Source: Escherichia coli 042
GTDB lineage: Bacteria; Pseudomonadota; Gammaproteobacteria; Enterobacterales; Enterobacteriaceae
NCBI RefSeq assembly: GCF_000027125.1
Contig: NC_017626.1
Reading direction: 5' to 3' (one strand)
Length of the DNA stretch: 64,000 nucleotides
Part shown: in pieces, positions 1 through 64,000 of the stretch
Numbering within the stretch: position 1 is the first letter of the stretch
How the letters are laid out: each line of letters starts with the position of its first letter
The notes under the pieces: model-generated
Told to the model about the DNA's origin: nothing
The model's database searches: none
The model's input: only the letters and a program-made list of their open reading frames with translations
Made by a program: the position numbers and the translations under genes

Positions 1-12540: not shown

Positions 12541-13992
12541 TTAGCACAACGGACGTACAGCTTCGCGCATTCCTTTTTCGAGAATCACATCCAGGTCATT
12601 AGCCACCTGCTCGACCAGACCAGGCACTTGCGTCAGGTCCTGCTCCCAGTGGTCTTTTTCTGCCAACACAATCGCTACCAGTTCCTGGGTACCGATAACA
12701 CGGTCACGATGCTGGCTCCAGAGTTGCTGATAACGTTCCAGCCAGTGTGCATCGTCCTGTACCGGATATGTTTCTCCATTACGCTCACCGCGATAAAACG
12801 CAATCAATGCCGCTAATGCGAAAGTCAGGCGCGCCGGAAGTGTGCCGTTTGCCTTCTGCCCTGCCAGCAGCTGCGGCAGGATACGGGTGCGGAACTTGGT
12901 CATACCGTTAAGCGCGATAGACAGCAGCTGATGCTTGATGTACGGATTACGGAAACGTCCGGTGACTGCACTGGCGAAAGATTCCAGTTCATCACGAGGC
13001 AAATCCAGTACCGGAATAATCTCTTCGTAGATGGCTTTTTCAACGAATGCACAAATTTCAGCATCGTTCATCGCTTCACCTACAGTATCCAGCCCTGCCT
13101 GGAACGCCACCGGCACCAGCGCCGTGTGTGCACCGTTGAGGATTGCCACTTTGCGCTCTTTATACGGTTTAATATCGTCAACAATCAGCACGTTGAGCGG
13201 ATATTTGTCCAGACGCAGCTCAGTCGCTAAGGATTTCGGCCCCTGAATCACAAACAGGTAAAAGTGTTCAGCGGTGTCGAGGAAACCATCGTGATAACCC
13301 AGTTCTTCTTCCAGTTTAGCCACTTCATCACGCGGATAGCCGGTAACGATACGGTCCACCAGCGTAGAACAGAAGCTGTTAGCCTGATCCAGCCATTGAA
13401 TAAATGCTTCTGGTAGTGCCCACTCTTGCGCGTAGCGCAGCACCAGTTCACGCAGTGCATCGCCGTTATAGTCGATCAGTTCACATGGGATGATGATCCA
13501 ACCTTTATCCTGCGCTCCGTTGAAATGGCTAAAACGTTCGAACAGCAGACGGGTCAGTTTTGCCGGATAACTTACCGCTGGCGCGTCATCGAATTTATCG
13601 CCCGCATGGTAGCTGATACCCGCTTCGGTGGTGTTAGAGAAAACAAAGCGCATTTCCGGGTTGTGCGCCAGTTTCAGGAATTCATCGTATTCACTGTAGA
13701 CGCTGATTTCACGATTAACAGAGCGAATCAGACGCGCGTCGCTGACCGCTTCCCCCTTCTCGTTCAGACCACGGATAATGGTGGTGTACAGACCATCCTG
13801 CGTGCTCAGTGACGGCGGGAATGAAGTTTCAATCGGACGAACAACGACCACGCCAGAATTCAGATCGGTGTGCTCATTCAGGAGATCGATTTGCCAGTCA
13901 ACAAAGGCGCGCAGGAAGTTACCTTCACCAAACTGAATGATACGTTCTGGATACTTTGCACCGGGAAAATCGCGACGATTTAGTGTTTTCAC
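12541..13992 (-). CDS. uxaB: Altronate (tagaturonate) oxidoreductase
   Basis: 483-aa ORF, mannitol dehydrogenase family. Confidence 0.9.
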
Positions 13993-14218
13993 AATGGGTT
14001 CCCTTCTGATTAGTCATACAACCTGTTTGAATTGGTACGACAGGTTAGCAAACTTTAATACGCCGAACCCCTTTTTTGATCAACTCCTGATGATTAATGA
14101 GCAGTTTTATGAGAAAAGTGTGGCGCGGATCATGGTTTAATCGAGGAAACAGGCCTTTTCTTGGATCATAAAGTGGTAGAACACATTGCATTTAAATCGC
14201 TCTGAGTAAATAAAGATG

Positions 14219-15637
14219 TCAGACAACTTCCTCACCGTAACGCATAGTGCTGGTACGGTTGCGCCCATCTTTCTTCGAGCGATACAGACACGTATCGGCT
14301 TCGACCATCAATTTATTAAAGTCATCGGTCAGCGTTCGGTACGATGCGCATCCACTACCGACGCCAATACTTACCGTGAGATAAAGCGTTTTTTGTTGCC
14401 AGGTGAACGGTTGCAATTCAACGCCTTTACGGATTTTTTCCGCCATTAGCAAACCATCGACAGGATTCACCGACGGCACTGCAACAGCAAATTCTTCGCC
14501 GCCCATTCGCGCCACCAGCCCCTTATCACCGACAATCTTCTGAATATGCTGGGCAAACACGCTTAACACTTTATCGCCACATTCATGTCCATAGTTATCG
14601 TTAATGCTTTTGAAATAGTCGATATCAAGCAGCATGACAGTCAGATGTTGTGTCTGTTTCAGCGATGGACTTTTCAGCGCCTCATAAAGACCGGACCGTG
14701 AGTAAACCTGAGTCAGAAAATCAAAGTCGGCTCGCAGCGCAACTTGCTTCATTAGCGAATTGATCGCTGCCACGCTAAAAGAAACCATAATTGGGCATAT
14801 CGCCATCGTGGCAATACCGAGACGTGCGGAGAACATTTGCGGAATGGAGAACGGCGAACCGACCGAGATATCAATCACTGAATTTGCCACCAGTACGATT
14901 TCCACCGCACCGGTGACAAAGGTCAACAGACATGTTACCTGCGGCGTATAGCGCACTGCACACCAGATTAATGCAGGCAGCGGGAACGCCAGACTCCCCG
15001 CTCCGCCAATGACTACCGAGGCAATAACCGACACAATAAGCGCGATAGCGGGCATCATCTGTTCTGCTTTAAAGCGCGGCAGCACTCCAGGAATTGCCAA
15101 CGTCAGCATACAAGGCACGATCAACACGCCCGTTGAGAATTGCTCACTGAACCAGTCGGCAAGCAAAGGCCAGAAATCCAGACTATCAATACTGACCGAA
15201 CCAATCGCCCCGACAATAGCGCATAATAATGCGGCAATCAGACAGTAATTAAATAGCCGTAAGGCACTTACTGGCTCATACTTATTTTTCCCCAGACGCT
15301 TATCCCGCGCGACCAGTAAGGCGACGGTAACAATAAACATCATATTGGAGAAATTGATAGCCAGTGAAACCAGCCCCCATTCGGTGGTTATGGCATCATA
15401 AACCAGCATTGCCACATAACTGATCGCATAGTAATGCAGTCGATTAAGCCAGACATAGCGGGCAAACACCCCCGCCATTACGCCATTCAGCGGCCAGAAA
15501 AGAGAAAGTTCGTGAACCAGCCGTAACTCTGCACCAATAAAATAGAACAGCGTGGTTAGCGCAAAAATAGCGATGCTATTACGTAGCAGATGACCTTCCT
15601 GGAACAAACGGAAAGTTGAAATGGGCTGTACATGCAT
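14219..15637 (-). CDS. dgcF: Membrane-anchored diguanylate cyclase (GGDEF domain)
   Basis: 472-aa ORF with an N-terminal multi-TM domain and a C-terminal GGDEF domain (RMGGEEFAV). Confidence 0.85.
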   Translation of the reverse strand: MHVQPISTFRLFQEGHLLRNSIAIFALTTLFYFIGAELRLVHELSLFWPLNGVMAGVFARYVWLNRLHYYAISYVAMLVYDAITTEWGLVSLAINFSNMMFIVTVALLVARDKRLGKNKYEPVSALRLFNYCLIAALLCAIVGAIGSVSIDSLDFWPLLADWFSEQFSTGVLIVPCMLTLAIPGVLPRFKAEQMMPAIALIVSVIASVVIGGAGSLAFPLPALIWCAVRYTPQVTCLLTFVTGAVEIVLVANSVIDISVGSPFSIPQMFSARLGIATMAICPIMVSFSVAAINSLMKQVALRADFDFLTQVYSRSGLYEALKSPSLKQTQHLTVMLLDIDYFKSINDNYGHECGDKVLSVFAQHIQKIVGDKGLVARMGGEEFAVAVPSVNPVDGLLMAEKIRKGVELQPFTWQQKTLYLTVSIGVGSGCASYRTLTDDFNKLMVEADTCLYRSKKDGRNRTSTMRYGEEVV

Positions 15638-15775
15638 TAATTATCTGTCCATACAATTGCGGGTGGCAATTATCTCAACGTAATAAGTAAATTCTTATAA
15701 AGGATAGCATGTTCGCTGACAGCGGCGGCAAATAAAGATATCCTGGGAATGCTATTTTATCGTTTTCCGCGATTA

Positions 15776-16135
15776 TCATGGCTGATTCATCTGTATAACC
15801 AACCAGTGATAGATTACCGCCACGATATAACGTTGTTGTTCCTCGCTTAACGAAACACCCTGCGGAATGTTATGCCACTTAGCCAGACAACCGCGACAAC
15901 AGGTTGCAGTGGCGTGCTGAGCGATAAACACCGGATGCCCGCGCATGGGGGTTTGCTTACCGTCGTTAGCCGGTAATGCCGGAGCAAGACGTTTAGCGAC
16001 AAAATCCGCCGCATGTTGTTCGATGACTGGCGCGCCTTTCTCCAGACAATACTGACGCTCTTTCACACCCAAACGAAAGCGAGAGCGAAATTTTGAACGG
16101 GATAAACGCGCGAAGAGTGGATCGAGAGACTGCAT
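15776..16135 (-). CDS. yneG: DUF4186-family protein
   Basis: 119-aa ORF immediately downstream of glsB, same strand. Confidence 0.8.
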   Translation of the reverse strand: MQSLDPLFARLSRSKFRSRFRLGVKERQYCLEKGAPVIEQHAADFVAKRLAPALPANDGKQTPMRGHPVFIAQHATATCCRGCLAKWHNIPQGVSLSEEQQRYIVAVIYHWLVIQMNQP

Positions 16136-17061
16136 TAATAAACCGAACGCCCTAATTGTTTCGTCAATTGTTCAAGGACAGCAATGCCCGCAAGCGAGTT
16201 ACCGGCATCATCCAGTTCCGGGCTCCAGACTGCGATGGCCATTTCATGCGGAACAATCGCCACAATACCGCCACCAACGCCAGATTTTGCCGGTAGTCCC
16301 ACCCGCCAGGCAAACTCCCCCGCGTTCTGGTACATACCACTGGTCGCCATCAGCGCATTAATTTGCCGCGCCTGCATCGGCGTCACCACGGGTTCATCAA
16401 TATGAATAGCTTTCCCCTGATTAGCCAGAAAGACAAACGTCCGGGCCAGCTCTACACAGCTCATTTTCAGAGCGCAGTAATGAAAGTAGTTTTGCAGAAC
16501 GGTTGTCACATCATGATGGAAATTGCCAAACGACTTCATCAGCCAGGCGATAGCCGCATTTCGCGCGGAATGTTCAAATTCGGAACGCGCTACCACCGTA
16601 TCGTATGAAATATCAGACACACCGCTTAAGCCGCGCACGACTTCCAGCATACGTTGCCGAGGAGCGCTTAATCGCCCTTGCAACATATCGCAGACCACCA
16701 GCGCACCGGCATTAATAAACGGATTACGCGGAATACCCTGCTCCATTTCCAGTTGCACTAAAGAATTGAACGGTGATCCAGACGGATCTTTGCCGACGCG
16801 TTGCCAGATTTCCTCTTCGGAGTAATGACGCATGGCGACAACGAGACTCAGCACTTTGGAAATAGACTGAATGGAAAAACGTTCTTGTGCATCTCCGGCC
16901 TGAAAAAGCTGTCCGTCAACTGTACAGATAGCAATGCCCAGCCGGGAACCGTCTACCGTAGCCAGCGCCGGAATATAATCCGCGACTTTACCCTGACCAA
17001 TGAGCGGCCGCACTTGCCGCAAGATGTTTTCTAAAATTGCATTATCCATGGCGACTGCCAC
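16135..17061 (-). CDS. glsB: Glutaminase 2
   Basis: 308-aa ORF, serine-dependent glutaminase family. Confidence 0.9.
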
Positions 17062-17124
17062 TTTCTACTCCTGGACCGCAGGTCTGAAAAGACCTGCGAG
17101 TATATCAGAGCTGAATATGTAGCG

Positions 17125-18513
17125 TCAGATCCGGTCTTTCCACACCGTCTGGATATTACAGAATTCGTGTAAGCCGAAATGGGAAAGCTCACGACCAAAG
17201 CCACTCTTCTTCACGCCACCAAAGGCCACTCGCGCGTCGCTGGCACAATAACCATTGATAAACACCCCACCGCATTCCAGACGTGCCGCCATCTGTCTGG
17301 CCTGTGTTTCGTCGGTGGTGAAAATGGTCGCTGAAAGGCCGAACTCACTATCATTAGCCAGTTCCAGCGCATGTTCTGCATCTTTCGCAATGGTGATTGC
17401 AGCAACGGGGCCAAACATTTCTTCCCGAAACGCGGTCATTTCTGGGGTAACATTCGCCAGAACCGTTGGCGGATAGTAGTTACCTGCCCCAGCCATCTTT
17501 TCCCCGCCCAGTAACAAACGCGCACCCTGCGCCAGGGTTTTCTCCACCTGATGATGCAGCTCATCACGTAAATCAAAACGAGCCATTGGTCCGAGAGTGT
17601 TCTCTTCGTCACGGGGATCGCCCATTTTCAAGGCTGCCGCAGCTGCCACAAAACGTTCGGTAAATGCCGAAGCAATTCCCTCTTCGATAATAAAGCGTTT
17701 TGCAGCTGCACAAACCTGTCCGGTATTCTGATAACGTCCGGCTACCGCCGCTTTAACCGCCAGTTCCAGATCGGCATCGTTAAGCACAATAAATGGATCC
17801 GAACCGCCCAGTTCCAGTACGCATTTTTTCAGTGCCGCTCCAGCCTGTGCGCCAATAGCCGCTCCCGCACGAACACTTCCGGTCACCGTGACAGCAGCAA
17901 TGCGCGAGTCTTTAATCATCTGACTGACGCCGTCGTTGTCGGCATTCAGCCAGCCATATACGCCTTGTGGGATACCCGCATCTTTAAACACCTGGGCAAT
18001 GAGCTGTGCACAGCCCATCACATTCGGCGCATGTTTAAGTAAGTAGCCGTTACCTGCAAGAATGATGGGAACCGCGCCACGCATCACCTGCCATAACGGA
18101 AAATTCCACGGCATAATCGCCAGAATTGTCCCCAACGGTCGATACTCAATAACTGCCTGCTGATTTTCCACCAGCGTAGGTTCCGCCTTCAGCATTGCCG
18201 GACCATGTTCTGCATACCAGTCACACAAATTCGCCGATTTCGCCACTTCAGCGCGCGCCTGGTTGATTGGTTTGCCCATTTCACGGGTGATCATTTGCGC
18301 CATTTCTTCGCTACGGACACGCAGAGCCTTACCGATATCACGCAGTTTTTCAGCACGATAATCTATATTTGTCTCGCGCCAGTCGCGAAAGCCTGCTGCC
18401 GCCAGCTGAAGTGCGTTTTCGATATCATCAGCGCCAGCCCACGGCAGCACAGAAAGTTGTTCACCGGTGGCAGGATTTATCGAAATTGCATGAGTTTCCG
18501 GAGTAATGGTCAT
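17125..18513 (-). CDS. sad: NAD-dependent succinate-semialdehyde dehydrogenase
   Basis: Aldehyde dehydrogenase motifs (ELGG, catalytic Cys region); start placed at the internal Met giving 462 aa. Confidence 0.85.
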
Positions 18514-18613
18514 CGGGGTATCTCCTTTATGAGTCATTGTATGAAGATACGCAGATTTACTCTTGCTTTAAAATGAATAATATTAAGCCACTTATTCACG
18601 AATCGAGAATATT

Positions 18614-19489
18614 ATGGATCTGACCCAACTGGAGATGTTCAACGCGGTTGCCGAAGCTGGCAGCATAACCCAGGCTGCAGCAAAAGTGCATCGCGTGCCG
18701 TCGAATCTCACTACCCGTCTACGCCAGCTGGAAACAGAACTGGGGGTTGATCTGTTTATTCGCGAGAATCAGCGTTTACGTCTCTCTCCTGCCGGGCATA
18801 ACTTTTTACGCTATAGCCAACAAATTCTCGCGTTAGTGGATGAAGCGCGGAGCGTTGTCGCTGGCGATGAGCCGCAAGGTTTATTTTCTCTTGGTTCGCT
18901 GGAAAGCACCGCTGCAGTGCGCATTCCGGCCACGCTGGCGGAATTTAAGCGTCGTTATCCCAAAATTCAGTTTTCACTTTCCACCGGCCCTTCCGGCACT
19001 ATGCTGGAAGGTGTGCTGGAGGGAAAACTGAATGCAGCGTTTATTGATGGGCCCATTAACCATACTGCCATTGACGGGATACCGGTGTACCGCGAGGAGC
19101 TGATGATCGTCACGCCACAAGGACATGCGCCAGTAACCCGCGCCAGTCAGGTTAATGGCAGTAACATTTATGCCTTCCGCGCCAATTGTTCGTATCGTCG
19201 CCACTTCGAGAGCTGGTTTCATGCTGACGGTGCCGCTCCGGGAACTATCCATGAGATGGAGTCTTATCACGGAATGTTGGCCTGTGTGGTCGCAGGAGCA
19301 GGTATTGCGCTTATTCCGCGCTCTATGCTGGAAAGTATGCCGGGGCATCACCAGGTTGAAGCGTGGCCGTTAGCTGAGCAATGGCGTTGGTTAACAACCT
19401 GGCTGGTCTGGCGTCGCGGTGCGAAAACGCGTCCGCTTGAGGCATTTATTCAACTACTGGATGTGTCTGACTCGGCAAAACAGAGTTAG
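18614..19489 (+). CDS. yneJ: LysR-family transcriptional regulator
   Basis: 291-aa ORF with N-terminal HTH; divergent from sad. Confidence 0.85.
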
Positions 19490-19572
19490 CAATGAGCTAT
19501 TTTTGATAGTTCTTGCGGCTAATATGCTCTATATAGTGATGCTCCGATGACTTATGACTATATGGGGCAAAT

Positions 19573-20688
19573 ATGGTTACGCCAGTAAGCATCAGCAATT
19601 ACATATCTCTTCCTTATGATTTTCCCGTTCGTAATATTGCACCTCAGGTAAAAGAAGTTTTAAAGGATTTTATTGATGCGCTAAGTACAATAATATGTGA
19701 TGAAGAGTGGCGTACGTCTTTAAACATCAGCTCAGCCACAAAAAAGATATTTAATAACCTTGATAACTTATCATATATTCAGAGAACCTCTTTCCGGGGT
19801 AACGACACGCTATACAATGAAAAAGTTCAATTTAAACTCACTTATCCTGCCAGGAATGGAAGACACAAAGAAAATATTGAATTTCAGGTAGTAATAAATT
19901 TAAGCCCTATTTATTTAGATAATTTCCGCCATGATGGGGAAATTAATATTTTTTGCGCTCCCAACCCAAAGCCTGTCACTATGGGGCGCGTATTTCAGAC
20001 TGGCGTCGAGCGTGTGCTCTTTCTGTTTCTGAATGACTTTATAGAACAATTTCCAATGATCAACCCTGGCGTTCCTATCAAAAGAGCGCATACGCCACAT
20101 ATTGAACCCCTGCATCCGGATCACCATACCGCTGCAGATTACTTACGCCAGTTTGATTTGCTTGTCCTGAATTTTATCTCTCGCGGTAATTTTGTCATAC
20201 TCCCCCGATTATGGAATAACTCTGAGGTTCACAGATGGTTCGGGAATAAAGAACCTAACTTGCTCACCGCTATTCTCGACATAACGGACAGCGAATTAAA
20301 AGAGGATTTATTGCAAAGCCTGATGGATTCACTAGGTTCTAACAAACATGTACTACCCGAAGCCTGCATCTGCTTTTTATCCCTTTTAACAGAACAAGAT
20401 TTTCCACATTTTCAGGACTTGTTTTTATTTTTCGCCAATATGTTATTGCACTATCACCAATTTATGAATCCCAATGAAAGTGATTTGATTGACGTGTTGA
20501 TGCCAGCATCATTAAGTGATGATAAAATTATCAAACATATGGCGCGCAGGACCCTCAAACTTTTTGTAAAAAATGAAACGCCGCCAAAAGTTACTCACGA
20601 AGACCTGGTGAAAAACAGGCCTCGCTCCCCTGTCAGATCACCTATACCCGCAACCGCCAAAACGCCAGACCTCCCTGAACGTCATTAA
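19573..20688 (+). CDS. yneK: Uncharacterised protein
   Basis: 371-aa ORF at the K-12 yneK position; low-GC codon usage. Confidence 0.75.
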   Translation: MVTPVSISNYISLPYDFPVRNIAPQVKEVLKDFIDALSTIICDEEWRTSLNISSATKKIFNNLDNLSYIQRTSFRGNDTLYNEKVQFKLTYPARNGRHKENIEFQVVINLSPIYLDNFRHDGEINIFCAPNPKPVTMGRVFQTGVERVLFLFLNDFIEQFPMINPGVPIKRAHTPHIEPLHPDHHTAADYLRQFDLLVLNFISRGNFVILPRLWNNSEVHRWFGNKEPNLLTAILDITDSELKEDLLQSLMDSLGSNKHVLPEACICFLSLLTEQDFPHFQDLFLFFANMLLHYHQFMNPNESDLIDVLMPASLSDDKIIKHMARRTLKLFVKNETPPKVTHEDLVKNRPRSPVRSPIPATAKTPDLPERH

Positions 20689-20837
20689 ACCGTGATGTTA
20701 CCGACTCTCTGACGCGGAACAGAATCAGCGTCAGAGAAACGGAAAACGCGATCCAGATCACAAATGCATTGTATTCACATCATTAACCGTTTTAAGATCA
20801 TTTCATCACTTTTTCGCAACTCACCCGATAATCTGTT

Positions 20838-22028
20838 ATGACAACAAACACTGTTTCCCGCAAAGTGGCGTGGCTACGGGTCGTTACGCTGGCAGTCGCC
20901 GCCTTCATCTTCAACACCACCGAATTTGTCCCTGTTGGCCTGCTCTCTGACATTGCGCAAAGTTTTCACATGCAAACCGCTCAGGTCGGCATCATGTTGA
21001 CGATTTATGCATGGGTAGTGGCGCTAATGTCATTGCCTTTTATGTTAATGACCAGTCAGGTTGAACGGCGCAAATTACTGATCTGCCTGTTTGTGGTGTT
21101 TATTGCCAGCCACGTACTGTCGTTTTTGTCGTGGAGCTTTACCGTTCTGGTGATCAGTCGCATTGGTGTGGCTTTTGCACATGCGATTTTCTGGTCGATT
21201 ACGGCGTCTCTGGCGATCCGTATGGCTCCGGCCGGGAAGCGAGCGCAGGCATTGAGTTTAATTGCCACCGGTACAGCACTGGCAATGGTATTAGGTTTAC
21301 CTCTCGGGCGCATTGTGGGGCAGTATTTTGGCTGGCGAATGACCTTCTTCGCGATTGGTATCGGGGCGTTTATTACCCTTTTGTGCCTGATTAAGTTACT
21401 TCCCTTACTGCCCAGTGAGCATTCCGGTTCGCTGAAAAGCCTACCGCTATTATTCCGCCGCCCGGCATTGATGAGCATTTATTTGTTAACTGTGGTGGTT
21501 GTCACCGCCCATTACACGGCATACAGCTATATCGAGCCTTTTGTGCAAAACATTGCGGGATTCAGCGCCAACTTTGCCACGGCATTACTGTTATTACTCG
21601 GTGGTGCGGGCATTATTGGCAGCGTGATTTTCGGTAAACTGGGTAATCAGTATGCGTCTGCGTTGGTAAGTACGGCGATTGCGCTGTTGCTGGTGTGCCT
21701 GGCACTGCTGCTACCTGCGGCGAACAGTGAAATACACCTCGGGGTGCTGAGTATTTTCTGGGGGATAGCGATGATGATCATCGGGCTTGGTATGCAGGTT
21801 AAAGTGCTGGCGCTGGCACCAGATGCTACCGACGTCGCGATGGCGCTATTCTCTGGGATATTTAATATTGGAATCGGCGCGGGTGCGTTGGTAGGTAATC
21901 AGGTCAGTCTGCACTGGTCAATGTCGATGATTGGTTATGTGGGCGCGGTGCCTGCTTTTGCCGCGTTAATATGGTCAATCATCATTTTCCGCCGCTGGCC
22001 AGTGACACTCGAAGAACAGACGCAATAG
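20838..22028 (+). CDS. ydeA: MFS sugar efflux transporter
   Basis: 396-aa ORF with 12 predicted TM segments. Confidence 0.88.
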
Positions 22029-22032
22029 TTGA

Positions 22033-22055
22033 AAGGCCCATTCGGGCCTTTTTTA
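22033..22055 (+). terminator. Rho-independent terminator after ydeA (shared convergent terminator with marC)
   Basis: Stem aggccc/gggcct followed by TTTTTT. Confidence 0.6.
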
Positions 22056-22718
22056 GTGGTACGTTTTAATGATTTCCAGGATGCCGTTAATAATAAACTG
22101 CACCCCCATACATACCAGCAGGAATCCCATCAGACGGGAGATCGCTTCAATGCCCCCCTTACCCACCAGCCGCATAATTGCGCCAGAGCTGCGTAGACTT
22201 CCCCACAAAATAACCGCCACCAGGAAAAAGATCAGCGGCGGCGCAACCATCAGTACCCAATCAGCAAAGGTTGAACTCTGACGCACTGTGGACGCCGAGC
22301 TAATAATCATCGCTATGGTTCCCGGACCGGCGGTACTTGGCATTGCCAGTGGTACAAAAGCAATATTGGCGCTGGGTTCATCTTCCAGCTCTTCCGACTT
22401 GCTTTTCGCTTCCGGTGAATCAATTGCTTTCTGTTGCGGAAAGAGCATTCGAAAACCGATAAACGCGACGATTAAGCCGCCTGCAATTCGCAGACCGGGA
22501 ATCGAAATGCCAAATGTATCCATCACCAGTTGCCCGGCGTAATACGCCACCATCATGATGGCAAAGACGTACACCGAGGCCATCAACGACTGACGATTAC
22601 GTTCGGCACTGTTCATGTTGCCTGCCAGGCCAAGAAATAACGCGACAGTTGTTAATGGGTTAGCTAACGGTAGTAACACCACCAGCCCCAGGCCAATTGC
22701 TTTAAATAAATCTAACAT
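22053..22718 (-). CDS. marC: MarC-family inner membrane protein
   Basis: 221-aa membrane ORF divergent from marRAB. Confidence 0.9.
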
Positions 22719-22831
22719 TGGTGGTTGTTATCCTGTGTATCTGGGTTATCAGCGAAAAGTATAAGGGGTAAACAACGATAAAGTGTCACTCTTTAGCTAG
22801 CCTTGCATCGCACTGACCAAAACTTGAACCG

Positions 22832-22929
22832 ATTTAGCAAAACGTGGCATCGGTCAATTCATTCATTTGACTTATACTTGCCTGGGCAATATTATCCCCT
22901 GCAACTAATTACTTGCCAGGGCAACTAAT
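22832..22929 (+). promoter_or_regulatory. marO: marbox, marRAB promoter and two MarR operator sites
   Basis: Marbox-like atttagcaaaacgtggcatc (22832-22851); -35 ttgact (22867-22872) and -10 tatact (22874-22879); palindromes tacttgcctgggcaatat (site I) and ttacttgccagggcaactaa (site II, overlapping the marR GTG start). Confidence 0.75.
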
Positions 22930-23364
22930 GTGAAAAGTACCAGCGATCTGTTCAATGAAATTATTCCATTGGGTCGCTTAATCCATATGGTTAATCAGAA
23001 GAAAGATCGCCTGCTTAACGAGTATCTGTCTCCGCTGGATATTACCGCGGCACAGTTTAAGGTGCTCTGCTCTATCCGCTGCGCGGCGTGTATTACTCCG
23101 GTTGAACTGAAAAAAGTGTTATCGGTCGACCTGGGGGCGCTGACCCGTATGCTGGATCGCCTGGTCTGTAAAGGCTGGGTGGAAAGGTTGCCGAACCCGA
23201 ATGACAAGCGCGGCGTACTGGTAAAACTTACCACCAGCGGCGCGGCAATATGTGAACAATGCCATCAATTAGTTGGCCAGGACCTGCACCAAGAATTAAC
23301 AAAAAACCTGACGGCGGACGAAGTGGCAACACTTGAGCATTTGCTTAAGAAAGTCCTGCCGTAA
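22930..23364 (+). CDS. marR: Multiple antibiotic resistance repressor (MarR family)
   Basis: 144-aa ORF with GTG start and winged-helix domain. Confidence 0.92.
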
Positions 23365-23383
23365 ACAAAAAAGAGGTATGACG

Positions 23384-23767
23384 ATGTCCAGACGCAATAC
23401 TGACGCTATTACCATTCATAGCATTTTGGACTGGATCGAGGACAACCTGGAATCGCCACTGTCACTGGAGAAAGTGTCAGAGCGTTCGGGTTACTCTAAA
23501 TGGCACCTGCAACGGATGTTTAAAAAAGAAACCGGTCATTCATTAGGCCAATACATCCGCAGCCGTAAGATGACGGAAATCGCGCAAAAGCTGAAGGAAA
23601 GTAACGAGCCGATACTCTATCTGGCAGAACGATATGGCTTCGAGTCGCAACAAACTCTGACCCGAACCTTCAAAAATTACTTTGATGTTCCGCCGCATAA
23701 ATACCGGATGACCAATATGCAGGGCGAATCGCGCTTTTTACATCCATTAAATCATTACAACAGCTAG
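23384..23767 (+). CDS. marA: AraC/XylS-family transcriptional activator
   Basis: 127 aa from [19 protein letters not shown]...; two HTH motifs. Confidence 0.92.
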
Positions 23768-23798
23768 TTGATAACGTGACAACGTCACTGAGGCAATC

Positions 23799-24017
23799 AT
23801 GAAACCACTTTTATCCGCAATTGCAGCTGCGCTTATTCTCTTTTCCGCGCAGGGCGTTGCGGAACAAACCACGCAGCAGGTTGTTACTTCCTGTGCCAAT
23901 GTCGTGGTTGTTCCCCCATCGCATGAACAACCACCGTTTGATTTAAATCACATGGGTACTGGCAGTGATAAGTCGGATGCGCTCGGCGTGCCCTATTATA
24001 ATCAACACGCTATGTAG
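23799..24017 (+). CDS. marB: Small periplasmic protein MarB
   Basis: 72-aa ORF with signal peptide, last gene of marRAB. Confidence 0.88.
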   Translation: MKPLLSAIAAALILFSAQGVAEQTTQQVVTSCANVVVVPPSHEQPPFDLNHMGTGSDKSDALGVPYYNQHAM

Positions 24018-24047
24018 TTTGTTCTGGCCCCGACATATCGGGGCTTA

Positions 24048-24947
24048 TTAACTTCCCACTTTTACCGCTTTACGCCACCGCAAGCCAAATACATTGATAT
24101 ACAGCCCGGTCATAATGAGCACCGCACCGAAAAATTGCAGACCCGTTAAGCGTTCATCCAGCAATAGTGCCGCACTTGCCAGTCCTACTACGGGCACCAG
24201 TAACGATAACGGTGCAACCCGCCAGGTTTCATAGCGTCCCAGTAACGTCCCCCAGATCCCATAACCAACAATTGTCGCCACAAACGCCAGATACATCAGA
24301 GACAAGATGGTGGTCATATCGATAGTGACCAGACTGTGAATCATGGTTGCGGAACCATCGAGAATCAGCGAGGCAACAAAGAAGGGAATGATTGGGATTA
24401 ATGCGCTCCAGATTACCAGCGACATCACCGCCGGACGCGTTGAGTGCGACATGATCTTTTTATTGAAGATGTTGCCACACGCCCAACTAAATGCTGCCGC
24501 CAGGGTCAACATAAAGCCGAGCATCGCCACATGCTGACCGTTCAGACTATCTTCGATTAACACCAGTACGCCAAAAATCGCTAAGGCGATCCCCGCCAAT
24601 TGTTTGCCATGCAGTCGCTCACCGAAAGTAAACGCGCCAAGCACGATAGTAAAAAACGCCTGTGCCTGTAACACCAACGAAGCCAGACCAGCAGGCATAC
24701 CGAAGTTAATGGCACAAAAAAGAAAAGCAAACTGCGCAAAACTGATGGTTAATCCATACCCCAGCAGCAAATTCAGTGGTACTTTCGGTCGTGCGACAAA
24801 AAAGATAGCCGGAAAAGCAACCAGCATAAAGCGCAAACCGGCCAGCATCAGCGGTGGCATGTTATGAAGCCCCACTTTGATGACCACAAAATTTAGCCCC
24901 CATACGACCACTACCAGTAGCGCCAACACCCCATCTTTTCGCGACAT
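24048..24947 (-). CDS. eamA: Cysteine/O-acetylserine exporter (DMT/EamA family)
   Basis: Start placed at the internal Met giving 299 aa; ten TM helices typical of EamA. Confidence 0.85.
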   Translation of the reverse strand: MSRKDGVLALLVVVVWGLNFVVIKVGLHNMPPLMLAGLRFMLVAFPAIFFVARPKVPLNLLLGYGLTISFAQFAFLFCAINFGMPAGLASLVLQAQAFFTIVLGAFTFGERLHGKQLAGIALAIFGVLVLIEDSLNGQHVAMLGFMLTLAAAFSWACGNIFNKKIMSHSTRPAVMSLVIWSALIPIIPFFVASLILDGSATMIHSLVTIDMTTILSLMYLAFVATIVGYGIWGTLLGRYETWRVAPLSLLVPVVGLASAALLLDERLTGLQFFGAVLIMTGLYINVFGLRWRKAVKVGS

Positions 24948-25141
24948 TCTACCGCCTCTGAATTTCATCTTTTGTAAGCAATCAACTTAGCTGAATTTAC
25001 TTTTCTTTAACAGTTGATTCGTTAGTCACCCTTTACGACGGCATTAATGCGCAAATAAGTCGCTATACTTCGGATTTTTGCCATGCTATTTCTTTACATC
25101 TCTAAAACAAAACATAACGAAACGCACTGCCGGACAGACAA

Positions 25142-36226: not shown

Positions 36227-36340
36227 ATGAACAGCATACTGATAATCACTTCTCTCCTTATCATATTCAGCATTTTTAGTCATGCCCTAATAAAATTAGG
36301 GATTGGCATATCCAATAACCCAGACAAAACCGATGTATAA
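36227..36340 (+). CDS. Candidate 37-aa hydrophobic small protein
   Basis: ATG preceded by GAGG at -9; encodes [37 protein letters not shown] (single predicted TM helix). Confidence 0.3.
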
Positions 36341-36408
36341 GTCAACATATCCTGAATCAGACATACAATATCGCAATGAAAATCAATAATATTTTAAGGA
36401 ATATCTTC

Positions 36409-36642
36409 ATGAAATCAAAAGACACCCTAAAGTGGTTCCCTGCGCAGCTTCCTGAAGTAAGAATTATCCTAGGGGATGCTGTAGTGGAAGTAGCAAAACA
36501 GGGAAGACCTATTAATACCAGAACATTGCTTGATTACATTGAAGGAAACATAAAGAAAAAATCATGGCTGGATAACAAAGAATTATTACAAACAGCGATA
36601 TCAGTTCTTAAAGACAACCAAAATTTAAATGGTAAAATGTAA
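36409..36642 (+). CDS. ydfK: Prophage small protein YdfK
   Basis: 77 aa from MKSKDTLKWFPAQLPE...; AAGGA RBS 8 nt upstream. Confidence 0.8.
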   Translation: MKSKDTLKWFPAQLPEVRIILGDAVVEVAKQGRPINTRTLLDYIEGNIKKKSWLDNKELLQTAISVLKDNQNLNGKM

Positions 36643-36959
36643 TATAATAAACTTACTTTTTTATCATTTTTCCACTTTAACAACATTTTGCTCCACTTTT
36701 CCACGTCCAAACAACTTGAAATCTGGTTAAAATAACACGCAACACTATTCTTCTTCCTTGAGCCCGCCCGGAACTCGAAAAACAAACCGAGTTAAAGCCA
36801 TTTTTCACAAAATCGATTTTGGGTCTCACCAAAAATTACGGGGTTGCATACGCATTCGTTTATTTTCGAACGTGTACATACAAATATGCACAAAAATAAT
36901 CATAATTATTTTCTGAGATGCATTATGATATGAACACCAATTTCGAATAGAGTCTCACT

Positions 36960-37550
36960 ATGTCTCGAATTTTTGCTTACTGTCGGATATCAACGCTGGA
37001 TCAGACCACCGAAAATCAACGCCGGGAAATCGAAAGTGCAGGTTTTAAAATCAAACCTCAGCAAATAATCGAAGAACACATTAGCGGCTCAGCAGCAACC
37101 AGTGAGCGTCCTGGTTTTAACCGGTTGCTTGCTCGCCTGAAATGTGGTGATCAATTGATTGTGACAAAACTGGATCGCCTTGGTTGTAATGCAATGGATA
37201 TCAGGAAAACAGTGGAACAACTGACCGAAACAGGTATCAGAGTGCATTGCTTAGCATTGGGTGGCATTGACCTGACCAGTCCAACAGGAAAAATGATGAT
37301 GCAAGTAATTTCAGCAGTCGCTGAATTTGAACGAGACCTTTTACTTGAACGCACTCATTCCGGGATAGTAAGAGCCCGCGGCGCAGGGAAACGTTTTGGT
37401 CGACCACCTGTGTTAAATGAAGAACAGAAACAGGTGGTATTCGAACGAATTAAGTCAGGTGTAAGTATAAGTGCCATTGCCCGGGAATTCAAAACCTCGC
37501 GGCAAACCATTTTAAGAGCCAAAGCAAAACTTCAGACACCTGACATATAA
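36960..37550 (+). CDS. pinQ: Serine recombinase, DNA invertase (Pin/Gin/Hin family)
   Basis: 196-aa ORF with the catalytic Ser region ([15 protein letters not shown]) and a C-terminal HTH. Confidence 0.9.
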
Positions 37551-37647
37551 AAAATAATCTCGGTGTGAGATGCTTTACGTGTTCCAAGCCCCCTTCCTTG
37601 CCGTAAATGGAAAGATACATCTAATTATAGAATTTATATGTTTTACC

Positions 37648-38223
37648 CTACGGCAGTGCTGGCCATTCAATATCCTGTGCAGTTGACGTATCAACACGGT
37701 TCAGCAATACCCGATACTTTTTCCATGCTTCCAGCAACGAGATTTCTTCCTCCGTTGCAATTTCCAGATCTGCAGCATCCTGAAGCGGCGCAATATGCTC
37801 ACTGGCTACCTGCATCAGGTTGTTTTTTGTTTCTTCCGCCTCCCGGATCCGGAACAGTTTTTCTGCTTCCGTATCCTTCACCCAGGCTGTGCCGTTCCAC
37901 TTCTGAAACTCCCCTTCCGGCGATAACCAGGTAACATTTTCCGGTAACGGACCGAGTTCAGAAATAAATAACGCGTCGCCGGAAGCCACGTCATAGACGG
38001 TTTTTCCCCGATGATCTTCAACGAGATGCCACGATGCCTCATCACTGTTGAAAACAGCCACGAAGCCTGCCGGAATATCTGGCGGTGCAATATCGGTACT
38101 GTTTGCTGGCAGACCTGTATGAGGCGGAATATATGCGTCACCTTCACCAATAAATTCATTAGTTCCGGCCAGCAGATTATAAATTTTTATGGTCTGTGGT
38201 TGTTCACTCATTCTGAATGCCAT
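37648..38223 (-). CDS. tfaQ: Tail fibre assembly chaperone
   Basis: 191-aa ORF immediately downstream of stf, Tfa family. Confidence 0.88.
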
Positions 38224-41192
38224 TATGCAAGCCTCACAATATAGTTAAATGCGATGTTTTTGACGGTGTTTTCCGCGTTACCAGCAGCGTTAACGGTGAT
38301 GGTGTGTCCATGTGAACCAATCGCAACGGAGTGCGTATGAGCACCAATACCGACAGTATGTGCATGTGCGCCTGCGCTTGCAGCAGTGCCGGACAGCGAG
38401 TGGGTATGAGCACCATCTGATGATGTCTTCCCTGCATTACGAGTCTGGCCACTACCGCTTGTTGTGCTCATAATCCCCGCGCTTAGATTTGAAATCGCGG
38501 TATAACCATTAGGGAAAATGCTCGTGTTCGTGCCACCAAATGCACCGGAACTCTTGTGTTGGTGCGCACCGGCACTATTTGCAGTCCCGCTAATACTATG
38601 GGTATGCGCCCCGGTGTTATTCGTGGATTTGGTTCCGTAATCAAACGACGATGTGTTTTTCGTCCCCAAATCCGTACTGGATGCGCTGGCGCTGTGGGTG
38701 TGCGATTTAATGCCGTCCTGTTCCTGAGACAATACGGCACGACCACTGGCGGGTTTGCCCTTAATCGTCCAGCCACGCATATCAGGGATCACGCCTGACG
38801 GATAAGCGGCTGCAAGTTTCGGGTATGCAGATTTGTCAAAAGTCTGCCCCTGCATCAGGGCATAGCCAGACGGAACGGTATCTGATGGCCACGGGATTGG
38901 TGCGCCAGGCGGATAAAACTGCTCTGATGGCGTATAGAGTGAATAAACTGTACCGTCCGTTAACCCTTCCGGCTTATTAGCAGAATATGCTGGTGACGTA
39001 TGAATCGTCACGCTGGCATTACTGGTATAATCCCATTGAATATTTACACCAGTCGCATAATTTCCGATTGCAACGTAAATATCGTAAGTATCACCAGATG
39101 TATTGACCCAGGCAAAATTTGTAAACCCTGTCGATGTGCGCTGCCATAAAGCACCAGTAATCCCCTTCGGATTACCATTACCTGCACGCAAAACAAGTTC
39201 AGATATACCTGCCTGTTGAGGTGACCCCACGTTAAATCCCGCGCCACCAATCAACGTAATTGAAACAACAGAACTCGCCTGTGGCATGGTTACCGTTGCT
39301 AATTTGAACCAACCAGCACCACCGCTGAATGACATTGTTGTTGAGTTAAGCGTACCAATATCTTTCGGCGTCAGTGTTATATCCGCTGAAAGCGCCTTAC
39401 CATTCACCTTACGGGCAGAAGGTACCCGACCATTCGCATTATCATTAGCTGCTTTCACTGCTTTCGGTGTCGCGGCAAGCGTTTCAGATGCGCTGTTGGT
39501 TGCACTACTGAGCTGGACAATTCCTTTTTGTGCTGTCGTAGCGTTCTGAGCAGTATATTTCCCGTTAGCAAGGTCATAGGCTGCCTTTACCGACTTTGGC
39601 GTTGCCGCCAGCATTTCAGATGTGCTGTTGGTCGCGTTGCTAAGCTGAACTATCCCTTTCTGTGCTGTCGTTGCATCCTGTGCGGTGTATTTCCCGTTAG
39701 CCAGCTCATACGCGGCCTTAACGGCTTTTGGTGTTGCCGCCAGTGACTCGGAAGTGCTGTTAGTCGCACTGCTGAGCTGTACTATCCCCTTTTTCGTCGT
39801 GCTCGCATCCTCAAGCGCGACGGCGGATGCAATATCCTCTGCCCGTTTTGCCGCTGTCTCGGCGCGCGTTGCCGCGGATTCCGCCGTACTTTTGCTCTGA
39901 GCTGCCGCCGTCGCACTGCCAGCTGCCTCTGTCGCCTTCGTGGATGCCGTCGTGGCGCTGCCCTTTGCTGCTGACGCCTGTCTGGTCGCCTCATCTTTTG
40001 AAGCAGACGCAGATAATGCCGATGACGCCGCCGAACTGGCGGACGATGCGGCAGCCGTTTTTGAGGATTCTGCGCTGGTTTCCGACGCTTTCGCGTTCGT
40101 CTCGGATGTCTTCGCTGCGGAAGCAGACCTCGCTGCTGCGCTGGCCTGTACAGCGGCTTCGCCAGCCTTCGTTGTGGCTGTTGAAGCGGACGATGCAGCA
40201 CTTTCTGCCGATTTTCCGGCGGCGGTGGCACTGGCTGAGGCCTGCCCGGCATTTGTTGACGCGGCGCTGGCAGATGAGGCAGCCGCTGTTTTTGAGTCTG
40301 CTGCTGCGGAGGCACTCTGTGCTGCTGCCGTCTCAGAAGACTTAGCGTTCGTCTCGGACGTTTTTGCCGCCTTCGCGGAATTTCCTGCCGCTGTTGCCGA
40401 GGAGGCTGCACTACTGGCGCTCGAGGCTGCGCTCGTTTCTGATGATTTTGCCGCCTCTTTTGAGGCCGCCGCATCCCGGGCTGAGGTGGCAGCTTCTGAC
40501 GCCTTCGTGGTCGCGGCGGATGCAGAAGTGGCTGCTGATTGTTGTGACGCTGCCGCATTCGTTTCTGACGTTTTCGCGGCACTGGCACTGGTAGCTGCCG
40601 CGCTTTTTGAGGACTCTGCAGCGGCAGCACTTTTTGATGCTTCAGTAGCCTTTGTTGATGCCGTTCCTGCGCTGGAAGACGCTGACTGAGCCGACGTCGC
40701 GGCCTGCCCGGCTGATGTGCTGGCTGCACGTGCTGAGCCTGCAGCATCAGTCGCATGGGTTGCCGCCTCACGGGCTGATGTGCTGGCATCGCTGGCTGAC
40801 TTCTTCGCGGCTGCTGTGTTCTGCGCCACTGCGGACGCGTTACGCGCCACCTCTTCCACCATCAGTTCAAAACGGCGCAGTGCCTCAGGACGGGCATCAT
40901 CCTCCGTCATGGCACCGAGAAAATCATTCAGCGTACCGGGTCGGGAATCTTCATACACGGTGATGGTCCCGGCATGTGACGGCGGGAATCCTTCCACCAA
41001 CAGAATAACGCTGTACTGACCGTACTCAACGTCCATGCTGTAACGCCCGGCCTCATCCGGATTTTCTGAGGCCAGCGTGTTCACCACCACCGTGGTGCTG
41101 TTACGTTTTGCTTTCAGCTGGATTGTGCAGTTCTGTACCGGTTTTCCTGTGCCGTCTTTCAGTACACCTGAAATCTTTACTGCCATATTCAC
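38223..41192 (-). CDS. stf: Side tail fibre protein, full length
   Basis: 989-aa ORF: lambda Stf-like N-terminus ([19 protein letters not shown]...), long Ala/Ser/Thr-rich shaft, three tandem 41-aa repeats, His-rich tip (GAHxHS motifs), conserved end ...[18 protein letters not shown]. Confidence 0.88.
39410..39790 (-). repeat. Three tandem ~123-bp coding repeats within stf (approximate coordinates)
   Basis: Protein units [44 protein letters not shown] repeated three times; the DNA repeat is visible directly. Confidence 0.7.
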
Positions 41193-41250
41193 CCCACAAA
41201 AAAGCCCGCCTGAACAGGCGGGCTGTCATAACACTGTGTTACCTGGCTAA

Positions 41251-41850
41251 TCAGAACTTATAACCGACACCCACGATGAAACCGTCAGTGCGCCAGTCGC
41301 CACTGCCGGAGCCTTCATAAGCAATATCAATGGCCACGGATTCGGTCGGGTTAAACTGCACGCCAGCTCCCCACGCCAGAGACGTGTTGCTGTGGCGACC
41401 GTCATCACTTCCGGTCAGCACGTCGTGCGTTTTCCCCTTGTTGTCAGTTACGCGGAGATAATCCCCGGAGAAAGTCGACACACGGCTGTAAGCCACACCC
41501 GCCATCGCATACGCGCTGAACCATTCATTCACGCGCACAGACGGCCCCACCATCACGCTGAACCAGCGGTTACGCACGGAATCTTCATGCCAGCGGGTAT
41601 CGCTGTAACGGGTAAGCTGGCGATTCTTGTCTCCTGCATAGCTGAATGACGTCACCAGCCCCAGTGTGTCCGTAAACTCATAACGGTATTTCACGTTAAT
41701 CCCGTTAAGATCATCGCTGCCGGGAACGTTCGTCGAGGCATGAAGATACCCCGCGCTCAGCGTGGACTGATGTTCAGATGCCCATGCAGGCGCACCGGAT
41801 ACGGCCAGACAAATGGCTGCGGACAAAATGGCGGCATAAAGTTTACGCAT
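41251..41850 (-). CDS. lom: Outer membrane protein Lom (Ail/Lom/OmpX family)
   Basis: 199-aa ORF with signal peptide and beta-barrel pattern ending in a C-terminal Phe; lambda position between J and stf. Confidence 0.88.
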
Positions 41851-41919
41851 AATTACCTCTCGCTTTTCTGCAATAAAAAAGGCACCATTTCTGGTGCCCT
41901 TATATGGGTTATAACAATT

Positions 41920-44900
41920 TCAACGAATACTGATGCCGGAAGCGGCTTTTTTGGTCACAATCACCGTACAGTCGGTGATATTACCTGCCCACTGATTGCC
42001 TTTATGGAAAACCTTAAACTCCAGAGTGACGCTTCCCCTGCCACTCGGCATATCAATAACCGCACTGTAGCTACCGGGAATGGCCCCTTTAGTTTCTCTG
42101 GATGCGATTAATACACCGTTTTGGCGAACTTCAAAACCATAACCCGTGTATCTTGTACCTCCCGGGTTATTACCACTTCCCGGATCGCTATACGCTATTC
42201 CGTTAAAGATAATGGGCGGAATAATGATTTGACGGTCAAAGTTATGATCATCGCTTATGGTGACTGTAACCGTCCCGTTTGGTGTTTCCGTGTTACCCCA
42301 CGTACCAGCCTGTTTCGGAAATGATTTGGATACAGCTTTAACGAAATCCCCTCTGACCTGAGTCGCCTCCAGCATGCCCTTAATCGTACAGTTTTCATTT
42401 ACCGTGACATTGTTGAGCGTCCCGGCGTTCGCATTCACACTGCCACTGATATCCGCATTTTTAGCGGTCAGCTTTCCGTCTGATGTCAGGGAAAATACCG
42501 GTGGATTTCCACCGCTGGTAATGGTGGGGGCCGTCAGGCGCTTCAGGAACACGTCGTTCATGAATATCTGGTTGCCCTGCGCCACAAACATCGGCGTTTC
42601 ATTCCCGTTTGCCGGATCAATAAACGCGATACGATTGGCGGCAACCAGAAACTGGCTCAGTTTGCCTTCCTCTGTATCCTCCATGCTGAGGCCAATACCC
42701 GCGACATAATGTTTGCCGTCTTTGGTCTGCTCAATTTTGACGCCCCACATGGCATTCCACTTATCGTTAGCATCCTTCCACTCTTTCGAAAACTGCTCCA
42801 GTCTGCTGGCGTTATCCTCCGTCAGGTCGACTTTTTCCAGCAGCTCTTTACCGAGATGGGATTCGGTTATCAGGCCTTTGAAAAAATCCAGGTAACCTTC
42901 GGCATCATCGCTCGCCCGACCAACAGCCTCCACGAATGCCGATTTGCCAACGGTGTTCACACTGCGAACGTAAAAATAATAATTATGGCCCGGCCTGATA
43001 TTGATACTGGCGGCTATCCAGTACAGCGCCGTGCCAAGATAGCGTGCTGTGGTTTCAACCTGCCTGATATCCGCAATCCGCTTTTCCGAGAACCAGAACT
43101 CAAACTGTACCGTCGGGTCATAAACCGCAAGATGCGGCGTGGCGGTTATCTGAAAATAGCCCGGCGTCAGCTCAATCCGCGACGGCGCTGCCGGTGCGGC
43201 AATCCGGAACGATACCGACGCCGGATCGCCCTGCTGCTCCCACGCATTTACTGCCCGGACTGTCAGCCTGTAGTTCCCCAGAGCCAGTTGTGTGAAGCGG
43301 TAAGTGGTTTCCGTCGTCCGGGCCGTGCTGACCAGCCGCTCACTGCCGTCATCCGCTGCCACGGTCAGGCGAAGCATGAAACTCACGCCCTTCACCACCT
43401 TCGGCGTGTCCCAGCGGGCCAGTACCTGATACTCCCCGCTGTCTGCGGTGACTTCGGCAGTCAGGTGCTGCACTGCTGGCGGCGTGACACCATTCACCGT
43501 GCCGCTCTGGTCGCCGTCAAAGTGCGCCCCGTTATCCACGATAGCTTCTTTTTCCGGTACATGCTGCACGGCGGTGATGGCATACGTGCCGTCGTCGTTC
43601 TCACGGATACTCACGCAGCGGAACAGGCGCTGGCGCAGCGTCGGCAGCTTCAGCCCCCATACGCTGTATCCGGCAACGCCGTCAGGAACACGGCTCACTT
43701 TTACCTTCACGCCGTCGGTGACGGACTGGACCTCCACGCTGACCGGATTGCCACTTCCGTCAACCAGGCTTATCAGCGTGGTACCGGAGGATGGCAGCGT
43801 GATTTCACGGTCGAGCGTCAGCGTCCGGGTCTGGCTGTTCACCGCCAGCACGCGCCCGCCGGTGCTGATCCCCGCATAGTCATCATCGCAGATTTCAATG
43901 ACATCGCCCGGCACATGGCGAAGCCCTTCCGCACCCACGCTGAAGTCCACGGTCTGCGTTTCCAGTAGTTCCGTTTTAATCAGCCACAGCCCGGCGCGGT
44001 GCGCCTGCCCCCGGCTGGTACAGCCAAAGGCATCCATCTTCGTGACGTTACGACCGTAACGGAGAATGGCCTGCGTATCTTCAACAAGCTCTGTCGCCGT
44101 CTCCCAGCCGTTATCCGGGTCAATCCAGTTCACCTCAACGGCATTATGACGGTCCTTCAGGGCACTGAAGCTGTAGCGGAACGGCGCGCCATCATCCGGC
44201 ATCACCACATTACTGCGGTTATAGGTCCACACCTTATCCGACGGTCGGTCCTGCACGAACGTCAGCGTCTGCCCGTTCCATACCGGCATACAGCGCATCG
44301 CCGAGCAGAAATCACTGAGAACATCCCACGCCTTGCGCTGTGTGGTCAGGTAGGCATTACAGGTGATGCGCGGCTCCGTGCCACCAAAGCCATCCGGCAC
44401 CGACTGGTCGCAATTCTGGCCGATGACATACAGCGCCCATTTGTCCACATCCGCCGCACCGAGACGCTTCCCCATGCCGTAGCGCGGATGGGTCAGCATA
44501 TCCCACAGACACCAGGCCATGTTGTTGCTGTATGCTGGCTTAAACGTTCCGTCCCAGATACCGCTGTATTGCCGCGTCTGCGGGTTATAGTTCGACGGCA
44601 CCTGCAGAATGCGCCCGCGAAGATGATAATTACGGCTCACCTGCTGGCTGCCGAACTGTTCCGAGTCCACCTGCACGCCGACCAGTGCCGTGTTCGGGTA
44701 GCACTGTTTCACATCGATGATTTCGGTGTATGACGACCAGAGCGTTTTGTTCTGCAGCTGGTCTGTGGTGCTGTCCGGCGTCATCCTGCGCATCCGGATA
44801 TTAAACGGGCGCGGCGGCAGGTTACCCACCACCACCGAGGCCAGATACTGCGAGGTGGTTTTGCCCTTAATGGTGATGTCTTTTTCCGTCACCCAGCCAC

Positions 44901-45333
44901 CGTTACGCTGTATCTGAACCAGCAGACGGACTTCCGACGGATTCCTGTCACCCTTTGAGGTGGTTTCCACCAGTGCCTGTACACCGAAGGTAAAGCGCAG
45001 TCGGTCGATGTTTGCCGACGTGATGGCGCGGGTGATCGGCGTGTCGTATTTCACTTCCGTACCCAACACCGTCTCGGAGCCGGAGGATTCAAATCCCTCC
45101 GGCGGAGTCTGCTCCTGCTCACCAGCCCGGAACACCACCGTGACACCGGCGATGTTGGTATTCCCATCACTGTCCAGCACCGGCGTACTGTTCAGCAGCA
45201 CGCTTTTTAATCCATCCACCGGACCTTCAATCGGCCCTTCACTGATGGCATCAATCACACTCAGCAACTGCGTGGACTTCAGGTTGTCCTTCGCTTCGCG
45301 CGGGGTATGCCCCTTACTGCTTCCTTTACCCAT
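41920..45333 (-). CDS. J: Tail tip / host specificity protein J
   Basis: 1137-aa ORF, lambda J-like from [21 protein letters not shown]...; C-terminal region differs from what I remember of lambda J. Confidence 0.9.
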
Positions 45334-45393
45334 TCCTCACGCTCCATAAACGACAAAACCGCCCGCAGGCGGTTTCACATAAAACATTTTGCA

Positions 45394-46065
45394 TCAGCGA
45401 CCAATCACCACAACCTGACCACCGTCCCCTTCGTCTGCCGTGCTGATCTCCTGAGAAACCACGCGTGACCCCACGCGCATTTCCCCGTACAGAACAGGCA
45501 GAACATTGCCCTGGGCAACCATGTTATCCAGTGAGGAGAAATAGGTGTTCTGCTTACCGTTATCCGTTGTCTGTGTACGGGGAGTTCTGGCTTTCGGTGC
45601 CAGCATCTGCGCCACACCACCGAGCACCATACTGGCACCGAGAGAAAACAGGATGCCGGTCATACCACCGGCCCCAATGGCTGCCCCCCATGCTGCAAGG
45701 GTGGCTCCGGCGGTAAAGAATGATCCGGCAATGGCGGCAGCCCCCAGGACAATCTGGAATACGCCACCTGACTTGGCCCCGGCGACTCTGGGAACAATAT
45801 GAATCACAGCGCCATCAGGCAGAGTCTCATGTAACTGCGCCGTTAACCCGGACGTGCTGACGTCCCGCCCGGCAATCCGTACCTGATACCAGCCGTCGCT
45901 CAGTTTCTGACGAAACGCCGGGAGCTGTGTGGCCAGTGCCCGGATGGCTTCAGCCCCCGTTTTCACACGAAGGTCGATGCGGCGACCAAATCGTTGTAAA
46001 TCCCCGTAAAGGCAGATGCGCGCCATGCCCGGTGACGCCAGAGGGAGTGTGTGCGTCGCTGCCAT
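45394..46065 (-). CDS. I: Tail assembly protein I
   Basis: 223-aa ORF overlapping the 3' end of K by 103 nt, as in lambda. Confidence 0.88.
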   Translation of the reverse strand: MAATHTLPLASPGMARICLYGDLQRFGRRIDLRVKTGAEAIRALATQLPAFRQKLSDGWYQVRIAGRDVSTSGLTAQLHETLPDGAVIHIVPRVAGAKSGGVFQIVLGAAAIAGSFFTAGATLAAWGAAIGAGGMTGILFSLGASMVLGGVAQMLAPKARTPRTQTTDNGKQNTYFSSLDNMVAQGNVLPVLYGEMRVGSRVVSQEISTADEGDGGQVVVIGR

Positions 46066-46706
46066 TTGTCGGTGTACCTCTCTCGTTTGCTCAGTTGTTC
46101 AGGAATATGGTGCAGCAGCTCGCCGTCGCCGCAGTAAATTGCGGCGTGATTCGGCACCGATGAACCAAAACAGCACAGCAGCACATCGCCCGGCTGTGCC
46201 GCTGACAACGGCACCTGATACAGCCCCGTCGCCTCCAGATTATCCAGATAGAGATTCTGGCCGTTACGCCACCAGTCATCCTCACGATGAAAGTCCGGCA
46301 TCTCAATCCCCGCCAGATGATAAGCATCCCGGAACAGTGTGTAACAGTCCGTCACACCGTGCTCAAAGCGCCGCCCGGTGAGATGCGGCACACAGCGGAA
46401 CTTATGAATCGTCCCCCGGCAGACCAGCCACCACGGCAAATCACTCTGCACCTGCAGCCGCCGGTCGGCCTCACTCAGCCAGGGCAGACCACCGGGGTGG
46501 CTGTGGACCAGCGCCACAATCTCACCCTGCATTTCTGCCTGCAGCCAGTCTTCCGGCGACATACGGAAATACGCCTCCGGCTCACCGGAGATATTCACGC
46601 AGGGGAAATATCTTTCCCCCTCCGGCGTGCTTACCACGAAGCCGCACGACTCCGCTGGCGCACATCGCCGGGCGTGCGCCAGAATCGCTGATTCTGTCTG
46701 TGTCAT
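45963..46706 (-). CDS. K: Tail assembly protein K (MPN/JAB + NlpC/P60 peptidase)
   Basis: Full ORF is 247 aa; the 199-aa lambda-annotated K would start at the internal MSPEDWLQAE (46562). Confidence 0.85.
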   Translation of the reverse strand: MTQTESAILAHARRCAPAESCGFVVSTPEGERYFPCVNISGEPEAYFRMSPEDWLQAEMQGEIVALVHSHPGGLPWLSEADRRLQVQSDLPWWLVCRGTIHKFRCVPHLTGRRFEHGVTDCYTLFRDAYHLAGIEMPDFHREDDWWRNGQNLYLDNLEATGLYQVPLSAAQPGDVLLCCFGSSVPNHAAIYCGDGELLHHIPEQLSKRERYTDKWQRRTHSLWRHRAWRASAFTGIYNDLVAASTFV

Positions 46707-46711
46707 GGGAT

Positions 46712-47410
46712 TTACTGCGAAAGTTTGTTAATGGAAAGGAAGCCGCCAAAGTTGCCGACGTTATTGCGGAACTTACAACCGCTCAGGCATTTGCTGCATT
46801 TATCCTTCGTGATATCGGACGTTGGCTGGTCATATTCATCCGCGACAGCCGGACCGCTATAACCGCACTCGTCACCGCGATAGGTCCAGGTGCAGGTGTT
46901 GGCCAGCATGATACGTCCCGGAAAAACAGCGCCATCCGTTTCCGTCGGCGTGGACAGTACAAAGGAGGCACTCACCGCGCTCAGTTCGCTGCACTGCTCA
47001 ATGCGCCAGCGGCTGATCACCTCCTGCTCCGGATCGGCGCCACTGTTTCCGTTGACGAAGTTCACCGCATCCAGAAAACGGGCGTAAACCTTACGCCGGA
47101 CCACCGTTCCACCGACCAGACTCTGCAGATCTTCCGCCATCCCGGTGACCATACCGTACAGGTTAGAAACCGTCAGTGTGGGGCGCGTACTGGTGCCTTT
47201 GCCATTCAGTTCAAAACCACTCCCCTGAATGGGATACGGCTGATACTGTCGCCCCTGCCAGGTGACCGGCTCACCTTTTTCGTTCTGCTCATTACAGAAA
47301 AAATAACGTTCTCCACCGACCTCTGTCAGGTCGATTTCCCAGAGCACCACGCTGGCCGACTGCTCCGCACGGGTGCATTCATTCAGTGTTTCCTGCCGGA
47401 TATCCTGCAT
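46712..47410 (-). CDS. L: Minor tail protein L
   Basis: 232-aa ORF at the lambda L position with conserved Cys cluster. Confidence 0.88.
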   Translation of the reverse strand: MQDIRQETLNECTRAEQSASVVLWEIDLTEVGGERYFFCNEQNEKGEPVTWQGRQYQPYPIQGSGFELNGKGTSTRPTLTVSNLYGMVTGMAEDLQSLVGGTVVRRKVYARFLDAVNFVNGNSGADPEQEVISRWRIEQCSELSAVSASFVLSTPTETDGAVFPGRIMLANTCTWTYRGDECGYSGPAVADEYDQPTSDITKDKCSKCLSGCKFRNNVGNFGGFLSINKLSQ

Positions 47411-47739
47411 CAGTTCACCACCTGTTCAAACTCTGCGCTGAACTCAACACGCAGCATACTGACCCGCGACGACCATTTTGCGCAGGTCACCTTTATCTGC
47501 CGCCACTCATAAGGCGGCGTCCACAGAAAGGCTTTCCAGCCCCCGTGCTCAGCCAGAAACGACTCCAGCGCCGTGGCCTCCCAACGGGGAACAGAAAGCG
47601 TCACGCTGTACGTTTTCAGGTCGGCATTCAGCCCGGCAGGCGCTCGCTGGGAATAGCCATCACCAAAGCGCACTTTCCTGACGGAAGGGGCCGAAGCCAC
47701 ATCCATACCGGGTTTCACTTTCCAGCGGAAGGTCTTCAT
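47410..47739 (-). CDS. M: Minor tail protein M
   Basis: 109-aa ORF with ATGA overlap with L. Confidence 0.88.
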   Translation of the reverse strand: MKTFRWKVKPGMDVASAPSVRKVRFGDGYSQRAPAGLNADLKTYSVTLSVPRWEATALESFLAEHGGWKAFLWTPPYEWRQIKVTCAKWSSRVSMLRVEFSAEFEQVVN

Positions 47740-50314
47740 CGTCCACCTCCGGAGAACAGACCACCATCGCGCATCTGTGCCTGAATTTCATCACGGGCAC
47801 CCTTGCGGGCCATGTCATACACTGCCTTCATCATCTGTGGACCTGGCAGACCATTCGTACCGTCGTTCTGAATCACCACGTGATTGTTCTGATTAAAATT
47901 AATGCCTTCAGCCCGCCGCATCTGCGCCGGACTTCCGGCACCGCCCACATAACCACCTTCCGCATAGCCCCGCATCAGGCGGTACAGGTTGCCGACACCA
48001 ATTCGGCTGGTTGCCTCCTTCGTGAAGACAAATTCACCACGGTGAACAATCCCCGCTGGCTCATATTTGCCGCCGGTTCCCGTAAATCCTCCGGTTGCAA
48101 AATGGAATTTCGCCGCAGCTGCCTGAATGGCTGTACCGCCTGATGCGGATGCGCCGCCACCAACAGCCCCGCCAATGGCGCTACCGATACTCCCGACAAT
48201 CCCCACCATTGCCTGCTTAAGCAGAATTTCTGTCATCATGGACAGCACGGAACGGGTGAAGCTGCGCCAGTTCTGCTCACTGCCGGTCAGCATCGCCGCC
48301 ATATTCTGCGCAATACCATCAAAGGTCTGCGTGGCTGCACTTTTAACCTGCGACATACTGTCCGTGGCGCTCTCTTCCCACTCACTCCAGCCGGACCTGA
48401 GGCCTGCCATCCAGCTCCCGCGAAGCTGGTCTTCAGCCGCCCAGGTCTTTTTCTGCTCTGACATGACGTTATTCAGCGCCAGCGAATTATCGCCATACTG
48501 TTCCTTCAGGCGCTGTTCTGTGGCTTCCCGCGCTGCCTGCCGGTCAGTAAGCCCCCGGTTTTTCGCCTCAATGGCTGCCCGTTTTGCCCGTTGTTGCTGT
48601 GCGAACTTATCCGCCTGCTGCGCCAGCGCGTTCAGGCGCTCCTGATACGTAACCTTGTCGCCAAGTGCAGCCAGCTGGCGTTTGTACTCCAGCGTCTCAT
48701 CTTTATGCGCCAGCAGGGATTTCTCCTGTGCGGACAGCTGGCGACGTTGCGCCGCCTCCTCCAGTACCGCGAACTGACTCTCCGCCTTCCACAAATCCCG
48801 GCGCTGCTGGCTGATTTTCTCATTTGCTCCGGCATGCTTCTCCAGCGTCCGGAGTTCAGCCTGAAGCGTCAGCAGGGCAGCATGAGCACTGTCTTCCTGA
48901 CGATCGCCCGCAGACACTTTCACGCCGGACTGTTTCGGCTTTTTCAGCGTCGCTTCATAATCCTTTTTCGCCGCCGCCATCAGCGTGTTGTAATCTGCCT
49001 GCAGGATTTTCCCGTCTTTCAGTGCCTTGTTCAGTTCTTCCTGACGGGCGGTATATTTCTCCAGCGGCGTCTGCAGGCGTTCGTAAGCCTTCTGCGCCTC
49101 TTCGGTATATTTCAGCCGTGATGCCTCAGACTCGGCCCAGTCCTTTGCTGCCATCTCTCTGGCCTTTTCAAGATCGGCCTGCAACGTGGCGGCTGAAAGC
49201 CCAAGTTGCGCATTCGCTCTGTCCTCCCATGCTCCCCGGAGATTGGCAAGAAATGCTGAGGTTTTACCGCGCCGGTGGCTTCGGCTCTGATACCACTGCC
49301 ATTTTTTGTCCGCCTCATCAAAAGCCTTTTCTGCTTTCTCCAGCATTCCCTGGGCAGTGTCCGGGCGACCAATATCCAGCACCGAATCCCACATGGATTT
49401 GAATGCCCGTGCTGTCCTGTCTGCCCAGGTCTCCAGCGTGCCCATGTTCTCTTTCAGGCGGCGGGTCTGGTCATCAAACCCTTTCGTTGCGGCCTCGTTC
49501 GCCGCCTGCAATGCCCCGGCCTCATCTCCGGAACGCTGCAACTGAGCAACATACGCAATCTGCTCCGCCGTCACGTTATGGAACTGACGTGCCATCGCTG
49601 TCAGTCCCGACGTCGGGTCTGTGGTCAGCTTCCCGAAGGCTTCAGCGACCTTGTCCACCTCCACGCCGGATGCAGAGGAGAAACGCGCCACACTCTGGCT
49701 GATCGCCTCAAACTGCTCACCACCACGCACACCGGCATTCACCAGCGCCGTCAGTGACTCGCTGGTCTGGTTAAACGTCAGCCCTGCCGCCTGCCCGGCT
49801 CTGGACAGGGCCAGAATACGATCTGCCGTCAGTCCCGCCTGATTGCCGGAAAGGACCAGCGTTTTGTTGAAATCGGACAGGGTTGAGTTGCCCTGATACC
49901 AGGCATACGCCAGCGCACCGGTCGCCACCGCCAGCGAGGTGGCCCCACCATCGGCAGGGTGATCGCACCGGCAAGCCCCCTGAACATGGGGATCATCCCG
50001 CCGAAGGAGTCCTTAACCTGACCACCCTGTTGCAGCAGGATCAGCCACGGACTTTGCCCGCCTGCAAGCTGCGTGGCCACGTCGGTGAACTGTGCAGGCA
50101 GCATACGCATGGCGGCTTTATACTGCCCGACGGAAATCCCCGCTTTCTGTGCAGCCAGCGCCTGTCGGCTCAGCGACTGTTCAACGACTGCCGCTGTTTT
50201 TTTCGCATCAGTTTCCGTACCGGAAAAATGACGCCTGACTCTGGCCATCTGCTCGTCAAATCTGGCCGCATCCAGACTCAAATCAACGACCAGATCGCCT
50301 ACCGGTTCAGCCAT
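47736..50314 (-). pseudogene. H: Tail tape measure protein H, interrupted by a -1 frameshift in a G-run (plus-strand CCCC 49943-49946)
   Basis: N-terminal 161-aa ORF (49829-50314, MAEPVGDLVVDLSLDAARFDEQ...) and C-terminal 730-aa ORF (47736-49928) lie in different frames and together reconstitute a lambda H-like protein (ends ...RDGGLFSGGGR). Confidence 0.8.
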
Positions 50315-50741
50315 ACCGGACTCCTCCTGCGATCCCTTCTGATACTGTCATCAGCATTACGTCATCCTCCGTCATGTCCGCCACATCCGGGGAAGCGGGG
50401 ATAACTTCATTCCCGTCCGGGCCAAAGCGGACACCTCCGGCAAGCCCTGCCGCTTTCTGCATCAGCACATCATCTTCAGGCTCTTCGTCAGCCTCGCGCC
50501 GGTTCAGCAGACTGAAATCCAGCGGATGCATATCCGGATCGCTGAAAAACAGGCTGAGTACGGTGTACGTCAGCCCGGAAAAGTGCATATCCAGCAGAAC
50601 ATCATGAAAATAATGGGTACTGTAAAAGCGGTGCCAGTCGGCATACTCCGTGGATGACATCCCGGCAAGCATGGCACGCCAGTCGGGTCGCCCCATCTCG
50701 CGCGCCAGTTTCAGGGCAAAACTCAGCTCACCGTCGAACAC
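50307..50741 (-). CDS. T: Tail assembly chaperone T frame, expressed as a G-T fusion by -1 frameshift
   Basis: 144-aa frame overlapping the 3' end of G with a slippery heptamer at the junction. Confidence 0.85.
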   Translation of the reverse strand: MFDGELSFALKLAREMGRPDWRAMLAGMSSTEYADWHRFYSTHYFHDVLLDMHFSGLTYTVLSLFFSDPDMHPLDFSLLNRREADEEPEDDVLMQKAAGLAGGVRFGPDGNEVIPASPDVADMTEDDVMLMTVSEGIAGGVRYG

Positions 50742-51145
50742 TTTCCCGCAGAAACAGGCTCTGCGGGCCCGGCGTCCTCTGTCTGTTCAGGGGCATTATT
50801 CACCACAAACTCATACATACCAGACAGCCGGTACACCACGTTTTCAGCATGAGAAATTGCCTCCGTGGGCCAGGTGGTAAGCACTTCCTGCTCAATCTGT
50901 TTAACGGCTTCATTCATGGACGGCATCTGCGTCTTCTGCGGATGGTTATGCCACAGGGACATCGCCACCAGAAACGCGCCGGTTCTGATGGCGTCTTCCA
51001 CAGTAAACTTCCGGTTGCTGTCTGACTCCGCCTGTTCTGCCTGCCGTTTCATCAGGGCGAGATGCTCAATGCGCTGCAGGGCTGACAGTTCAGAAAGCGT
51101 GACGGTCACACCGTTATGTTCAAATGATTCGGTTTTCAGGAACAT
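50723..51145 (-). CDS. G: Tail assembly chaperone G
   Basis: 140-aa ORF, lambda G-like (MFLKTESFEHNGVTVTLSEL...). Confidence 0.88.
   Translation of the reverse strand: MFLKTESFEHNGVTVTLSELSALQRIEHLALMKRQAEQAESDSNRKFTVEDAIRTGAFLVAMSLWHNHPQKTQMPSMNEAVKQIEQEVLTTWPTEAISHAENVVYRLSGMYEFVVNNAPEQTEDAGPAEPVSAGKCSTVS
50741..50747 (-). promoter_or_regulatory. Programmed -1 ribosomal frameshift site (G GGA AAG) for G-T
   Basis: Minus-strand GGGAAAG located 16 nt upstream of the G stop, at the start of the T frame. Confidence 0.8.
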
Positions 51146-51160
51146 CGCTGACTCTCCGGA

Positions 51161-51901
51161 TTAACTGGCGGTGACGGTAATTTCTGCAACCGCAGCAAAC
51201 TCACCATTACCGGATACAACCGGAATGTTGACCTTGCCTGCAGCAACGCCGTTCACGGTGATGGTCATACCACTGACCGACACGGTGGCTTTTGTTTTAT
51301 CCGCAGACACCGCACGAAAGCTCTTGTCGGTTACGCCCTCCGGCTGGAAGGCCACGGTCAGCGTGGTGCTCTGCCCTTTCACCACCGAGGTGCTGGCAGG
51401 CGTCACGGTCATGCCGGTTGCCGCTGTTACCGTGCTGCGATCTTCTGCCATCGACGGACGTCCCACATTGGTGACTTTCACCGTGCGGGTGATCACTTCC
51501 TTCGCCGTCACCGCCTTACCGATACTGCTCACCCAGCCACGGAACACATCGACCGTGCCGTTCGGGAAGCGGATTTTATAGACACGGGTATCGCCTTCAT
51601 TAAACCACGCCAGCAGCGCCTGCTGCCCCTGCTCTCCGGGCATCCACGCCAGCGTGAAGCTGGTATCTCCGGCGGATTTCTGCCCCTGCCCGGTCGCAGT
51701 CCAGTCTGCATCTTCATCATCGAGATAGCTGTCGTCATAGGACTCAGCGGTCAGTTCGCCGGGCGTCAGGTCTTTAACTTTTGCCAGACGCGACCAGTCA
51801 ACGTCTGAAAGCGGATTCGCATAAGGGTCACCGCTCCCCTTATAAACCCACAGGGTGGTCCCGGCACCTTTCACCGGCATTGTAGGATTTGGTACAGGCA
51901 T
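51161..51901 (-). CDS. V: Major tail tube protein V
   Basis: 246 aa from [22 protein letters not shown]...; C-terminal Ig-like domain. Confidence 0.9.
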
Positions 51902-51908
51902 AGCGTCC

Positions 51909-52304
51909 TCACATTTCATAGGTAATGACATAAGTCAGATCGGCTGAACTCCACAGGCCCGCATCATCGTCGCGCCGGTAGTCATAGCCGCTGGCCACCA
52001 TACTGGTGATCAAATCTGACAGTGCCGGGATATCGCTCATCACCGGATAAATCCGGGACTCCATCCACGCATCCAGCTCTGAATCCGGCACCTGAGCAGG
52101 CAGGAAAACTTCGATATGCAGCTCCGCCTGCCAGGTATCGCTGTCCAGCTCTTCGCCCGTGTATTCAGCGCCGGTGAGATAAACGGCAACTGCCGGAAAA
52201 TCCGCCTCATCAAAAACAGCGGGGCGACCATCAAAAAACGTCGCCCCGGTGTCATGCTTCTCCAGTGCATCCAGTACGGCTGCACGGAGTTCAGTATGTT
52301 TCAT
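51909..52304 (-). CDS. U: Tail terminator protein U
   Basis: 131-aa ORF in lambda order. Confidence 0.88.
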
Positions 52305-52879
52305 CGCTTTATTACCATCCTCAGTTGATGCTGCAGCGCATAGCCCAGCTCTTTCGGAAGACGTTCACGCCGTATCCGCTCAATATTTTGTTTAAACGCC
52401 GTGGTCAGCGGCACCGCCATCGGGATTTTCACCACATCAATGGGGTAACGGTTTTTCCCGGCCACACGCTGCATGACATGCCACCGGCCATTTTTCAGTT
52501 GCTGAATAAACGCGCCGGGAATACGACGGTTACCCACCACAAGCACGCTGCCGCCACCTTTCAGGGCTGAACGTTGCCCCTTTTTACGACGCCTGCGGCG
52601 CGAAAGGACAACCCGCGCATTACCCAGCTTGATTACGGGCAAATCCCCCCGGTTAACTTTGATTCTGGCCTGCGGATTTTTGACCGTGGCCCTTTTCAGC
52701 CTGGCCCTTTCCTTTACCAGTTTCCGGCGTACCTTTGTCTCACGGGCAACCTGTGACGCCGACTGCGATATCGCGGATGAAGCAACGCGGTTAATGGCCA
52801 TTGCGGCGGCACCAGGCACCGCCGTTTTGCTGATACGGCTGAGGTTTTCAACGGCCTGCTCAAGACCTTTTATGGCCAT
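52301..52879 (-). CDS. Z: Tail completion protein Z
   Basis: 192-aa ORF in lambda order. Confidence 0.85.
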   Translation of the reverse strand: MAIKGLEQAVENLSRISKTAVPGAAAMAINRVASSAISQSASQVARETKVRRKLVKERARLKRATVKNPQARIKVNRGDLPVIKLGNARVVLSRRRRRKKGQRSALKGGGSVLVVGNRRIPGAFIQQLKNGRWHVMQRVAGKNRYPIDVVKIPMAVPLTTAFKQNIERIRRERLPKELGYALQHQLRMVIKR

Positions 52880-52890
52880 ACATCCCCCTT

Positions 52891-53244
52891 TCAGCGGCGA
52901 CGGTTAACGGCAGGCGGTACGCCCCGTCCAAGCCAGAGATGACAACTTCCGCCATCATCCGGCGAAACCCGATCTACCCAGAAATTTTCCTCACCGATGG
53001 TCAGCGTGTCTCCACGCCGCAGCTGCCGCACCTCATCAGTCCGGACAAACAGGGACGGGCTGGAGCCTTCAACGCGCACGCCCTGTCCGGCATAGCTGAT
53101 ATTTTCAGGGTCATCAAAAACACCACGTATCACCGCACCTGACTGCTCACCGGATGTCATGGTGGCTGACGTTCCCATGTACCCGCGTATCGTTTCATCG
53201 GCGCGGGCAATGGCAGCATCGAACAGGTTATCGAAATCAGCCAC
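52891..53244 (-). CDS. FII: Head-tail connector protein FII
   Basis: 117-aa ORF in lambda order. Confidence 0.85.
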   Translation of the reverse strand: MADFDNLFDAAIARADETIRGYMGTSATMTSGEQSGAVIRGVFDDPENISYAGQGVRVEGSSPSLFVRTDEVRQLRRGDTLTIGEENFWVDRVSPDDGGSCHLWLGRGVPPAVNRRR

Positions 53245-53255
53245 AGCGCCTCCCG

Positions 53256-53654
53256 TTATTGCATTCTGGCCAGGCCGCGCTCTGTCATTTCGGCTGCCAC
53301 ACCGGCAGAGACACGAAACGCCGTTCCCGGCAGCACAAATGCCACAGGTTCATCCCGCGTGACGTGAAGTGCATCAGTATGCAGCTTCACCAGTGCCACG
53401 ACCGTGACCAGTTCAGACGTATCCAGAATCACGGTATCCGGCTGCGCTGATCCCACCTCATTTTCATGTCCGGTCAGCACATTTTCCCGGCTGAGAGGGG
53501 TGTCCTGACCGGCAGTTTCATCCGTGTCATCAAGCTCCTCTTCCAGCTCTGCCACACGGAGCGCCAGTTCTTCTTTCGTCCCCGTCAGGCTGACATCACG
53601 GTTCAGTTGTTCACCCAGCGAGCGGAGACGGGCAATCAGTTCATCTTTCGTCAT
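53256..53654 (-). CDS. FI: DNA packaging protein FI
   Basis: 132 aa from MTKDELIARLRSLGEQ... Confidence 0.85.
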   Translation of the reverse strand: MTKDELIARLRSLGEQLNRDVSLTGTKEELALRVAELEEELDDTDETAGQDTPLSRENVLTGHENEVGSAQPDTVILDTSELVTVVALVKLHTDALHVTRDEPVAFVLPGTAFRVSAGVAAEMTERGLARMQ

Positions 53655-53695
53655 GGACTCCTCCACAGAGAAACAATGGCCCCGAAGGGCCATGA

Positions 53696-54721
53696 TTACG
53701 CCAGTTGTACGGACACGAACTCATCAGGGTCAGCCAGCAGCATCAGCGGTGCTGACTGAATCATGGTGAACTCACGCGCCGGATCGCCGGTGGTCACCCA
53801 GTTTTTCGGGTAACGGGCAGAGGCGTTAATGCCTTCGCGCTGTGCGTCCGCATCCTGAATGCAGCCATAGGTGCGCAGACCGCGTGCCTGAGTGTTACCC
53901 AGCACCATCGTGTTGTCCGGCAGGAAGTTCTTTTTGACGCCGTTTTCCACGTACTGTCCGGAATACACGACGATGGCCACATCGCCATACATTCCCTTAT
54001 AAGACACCGCTTTGCCCAGGTCTTTTACCGCTGTCTCCAGCTCGGAATGAGAGCCGCGACGGGTATCCAGCTTCTCCTTGACGGCTTTGAAGGAACGGAA
54101 CAGCGCCCAGCCTTTCGGATCGAACACGATGATATTCACCACACCGCTGGCATTCAGCGCGTAGGCTTCGATATCGTCGGTCGGGTCATACGTGGACTTG
54201 TCGCGCTTGCTCCACTCCGTGCCGCCGGACTGCGTGATGTTATTCTCCTCACTGCGGCCCATATCCACCTCAACCGGATCGAAGGCTTCACCGGTCATGG
54301 TGTATTTGCCCTTAAGCACGGCAGAAACTGCCTGCATCTCTTCGACCTGAGCAATGGCCAGCTCTTCGTCACGCATGTTCTGCATGATGATGCGACGGCG
54401 GCGGTAAGCCGGGTCCGCCAGATTCTGCGGATCTTCATCCGGCAGGCGACGCAGGGTCATCTGCGGATTCACTTCATGCTTCGGCTTGACATATCCCGGC
54501 GTAAATTCAGAGGTGGAGCCGCCACGGGAACGGATAACCTCACCGGAAACAATCGGCGAAACGTACAGCGCCATGTTTACCAGTCCCGGAATTTGTGAGA
54601 GATAGACTTTCTCCGTGGTGAAGGGATAGCTCTCACGGAAAAAGAGACGCAGAAACAGCGGATCAAACTTAAATTTCTGCTCATTTGCCGCCAGCAGTTG
54701 GGCGGTTGTGTACATCGACAT
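53696..54721 (-). CDS. E: Major capsid protein E (HK97 fold)
   Basis: 341 aa from MSMYTTAQLLAANEQKFKFDP... Confidence 0.92.
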   Translation of the reverse strand: MSMYTTAQLLAANEQKFKFDPLFLRLFFRESYPFTTEKVYLSQIPGLVNMALYVSPIVSGEVIRSRGGSTSEFTPGYVKPKHEVNPQMTLRRLPDEDPQNLADPAYRRRRIIMQNMRDEELAIAQVEEMQAVSAVLKGKYTMTGEAFDPVEVDMGRSEENNITQSGGTEWSKRDKSTYDPTDDIEAYALNASGVVNIIVFDPKGWALFRSFKAVKEKLDTRRGSHSELETAVKDLGKAVSYKGMYGDVAIVVYSGQYVENGVKKNFLPDNTMVLGNTQARGLRTYGCIQDADAQREGINASARYPKNWVTTGDPAREFTMIQSAPLMLLADPDEFVSVQLA

Positions 54722-54776
54722 AAAAAAATCCCGTAAAAAAAGCCGCACAGGCGGCCTTTAGTGATGAAGGGTAAAG

Positions 54777-55109
54777 TTAAACGATGCTGATTGCCGTTCC
54801 GGCAAACGCGGTCCGTTTTTTCGTCTCGTCGCTGGCAGCCTCCGGCCAGAGCACATCCTCATAACGGAACGTGCCGGACTTGTAGAACGTCAGCGTGGTG
54901 CTGGTCTGGTCAGCAGCAACCGCAAGAATGCCAACGGCAGCACCGTCGGTGGTGCCATCCCACGCAACCAGCTTACGGCTGGAGGTGTCCAGCATCAGCG
55001 GGGTCATTGCAGGCGCTTTCGCACTCAATCCGCCGGGCGCGGTTGCGGTATGAGCCGGGTCACTGTTGCCCAGCGGCTGGTAATGGGTAAAGGTTTCTTT
55101 GCTCGTCAT
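54777..55109 (-). CDS. D: Head decoration protein D
   Basis: 110 aa from [12 protein letters not shown]... Confidence 0.9.
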
Positions 55110-55118
55110 AAACATCCC

Positions 55119-56418
55119 TTACACTGGTGTGTTCAGCAAATCGTTAACGGCATCAGATGCCGGGTTACCTGCAGCCAGCGGTGCCGGTGCCCCCTGCATC
55201 AGACGATCCAGCGCAGTGTCACTGCGCGCCTGTGCACTCTGTGGTGCTGCGGCCAGAATGCGGCGGGCCGTTTCCACGGTCATACCGGGGGTTTCTGCCA
55301 GCACGCGTGCCTGTTCTTCGCGTCCGTGAGCCTCCTCACAGTTGAGGATCCCCATAATGCGGCTGTTTTCTGCCGCAACCGCTGCGGTGATCTGCGCGTT
55401 CACGTCCGGCTGCGCAGCGCTGGCGTTCTCGCCCTCCGTCGCTTGCACCACGCCAGTAACGTCAGCCTGCGAAGCAGTGGCTGAAACAGTTGTTGATTGA
55501 GTCTCTTTGGTCATTCGCCCTCCTGAGAGACGGGATTTACGTGCATCCAGTGCATCACGCATGACGGTGATCGCATCGGTACTGTTAACAAGTTCATCAG
55601 CCAGTCCGGCATCAATGGCCTCCTGACCGCTGTACACTGCAGCCTCGGTATCCAGCACAGCCTGCACGGACAGGCCGGTATATGCCGACACCTTCTGTGC
55701 AAACATCCGGCGGGTTGCATCCATCCGGGACTGCAGTGTTTCCCGGACATCATCCGGTAGATGGCTGTAGGGGTTGCCATCCACCTTATGGCTGCCGCTG
55801 TAAATCAGCGTGATTTCCACGCCCTGTTTCTCCAGCGCAGCACCGTAATTACTGTGAGCCATCATGACGCCGATGGAGCCTGTCCGGGCGGTCTGCGTGA
55901 CCAGACGTCGGGAGGCGGCGCTGGCAAGCAACTGACCTGCACTGCAGTTCATGTCGTTGGCCAGCGCCCATACCGGCTTTATGTCACGCACACGGGCGAT
56001 GATGTCAGCGCAGTCAAATGCCCCTGCCACCATCCCGCCTGGCGTATCCATATCGAGCAGAATGCCGTCCACCATCGGGTCGCTGGCAGCCTGTTGCAGA
56101 CGGGCGATAATGCCGTTGTAACCGGTCATCCCCGAATACGGCTGCAGCGCTCGCGTCCGACTGACCAGCGTGCCGGACACCGGCAGCACGGCGATGCCGT
56201 TCATGACCTGATAACTGCGGGCCTGTCGTGGTCCGTCATCATCAACGGATAACGCCAGCGCCGCGGGTGCCTCTCCGGCAGTCAGGCTGTCGCCGGATAC
56301 CGCATCCGTCAGGCGGCTGATCCCAAGCTGGCCTGCAAGCGCACAAAAGAAAACCCGCGCATAGGCGGGTTCAAGCATCAGCGGCTCATTAAAGGCCATA
56401 CTGGCAATATGCGGGAGA

Positions 56419-56438
<20 letters not shown>
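55119..56438 (-). CDS. C: Prohead protease/scaffold C (with embedded Nu3 scaffold frame)
   Basis: S49 peptidase-like; 439 aa if started at the GTG before TAELRNLPHIASM; overlaps the 3' end of B. Confidence 0.85.
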
Positions 56439-58219
<1,781 letters not shown>

Positions 58220-58223
<4 letters not shown>

Positions 58224-60145
58224 TCATCCTCTCCGGATAAGGCACGGGCGTAATCTGCCAGTGTTTTCTTGTTGGTTGCTGCACCATCCTCTTCCTGCAG
58301 GCTCGCCAGCAGTGCACTGAGATCCAGCTGCCAGCGGGAAATACTGATGCGCAGCGCCGCCAGCGCATAAACGAAGCAGTCGAGCGCCTCATTGCGTCGC
58401 TTTTTGCTGTCCCACAGTATTTTTTTCCTGCCATCCACCCATTTTTCGACCTGCTCTTCAGCAGTCAGCTGCTGCGCTTCGGTCAGATCAAAAATATCCG
58501 GGTTATTCGGGAAGTGAACGGCACCGGGAAGCGGTTCATCCCCTTCCGGCGTCAGTGTGAAGCGGTTATAAATCTGCTCTTTCGCGGTATCCGTACCGAT
58601 TTCGGTAAGGTAAACCCCGTTTTTGTTTCGCTTACGAGGCATGCTGGCCACCGGCTTACCGTAGACGGATGCCCCTTTAATGGGGATCACCCGGAACAGC
58701 CCATGCTTTTTCGAGCGTTCATACACAATGGTCGGGTCAATCCCGCCAATATCCCAGCAGATACGGGATATCGACATTTCTGCACCATTCCGGCGGGTAT
58801 AGGTTTTATTGATGGCCTCATCCACACGCAGCAGCGTCTGTTCATCGTCGTGGCGGCCCATAATAATCTGCCGATCAATCAGCCAGCTTTCCTCACCCGG
58901 CCCCCATCCCCATACGCGCATTTCGTAGCGATCCAGCTGGGAGTCGATACCGGCGGTCAGGTAAGCCACACGGTCAGGAACGGGCGCTGAATAATGCTCT
59001 TTCCGCTCTGCCATCACTTCAGCATCCGGACGTTCGCCAATTTTCGCCTCCCACGTCTCACCGAGCGTGGTGTTTACGAAGGTTTTACGTTTTCCCGTAT
59101 CCCCTTTCGTTTTCATCCAGTCTTTGACAATCTGCACCCAGGTGGTGAACGGGCTGTACGCTGTCCAGATGTGAAAGGTCACACTGTCAGGTGGCTCAAT
59201 CTCTTCACCGGATGACGAAAACCAGAGAATGCCATCACGGGTCCAGATCCCGGTCTTTTCGCAGATATAACGGGCATCAGTAAAGTCCAGCTCCTGCTGG
59301 CGGATGACGCAGGCATTATGCTCGCAGAGATAAAACACGCTGGAGGGGTCATCCGGCGTCCATTTGAGGCCAAACGGCGTCTCTTTGTCGCCAAATTTAA
59401 GATACTGCTCCTCCCCGCAGTGCGGGCAGACAACATGAAAACGCATAAAATGCGGGGATTCACTGGCTGCACGCTCAATCTGGCAGGTGCCTCTCACTTT
59501 GGGCGTGGAGCCACGGATGGACTTTGGCCAGACCGAGCCTTCAATACGTTTGTCGCCAAGGAACGTCGGAGAGCCTTCCTGTTCAATATCCTCATCAAAG
59601 GCAGCAAGTTCATCATAACCCGCCACATCCACCGACTTTTCACGGTAGTTTTTTGCCGCTTTACCGCCCAGGCACCAGAAGCCACGACCATTGGTAAAAC
59701 GCTTCATGGTGAGCGTGTTATCCCGGTGCTTTTTGCCATACCACGGTGCCAGCGCCAGCAGCGACGGAATATCACGGATAGTCGGCTCAACGTGGGTTTT
59801 CATAAAGTTCTCGGCATCACCATCCGTCGGCAACCAGATAAGGGTGTTGCGCTGCTTATGCTCTATGAAGTAGGCATAAACACCCAACAGCATTTTGGAA
59901 TAACCGACACGGGCAGACTTCACCACATTCACCTCACGGATGTAGTCGCTGCCCATCGCATTCATGATGGCCCGCTGAAAGGGCAGTGTTTCCCAGCGCC
60001 CTTCCTGGTATGCGGATTCTTTCGGGAGATAGTAATTGGCATCCGCCCATTCAACGGCGGTCTGTGGCTCCGGCCTGAACAGTGAGCGAAGCCCGGCGCG
60101 GACAAAATGCCGCAGCCTGTTAACCTGACTGTTCGATATATTCAC
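58220..60145 (-). CDS. A: Terminase large subunit A
   Basis: 641-aa ORF with Walker A ATPase and nuclease domains; overlaps Nu1. Confidence 0.92.
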
Positions 60146-60665
60146 TCAGCAACCCCGGTATCAGTTCATCCAGCGCGGCTGCTTTGTTCATGGCTTTGAT
60201 GATATCCCGTTTCAGGAAATCAACATGTCGGTTTTCCAGTTCCGGAAAACGCCGCTGCACCGACAGGGGGATCCCGTCGAGAATACTGGCAATTTCACCT
60301 GCGATCCGCGACAGCACGAAAGTACAGAATGCGGTTTCCACCACTTCAGCGGAGTCTCTGGCATTTTTCAGCTCCTGTGCGTCGGCCTGCGCACGCGTAA
60401 GTCGATGGCGTTCGTACTCAATAGTTCCTGGCTGGAGATCTGCCTCGCTGGCCTGCCGCAGTTCTTCAACCTCCCGGCGCAGCTTTTCGTTCTCAATTTC
60501 AGCATCCCTTTCGGCATACCATTTTATGACGGCGGCAGAGTCATAAAGCACCTCATTACCCTTGCCACCGCCTCGCAGAACGGGCATTCCCTGTTCCTGC
60601 CAGTTCTGAATGGTACGGATACTCGCACCGAAAATGTCAGCCAGCTGCTTTTTGTTGACTTCCAT
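60120..60665 (-). CDS. nu1: Terminase small subunit Nu1
   Basis: 181-aa ORF (MEVNKKQLADIFGASIRTIQNWQEQGMP...) with N-terminal winged HTH. Confidence 0.92.
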   Translation of the reverse strand: MEVNKKQLADIFGASIRTIQNWQEQGMPVLRGGGKGNEVLYDSAAVIKWYAERDAEIENEKLRREVEELRQASEADLQPGTIEYERHRLTRAQADAQELKNARDSAEVVETAFCTFVLSRIAGEIASILDGIPLSVQRRFPELENRHVDFLKRDIIKAMNKAAALDELIPGLLSEYIEQSG

Positions 60666-60842
60666 TGTTCATTCCACGGACAAAAACAGAGAAAGGAAAC
60701 GACAGAGGCCAAAAAGCTCGCTTTCAGCACCTGTCGTTTCCTTTCTTTTCAGAGGGTATTTTAAATAAAAACATTAAGTTATGACGAAGAAGAACGGAAA
60801 CGCCTTAAACCGGAAAATTTTCATAAATAGCGAAAACCCGCG

Positions 60843-60854
60843 AGGTCGCCGCCC
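60843..60854. other. cos cohesive-end site (cosN 12-nt GGGCGGCGACCT on the minus strand)
   Basis: Plus strand aggtcgccgccc lies about 180 bp upstream of the Nu1 start, with a cosB-like region between them; this matches lambda cos. Confidence 0.8.
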
Positions 60855-61053
60855 CGTAACCTGTCGGATCACCGGAAAGGACCCGTAAAGTGATAATGAT
60901 TATCATCTACATATCACAACGTGCGTGGAGGCCATCAAACCACGTCAAATAATCAATTATGACGCAGGTATCGTATTAATTGATCTGCATCAACTTAACG
61001 TAAAAACAACTTCAGACAATACAAATCAGCGACACTGAATACGGGGCAACCTC

Positions 61054-61287
61054 ATGTCAACGAAGAACAGAACCCGCAGAACAACAACCCGCAACATCCG
61101 CTTTCCTAACCAAATGATTGAACAAATTAACATCGCTCTTGAGCAAAAAGGGTCCGGGAATTTCTCAGCCTGGGTCATTGAAGCCTGCCGCCGGAGACTG
61201 TGCTCAGAAAAAAGAGTTTCTTCTGAAGCAAACAAAGAAAAGAGTGACATTACTGAATTGCTCAGAAAACAGGTCAGACCAGATTGA
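61054..61287 (+). CDS. ynfO: Small ribbon-helix-helix-like DNA-binding protein
   Basis: 77-aa ORF; basic N-terminal tail then RHH-like pattern (RNIRFPNQMIEQINIALEQKGSGNFSAWVIEACRRRL). Confidence 0.7.
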   Translation: MSTKNRTRRTTTRNIRFPNQMIEQINIALEQKGSGNFSAWVIEACRRRLCSEKRVSSEANKEKSDITELLRKQVRPD

Positions 61288-61344
61288 AGCAATTTAGATA
61301 ATCGTGCAGACTACGCCCCCTCATATCACATGGAAGGTTTATCT

Positions 61345-64000: not shown

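Follow-up and report, generated by a model that had tools for sequence, protein, structure and literature searches.

The prophage gene ynfT encodes a translated and conserved 37-residue hydrophobic peptide and is the first cistron of the ynfT–ydfK transcript

The short open reading frame (ORF) at positions 36227–36340 of the window, a 64,000-nucleotide stretch of Escherichia coli 042 DNA (contig NC_017626.1), is ynfT, which represents the YnaM/YnfT family of small proteins in prophage Qin, and we regard this identity and the expression of the gene, taken jointly, as almost certain. The gene is already known: it has a name, it is represented in Pfam and in NCBIfam, and its translation has been demonstrated since 2018. 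Considering all of the observations together, the best explanation, which we hold to be quite probable, is that expressed ynfT specifies a single-pass inner-membrane accessory peptide that is made in lysogens and would bind a larger membrane protein. The features of the locus, in window coordinates, are:

35614, no strand: left end of the Qin-like prophage, placed by reference to the 'cryptic prophage Qin' feature of K-12 (1632277)
35865–38426, + strand: module in common with K-12 Rac, 98.6% identity (blastn of Rac locus L003 against the window)
36001–36051, + strand: promoter region and mapped transcription start site (TSS), from the 51-mer of Kim et al. 2012; the TSS is the A at 36051
36051–36226, + strand: ynfT 5′ untranslated region (UTR), 176 nt, part of what was earlier called the 5′ leader of ydfK
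36219–36222, + strand: ynfT Shine–Dalgarno (SD) sequence GAGG, read from the sequence, with a 4-nt spacer before the ATG
36227–36340, + strand: ynfT coding sequence, YnaM/YnfT family small membrane protein, 37 aa, ATG start, polar tail NNPDKTDV
36341–36408, + strand: ynfT–ydfK spacer, 68 nt, no terminator
36409–36642, + strand: ydfK, 77 aa, cold-shock-induced protein, second cistron, from the annotation

In E. coli K-12 MG1655, ynfT is b4748 (YP_009518787.1; 1632890–1633003), it lies within the 'cryptic prophage Qin', and its product is 100% identical to the peptide encoded in the window. The RefSeq ynfT coding sequence of strain ECCWS199 (WP_120795384.1; L001 3128–3241) coincides exactly with window positions 36227–36340. 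The peptide matched Pfam family PF23676 over its full length (1–37 of 37 residues) with 96.2 bits (cut-off 27), NCBIfam family NF041477 with 63.9 bits (cut-off 35), and also phrog_35882. The original prediction had described the ORF as unannotated, which is true only of the ORF track from which that reading was made, since the gene carries the locus tag and protein accession given above and has Pfam and NCBIfam families of its own. A second K-12 copy, ynaM (b4744), is located beside ynaE in prophage Rac. YnaM is an identical 37-aa protein encoded 68 nt upstream of the ydfK paralog ynaE, with the same upstream DNA, mapped TSS and pin–tfa neighbours as ynfT; it differs in belonging to another prophage at another chromosomal site and in a few silent nucleotide changes.

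When the 601 bases around the ORF were used as a query, they were found in 2,806 of 5,426 complete E. coli genomes, where the features annotated under the match were 'ynfT: YnaM/YnfT family protein' and 'ydfK: cold shock protein YdfK'. The ORF alone was found in 2,803 of the 5,426, with up to three copies per genome. It was an annotated coding sequence in 59 of 60 E. coli records sampled evenly down the ranking, the 60th being a 37-nt partial match only. The family is narrow, with four clusters, all at least 81% identical, among 1.84 billion representatives, and a scan of about 100,000 species genomes with a degenerate DNA motif for the invariant part of the peptide returned two records, both from Escherichia; because short ORFs are under-called in metagenomes, these family-size figures are lower bounds. 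A 2024 survey of the y-ome still counted ynfT among the uncharacterised Qin genes.

The ORF had been placed at a prophage end beside ydfK, and this location was borne out: 613 nt of prophage DNA separate it from the left Qin junction as annotated in K-12, and ydfK follows 68 nt downstream. The junction overlaps the 5′ end of the truncated ydfJ gene (34340–35623, − strand). The window is collinear with K-12 positions 1630000–1635583 at 98.2% identity, and the match to K-12 is regained some 21 kb further on, at nohA, near 60137. This collinearity, together with the return of homology at nohA, indicates that the Qin-like prophage in the window occupies the same ydfJ site and is more complete than that of K-12. 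The module in common with Rac comprises the upstream region, ynfT/ynaM, ydfK/ynaE, pin and tfa, and in complete phages it is located between int/attP and the pin–tail-fibre genes, the arm in which lambdoid phages carry accessory genes. A holin or another membrane protein of a lysis cassette was considered as a candidate and rejected, ynfT being located at the int-proximal end beside pin and tfa, outside the lysis region. Positions 38223–60665 (− strand) carry some 21 kb of lambdoid genes for the tail and head that were lost from K-12 Qin, among them genes for a 989-aa tail fibre and a 1137-aa J-like protein, as well as ORFs of the size of a tape-measure protein (730 aa) and of a terminase (641 aa).

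The coding sequence itself was as originally predicted, an ATG-initiated frame of 37 codons with the translation given there. The GAGG of its ribosome-binding site is also present, at −8 to −5 relative to the ATG and not at −9, a position that was off by one. The best anti-SD duplex has a free energy of −5.9 kcal/mol for ynfT, versus −6.1 kcal/mol for ydfK. The earlier view of the product as a hydrophobic one-helix peptide agrees both with its hydropathy (19-residue Kyte–Doolittle peak of 2.52 at residues 4–22; GRAVY of 0.99) and with an AlphaFold2 model, in which a single helix spanning residues 2–30 (mean pLDDT 88.7) is followed by a polar tail. The tail is acidic/neutral, with a net charge of 0. 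The length of the ORF alone is uninformative, because the six frames of the surrounding intergenic stretch (36% GC) contain five ATG-initiated ORFs of at least 37 aa.

Evidence that the frame is used as a coding sequence came from its conservation in phages. The module was found in 13 phage records, including those of the viable lambdoid phages mEp460, Tritos and 2H10; Salmonella phage 118970_sal3 carries it with DNA that is 79% identical. The ORF of the Salmonella phage and those of IMG/VR contigs all have 37 codons and the same GAGG and ATG, amid diverged flanks, and no E. coli-type or Salmonella-type copy departs from this GAGG, although the bases around it differ. The reading frame and its ribosome-binding site, whose conservation across related prophages had been proposed as a check, are thus kept. 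All seven variants have 37 codons, and 25 of the 37 residues are invariant. The E. coli and Salmonella-type genes are separated by 22 nucleotide differences, which fall 4, 4 and 14 at the first, second and third codon positions (P = 0.0035) and are synonymous in 14 cases and non-synonymous in 8 (Fisher P = 1.3e-6). Among random mutants carrying 22 substitutions, a fraction of 8.5e-5 keep the frame together with at least 29 of 37 identical residues, and a quarter of the random mutants at this divergence still keep an open frame. The other two frames across ynfT are full of stops. The dN/dS ratio of ynfT (0.09–0.11), in a comparison that, the family being tiny, comes essentially from two lineages with dS near saturation, was indistinguishable from that of ydfK (0.07–0.10). 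The C-terminal half is the most constrained part of the peptide (dN/dS of 0.055): a 12-residue C-terminal motif is unchanged despite five silent substitutions, and the invariant C-terminal half extends from A20 to D36. As judged from these substitutions, the amino-acid sequence of ynfT is shown to be under purifying selection as strong as that acting on ydfK.

Every YdfK locus for which upstream DNA was available has a ynfT-like ORF 68–80 nt upstream. The reverse does not hold, because in loci L045 and L047 the ORF and its SD sequence are intact without ydfK, and homology breaks at the stop codon of the ORF; these loci are evidence that ynfT is a unit independent of ydfK. The IMG/VR contigs L010–L012, L014 and L015 begin exactly at the ydfK start codon, so that the prophage boundary called there cuts off ynfT. 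The cut appears to be an artefact of how boundaries are called, and it would hide ynfT in such collections.

Translation of the gene was documented in published work on K-12. VanOrsdel et al. (2018; PMC6001520) SPA-tagged 80 short ORFs at their 3′ ends in the MG1655 chromosome, and their Table 1 lists the exact YnfT peptide twice as detected by immunoblotting, once as ynaM (ynaE/ttcC) and once as the copy between ydfJ and ydfK. The latter ORF, at 1632890–1633003, was named ynfQ in that study (PMC6001520) and is today's ynfT. Both copies were unidentified positives in a tetracycline ribosome-profiling screen (PMC6001520). The chromosomally tagged protein was readily visible in unstressed exponential- and stationary-phase cells, and YnaM–SPA was more abundant than most newly detected small proteins in the work of Weaver et al. 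(bioRxiv 10.1101/511675), where YnaM showed no start-codon density upon profiling with retapamulin or Onc112. Because ynfT and ynaM are identical from −52 to +22 around the ATG, initiation footprints cannot be assigned uniquely to either copy, and the discarding of multi-mapping reads may plausibly account for the missing start peak. The chromosomal tagging with immunoblotting and the tetracycline profiling provide the translation data that the original prediction had called for, and they show that E. coli K-12 makes a stable 37-aa protein from ynfT.

The transcript that carries ynfT had been mapped before, under the name of its neighbour. Kim et al. (2012; PMC3415461, Table S1) reported a TSS at 1630738(+), equivalent to 1632714 in NC_000913.3, represented by 24 reads and assigned to ydfK, which gave ydfK a 5′ UTR of 325 nt up to its old start; the same 51-mer was mapped for ynaE with 113 reads. 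Since this 51-mer matches the window exactly at 36001–36051, transcription starts at 36051, which leaves 176 nt to the ATG of ynfT and 358 nt to that of ydfK. The TAGAGT at 36039–36044 resembles a −10 box, and we assign it as the putative −10 element. A consensus promoter scan missed the mapped promoter and returned sites at chance level (7 versus 6.3 in shuffles). A search for a terminator-like site between ynfT and ydfK found none, and none of the TSSs listed in the gene-associated table of PMC3415461 lies in the ynfT–ydfK spacer or antisense to it. Given a TSS at 36051, with neither a terminator nor a listed TSS in between, ynfT is the first cistron of a ynfT–ydfK transcript, and this transcript is what had been described as the long 5′ leader of ydfK. 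PMC3415461 also gives ydfK a second and weaker upstream TSS, with 16 reads and a distance of 654 nt to the old start, which would fall near window position 35722 (+ strand). This point lies past the prophage junction and before the module in common with Rac, in DNA specific to Qin, and the window has no exact match to the 51-mer of this TSS.

Short leader transcripts of ynaE and ydfK have been proposed to be riboswitch-like and co-immunoprecipitate with Hfq (PMC5089854, PMC4152368). ydfK is strongly induced by cold (PMC10654059) and is up in long-term stationary phase, and in one RNA-seq study ynfT was up 5.7-fold together with deaD and rhlE. The Rfam search returned no family match at the ynfT locus. 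The cspA thermoregulator model (RF01766) had no match in 35500–37000 even at E ≤ 10; the same model matched positions 62727–63112 (− strand) with 112 bits versus a gathering score of 78. The csp leader found there presumably belongs to a prophage csp gene, and it fits the load of cold-shock genes in the Qin region.

For the peptide itself, we propose that YnfT inserts into the inner membrane as one transmembrane helix (approximately residues 3–28). The conserved tail would most likely face the cytoplasm (N-out/C-in), because the only lysines, K23 and K34, are on the C-terminal side; there are just two of them, and they are offset by two aspartates. YnfT would then probably modulate a larger host or phage membrane protein by binding to it, the binding surface being the invariant C-terminal half (A20–D36). 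It would be an accessory ('moron') function expressed in lysogens, which may matter in the cold, when the transcript is induced. Binding and modulating a larger membrane protein is the usual mode of action among those small membrane proteins of bacteria that have been characterised. YnfT is comparable to AcrZ, MgrB, MgtS, SgrT and KdpF of E. coli in its size of fewer than 50 aa, its single predicted transmembrane helix, its detection by the same chromosomal tagging and the mode of action proposed for it. These proteins have no sequence relationship to YnfT and belong to the core genome, whereas YnfT is prophage-borne. That YnfT acts by binding and modulating a larger membrane protein is, taken by itself, a tentative proposal drawn from this analogy, and one that we hold with limited conviction.

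The position of ynfT on the mRNA raises the alternative that it is an upstream ORF whose product is irrelevant and whose translation controls ydfK in cis, for instance by opening the ydfK SD sequence, by keeping Rho from terminating transcription or by giving rise to the short 'leader' RNAs. ynfT does lie within the RNA described as the long 5′ leader of ydfK/ynaE, the short leader transcripts of which bind Hfq, and the only mapped ydfK TSSs among those listed are upstream of it, with no terminator or listed TSS between the two genes. Their pairing is also nearly universal. In addition, a conserved UCCU (36350–36353), located 10 nt after the ynfT stop codon, can pair with the ydfK SD sequence AGGA (36397–36400). 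In the RNAalifold consensus (columns 146–149/195–198) this helix is made of just four invariant pairs, and because these never vary the pairing is neither supported nor refuted; masking of the ydfK SD sequence by UCCU is speculative. Another candidate, CUCCUU inside the ynfT ORF, paired with the ydfK SD sequence in the minimum-free-energy fold of a single sequence and was rejected because it is not kept in the Salmonella-type copies. The ynfT–ydfK consensus structure as a whole is weak (−8.3 kcal/mol, with one compensatory pair), and folding at 37 versus 10 °C predicted no cold-dependent opening of either start site, the predicted accessibility being the same at both temperatures. The 68-nt gap argues against direct termination–reinitiation coupling. 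Further objections are these: a pure leader needs no amino-acid constraint, yet dN/dS is about 0.1, equal to that of ydfK; the tagged protein is stable and abundant; and the intact ORF and SD sequence of L045 and L047 show that the association with ydfK is not obligatory. We consider it unlikely that ynfT is solely a leader peptide. A dual role, as a protein and through a cis effect on ydfK, is possible.

A broader idea is that the leader RNA of ydfK/ynaE is a coding and possibly dual-function mRNA, in which translation of YnfT would gate YdfK (for example, through the UCCU/SD pairing), and/or that YnfT and YdfK, a protein whose model is similar to the AriR/YmgB connector fold, form a cold-responsive prophage module that would rewire a host membrane signalling or transport protein; we regard it as doubtful. 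SgrS/SgrT resembles the ynfT RNA in that an Hfq-bound RNA first taken as a non-coding leader or riboswitch candidate encodes a small membrane peptide, and differs in that the ynfT RNA has no known base-pairing target or regulatory activity.

A specific and reasonable version of the membrane-binding proposal is that YnfT is a superinfection-exclusion or phage-defence factor, which would block DNA entry or the assembly of competing phages at the inner membrane. In keeping with such a role, ynfT belongs to the accessory arm of viable lambdoid phages, with int, pin and the tail-fibre genes as neighbours, and is transcribed from a promoter of its own that is active in lysogens with cryptic prophages. 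In the Salmonella-type loci a lipoprotein-like ORF adjoins the ynfT-like ORF, and exclusion genes such as cor or llp encode lipoproteins in comparable positions. By contrast, PADLOC returned no match for YnfT, phrog_35882 is without functional annotation, and co-regulation with cold-shock genes is not an obvious trait of exclusion systems. The retention of ynfT in the long-decayed Qin and Rac prophages also speaks against exclusion, yet it fits any role that benefits the host. On balance, exclusion appears improbable as the function of YnfT.

A small hydrophobic single-helix peptide at a prophage end also brings to mind a type I toxin, that is, a membrane-depolarising peptide silenced by an antisense or trans-acting small RNA, as in hok/sok, ldr/rdl, tisB/istR, shoB/ohsC and zorO/orzO. 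A toxin was one of two possible roles named in the original prediction, the other being a regulator of membrane proteins. YnfT resembles Hok, Ldr, TisB, ShoB, ZorO and PepG1 in its small hydrophobic helix, its long 5′ UTR and its prophage or mobile context. Like the mRNAs of many type I toxins, that of ynfT has a long 5′ UTR (176 nt), its AUG is partly buried in the predicted fold (unpaired probability 0.1–0.2), RNA from the region is bound by Hfq, and there is weak similarity to PepG1 (E = 0.055). This similarity is compositional, and its score of 13.1 bits is far below the cut-off of 70, so that membership in PepG1 was rejected; no other toxin model matched, and PADLOC gave no match for YnfT. 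On the antisense side, there was no Rfam antitoxin RNA, no antisense terminator and no excess of promoter-like sites (the 7 versus 6.3 in shuffles given above), nor is there an antisense TSS among those listed in the gene-associated table of PMC3415461, which does list sokC. The comparatively high level of the tagged protein in unstressed cells argues against tight repression, and up to three ynfT copies per genome are tolerated. Type I toxins usually have a basic or aromatic tail, whereas that of YnfT is acidic/neutral. These observations make a type I toxin very unlikely.

That ynfT is a chance ORF or translational noise without function, as might be suspected from the five ATG-initiated ORFs of at least 37 aa in the same AT-rich stretch, the quarter of random mutants that stay open and the very narrow family, is excluded for practical purposes by the substitution pattern (the synonymous excess at P = 1.3e-6 and the 8.5e-5 of random mutants that match the observed identity, with the SD sequence and ATG invariant amid diverging flanks) and by the published immunoblots of the protein.

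As a discovery, ynfT carries little weight; what is useful is the clear finding that the gene is not new, along with its sharper description. Our analysis added that ynfT is the first cistron, that selection on it is as strong as on ydfK and that the ORF is an independent unit; it also showed that the gene is carried by viable lambdoid phages, with a narrow, phage-borne distribution and presence in about half of the complete E. coli genomes. A membrane peptide retained through long prophage decay and expressed along with cold-shock genes makes a sensible, though modest, subject for work on small proteins or on what prophages contribute to the physiology of their host.

The loci compared in this analysis gave several further observations. 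In the Salmonella-type loci (L019 1643–2734, from IMG/VR, and also L004 2442–3475), four accessory genes are clustered: one for a distant YdfK paralog (70 aa, 29% identity), a lipoprotein-like ORF of 133 aa (MKSSITFSFLLVLTVIITGCSS...), a YnfT-like ORF of 37 aa and one for YdfK. The annotation of phage 118970_sal3 divides the lipoprotein-like ORF into two coding sequences. A small hydrophobic ORF belonging to the distant YdfK paralog was not found in these loci, from which we infer that the pairing of such a peptide with YdfK is not an ancient, repeated architecture. In L047 (7290–9748), and likewise in L045, a 729-aa protein with an Ala/Glu/Lys-rich repeat is encoded just upstream of the orphan ynfT-like ORF, and the stop codon of its gene is overlapped by a 90-aa ORF, an arrangement reminiscent of a toxin–immunity pair.

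YdfK had no Pfam family match. Its AlphaFold2 model, built from a five-sequence alignment (pLDDT 78), was closest to E. coli YmgB/AriR (2oxl_A; TM-scores of 0.67/0.81, rmsd of 2.3 Å over 59 columns, Foldseek E = 0.07). YmgB/AriR, itself induced by cold in E. coli, is a small regulator; given the shallow alignment and the borderline E-value, the likeness of the model to it is a lead only.

Elsewhere in the window, the Rfam search gave a sub-threshold match to CssrB, a Shigella small RNA family, at 35870–36007 (− strand; 23.8 bits versus 76, E = 0.026), at the left edge of the module common to Rac and Qin and just upstream of the mapped promoter; this match is probably due to chance. A gathering-level match to IS009 (37682–37880, − strand, 221 bits) lies inside the tail-fibre assembly gene tfaQ, and one to the Hfq-binding RNA STnc560 (26545–26757, − strand, 276 bits) lies in the chromosomal part of the window.

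Follow-up and report, generated by a model that had tools for sequence, protein, structure and literature searches.

The pin gene beside the tail-fibre genes of an Escherichia coli prophage is probably a tnpR gene left by a decayed Tn3-family transposon

The recombinase genes pinQ and pinR, present in about 40% of complete E. coli genomes and labelled DNA invertases in all annotations, raise the question of the DNA on which their products would act. A gene of this type lies next to the tail-fibre genes in the 64-kb stretch of E. coli 042 DNA analyzed here (the window). From a first inspection, the preliminary description had taken its product, Pin, for a Pin-family DNA invertase with no obvious invertible segment, and had proposed that it is an orphan acting in trans on another element or that its crossover sites have diverged so far that the eye misses them. 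Our analysis leads to another answer, to which we give a probability of roughly 0.7: pin would be the tnpR gene of a decayed Tn3-family transposon and not a tail-fibre invertase gene, it would have no substrate in cis, and its product would probably be defective in recombination.

In the window, the chromosomal genes ydfI and ydfJ give way to ynfT, ydfK, and pin, which belong to one end of the lambdoid prophage occupying the Qin site. This arrangement, ydfJ / ynfT-ydfK-pinQ convergent with tfaQ-stfQ, is that of the K-12 PinQ locus, and the Pin protein of the window is identical to K-12 PinQ at 194 of 196 residues. No residue distinguishes it from the Pin of mEp460, 2H10, Tritos, HannyBb, and PhiR63_1, lambdoid phages that form plaques, and the gene order in active phages is int-attP-ydfK-pin, convergent with tfa-stf-J. 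The positions of the genes and of the other features discussed below are collected in Table 1. As first described, pin is intact and convergent with tfa and stf, the reading frame being complete and both fibre genes lying on the minus strand, and the distance of 97 bp between pin and tfa is exact; a qualification is that residue 76 is a Cys where the family, with every characterized relative, has a catalytic Arg. The protein combines the Pfam domains PF00239 (E 2.5e-36) and PF02796 (E 3.8e-11) within 196 residues, which is the architecture of TnpR-type recombinases, whose length is about 185-200 aa.

Table 1. Features of the pin locus in the window and the complete related element (window positions unless another record is named).
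Feature	Position	Strand	Description
ydfK/ynaE-family gene	36376-36642	+	upstream of pin, co-directional
Relic res site I	36847-36872	+	CATACGCAT-TCGTTTAT-TTTCGAACG; 9+8+9, 113 nt from ATG
Relic res site II	36887-36918	+	TGCACAAAA-N14-TTTCTGAGA; starts exactly 40 bp after site I
-10-like hexamer TATGAT	36924-36929	+	TATAAT in the 84%-identical transposon copy; between sites II and III; aligned with loci L008 and L091
Relic res site III	36931-36949	+	TGAACACCAATTTCGAATA
pin (pinQ/pinR type)	36960-37550	+	196-aa small serine recombinase; Pfam Resolvase + HTH_7
Codon 76 of pin	37185-37187	+	TGT (Cys); CGT (Arg) in the transposon copy
pin-tfa gap	37551-37647		97 bp exactly
Relic Tn3-family terminal IR	37559-37593	+	CTCGGTGTGAGATGCTTTACGTGTTCCAAGCCCCC; outer tip 37593; aligned with the IRR of L091
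Spacer, IR tip to tfa stop codon	37594-37647		54 bp; context, not transposon-derived
tfa, tail fibre assembly	37648-38223	-	Pfam Caudo_TAP; single-copy, convergent with pin
stf, side tail fibre	38223-41192	-	989 aa; Pfam phage_tail_N, Phage_fiber_2, Collar; single-copy
Complete Tn3-family element	L091 2823-6637 = NZ_CP012499.1 128303-132117 (E. coli plasmids)		intact res, both IRs, Arg76

The same colinear ydfK-pin-tfa arrangement was found in about 2,025 E. coli genomes, with no inverted form among the matches listed for them. Both about 2,000 E. coli genomes and active phages carry pin as an intact reading frame, which is nearly invariant. The 54-bp spacer between the transposon end and tfa always accompanies pin; where pin is missing, the shared tfa sequence begins only at about 37659 and runs inward. 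An empty site, in which the ydfK spacer would be joined directly to the tfa flank, was absent from the 5,426 genomes searched, and the module travels as a unit. In strain MSB1_1D, a break just before the pin ATG was considered as a recombination endpoint and rejected, since it corresponds to an IS1-mediated deletion.

Does this locus contain an invertible tail-fibre segment? A tblastn search with Tfa and with the N- and C-terminal parts of Stf recovered only tfa and stf themselves on the two strands of the 64-kb window, with no second copy of either gene and no alternative C-terminal cassette for stf, in agreement with the earlier statement that a second, inverted stf'/tfa' cassette is missing. 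Inverted repeats flanking the tail-fibre genes, searched for in 35600-41400 and over the whole window, did not exceed the chance level, and the longest exact inverted pairs (16-18 nt) are unrelated to pin or stf. Crossover sites of the gix/hix/pix type were sought with a position weight matrix trained on hix and gix half-sites and on the pix sites of e14 as found in MG1655. The training half-sites score 12.7-17.9 bits each, so that a genuine site with two halves would score about 28-35 bits. No such site was detected in the 64-kb window, where the best 26-bp site reaches 9.4 bits (the best scores in 20 random windows ranged from 5.8 to 18 bits), nor in the complete mEp460 genome (best 9.7 bits), and the initial impression that there is no convincing 26-bp gix/hix-like pair was therefore correct. 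The half-site that had been singled out as the closest, AAACCGAGTT, does not lie about 190 bp upstream of pin; it occupies 36784-36793 on the plus strand, 167-176 bp from the ATG. We rejected it as a half-site: it falls below 5 bits per half-site with the same matrix, hence a chance match, and is located outside the transposon-derived segment described below. Furthermore, it is the 3' end of pin and not its 5' end that faces tfa, with a transposon end between the two genes. The attributes of a Din invertase, namely crossover sites, an invertible segment and high identity to characterized invertases, are thus all lacking at this locus. The homolog of Erwinia phage LS-2018a (61% identity) is likewise found in a context without an invertible segment, and it has a tripartite res.

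The relatives of the protein point in a different direction from that of the invertases. Pin shares 38% identity with PinE and 84% with a Tn3-family TnpR, and its assignment to the Pin family in the preliminary description does not hold. Thousands of homologs with 60-85% identity occur on plasmids (1,858 plasmid records) and in genomes across the Gamma- and Betaproteobacteria, and these close relatives comprise TnpR resolvases of the Tn3 family as well as stand-alone res-resolvase modules. The TnpR with 84% identity, found in 792 contig blocks, is encoded divergently from a 994-aa transposase (DDE_Tnp_Tn3, PF01526) with a 160-bp intergenic res between the two genes, the whole being included in a complete, cargo-less Tn3-family element of 3,815 bp with the order IRL, tnpA, res, tnpR, IRR. 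In its reference copy, IRL spans 2823-2860 and IRR 6600-6637 (CTTAGCGTGGGATATTTTCCGTTTTCCAAGCGGACCCC) of locus L091, and the arms of 53 nt are 96% complementary, with the core GGGGTCCGCTTGGAAAACGGAAAATATCCCACGCTAAG; PGAP labels this element only as "Tn3 family transposase." Of the 80 family loci taken from species-representative genomes, a Tn3-family TnpA gene lies within 3 kb in 24 (15 divergent, 5 downstream, and 4 upstream on the same strand), and the other 56 consist of a stand-alone res and recombinase with no transposase within that distance, one of them near parA on an Erwinia amylovora plasmid. The PDB matches of Pin are Gin (105 bits), the γδ resolvase (83 bits), and the Tn3 resolvase (82 bits); by sequence score alone, Pin is therefore slightly closer to Gin than to the γδ resolvase, an observation that counts against a resolvase ancestry. 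The NCBIfam matches, all far below cutoff (Mpi invertase, 85 bits for a cutoff of 272), and the PHROGs assignment to a generic "DNA invertase" family are uninformative.

In 66 of 77 family loci, the approximately 130 bp preceding the ATG carry a tripartite array. Site I, TGTMCGAAA-N8-TTTCGKACA, is 26 bp long (9+8+9) and starts 113-115 nt from the ATG; in site II, 32 bp long, the same half-sites are separated by 14 bp, and its start lies exactly 40 bp from that of site I in 62 of the 66 loci; beyond it come a TATAAT hexamer and then a shorter site III, TGTACAyCCATTTCGTACA, which adjoins the start codon. The half-site TGTMCGAAA resembles that of Tn3 and γδ, and the array is, in its layout, a putative res of the Tn3/γδ type. 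Moreover, several loci have an identical flank on the tnpA side up to the center of site I and diverge from there on, which fits natural crossovers at site I that would have generated hybrid res sites.

Worn counterparts of the three sites precede pin in the window, with the spacing of the family preserved (Table 1). Relic site I scores 2.1 bits with the family model, compared with a family median of 27.3 bits, and ranks 8th of 63,975 window positions; its right half is homologous to the transposon, and its left half and spacer are not. Relic site II is better preserved, with 8.3 bits for a family median of 27.6 bits, and ranks second of 63,969 window positions. One position of site III, 36946, is polymorphic among E. 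coli copies, with an A here and a T in K-12, Kati, and E69. The six relic half-sites (CATACGCAT, CGTTCGAAA, TGCACAAAA, TCTCAGAAA, TGAACACCA, and TATTCGAAA) do not converge on a new common consensus, and two of them, CGTTCGAAA and TATTCGAAA, share a TTCGAAA core; CGTTCGAAA is a genuine Tn3 site I half-site. Neither the 64-kb window nor the whole mEp460 genome holds an intact res-type site. A consensus promoter scan made no call at the TATGAT hexamer, to which a promoter function may be ascribed by reference to the Tn3-type layout. While the ancestry of the relic sites is clear, their function as a res is doubtful. The earlier suggestion of sites too diverged to be seen by eye was partly right, in that relic sites do exist; they are of the res type and lie directly upstream of pin, at 36847-36949. 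Such sites do not flank the tail-fibre genes, as the crossover sites that had been expected would do.

The extent of the homology delimits a transposon remnant. In a blastn comparison, positions 36864-37589 of the window align with positions 3081-3808 of the transposon with 82% identity over 728 bp, and megablast against all E. coli genomes returned the same aligned span. The homology starts at the right half of site I; at the other end, the blastn alignment stops at 37589, 7 nt before the tip of the element, and a CCCC tip can be recognized by eye at 37590-37593 after a 2-nt gap. Beyond this IR tip the flanks are unrelated. The 64-kb window has neither a tnpA (best tblastn hit, E 0.27) nor another IR, and with a single degenerate IR the window copy is a relic and not a transposon. 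The absence of transposon homology in the left half of site I is consistent with a loss of the tnpA side through an event at the crossover point.

The protein, too, differs from its relatives at one catalytic residue. Residue 76 belongs to the conserved KLDRLGR motif and corresponds to R71 of the Tn3 and γδ resolvases. It is an Arg in 110 of 110 non-phage homologs as well as in the γδ resolvase, Gin, and PinE, and a Cys only in the phage-type clade and in one mosaic cluster. In the Tn3 resolvase, mutations of Y6, R8, S10, D36, R68, or R71 abolish recombination and reduce single-strand cleavage about 1000-fold or more, R71A and R71K both abolishing recombination, and the catalytic mutants keep site I binding and, largely, synapsis (Olorunniji and Stark, PMC2794168). 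Pin retains Y7, R9, S11, and R73; by our reading of the alignment, D36 of Tn3 corresponds to E39 of Pin, which is invariant among the aligned relatives, and with Cys76 the full Tn3 catalytic set is not present. By extrapolation from the Tn3 resolvase mutants, catalysis has probably been lost through the Arg-to-Cys change, and the phage-borne protein would then be unable to perform efficient strand exchange. Overall, PinQ departs from the family at 13 of the 144 conserved (≥95%) positions. In the HTH region, T180S is the only change at such a position, to which V187A is added on the phage branch. When substitutions were polarized by parsimony with nine outgroups, which left 55 sites that could not be polarized, the nonsynonymous-to-synonymous counts were 19:10 on the phage branch versus 4:9 on the transposon branch; this marginally significant difference (Fisher p = 0.049) is a weak indication that constraint may be relaxed or altered on the phage branch. 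Conversely, the near-constancy of an intact reading frame across thousands of genomes and in phages that form plaques suggests that some function is under selection.

Taken together, these data can be arranged in the following scenario. A Tn3-family transposon would have inserted between ydfK and tfa, in the b region of a lambdoid phage, and would since have lost its transposase gene, its other IR and the left half of site I, leaving a remnant at about 36864-37593 that comprises the right half of site I, sites II and III, tnpR, and one IR. In the intact relatives, TnpR dimers are expected to bind the three dyads, with TGTMCGAAA as the half-site, over about 115 bp directly upstream of their own gene; by analogy with Tn3, TnpR would repress its own promoter, and it would resolve cointegrates or multimers through crossover at the center of site I. 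This behavior of the relatives is deduced from the conserved site array, the natural hybrid res sites and the established knowledge on Tn3 and γδ. In the phage copy, every half-site has drifted and the equivalent of R71 is a Cys. If pin descends from a Tn3-type tnpR, the missing invertible tail-fibre segment needs no special explanation, since such a segment would never have been part of this gene's system. The sequences show the Tn3-family ancestry, the make-up of the relic, the lack of a substrate in cis, and the replaced catalytic Arg; that strand exchange is inefficient, and that any remaining action goes through DNA binding, is what we infer from them. As to what maintains the gene, the almost unchanged DNA-binding domain and the widely intact reading frame make a role that is non-catalytic (DNA binding, regulation) or indirect more likely than strand exchange. 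A preprint describes PinR-dependent repression of antioxidant genes, a weak lead to a DNA-binding role.

The published model assigns another function to this protein. PinQ would be an active invertase working in trans, which recombines the pix sites of the 1.8-kb P segment of e14 and thereby leads to a chimeric StfE2 that blocks T2 adsorption. According to Kirigo et al. (NAR 2025, PMC12529663), T2 survivors overproducing PinQ carried a 1797-bp inversion; upon PinQ overproduction, the e14 P segment was 88% inverted versus 26-30% in controls, and the cells were T2 resistant; the inverted segment encodes StfE2, which blocks T2 adsorption; and the effect was abolished by deletion of stfP, stfE, or e14. 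These results support the model, as do the difference of only 2 residues between the window protein and K-12 PinQ and the agreement with the trans action suggested at first. Nevertheless, we judge direct catalysis by PinQ in trans unlikely, in part because of data from the same source. Its Table S4 gives inverted fractions of 30% in the wild type, 22% in ΔpinQ, and 1.5% in ΔpinE, and PinE overproduction gave 49% (PMC12529663). The near absence of inversion in ΔpinE, even though pinQ and pinR are intact, indicates that PinE is required and points to PinE as the catalyst. Furthermore, a reversible invertase should tend toward about 50:50, as PinE does, and a value of 88% rather suggests selection or an indirect effect. 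In the parts of the main text and supplement that we read (PMC12529663), we found neither PinQ assayed in a ΔpinE host, nor a catalytic-serine mutant, nor an in vitro reaction. Three features of the sequences also speak against the model: Cys76 at the R71-equivalent catalytic position; the pix sites, which score about -0.5 bits with the half-site model of the PinQ family and whose half-sites are 6 bp apart instead of 8 bp; and an identity between PinQ and PinE of just 38%. The Gin, Cin, Hin, and Pin enzymes, which do cross-react, are far more alike than PinQ and PinE. Of the initial proposal that Pin acts in trans, there remains its match with the published claim (PMC12529663), and the direct catalysis by PinQ that it implies is doubtful. 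Similarly, pin may still be called an orphan in the sense that no invertible stf/tfa cassette or gix-type site belongs to it, but the premise of a Pin-family invertase was wrong.

A more specific version of the dead-resolvase reading, which we regard as rather improbable, is that PinQ and PinR have been kept for DNA binding and synapsis, either as a weapon against res sites or as a non-catalytic partner of PinE. In the first case, the inactive proteins might act as dominant-negative factors or repressors on the res of related Tn3-family transposons and plasmid modules in Enterobacteria and, if they block intact res sites, might serve as a weapon in conflicts between mobile elements. In the second case, dead PinQ might bias the PinE-catalyzed inversion of the P segment toward the T2-resistant orientation, which would account for both the 88% skew and the dependence on PinE.

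Conversely, PinQ could still be an active resolvase whose res has co-evolved toward a new half-site, for instance of the TTCGAA type; it would then resolve tandem prophages or phage-genome multimers at the site preceding pin. The exactly kept geometry of the three relic sites (40-bp offset, 113 nt from the ATG) and the TTCGAAA core common to two half-sites are in line with this idea. We consider it highly unlikely in view of the six relic half-sites without a new consensus, one of which has a position polymorphic among copies, of the left half of site I, which is not homologous to the family, and of Cys76, which should block catalysis; in addition, at the family-conserved positions of the HTH region only T180S has changed, with V187A added on the phage branch, so that no retargeting is evident. 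Finally, an invertible tail-fibre segment in cis, with crossover sites too diverged to be recognized, can hardly be credited: its only recommendation is that in Mu, P1, and e14, by analogy of position, the invertase gene is found beside tail-fibre genes, and it is opposed by the lack of a second stf/tfa coding segment, of an inverted repeat beyond chance and of any gix-type site in the window or the whole phage genome, by the 3' end of pin facing tfa across a transposon IR, and by the same orientation in about 2,025 genomes, in line with the published BLAST survey, which reports inversions only in e14 (PMC12529663).

The gene, its orphan status and Tn3-family relics as a kind of object are already known. 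By contrast, the searchable literature yielded no account of pinQ/pinR as a Tn3 relic, of the eroded res-type sites or of the Cys that takes the place of R71. The decayed transposon is not a new kind of system and should come as a moderate surprise to specialists. If our interpretation is correct, it answers the long-standing question of why no invertible segment is present, and the annotation of pinQ/pinR as DNA invertases needs to be changed. A 2025 paper builds a new class of anti-phage defense on the assumption of an invertase (PMC12529663). The published PinQ mechanism would then need one simple control before it can stand, and the mechanism of this defense system becomes testable with three simple constructs. 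The locus would also illustrate cleanly how a phage can capture a transposon module and partly domesticate it, and the analysis defines a half-site model for a large, uncharacterized resolvase family on enterobacterial plasmids.

How does Pin compare with the systems already described? With the Fis-dependent invertases Gin of Mu, Cin of P1, Hin of Salmonella, and PinE of e14, it shares fold and size; Gin is its best sequence match in the PDB, and Pin is also encoded beside prophage tail-fibre genes. It differs from them by the low identity to PinE (38%), by the lack of gix, hix, or pix sites and of an invertible segment or alternative cassettes, by the 3' end of its gene facing the fibre genes and by the loss of one catalytic Arg. 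The PinQ anti-T2 system (PMC12529663) involves the same protein, apart from two substitutions, at the same locus; the e14 P segment that it needs is not in the window, which has no pix-like site. The stand-alone res-resolvase modules of plasmids, of the multimer-resolution type, are devoid of a transposase like the window copy, and they keep an intact res and Arg76, neither of which the window copy has kept. Tn3 and γδ (Tn1000) encode, as pin does, a small serine recombinase with a C-terminal HTH_7 domain; in these transposons as in the close relatives of Pin, tnpR is divergent from a DDE_Tnp_Tn3 transposase gene and the res, directly upstream, consists of three dyads with differing spacing. 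The element of the relatives has 38-bp terminal IRs with a GGGG tip, and its tnpR lies beside one IR as in γδ. The similarity of the Tn3 and γδ resolvases to Pin is only moderate, and the site I of the Pin family measures 26 bp (9+8+9), whereas that of Tn3 measures 28 bp. Compared with Tn3 and γδ, the window copy is without tnpA and one IR, its subsites are degenerate and its R71 equivalent is a Cys. The 3.8-kb Tn3-family element, unlike the window copy, is complete and has tnpA and both IRs as well as an intact res and Arg76; the two share 84% identity in TnpR and 82% identity in DNA, the latter over a stretch that starts at the right half of site I and ends 7 nt before the tip.

The relic of the Tn3-family resolvase gene that constitutes pin in the window is always accompanied by a spacer of 54 bp past the tip of the terminal inverted repeat (IR) and by the final few codons of tfa, and prophages that lack pin have tfa in common with the window only inward of about 37659. 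No empty site, i.e. the same junction without the relic, was found among 5,426 genomes, and the block running from ydfK through the relic to the end of tfa is thus a single mosaic module in its behavior. The 204 bp between ydfK and the eroded res array are AT-rich with repeated TTTTCCAC motifs, and no transposon homology was found within them. In other strains, the locus has been affected by IS1, with an IS1B copy inserted between pin and tfa in one case and, in the other, an IS1-linked deletion of pin, tfa and stf that starts 3 bp before the ATG of pin.

Within groups of loci from the Tn3-type family of pin, the flank on the tnpA side is identical as far as the center of res site I and diverges beyond it, a pattern indicating that hybrid res sites arise, and modules are shuffled between elements, by natural crossover at site I. 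The family loci L008-L090 differ in the 8-bp spacer at the center of site I, which is either CCGACCGG or the reverse complement of this, CCGGTCGG. The dinucleotide at its middle, AC or GT, is not palindromic and thus occurs in both polarities relative to the gene, and this polarity may define incompatible subgroups of res. In Erwinia persicina, a Tn3-family terminal IR adjoins the ATG of a pin-family gene in place of its res, and the res of another module seems to have been hit there by insertion of, or recombination with, a related transposon. Furthermore, a prophage pin with 86% identity (P0008) is of the transposon type over a stretch that starts inside res site II and takes in the 5' part of the coding region, including Arg76 (the equivalent of the catalytic Tn3 R71), and of the phage type in the 3' part of the coding region and the 3' flank. 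This composition shows that sequence has been exchanged between transposon and prophage copies of pin.

Positions of the features discussed in the window and at related loci
Feature	Locus or sequence	Position	Remark
Spacer and last tfa codons	window	37594-37660	
ydfK to res relic	window	36643-36846	
stf	window	38223-41192	
Common tnpA-side flank	L014, L024, L033 (+ L015/L017/L019/L020/L029/L034; L025/L035/L041/L045)	~150 nt upstream of recombinase start	
Tn3-family terminal IR	L018	~45 nt upstream of start at 3001	…CTTAGCGTAGGATATTTTCCGTTTTCCAAGCGGACCCC; Erwinia persicina
Mosaic prophage pin	L097	5600-6720	prophage next to prfC/dinI in E. coli
IS1-affected locus	L001 (NZ_AP025220.2)	22043-22740	
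IS1-affected locus	L006 (NZ_LR898868.1)	8108-8805	

According to the published model, PinQ inverts the P segment of e14. In Supplementary Table S4 of that work (PMC12529663), the inverted fraction is 30% in the wild type, 22% in the pinQ deletion and 1.5% in the pinE deletion, and reaches 88% upon overproduction of PinQ and 49% upon overproduction of PinE. Judged from these tabulated percentages, the catalyst of inversion looks like PinE, the e14 invertase, and the skew under PinQ overproduction is greater than the equilibrium expected of a simple invertase.

The stf gene of the window is full length, its product of 989 residues containing three Phage_fiber_2 repeats as well as a long repeat region rich in Ala and Ser, and the tail and head module of the prophage is colinear with other strains over at least 24 kb. 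In contrast, stfQ of K-12 is cut down to 963 bp and adjoins nohA, and the prophage in the window is thus far less decayed than K-12 Qin.

Follow-up and report, generated by a model that had tools for sequence, protein, structure and literature searches.

Results

Organisation of the prophage

The window, a 64,000-nucleotide stretch of the Escherichia coli 042 chromosome, carries a lambdoid prophage at the ydfJ (Qin) site, from approximately 35624 to 64000. The prophage adjoins a truncated ydfJ, beside ydfI, ydfG and dcp, which identifies the site as that of Qin. Its genes run in the order pinQ, tfaQ, stf, lom, J, I, K, L, M, H, T/G, V, U, Z, FII, FI, E, D, C, B, W, A and nohA, after which come the Qin-type genes ynfO, ydfO, gnsB, cspI, rzpQ and rrrQ; gene for gene, this is the order found in an annotated prophage of E. 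coli KH_005. Alongside the Qin-type genes, the prophage carries the full head and tail operon of a lambda-like phage. The prophage looks like a full-length relative of the Qin remnant in K-12, which is not known to carry head and tail genes.

Compared with their KH_005 counterparts, the late genes checked, from nohA (which encodes the small terminase subunit) to tfa, have their full length, the tape-measure gene excepted. This homologue of lambda H (47736..50314, minus strand, 2579 nt) is frameshifted: a G run at approximately 49944-49947 has a 1-nt deletion (GGTGGGGCC in the window against GGTGGGGGCC in KH_005), so that the gene is read as two ORFs, one of 161 aa (49829..50314) and one of 730 aa (47736..49928). 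Either the missing nucleotide is a sequencing error in the homopolymer, or the frameshift is real and would render the prophage tail-defective. Elsewhere in the prophage, the Rz-like gene (rzpQ counterpart; 63332..63727, minus strand) can be aligned with its KH_005 counterpart from residue 34 only, and its 5′ end is therefore different or deleted.

The J gene and its product

The gene J, for the tip attachment protein (central tail fibre, host specificity protein), lies at 41920..45333 on the minus strand. The ORF list and translation show it to be intact, as an unbroken reading frame of 3414 nt and 1137 aa. The segment 41920..42500, to which the first-pass annotation had drawn attention, is the 3′ end of the gene and covers approximately the last 193 codons; the peptide strings quoted there do occur in the translation of this ORF. 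In a phmmer search, lambda J as resolved in PDB 8iyk (chain J, 8iyk_J) covers residues 1-1136 of the window protein with 2289 bits, and the protein also exceeds the Pfam cut-offs for six J-specific domains (Phage-tail_3, FNIII-A_GpJ, Ig_J, Ig_J_second, Phage_Tail_Tip and Ig_GpJ_C). The protein thus belongs to the lambda gpJ family: it is similar over its full length, it has the domains of the family (hub, FNIII/Ig pair, tail-tip fibre domain and C-terminal Ig-like receptor-binding domain, RBD), and its gene occupies the canonical place in the tail operon, following M, L, K and I and preceding lom, stf and tfa.

Two parts of J can be delimited by amino acid identity to the J proteins of lambda and phage 434. 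Codons 1-969 (42427..45333, minus strand) encode a lambda-like body with hub domains, two FNIII/Ig domains, an alpha-helical shaft and a beta-prism fibre, these domain names being taken from the lambda structure paper (PMC11101478). Codons 970-1137 plus the stop (41920..42426, minus strand) encode the receptor-binding "specificity region", which by its identity to 434 J is of the phage 434 class. Within it, the Pfam match to PF12421 (Ig_GpJ_C) marks the Ig-like receptor-binding domain proper, at residues 1001-1136 (41926..42333, minus strand).

A protein identical to the window J is already present in NCBI (e.g. CBG34503.1, "host specificity protein J"), where it is found on 24 contigs, and the 90%-identity cluster to which it belongs has 4993 members. 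An assembly or frameshift artefact was considered as the source of the divergence described below and was rejected: the ORF is continuous, its length equals that of 434 J, and the exact protein occurs on those 24 public contigs.

A 434-class end on a lambda-type body

The window J was aligned with lambda J (NC_001416 15505..18903; NP_040600) and phage 434 J (OL657226 15505..18918; UMO75286.1). Over residues 1-969, the window J shares 97.0% of its positions with lambda J (940/969) and 97.5% with 434 J, in agreement with the first-pass annotation, which had described the N-terminal ~970 residues as near-identical to lambda J. Over residues 970-1137, the identity to lambda J is 39% (68/174 aligned columns) and indels occur at four sites, whereas the identity to 434 J is 93.5% (157/168) with zero indels. 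By tblastn, the last 172 aa of J are 40.7% identical to lambda. Because identity to lambda, counted per 50 columns, drops from 47-50 before the boundary to 13-21 after it, the break, as judged from the alignments, is a sharp mosaic boundary and not chance variation. It falls between codons ~970 and ~990. The earlier statement that the last ~150 residues diverge therefore holds as regards the divergence itself, at 39% identity to lambda, while the extent is better given as ~150-168 residues.

The DNA comparison places the limits more widely. Homology to lambda, at 96%, stops at window position 42364 (J codon ~990) and restarts at 41378 inside lom. Homology to 434, at 95.4%, is unbroken from 46100 to 40765, a range that covers the whole of J and lom with the terminator between them and reaches ~430 bp into stf.

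Within the RBD, the substitutions relative to 434 J are A970S, V978I, E980Q, S1004A, Q1008K, A1009V, N1019D, S1049D, Q1071K, R1099G and W1115R. With close identity to 434 J across the specificity region and the same pattern of indels relative to lambda, the window RBD is a member of the 434 class. It falls outside the lambda (LamB-binding) class, sharing 39% identity with lambda J residues 960-1132, and outside the phage 21/A8 class, with only 44-46% identity. When the C-terminal 200 aa were set against lambda, HK97 and phage 21, as the first-pass annotation had proposed, the end of J was indeed found to be not identical to that of lambda (39%). The C-terminal ends of the HK97 and HK022 J proteins, 25% and 19% identical to the window J, are mostly unalignable with it and hence uninformative on the RBD; that of phage 21 can be aligned with the RBD and, at 44% identity, is of a different class.

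Finally, dN/dS between the window J and 434 J is 0.067 for the body and 0.103 for the RBD, which indicates purifying selection on both parts of the protein.

Family and predicted fold of the receptor-binding domain

The RBD scores 90.6 bits against PF12421 Ig_GpJ_C, for which the curated gathering cut-off is 26.2, and it is accordingly a member of that family. Searched alone against PDB, it retrieves lambda gpJ with E = 2.5e-28 and the A8 gpJ construct with E = 1.2e-37. When the RBD was the query in a protein homologue search, most of the sequences retrieved were incomplete pieces of J from E. coli, E. albertii and Shigella; these served for a small alignment. An AlphaFold2 model of the RBD, built as a monomer from a 15-sequence alignment, has a mean pLDDT of 82 and a pTM of 0.71. 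The best four Foldseek matches of this model in PDB are all gpJ RBDs (9wcb, 8xck, 9wca and 8xcj; E ~1e-14, TM 0.73), and the matches that follow are weaker by approximately ten orders of magnitude. The divergent end of J is thus a homologue of the lambda RBD and not an unrelated sequence, and its predicted fold matches that of the solved lambda RBD. Relative to lambda J, the indels lie at lambda residues 1011/1012 (+2), 1043-1049 (+6), 1078/1079 (+1) and 1099-1114 (net −4).

A module shared with phage 434, and the adjoining fibre genes

The DNA that is not of lambda type, 41379..42363 on the minus strand, runs from the RBD-coding end of J across the intergenic terminator into lom, most of which it includes, and it is shared with phage 434. 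It has almost no blastn similarity to lambda, a single 59-bp match at 41653..41711 being all that was obtained. The terminator, found by a consensus scan, is a terminator-like hairpin plus T-run directly downstream of J (41870..41901, minus strand), and its sequence equals that of the terminator annotated after J in the phage 434 record. The gene lom (41251..41850, minus strand) encodes an Ail/Lom outer-membrane beta-barrel of 199 aa (Pfam Ail_Lom, 399 bits) that is 100% identical to the Lom of the E. coli KH_005 prophage. Since the non-lambda block spans the terminator and most of lom, all of it common to 434, the J RBD and lom appear to travel as one module of ~1 kb.

Downstream of lom, the side tail fibre gene stf (38223..41192, minus strand) encodes a protein of 989 aa with the Pfam domains phage_tail_N, Phage_fiber_2 and Collar; Ur-lambda Stf has 774 aa. 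Compared with lambda stf, the DNA is patchy, at 79-87% in pieces, and the 434 homology ends ~430 bp into the gene, beyond which the 434 side tail fibre differs. Stf is therefore mosaic separately from J. The tail fibre assembly gene that follows (37648..38223, minus strand; Pfam Caudo_TAP) encodes a TfaQ-like protein of 191 aa, is 94% similar to lambda tfa, and has a counterpart annotated as tfaQ in KH_005.

The gene pinQ (36960..37550, plus strand), a Pin-type serine invertase with Resolvase and HTH_7 domains, is convergent to tfa and stf (37648..41192, minus strand), with a gap of only ~100 bp. No second, inverted fibre-tip/tfa cassette was seen, and for this reason a tail-fibre inversion switch, if ever present, looks degenerate.

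Distribution of the receptor-binding domain classes

When the last 172 aa of J were compared by tblastn with 50,697 phage records, the identities were bimodal, with 74 records at 90% or above and 170 below 60%; lambda, at 40.7%, belongs to the low-identity group. The high-identity group includes Ayreon and several Stx1a/Stx2c-converting phages (99.4%), cdtI (98.3%), Evi and 2B8 (97.1%) and mEp460 (94.2%). Phage 434 itself (93.5%) lies inside the band of at least 90% and also matches over the full-length J gene. Among phages, the 434 class can be divided into bands of at least 99% (Ayreon and the Stx phages), 95-99% (Evi, 2B8 and cdtI) and 90-95% (434, mEp460 and Tritos).

A BLAST search of complete E. 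coli genomes found the DNA of the 434-class RBD (506 nt, 41920..42425) in 2113 of 5426, and that of the lambda RBD (NC_001416 18410..18903) in 98 of 5426, in every case at 99% identity or more. The five lambda-RBD records that were listed are all laboratory strains, such as DE3 lysogens. Among sequenced E. coli genomes, therefore, the 434-class RBD is common and the lambda class is rare, and a J that differs from that of lambda is the norm rather than the exception.

Discussion

Taken together, our results make it very probable that the J of this lambda-like prophage at the Qin site is a natural mosaic, in which a lambda-type body carries an RBD of the 434 class and for which OmpC is the most likely porin. 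The receptor of phage 434 is OmpC, and lambda given the 434 J gene, as in the h434 hybrids, switches from LamB to OmpC (PMC3509688, PMC11101478). Divergence from lambda is insufficient by itself to indicate a change of receptor, since phage 21 has LamB as its native receptor (PMC11336670) even though its RBD is, by a by-eye estimate that was not calculated, only ~40-50% identical to that of lambda across the aligned C-terminal region. It is because the window RBD is near-identical to 434 J, not because it is distant from lambda, that the receptor of the window J is most likely OmpC and not LamB. The first-pass annotation had considered a different outer membrane protein to be the probable target; this is the best-supported reading, and the 93.5% identity of the RBD to 434 suggests that the protein in question is OmpC.

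How such a protein might act can be proposed from lambda, whose J has been seen by cryo-EM to be a trimer that opens on receptor binding (PMC11101478). By analogy, we infer OmpC binding, trimerisation and a triggering mechanism for the window J as well. Residues 1-969 would build the tail-tip hub and the central fibre, and three copies of J would, by homology with lambda J, associate at the tail tip. Each RBD would then insert its four distal loops into the extracellular lumen of a trimeric outer-membrane porin, and binding would be relayed up the beta-prism and the helical shaft, such that the tail tip opens and DNA is ejected. As for the origin of the mosaic, the best explanation is recombination inside the conserved upstream fibre-coding DNA, which would have exchanged a module of ~1 kb consisting of the RBD end of J, the terminator and most of lom.

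The alternative that survives best is that J is a relic: the prophage would be tail-defective, and J would no longer function in adsorption in this strain. The 1-nt deletion in the G run, which leaves the tape-measure gene as ORFs of 161 aa and 730 aa, speaks for this reading, and with such a frameshift in the same prophage, infectious particles containing this copy of J may at present not be formed. Nevertheless, one base more or fewer in a homopolymer is what a sequencing error typically looks like, and J and the other late genes checked are full length against their intact counterparts. We consider a relic unlikely, if the least so of the alternatives; it would in any case concern the current state of the prophage and not what the RBD recognises.

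A second alternative accepts the 434 class but holds that the 11 substitutions in the RBD have redirected it to certain OmpC alleles or to a different porin (e.g. OmpF), so that the OmpC of K-12 is not the receptor. One to four substitutions in related J proteins, those of lambda and phage 21 among them, can add or change porin use (PMC11336670, PMC6646904), the A8 and 1A2 RBD classes accept different subsets of 23 OmpC alleles (PMC11338833), and the 434 class itself splits into the three bands of identity described above. However, all the indels and most of the RBD sequence are common to 434, the dN/dS of the RBD against 434 is 0.10, with no positive selection seen at this crude level, and phages with an RBD at 94-99% amino acid identity (Ayreon, 99.4%; mEp460, 94.2%) list E. 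coli K12 or E. coli as their host. Such a shift is thus quite improbable. Somewhat less so, although still doubtful, is the broader idea that the substitutions in the RBD relative to 434, and the sub-lineages within the 434 class, could tune recognition to alleles of the OmpC surface loops or extend it to another porin; if this were true, the J of this prophage would be the sign of a host range restricted to certain alleles, within a class whose receptor is usually given simply as "OmpC". That the diverged RBD still recognises LamB is scarcely credible, the precedent of phage 21 (PMC11336670; RBD only ~40-50% identical to lambda's by eye) notwithstanding, for the window RBD is not 21-like (44% identity) and is 93.5% identical to the J of an OmpC user, whose swap into lambda transfers the use of OmpC.

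In practical terms, the porin required by a lambdoid phage can be predicted from the RBD end of its J. Returning to the preferred reading of a lambda-type body with a 434-class RBD, a label of "434-class, probably OmpC" should be useful both for predicting the host range of prophages and for choosing RBD modules for lambda-derived delivery particles. A search of the literature found no receptor assignment for this RBD among its closest phage relatives (Perceval, Tritos, mEp460, ev/Evi/2B8 and Nef/KingRac). A study of infant-gut phages distinguished four J clusters, which did not match host range (PMC6969025). Earlier publications cover the mosaic nature of J, the limits of the module, the pattern of indels and the receptor used by this class, and the identical protein has already been annotated; the present case is nothing new in kind and carries little weight beyond the correct annotation of J.

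Comparison with known systems

The nearest known system is the J of phage 434. Both proteins are 1137 aa long, they are 97% identical overall with the same indels relative to lambda, and the downstream terminator and lom are held in common by 434 and the window prophage. They differ by 35 amino acid substitutions, 11 of them inside the RBD, and in that the window copy belongs to a prophage at the Qin site. Lambda J (PDB 8iyk, 8xcg, 8xcj and 8xck) shares the domain architecture of the window J, and its RBD is of the same Pfam family and the same predicted fold, but that RBD is 39% identical to the one in the window, and the lambda receptor is LamB.

The module described by Maddamsetti et al. 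(2018) fits equally well. In that work, the specificity region of J (lambda residues 960-1132) is inherited as a module, independently of the remaining J, and four indel hot spots (1012, 1048-1049, 1077-1078 and 1107) define its natural lineages (PMC6646904). Both the break at ~970-990 in the window J and its four indel sites coincide with these, and there is no difference in kind, the window RBD being one such natural lineage.

OmpC is also used by other natural RBD classes of J, namely A8 and 1A2 (as chimeras), and by the phi330 tail fibre (PMC11338833, PMC12502783). According to the authors, the RBDs of phi330, 434 and lambda share only 35-40% pairwise identity (PMC12502783). The A8 gpJ chimera, solved in complex with OmpC (PDB 9wca/9wcb), has a homologous Ig-like RBD on a lambda-type J, with 46% identity and a TM of 0.73 to the window RBD. 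The engineered OmpC-targeting gpJ chimeras of Brödel et al. (PMC11338833) were considered as carriers of the window RBD and set aside, their supplementary sequences being of other classes: 1A2, which is recoded, ends in …KKATAGITIS, and A8, which is 21-like, ends in …GISIS. With these C-termini (…GISIS in A8, …GITIS in 1A2) and without one of the insertions, A8 and 1A2 differ from the window RBD as separate sequence classes.

What the first reader, a model, noticed from the sequence alone, without database searches (positions are those of the whole stretch)
49900..49960. Tape measure gene H is split by a single-base deletion in a G-run
The N-terminal 161-aa ORF and the C-terminal 730-aa ORF overlap in different frames, and the N-terminal frame ends in Arg/Trp-rich out-of-frame sequence (…LPMVGPPRWRWRPVRW…). 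Reading the minus strand, ccg atg gtg ggg c|ca cct: one more G would give …PMVGATSLAVATGALAYAW… and a continuous 853-aa lambda H-like protein. H is essential for tail assembly, so as given the prophage cannot make tails. A homopolymer sequencing error would look identical.
Basis: seen in the sequence. Interest (0 to 1): 0.55.

Follow-up and report, generated by a model that had tools for sequence, protein, structure and literature searches.

The report
Frameshifted tape measure gene in Qin prophage
A lambda-like prophage in an E. coli chromosome has lost one G from a run of five in its tail tape measure gene; the loss is real and inherited by a whole clone of strains, and it is an ordinary step in the decay of an old resident prophage.

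Summary
On the minus strand a 161-aa ORF (49829..50314) and a 730-aa ORF (47736..49928) overlap by 100 nt in different frames, and the switch is at a G4 run (plus 49943-49946). Adding one G gives a single ORF of 859 aa, not 853. That repaired protein is an exact match to a common E. coli tape measure protein (WP_000840337.1, on at least 1000 contigs). The gene differs from an intact copy in strain GF43 only by this G and two substitutions.

It is very unlikely to be a sequencing error. The same G4 allele, on DNA 99.7-100% identical, appears in at least ten other assemblies: two PacBio NCTC genomes, SPAdes and draft assemblies, and Logan contigs from several runs. The ones that extend far enough show the same ydfJ insertion site.

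G4 is rare otherwise: 3 of about 6,700 copies in 5,426 complete genomes, and none in isolated phages or IMG/VR contigs.

The element is a full-length relative of the cryptic prophage Qin. All other lambda head and tail genes in the window are intact, but a 108-bp deletion has removed the start of the Rz-type spanin gene.

This is ordinary pseudogenisation. Loss of tail assembly is inferred, not tested. Interest is low.

The parts
49943..49946 (-). G4 run, the site of the one-base deletion (G5 in intact alleles). The frame changes after codon 124 (Gly) of H.
   Evidence: single gap column against the intact GF43 H; frame switch between 49937 and 49946.
49829..50314 (-). 5' fragment of tape measure gene H: a 161-aa ORF with 124 native residues plus 37 out-of-frame residues, ending at TGA. 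Deposited elsewhere as GHL05210.1 'hypothetical protein'.
   Evidence: (Pfam TMP_2 hit on the product).
47736..49942 (-). Remainder of H in its original frame. It has no internal stops. The mechanical 730-aa ORF starts at GTG 49928 with no obvious Shine-Dalgarno sequence. It contains the lambda-type C-terminal tape measure domain.
   Evidence: TIGR01541, 423 bits against a cut-off of 104.75; upstream 25 nt CGATGGTGGGGCCACCTCGCTGGCG; deposited as VED35681.1.
50307..51145 (-). Tail assembly chaperone genes G (50723..51145) and T (50307..50741), both 100% identical in protein to lambda. The lambda programmed -1 slippery heptamer GGGAAAG is at 50741-50747.
47410..47739 (-). Gene M (109 aa), immediately downstream of H and overlapping its stop. 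It is intact.
36200..64000 (.). Visible part of a full-length Qin-family lambdoid prophage inserted at the 5' end of ydfJ (truncated ydfJ at 34340..35623). Gene order: ynfT, ydfK, pinQ, tfa, stf, lom, J, I, K, L, M, H, T, G, V, U, Z, FII, FI, E, D, C, B, W, A, Nu1, ynfO, ydfO, gnsB, ynfN, cspI, Rz/Rz1, lysozyme. It runs off the window end.
   Evidence: PMC6379469 for Qin at ydfJ.
63722..63723 (.). Junction of a 108-bp deletion relative to IAI1. It removes codons 1-33 of the Rz-type i-spanin gene (rzpQ) and the last 2 codons plus stop of the lysozyme gene (rrrQ). This is a second lesion of the prophage.

Best explanation
The tape measure gene H of a full-length Qin-family lambdoid prophage at the ydfJ site of E. 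coli has truly lost one G from a G5 run (codons 124-125, GGG GCC), most likely by replication slippage. The mutation is fixed in a clonal lineage of strains. Ribosomes read 124 native residues, then 37 out-of-frame residues, and stop. The remaining 734 codons of H lack a credible start site, so essentially no full-length tape measure protein is made. The break lies inside the hydrophobic segment at residues 116-140. In lambda, H is needed to start and measure the tail tube, so this prophage should be unable to build tails by itself. The sequence facts, the derived state of the allele and its inheritance are shown. The loss of tail assembly is inferred. It is one lesion among several that different lineages have collected in this old resident prophage.
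For: Anatomy. Derived allele: the repaired 859-aa protein is exactly a known protein seen on at least 1000 contigs. The DNA differs from the intact GF43 H by a 1-G gap plus 2 substitutions. G5 is found in essentially all 6,739 copies in complete genomes, in all matching isolated phages and in 27 IMG/VR loci, against 0 for G4. Real rather than error: the exact 161-aa product is on 6 contigs and the exact 730-aa product on 36 contigs in 73 blocks. L008-L011 (Logan, 100%), L013 (99.99%), L012 (SPAdes node, coverage 148, 99.68%), L043, L044 and L045 (two of them NCTC PacBio genomes, at least 99.93% over 23 kb including the ydfJ-dcp host flank) all carry G4. The window's host genes have no frameshifts against a 98.8% identical genome. 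Not programmed: no unusual RNA structure downstream (z = -0.23), and no relative keeps the two-frame layout. Context of decay: all 24 other lambda morphogenesis proteins are intact, but there is a 108-bp deletion of the Rz start. The collinear IAI1 copy has an intact H but a frameshifted L and early-region pseudogenes, and K-12-type Qin remnants have lost the whole structural block. Role of gpH: it determines tail length, forms the core of the tube and binds the G/GT chaperones (PMC10721106, PMC5009743); hydrophobic segment 116-140 (PMC12617516).
Against: No reads were examined, so support for G4 rests on agreement between independent assemblies. No expression or particle data exist. G_GGG is a minimal -1 shift-prone tetranucleotide (Z_ZZN, PMC5009743). 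A backward slip of tRNA-Gly would recreate exactly the wild-type sequence V-G-A-T, so trace amounts of full-length H cannot be excluded. Tails could also be supplied by another lambdoid prophage in the same cell; complete genomes that carry this segment have a median of 2 copies. The rest of H shows no further decay, so the lesion is young or the lineage too shallow to show it.
Confidence: 0.86

Rival explanations
1. Homopolymer sequencing or assembly error: the true genome has G5 and an intact 859-aa H.
For: The same G4 does arise as an artefact or in poor assemblies. ESBL 15 has nearly every tail gene annotated as frameshifted. SCU-313 pairs G4 with an extra T 30 nt upstream. The NCTC PacBio assemblies of this lineage have other broken genes such as J and dcp.
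Against: At least ten other assemblies from different platforms and projects, on 99.7-100% identical DNA, agree on G4. Short-read assemblies rarely miscount a 4-5 base run. The window has no frameshift in 29 kb of host genes or in the 24 other phage genes.
Confidence: 0.03
2. Leaky correction: a low level of -1 ribosomal slippage (or transcriptional slippage) on GUG_GGG_C restores wild-type H in amounts that matter, so the phage still makes some tails.
For: G_GGG fits the minimal Z_ZZN -1 shift site, and re-pairing in the -1 frame is perfect. The product would be identical to the wild type. The HSV thymidine kinase G-run indel is a precedent for a low-level compensated indel (PMC5009743). Few H copies are needed per tail, three to six (PMC10721106, PMC12617516).
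Against: There is no stimulatory structure and no Shine-Dalgarno-like element upstream in the sequence. G4 is absent from 148 isolated phages with this H family and from IMG/VR. All lineage members checked sit at one chromosomal site on near-identical host DNA, which is what vertical inheritance predicts. A four-base run is too short for appreciable transcriptional slippage (general knowledge).
Confidence: 0.06
3. The two ORFs work as a split tape measure, or the 730-aa ORF alone works as a shorter one that gives shorter tails.
For: The downstream frame is open for its whole length and keeps the C-terminal lambda tape measure domain. In-frame deletions of H are known to give shorter tails (textbook lambda genetics, from memory).
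Against: The GTG at 49928 has no ribosome-binding site. The site where another G4 allele (L006) has an ATG just after the upstream stop is ATT here. The split removes residues 1-129 and cuts the hydrophobic segment 116-140. No relative has such an arrangement.
Confidence: 0.02
4. Phase-variable switch: the G run acts as a contingency tract that turns tail production on and off.
For: G5 to G4 has happened more than once. It occurs on backgrounds 3-4% divergent from the window (L006, L007, Z1323HEC0475).
Against: A 4-5 base tract is far shorter than known contingency tracts. G4 is found in about 0.04% of copies in complete genomes. Every lineage member checked has G4, with no mixture. H has nine other runs of at least 5 bases, including an A7.
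Confidence: 0.02

Closest known systems
Bacteriophage lambda gene H (tail length tape measure protein, NP_040595.1, 853 aa)
   Same: Same position between T and M. The N-terminal 126 residues are 97.6% identical and the rest 87% identical. It has the same TIGR01541 C-terminal domain and the same G/T chaperone genes with the GGGAAAG slip site upstream.
   Different: The reading frame is broken after codon 124. The central segment differs from lambda's, and the intact form is 859 aa rather than 853.
WP_000840337.1 / UPI0002A21584, the intact 859-aa E. coli prophage tape measure protein (for example in strain GF43, NZ_CP172127.1)
   Same: The repaired translation is identical residue for residue. 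The DNA is identical except for 2 substitutions.
   Different: GF43 has G5 and the window has G4.
Qin cryptic prophage of E. coli K-12, and its full-length relatives at ydfJ-rspB such as the one in IAI1
   Same: Same insertion at the 5' end of ydfJ, with ydfJ truncated to 427 codons. Same accessory genes: ydfK, pinQ, tfaQ, nohA, ynfO, ydfO, gnsB, ynfN, cspI, rzpQ, rrrQ. It is collinear with IAI1 at 97-98.4% identity (PMC6379469).
   Different: K-12 Qin has lost the whole head and tail block (compare L051 and L052). IAI1 has an intact H but a frameshifted L. This lineage has an intact L but a frameshifted H and a truncated rzpQ.
Programmed -1 frameshift of lambda G-T
   Same: Two overlapping frames in a tail assembly gene cluster.
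   Different: G-T has a conserved slippery heptamer and is kept in all relatives. The H split has neither, and it is a rare derived state.

Membership tests
Lambda-family tail tape measure protein (TIGR01541 / PF09718 with PF06791) | C-terminal tape_meas_lam_C domain | tested here: met
   423 bits against a curated cut-off of 104.75, in both the 730-aa ORF and the repaired 859-aa protein.
Lambda-family tail tape measure protein (TIGR01541 / PF09718 with PF06791) | N-terminal TMP_2 region and position between T and M | tested here: met
   precomputed PF06791 hits on both fragments; synteny, and residues 1-126 at 97.6% identity to lambda H.
Lambda-family tail tape measure protein (TIGR01541 / PF09718 with PF06791) | One continuous reading frame encoding the whole ruler | tested here: not met
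   the frame switches at 49937-49946. The locus is a pseudogene of this family, not a functional member.
Qin-type prophage | Insertion at the 5' end of ydfJ with the N-terminus of ydfJ lost | tested here: met
   Searches (427-aa ydfJ ORF at 34340..35623; annotated 'missing N-terminus' in SW070912), PMC6379469 (28 codons lost).
Qin-type prophage | Characteristic gene set: ydfK, pinQ, tfaQ, nohA, ynfO, ydfO, gnsB, cspI, rzpQ, rrrQ | tested here: met
   all present at 97-100% protein identity to the IAI1 copies. rzpQ is only partial. The early region (dicA/dicB, int) lies outside the window.
Programmed ribosomal frameshift site | Two-frame arrangement conserved among relatives | tested here: not met
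   relatives are single-frame (G5). G4 occurs in 3 of about 6,700 copies, and in no isolated phage or IMG/VR contig.
Programmed ribosomal frameshift site | Slippery heptamer X_XXY_YYZ plus a stimulatory element | tested here: not met
   The sequence G_GUG_GGG is not a heptamer motif; it contains only the minimal G_GGG tetranucleotide. The downstream fold has z = -0.23.
Phase-variable contingency tract | Long repeat tract with mixed lengths within a clone | tested here: not met
   The tract is only 4-5 bases. All 10 lineage assemblies have G4. Variation within a culture cannot be tested here.

The most novel reading that the evidence does not exclude
The G4 allele is a tolerated or even favoured 'savior' indel. 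It nearly abolishes tail production by a resident prophage, while rare -1 slippage of tRNA-Gly on G_GGG recreates wild-type H. In that case the prophage stays a very low-output but still transmissible phage rather than a dead one.
Probability: 0.04. Interest if true: 0.45.

Novelty: already known. Interest (0 to 1): 0.1.

Why it matters
It matters little beyond annotation. The locus should be labelled a frameshifted tape measure pseudogene in a Qin-family prophage, not two genes; GenBank holds the fragments as a 'hypothetical protein' and a 'putative tape measure protein'. It is a clean example of how different E. coli lineages disable the same resident prophage in different ways: an H frameshift here, an L frameshift in IAI1, and loss of the whole structural block in K-12. 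The G4 allele could serve as a marker for this clone.

Tried and rejected
1. I scanned genome contigs (one genome per species) for the exact G4 41-mer and found 0 hits, so it gave no help on the source.

2. I scanned viral contigs and the INPHARED phages for G4 and found none. The G5 control gave 27 IMG/VR loci.

3. I looked for a stimulatory RNA structure downstream of the G run. The fold is no better than shuffles, so a programmed frameshift was rejected.

4. I looked for a compensating indel like the one in SCU-313. The window has none; the frames never rejoin.

5. I tried to read Xu, Hendrix and Duda 2014 (PMC3907469) for the role of the H N-terminus, but it is not held.

6. I tried to extend beyond the window's right end with the ydfO protein. 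That protein is ubiquitous (6,350 blocks), so the look-up returned other strains. It was useful for context but did not show this lineage's early region.

8. The host strain and sequence type of the lineage were not identified. No complete RefSeq genome in the collection searched carries G4 on this haplotype; the three G4 genomes found are on divergent DNA. The best full-length match to the prophage segment is 98.7% identical.

Full report
**Observation.** On the minus strand the window reads ...atc acc ctg ccg atg gtg ggg cca cct cgc tgg..., with a G4 run at plus 49943-49946. The mechanical ORF list gives a 161-aa ORF at 49829..50314 and a 730-aa ORF at 47736..49928. Both are on the minus strand, in different frames, and overlap by 100 nt.

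The 161-aa ORF ends ...ITLPMVGPPRWRWRPVRW...RRD. The 730-aa ORF starts at GTG and begins MATGALAYAW. A tblastn of the 25 lambda proteins from Nu1 to Tfa places H residues 1-126 in frame -1 (50314..49937) and residues 124-853 in frame -3 (49946..47739). Every other protein maps full length in a single frame at 94-100% identity (J 88%; Lom and Stf are mosaic).

Inserting one G in the run gives a single ORF of 859 aa that reads ...PMVGATSLAVATGALAYAW....

**Which state is ancestral.** The repaired 859-aa protein is not hypothetical.

Aligned with the GF43 gene, the window's H differs by one gap column in the G run and two substitutions over 2,580 columns. The repaired translation matches GF43's protein exactly, so both substitutions are silent.

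- The surrounding 131 bp occurs 6,739 times in 3,701 of 5,426 complete E. coli genomes. The best matches are all 131/132, which is G5.
- A 41-mer that can only seed on the G4 form finds three genomes, plus one unrelated rearrangement.
- None of the 50,697 isolated-phage records carries G4, although 148 of them hold this H family.
- No IMG/VR contig carries G4, against 27 with G5.

G5 is therefore ancestral, and G4 is a rare derived deletion.

**Real mutation or sequencing error.** The three complete genomes with G4 show that such errors do occur:

- ESBL 15 has nearly every tail gene marked as frameshifted.
- SCU-313 couples G4 with an extra T 30 nt upstream.
- Only Z1323HEC0475 looks like a clean, isolated H frameshift.

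For the window's own haplotype the evidence points the other way. The exact 161-aa product is on record (GHL05210.1) on six contigs. The exact 730-aa product (VED35681.1) is on 36 contigs in 73 index blocks.

| Loci | Source | Identity to window | G run |
|---|---|---|---|
| L008-L011 | Logan contigs from four runs | 100% | G4 |
| L013 | Draft assembly GCA_918361235.1 | 99.99% over 10.2 kb | G4 |
| L012 | SPAdes node, coverage 148 | 99.68% | G4 |
| L043, L044, L045 | GCA_049816985.1 and two NCTC PacBio chromosomes (LR134238.1, LR134246.1) | at least 99.93% over 23 kb | G4 |

The 23-kb stretch of L043-L045 includes the ydfJ-to-dcp host flank.

The window itself looks like a clean assembly. Across 29 kb of host genes compared with a 98.8% identical genome, the only indels are single bases outside the large host genes, at 20716/20721, 26625 and 36831. 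Agreement of independent platforms on near-identical DNA at one chromosomal site means the deletion is real and inherited within a clone.

**Recurrence.** Two further contigs give the identical 161-aa product but lie on prophage backgrounds only 96-97% identical to the window. They are L006 from SRR10286122 and L007 from strain ECZU21. Both have SNPs within 42-130 bp of the run.

Together with Z1323HEC0475, this suggests that the same G5 run has lost a base more than once, or that a short tract has moved by recombination. That is unremarkable. The gene has ten homopolymer runs of five or more bases, three of them G5, and very many copies have been sequenced.

**What the element is.** The prophage abuts a ydfJ gene truncated to 427 codons. 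Its visible gene order is ynfT, ydfK, pinQ, tfa, stf, lom, J...Nu1, ynfO, ydfO, gnsB, ynfN, cspI, Rz/Rz1 and lysozyme.

This is the insertion site and accessory gene set of the cryptic prophage Qin (PMC6379469). Qin is reported in 48% of 638 Escherichia and Shigella strains, with sizes from 11 to 97 kb across 189 strains.

The window is collinear at 97-98.4% identity with the roughly 49-kb copy in strain IAI1, between ydfJ and rspB. That copy has an intact 859-aa H but a frameshifted L, an IS fragment and several early-region pseudogenes.

K-12-type copies have lost everything between Nu1 and the tail-fibre genes (L051 and L052). The window also lacks 108 bp present in IAI1, at window 63722/63723. 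This removes codons 1-33 of the Rz-type spanin gene, along with the last two codons and the stop of the lysozyme gene.

H is therefore the only broken gene in the head and tail block, but it is not the only lesion in the visible prophage.

**Likely consequence (inferred).** Translation yields 124 native residues plus 37 out-of-frame residues. The remaining H frame has no credible start. The GTG at 49928 is preceded by CGATGGTGGGGCCACCTCGCTGGCG, which has no Shine-Dalgarno match. At the position where the L006 allele has an ATG just after the upstream stop, the window has ATT.

The break falls inside the hydrophobic stretch at residues 116-140, which has been proposed as a membrane-spanning segment (PMC12617516). 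In lambda, gpH forms the core around which gpV polymerises. It sets the tail length, its C-terminus sits in the tip complex, and it is bound by the G and GT chaperones (PMC10721106, PMC5009743). Without a continuous H protein the prophage should make no tails by itself.

**Alternatives considered.**

- **Programmed frameshift.** This is excluded by the lack of conservation, the lack of a slippery heptamer, and a downstream fold no better than shuffles (z = -0.23). The true lambda G-T slip site GGGAAAG is conserved about 800 nt upstream of the break, at 50741-50747.
- **Adventitious -1 slippage.** G_GGG fits the minimal Z_ZZN shift site, and a backward slip would recreate the wild-type sequence exactly (PMC5009743). 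Trace amounts of full-length H cannot be excluded. However, G4 is absent from isolated phages and viromes, and all lineage members checked sit at one chromosomal site. Both facts argue for vertical inheritance of a dead gene.
- **Phase variation.** This is rejected because the tract is short and every lineage member has G4.
- **A working split or shortened ruler.** This is rejected because there is no start site and the N-terminal 129 residues would be missing.

**Verdict.** This is a real single-base deletion that created a tape measure pseudogene in a Qin-family resident prophage, and it is fixed in one E. coli clone. It is a textbook kind of event in a well-known element, and both fragments are already in public databases. 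The interest is low.

Noticed in passing
window 63722-63723 (compare L056 29447-29554): A 108-bp deletion relative to IAI1 removes the first 33 codons of the Rz-type i-spanin gene rzpQ, along with the last two codons and the stop of the lysozyme gene rrrQ. The embedded Rz1-like lipoprotein ORF (63379..63651) is intact. This is a second lesion in the prophage.
   Followed up: partly
window 50741-50747 (-): The lambda G-T programmed -1 slippery heptamer GGGAAAG is conserved exactly at the G/T junction. G and T are 100% identical in protein to lambda.
   Followed up: yes
window 36200-64000; L056 (IAI1); L051, L052: The prophage is a full-length relative of cryptic prophage Qin, with a complete lambda-type head and tail block. 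K-12-type copies have Nu1 (nohA) joined almost directly to tail-fibre remnants. IAI1 keeps the block but has a frameshifted L. Different lineages have disabled the same prophage in different ways.
   Followed up: partly
L002 (SCU-313, NZ_CP051694.1) 2970-3020: This complete genome has the same G4 plus an extra T 30 nt upstream (GGGGCTTTGCC). Its tape measure gene is therefore annotated as intact, with a roughly 10-residue out-of-frame patch. This is either a true compensating pair or two assembly errors.
   Followed up: partly
L006 (SRR10286122) and L007 (ECZU21, BNFO01000001.1): These contigs have the identical 161-aa frameshift product on prophage backgrounds only 96-97% identical to the window, with SNPs 42-130 bp from the run. 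This points to recurrent loss of a G at the same run, or to short-tract recombination. L007 also has split Z and K genes.
   Followed up: partly
window 36960-37550 (+), next to tfa 37648-38223 and stf 38223-41186 (-): A PinQ-type serine invertase gene lies beside the tail-fibre genes. A 2025 paper (PMC12529663) links PinQ-driven inversion in Qin to phage T2 resistance. I did not check whether an invertible segment is present here.
   Followed up: no
window 26625: An A8 run here is A9 in strain SW070912. It lies in the mgtS/mgtT region, inside the small annotated mgtT CDS of that strain. Apart from the indels at 20716/20721 and 36831, this is the only indel in the host part of the window.
   Followed up: no
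L044, L045 (NCTC LR134238.1, LR134246.1): The two NCTC PacBio assemblies of this lineage have many extra broken genes (J, dcp, ydfI, pinQ, tfa) that are intact in the window and in short-read assemblies. These are probably assembly errors, and may explain why these genomes are missing from the complete-genome collection searched.
   Followed up: no
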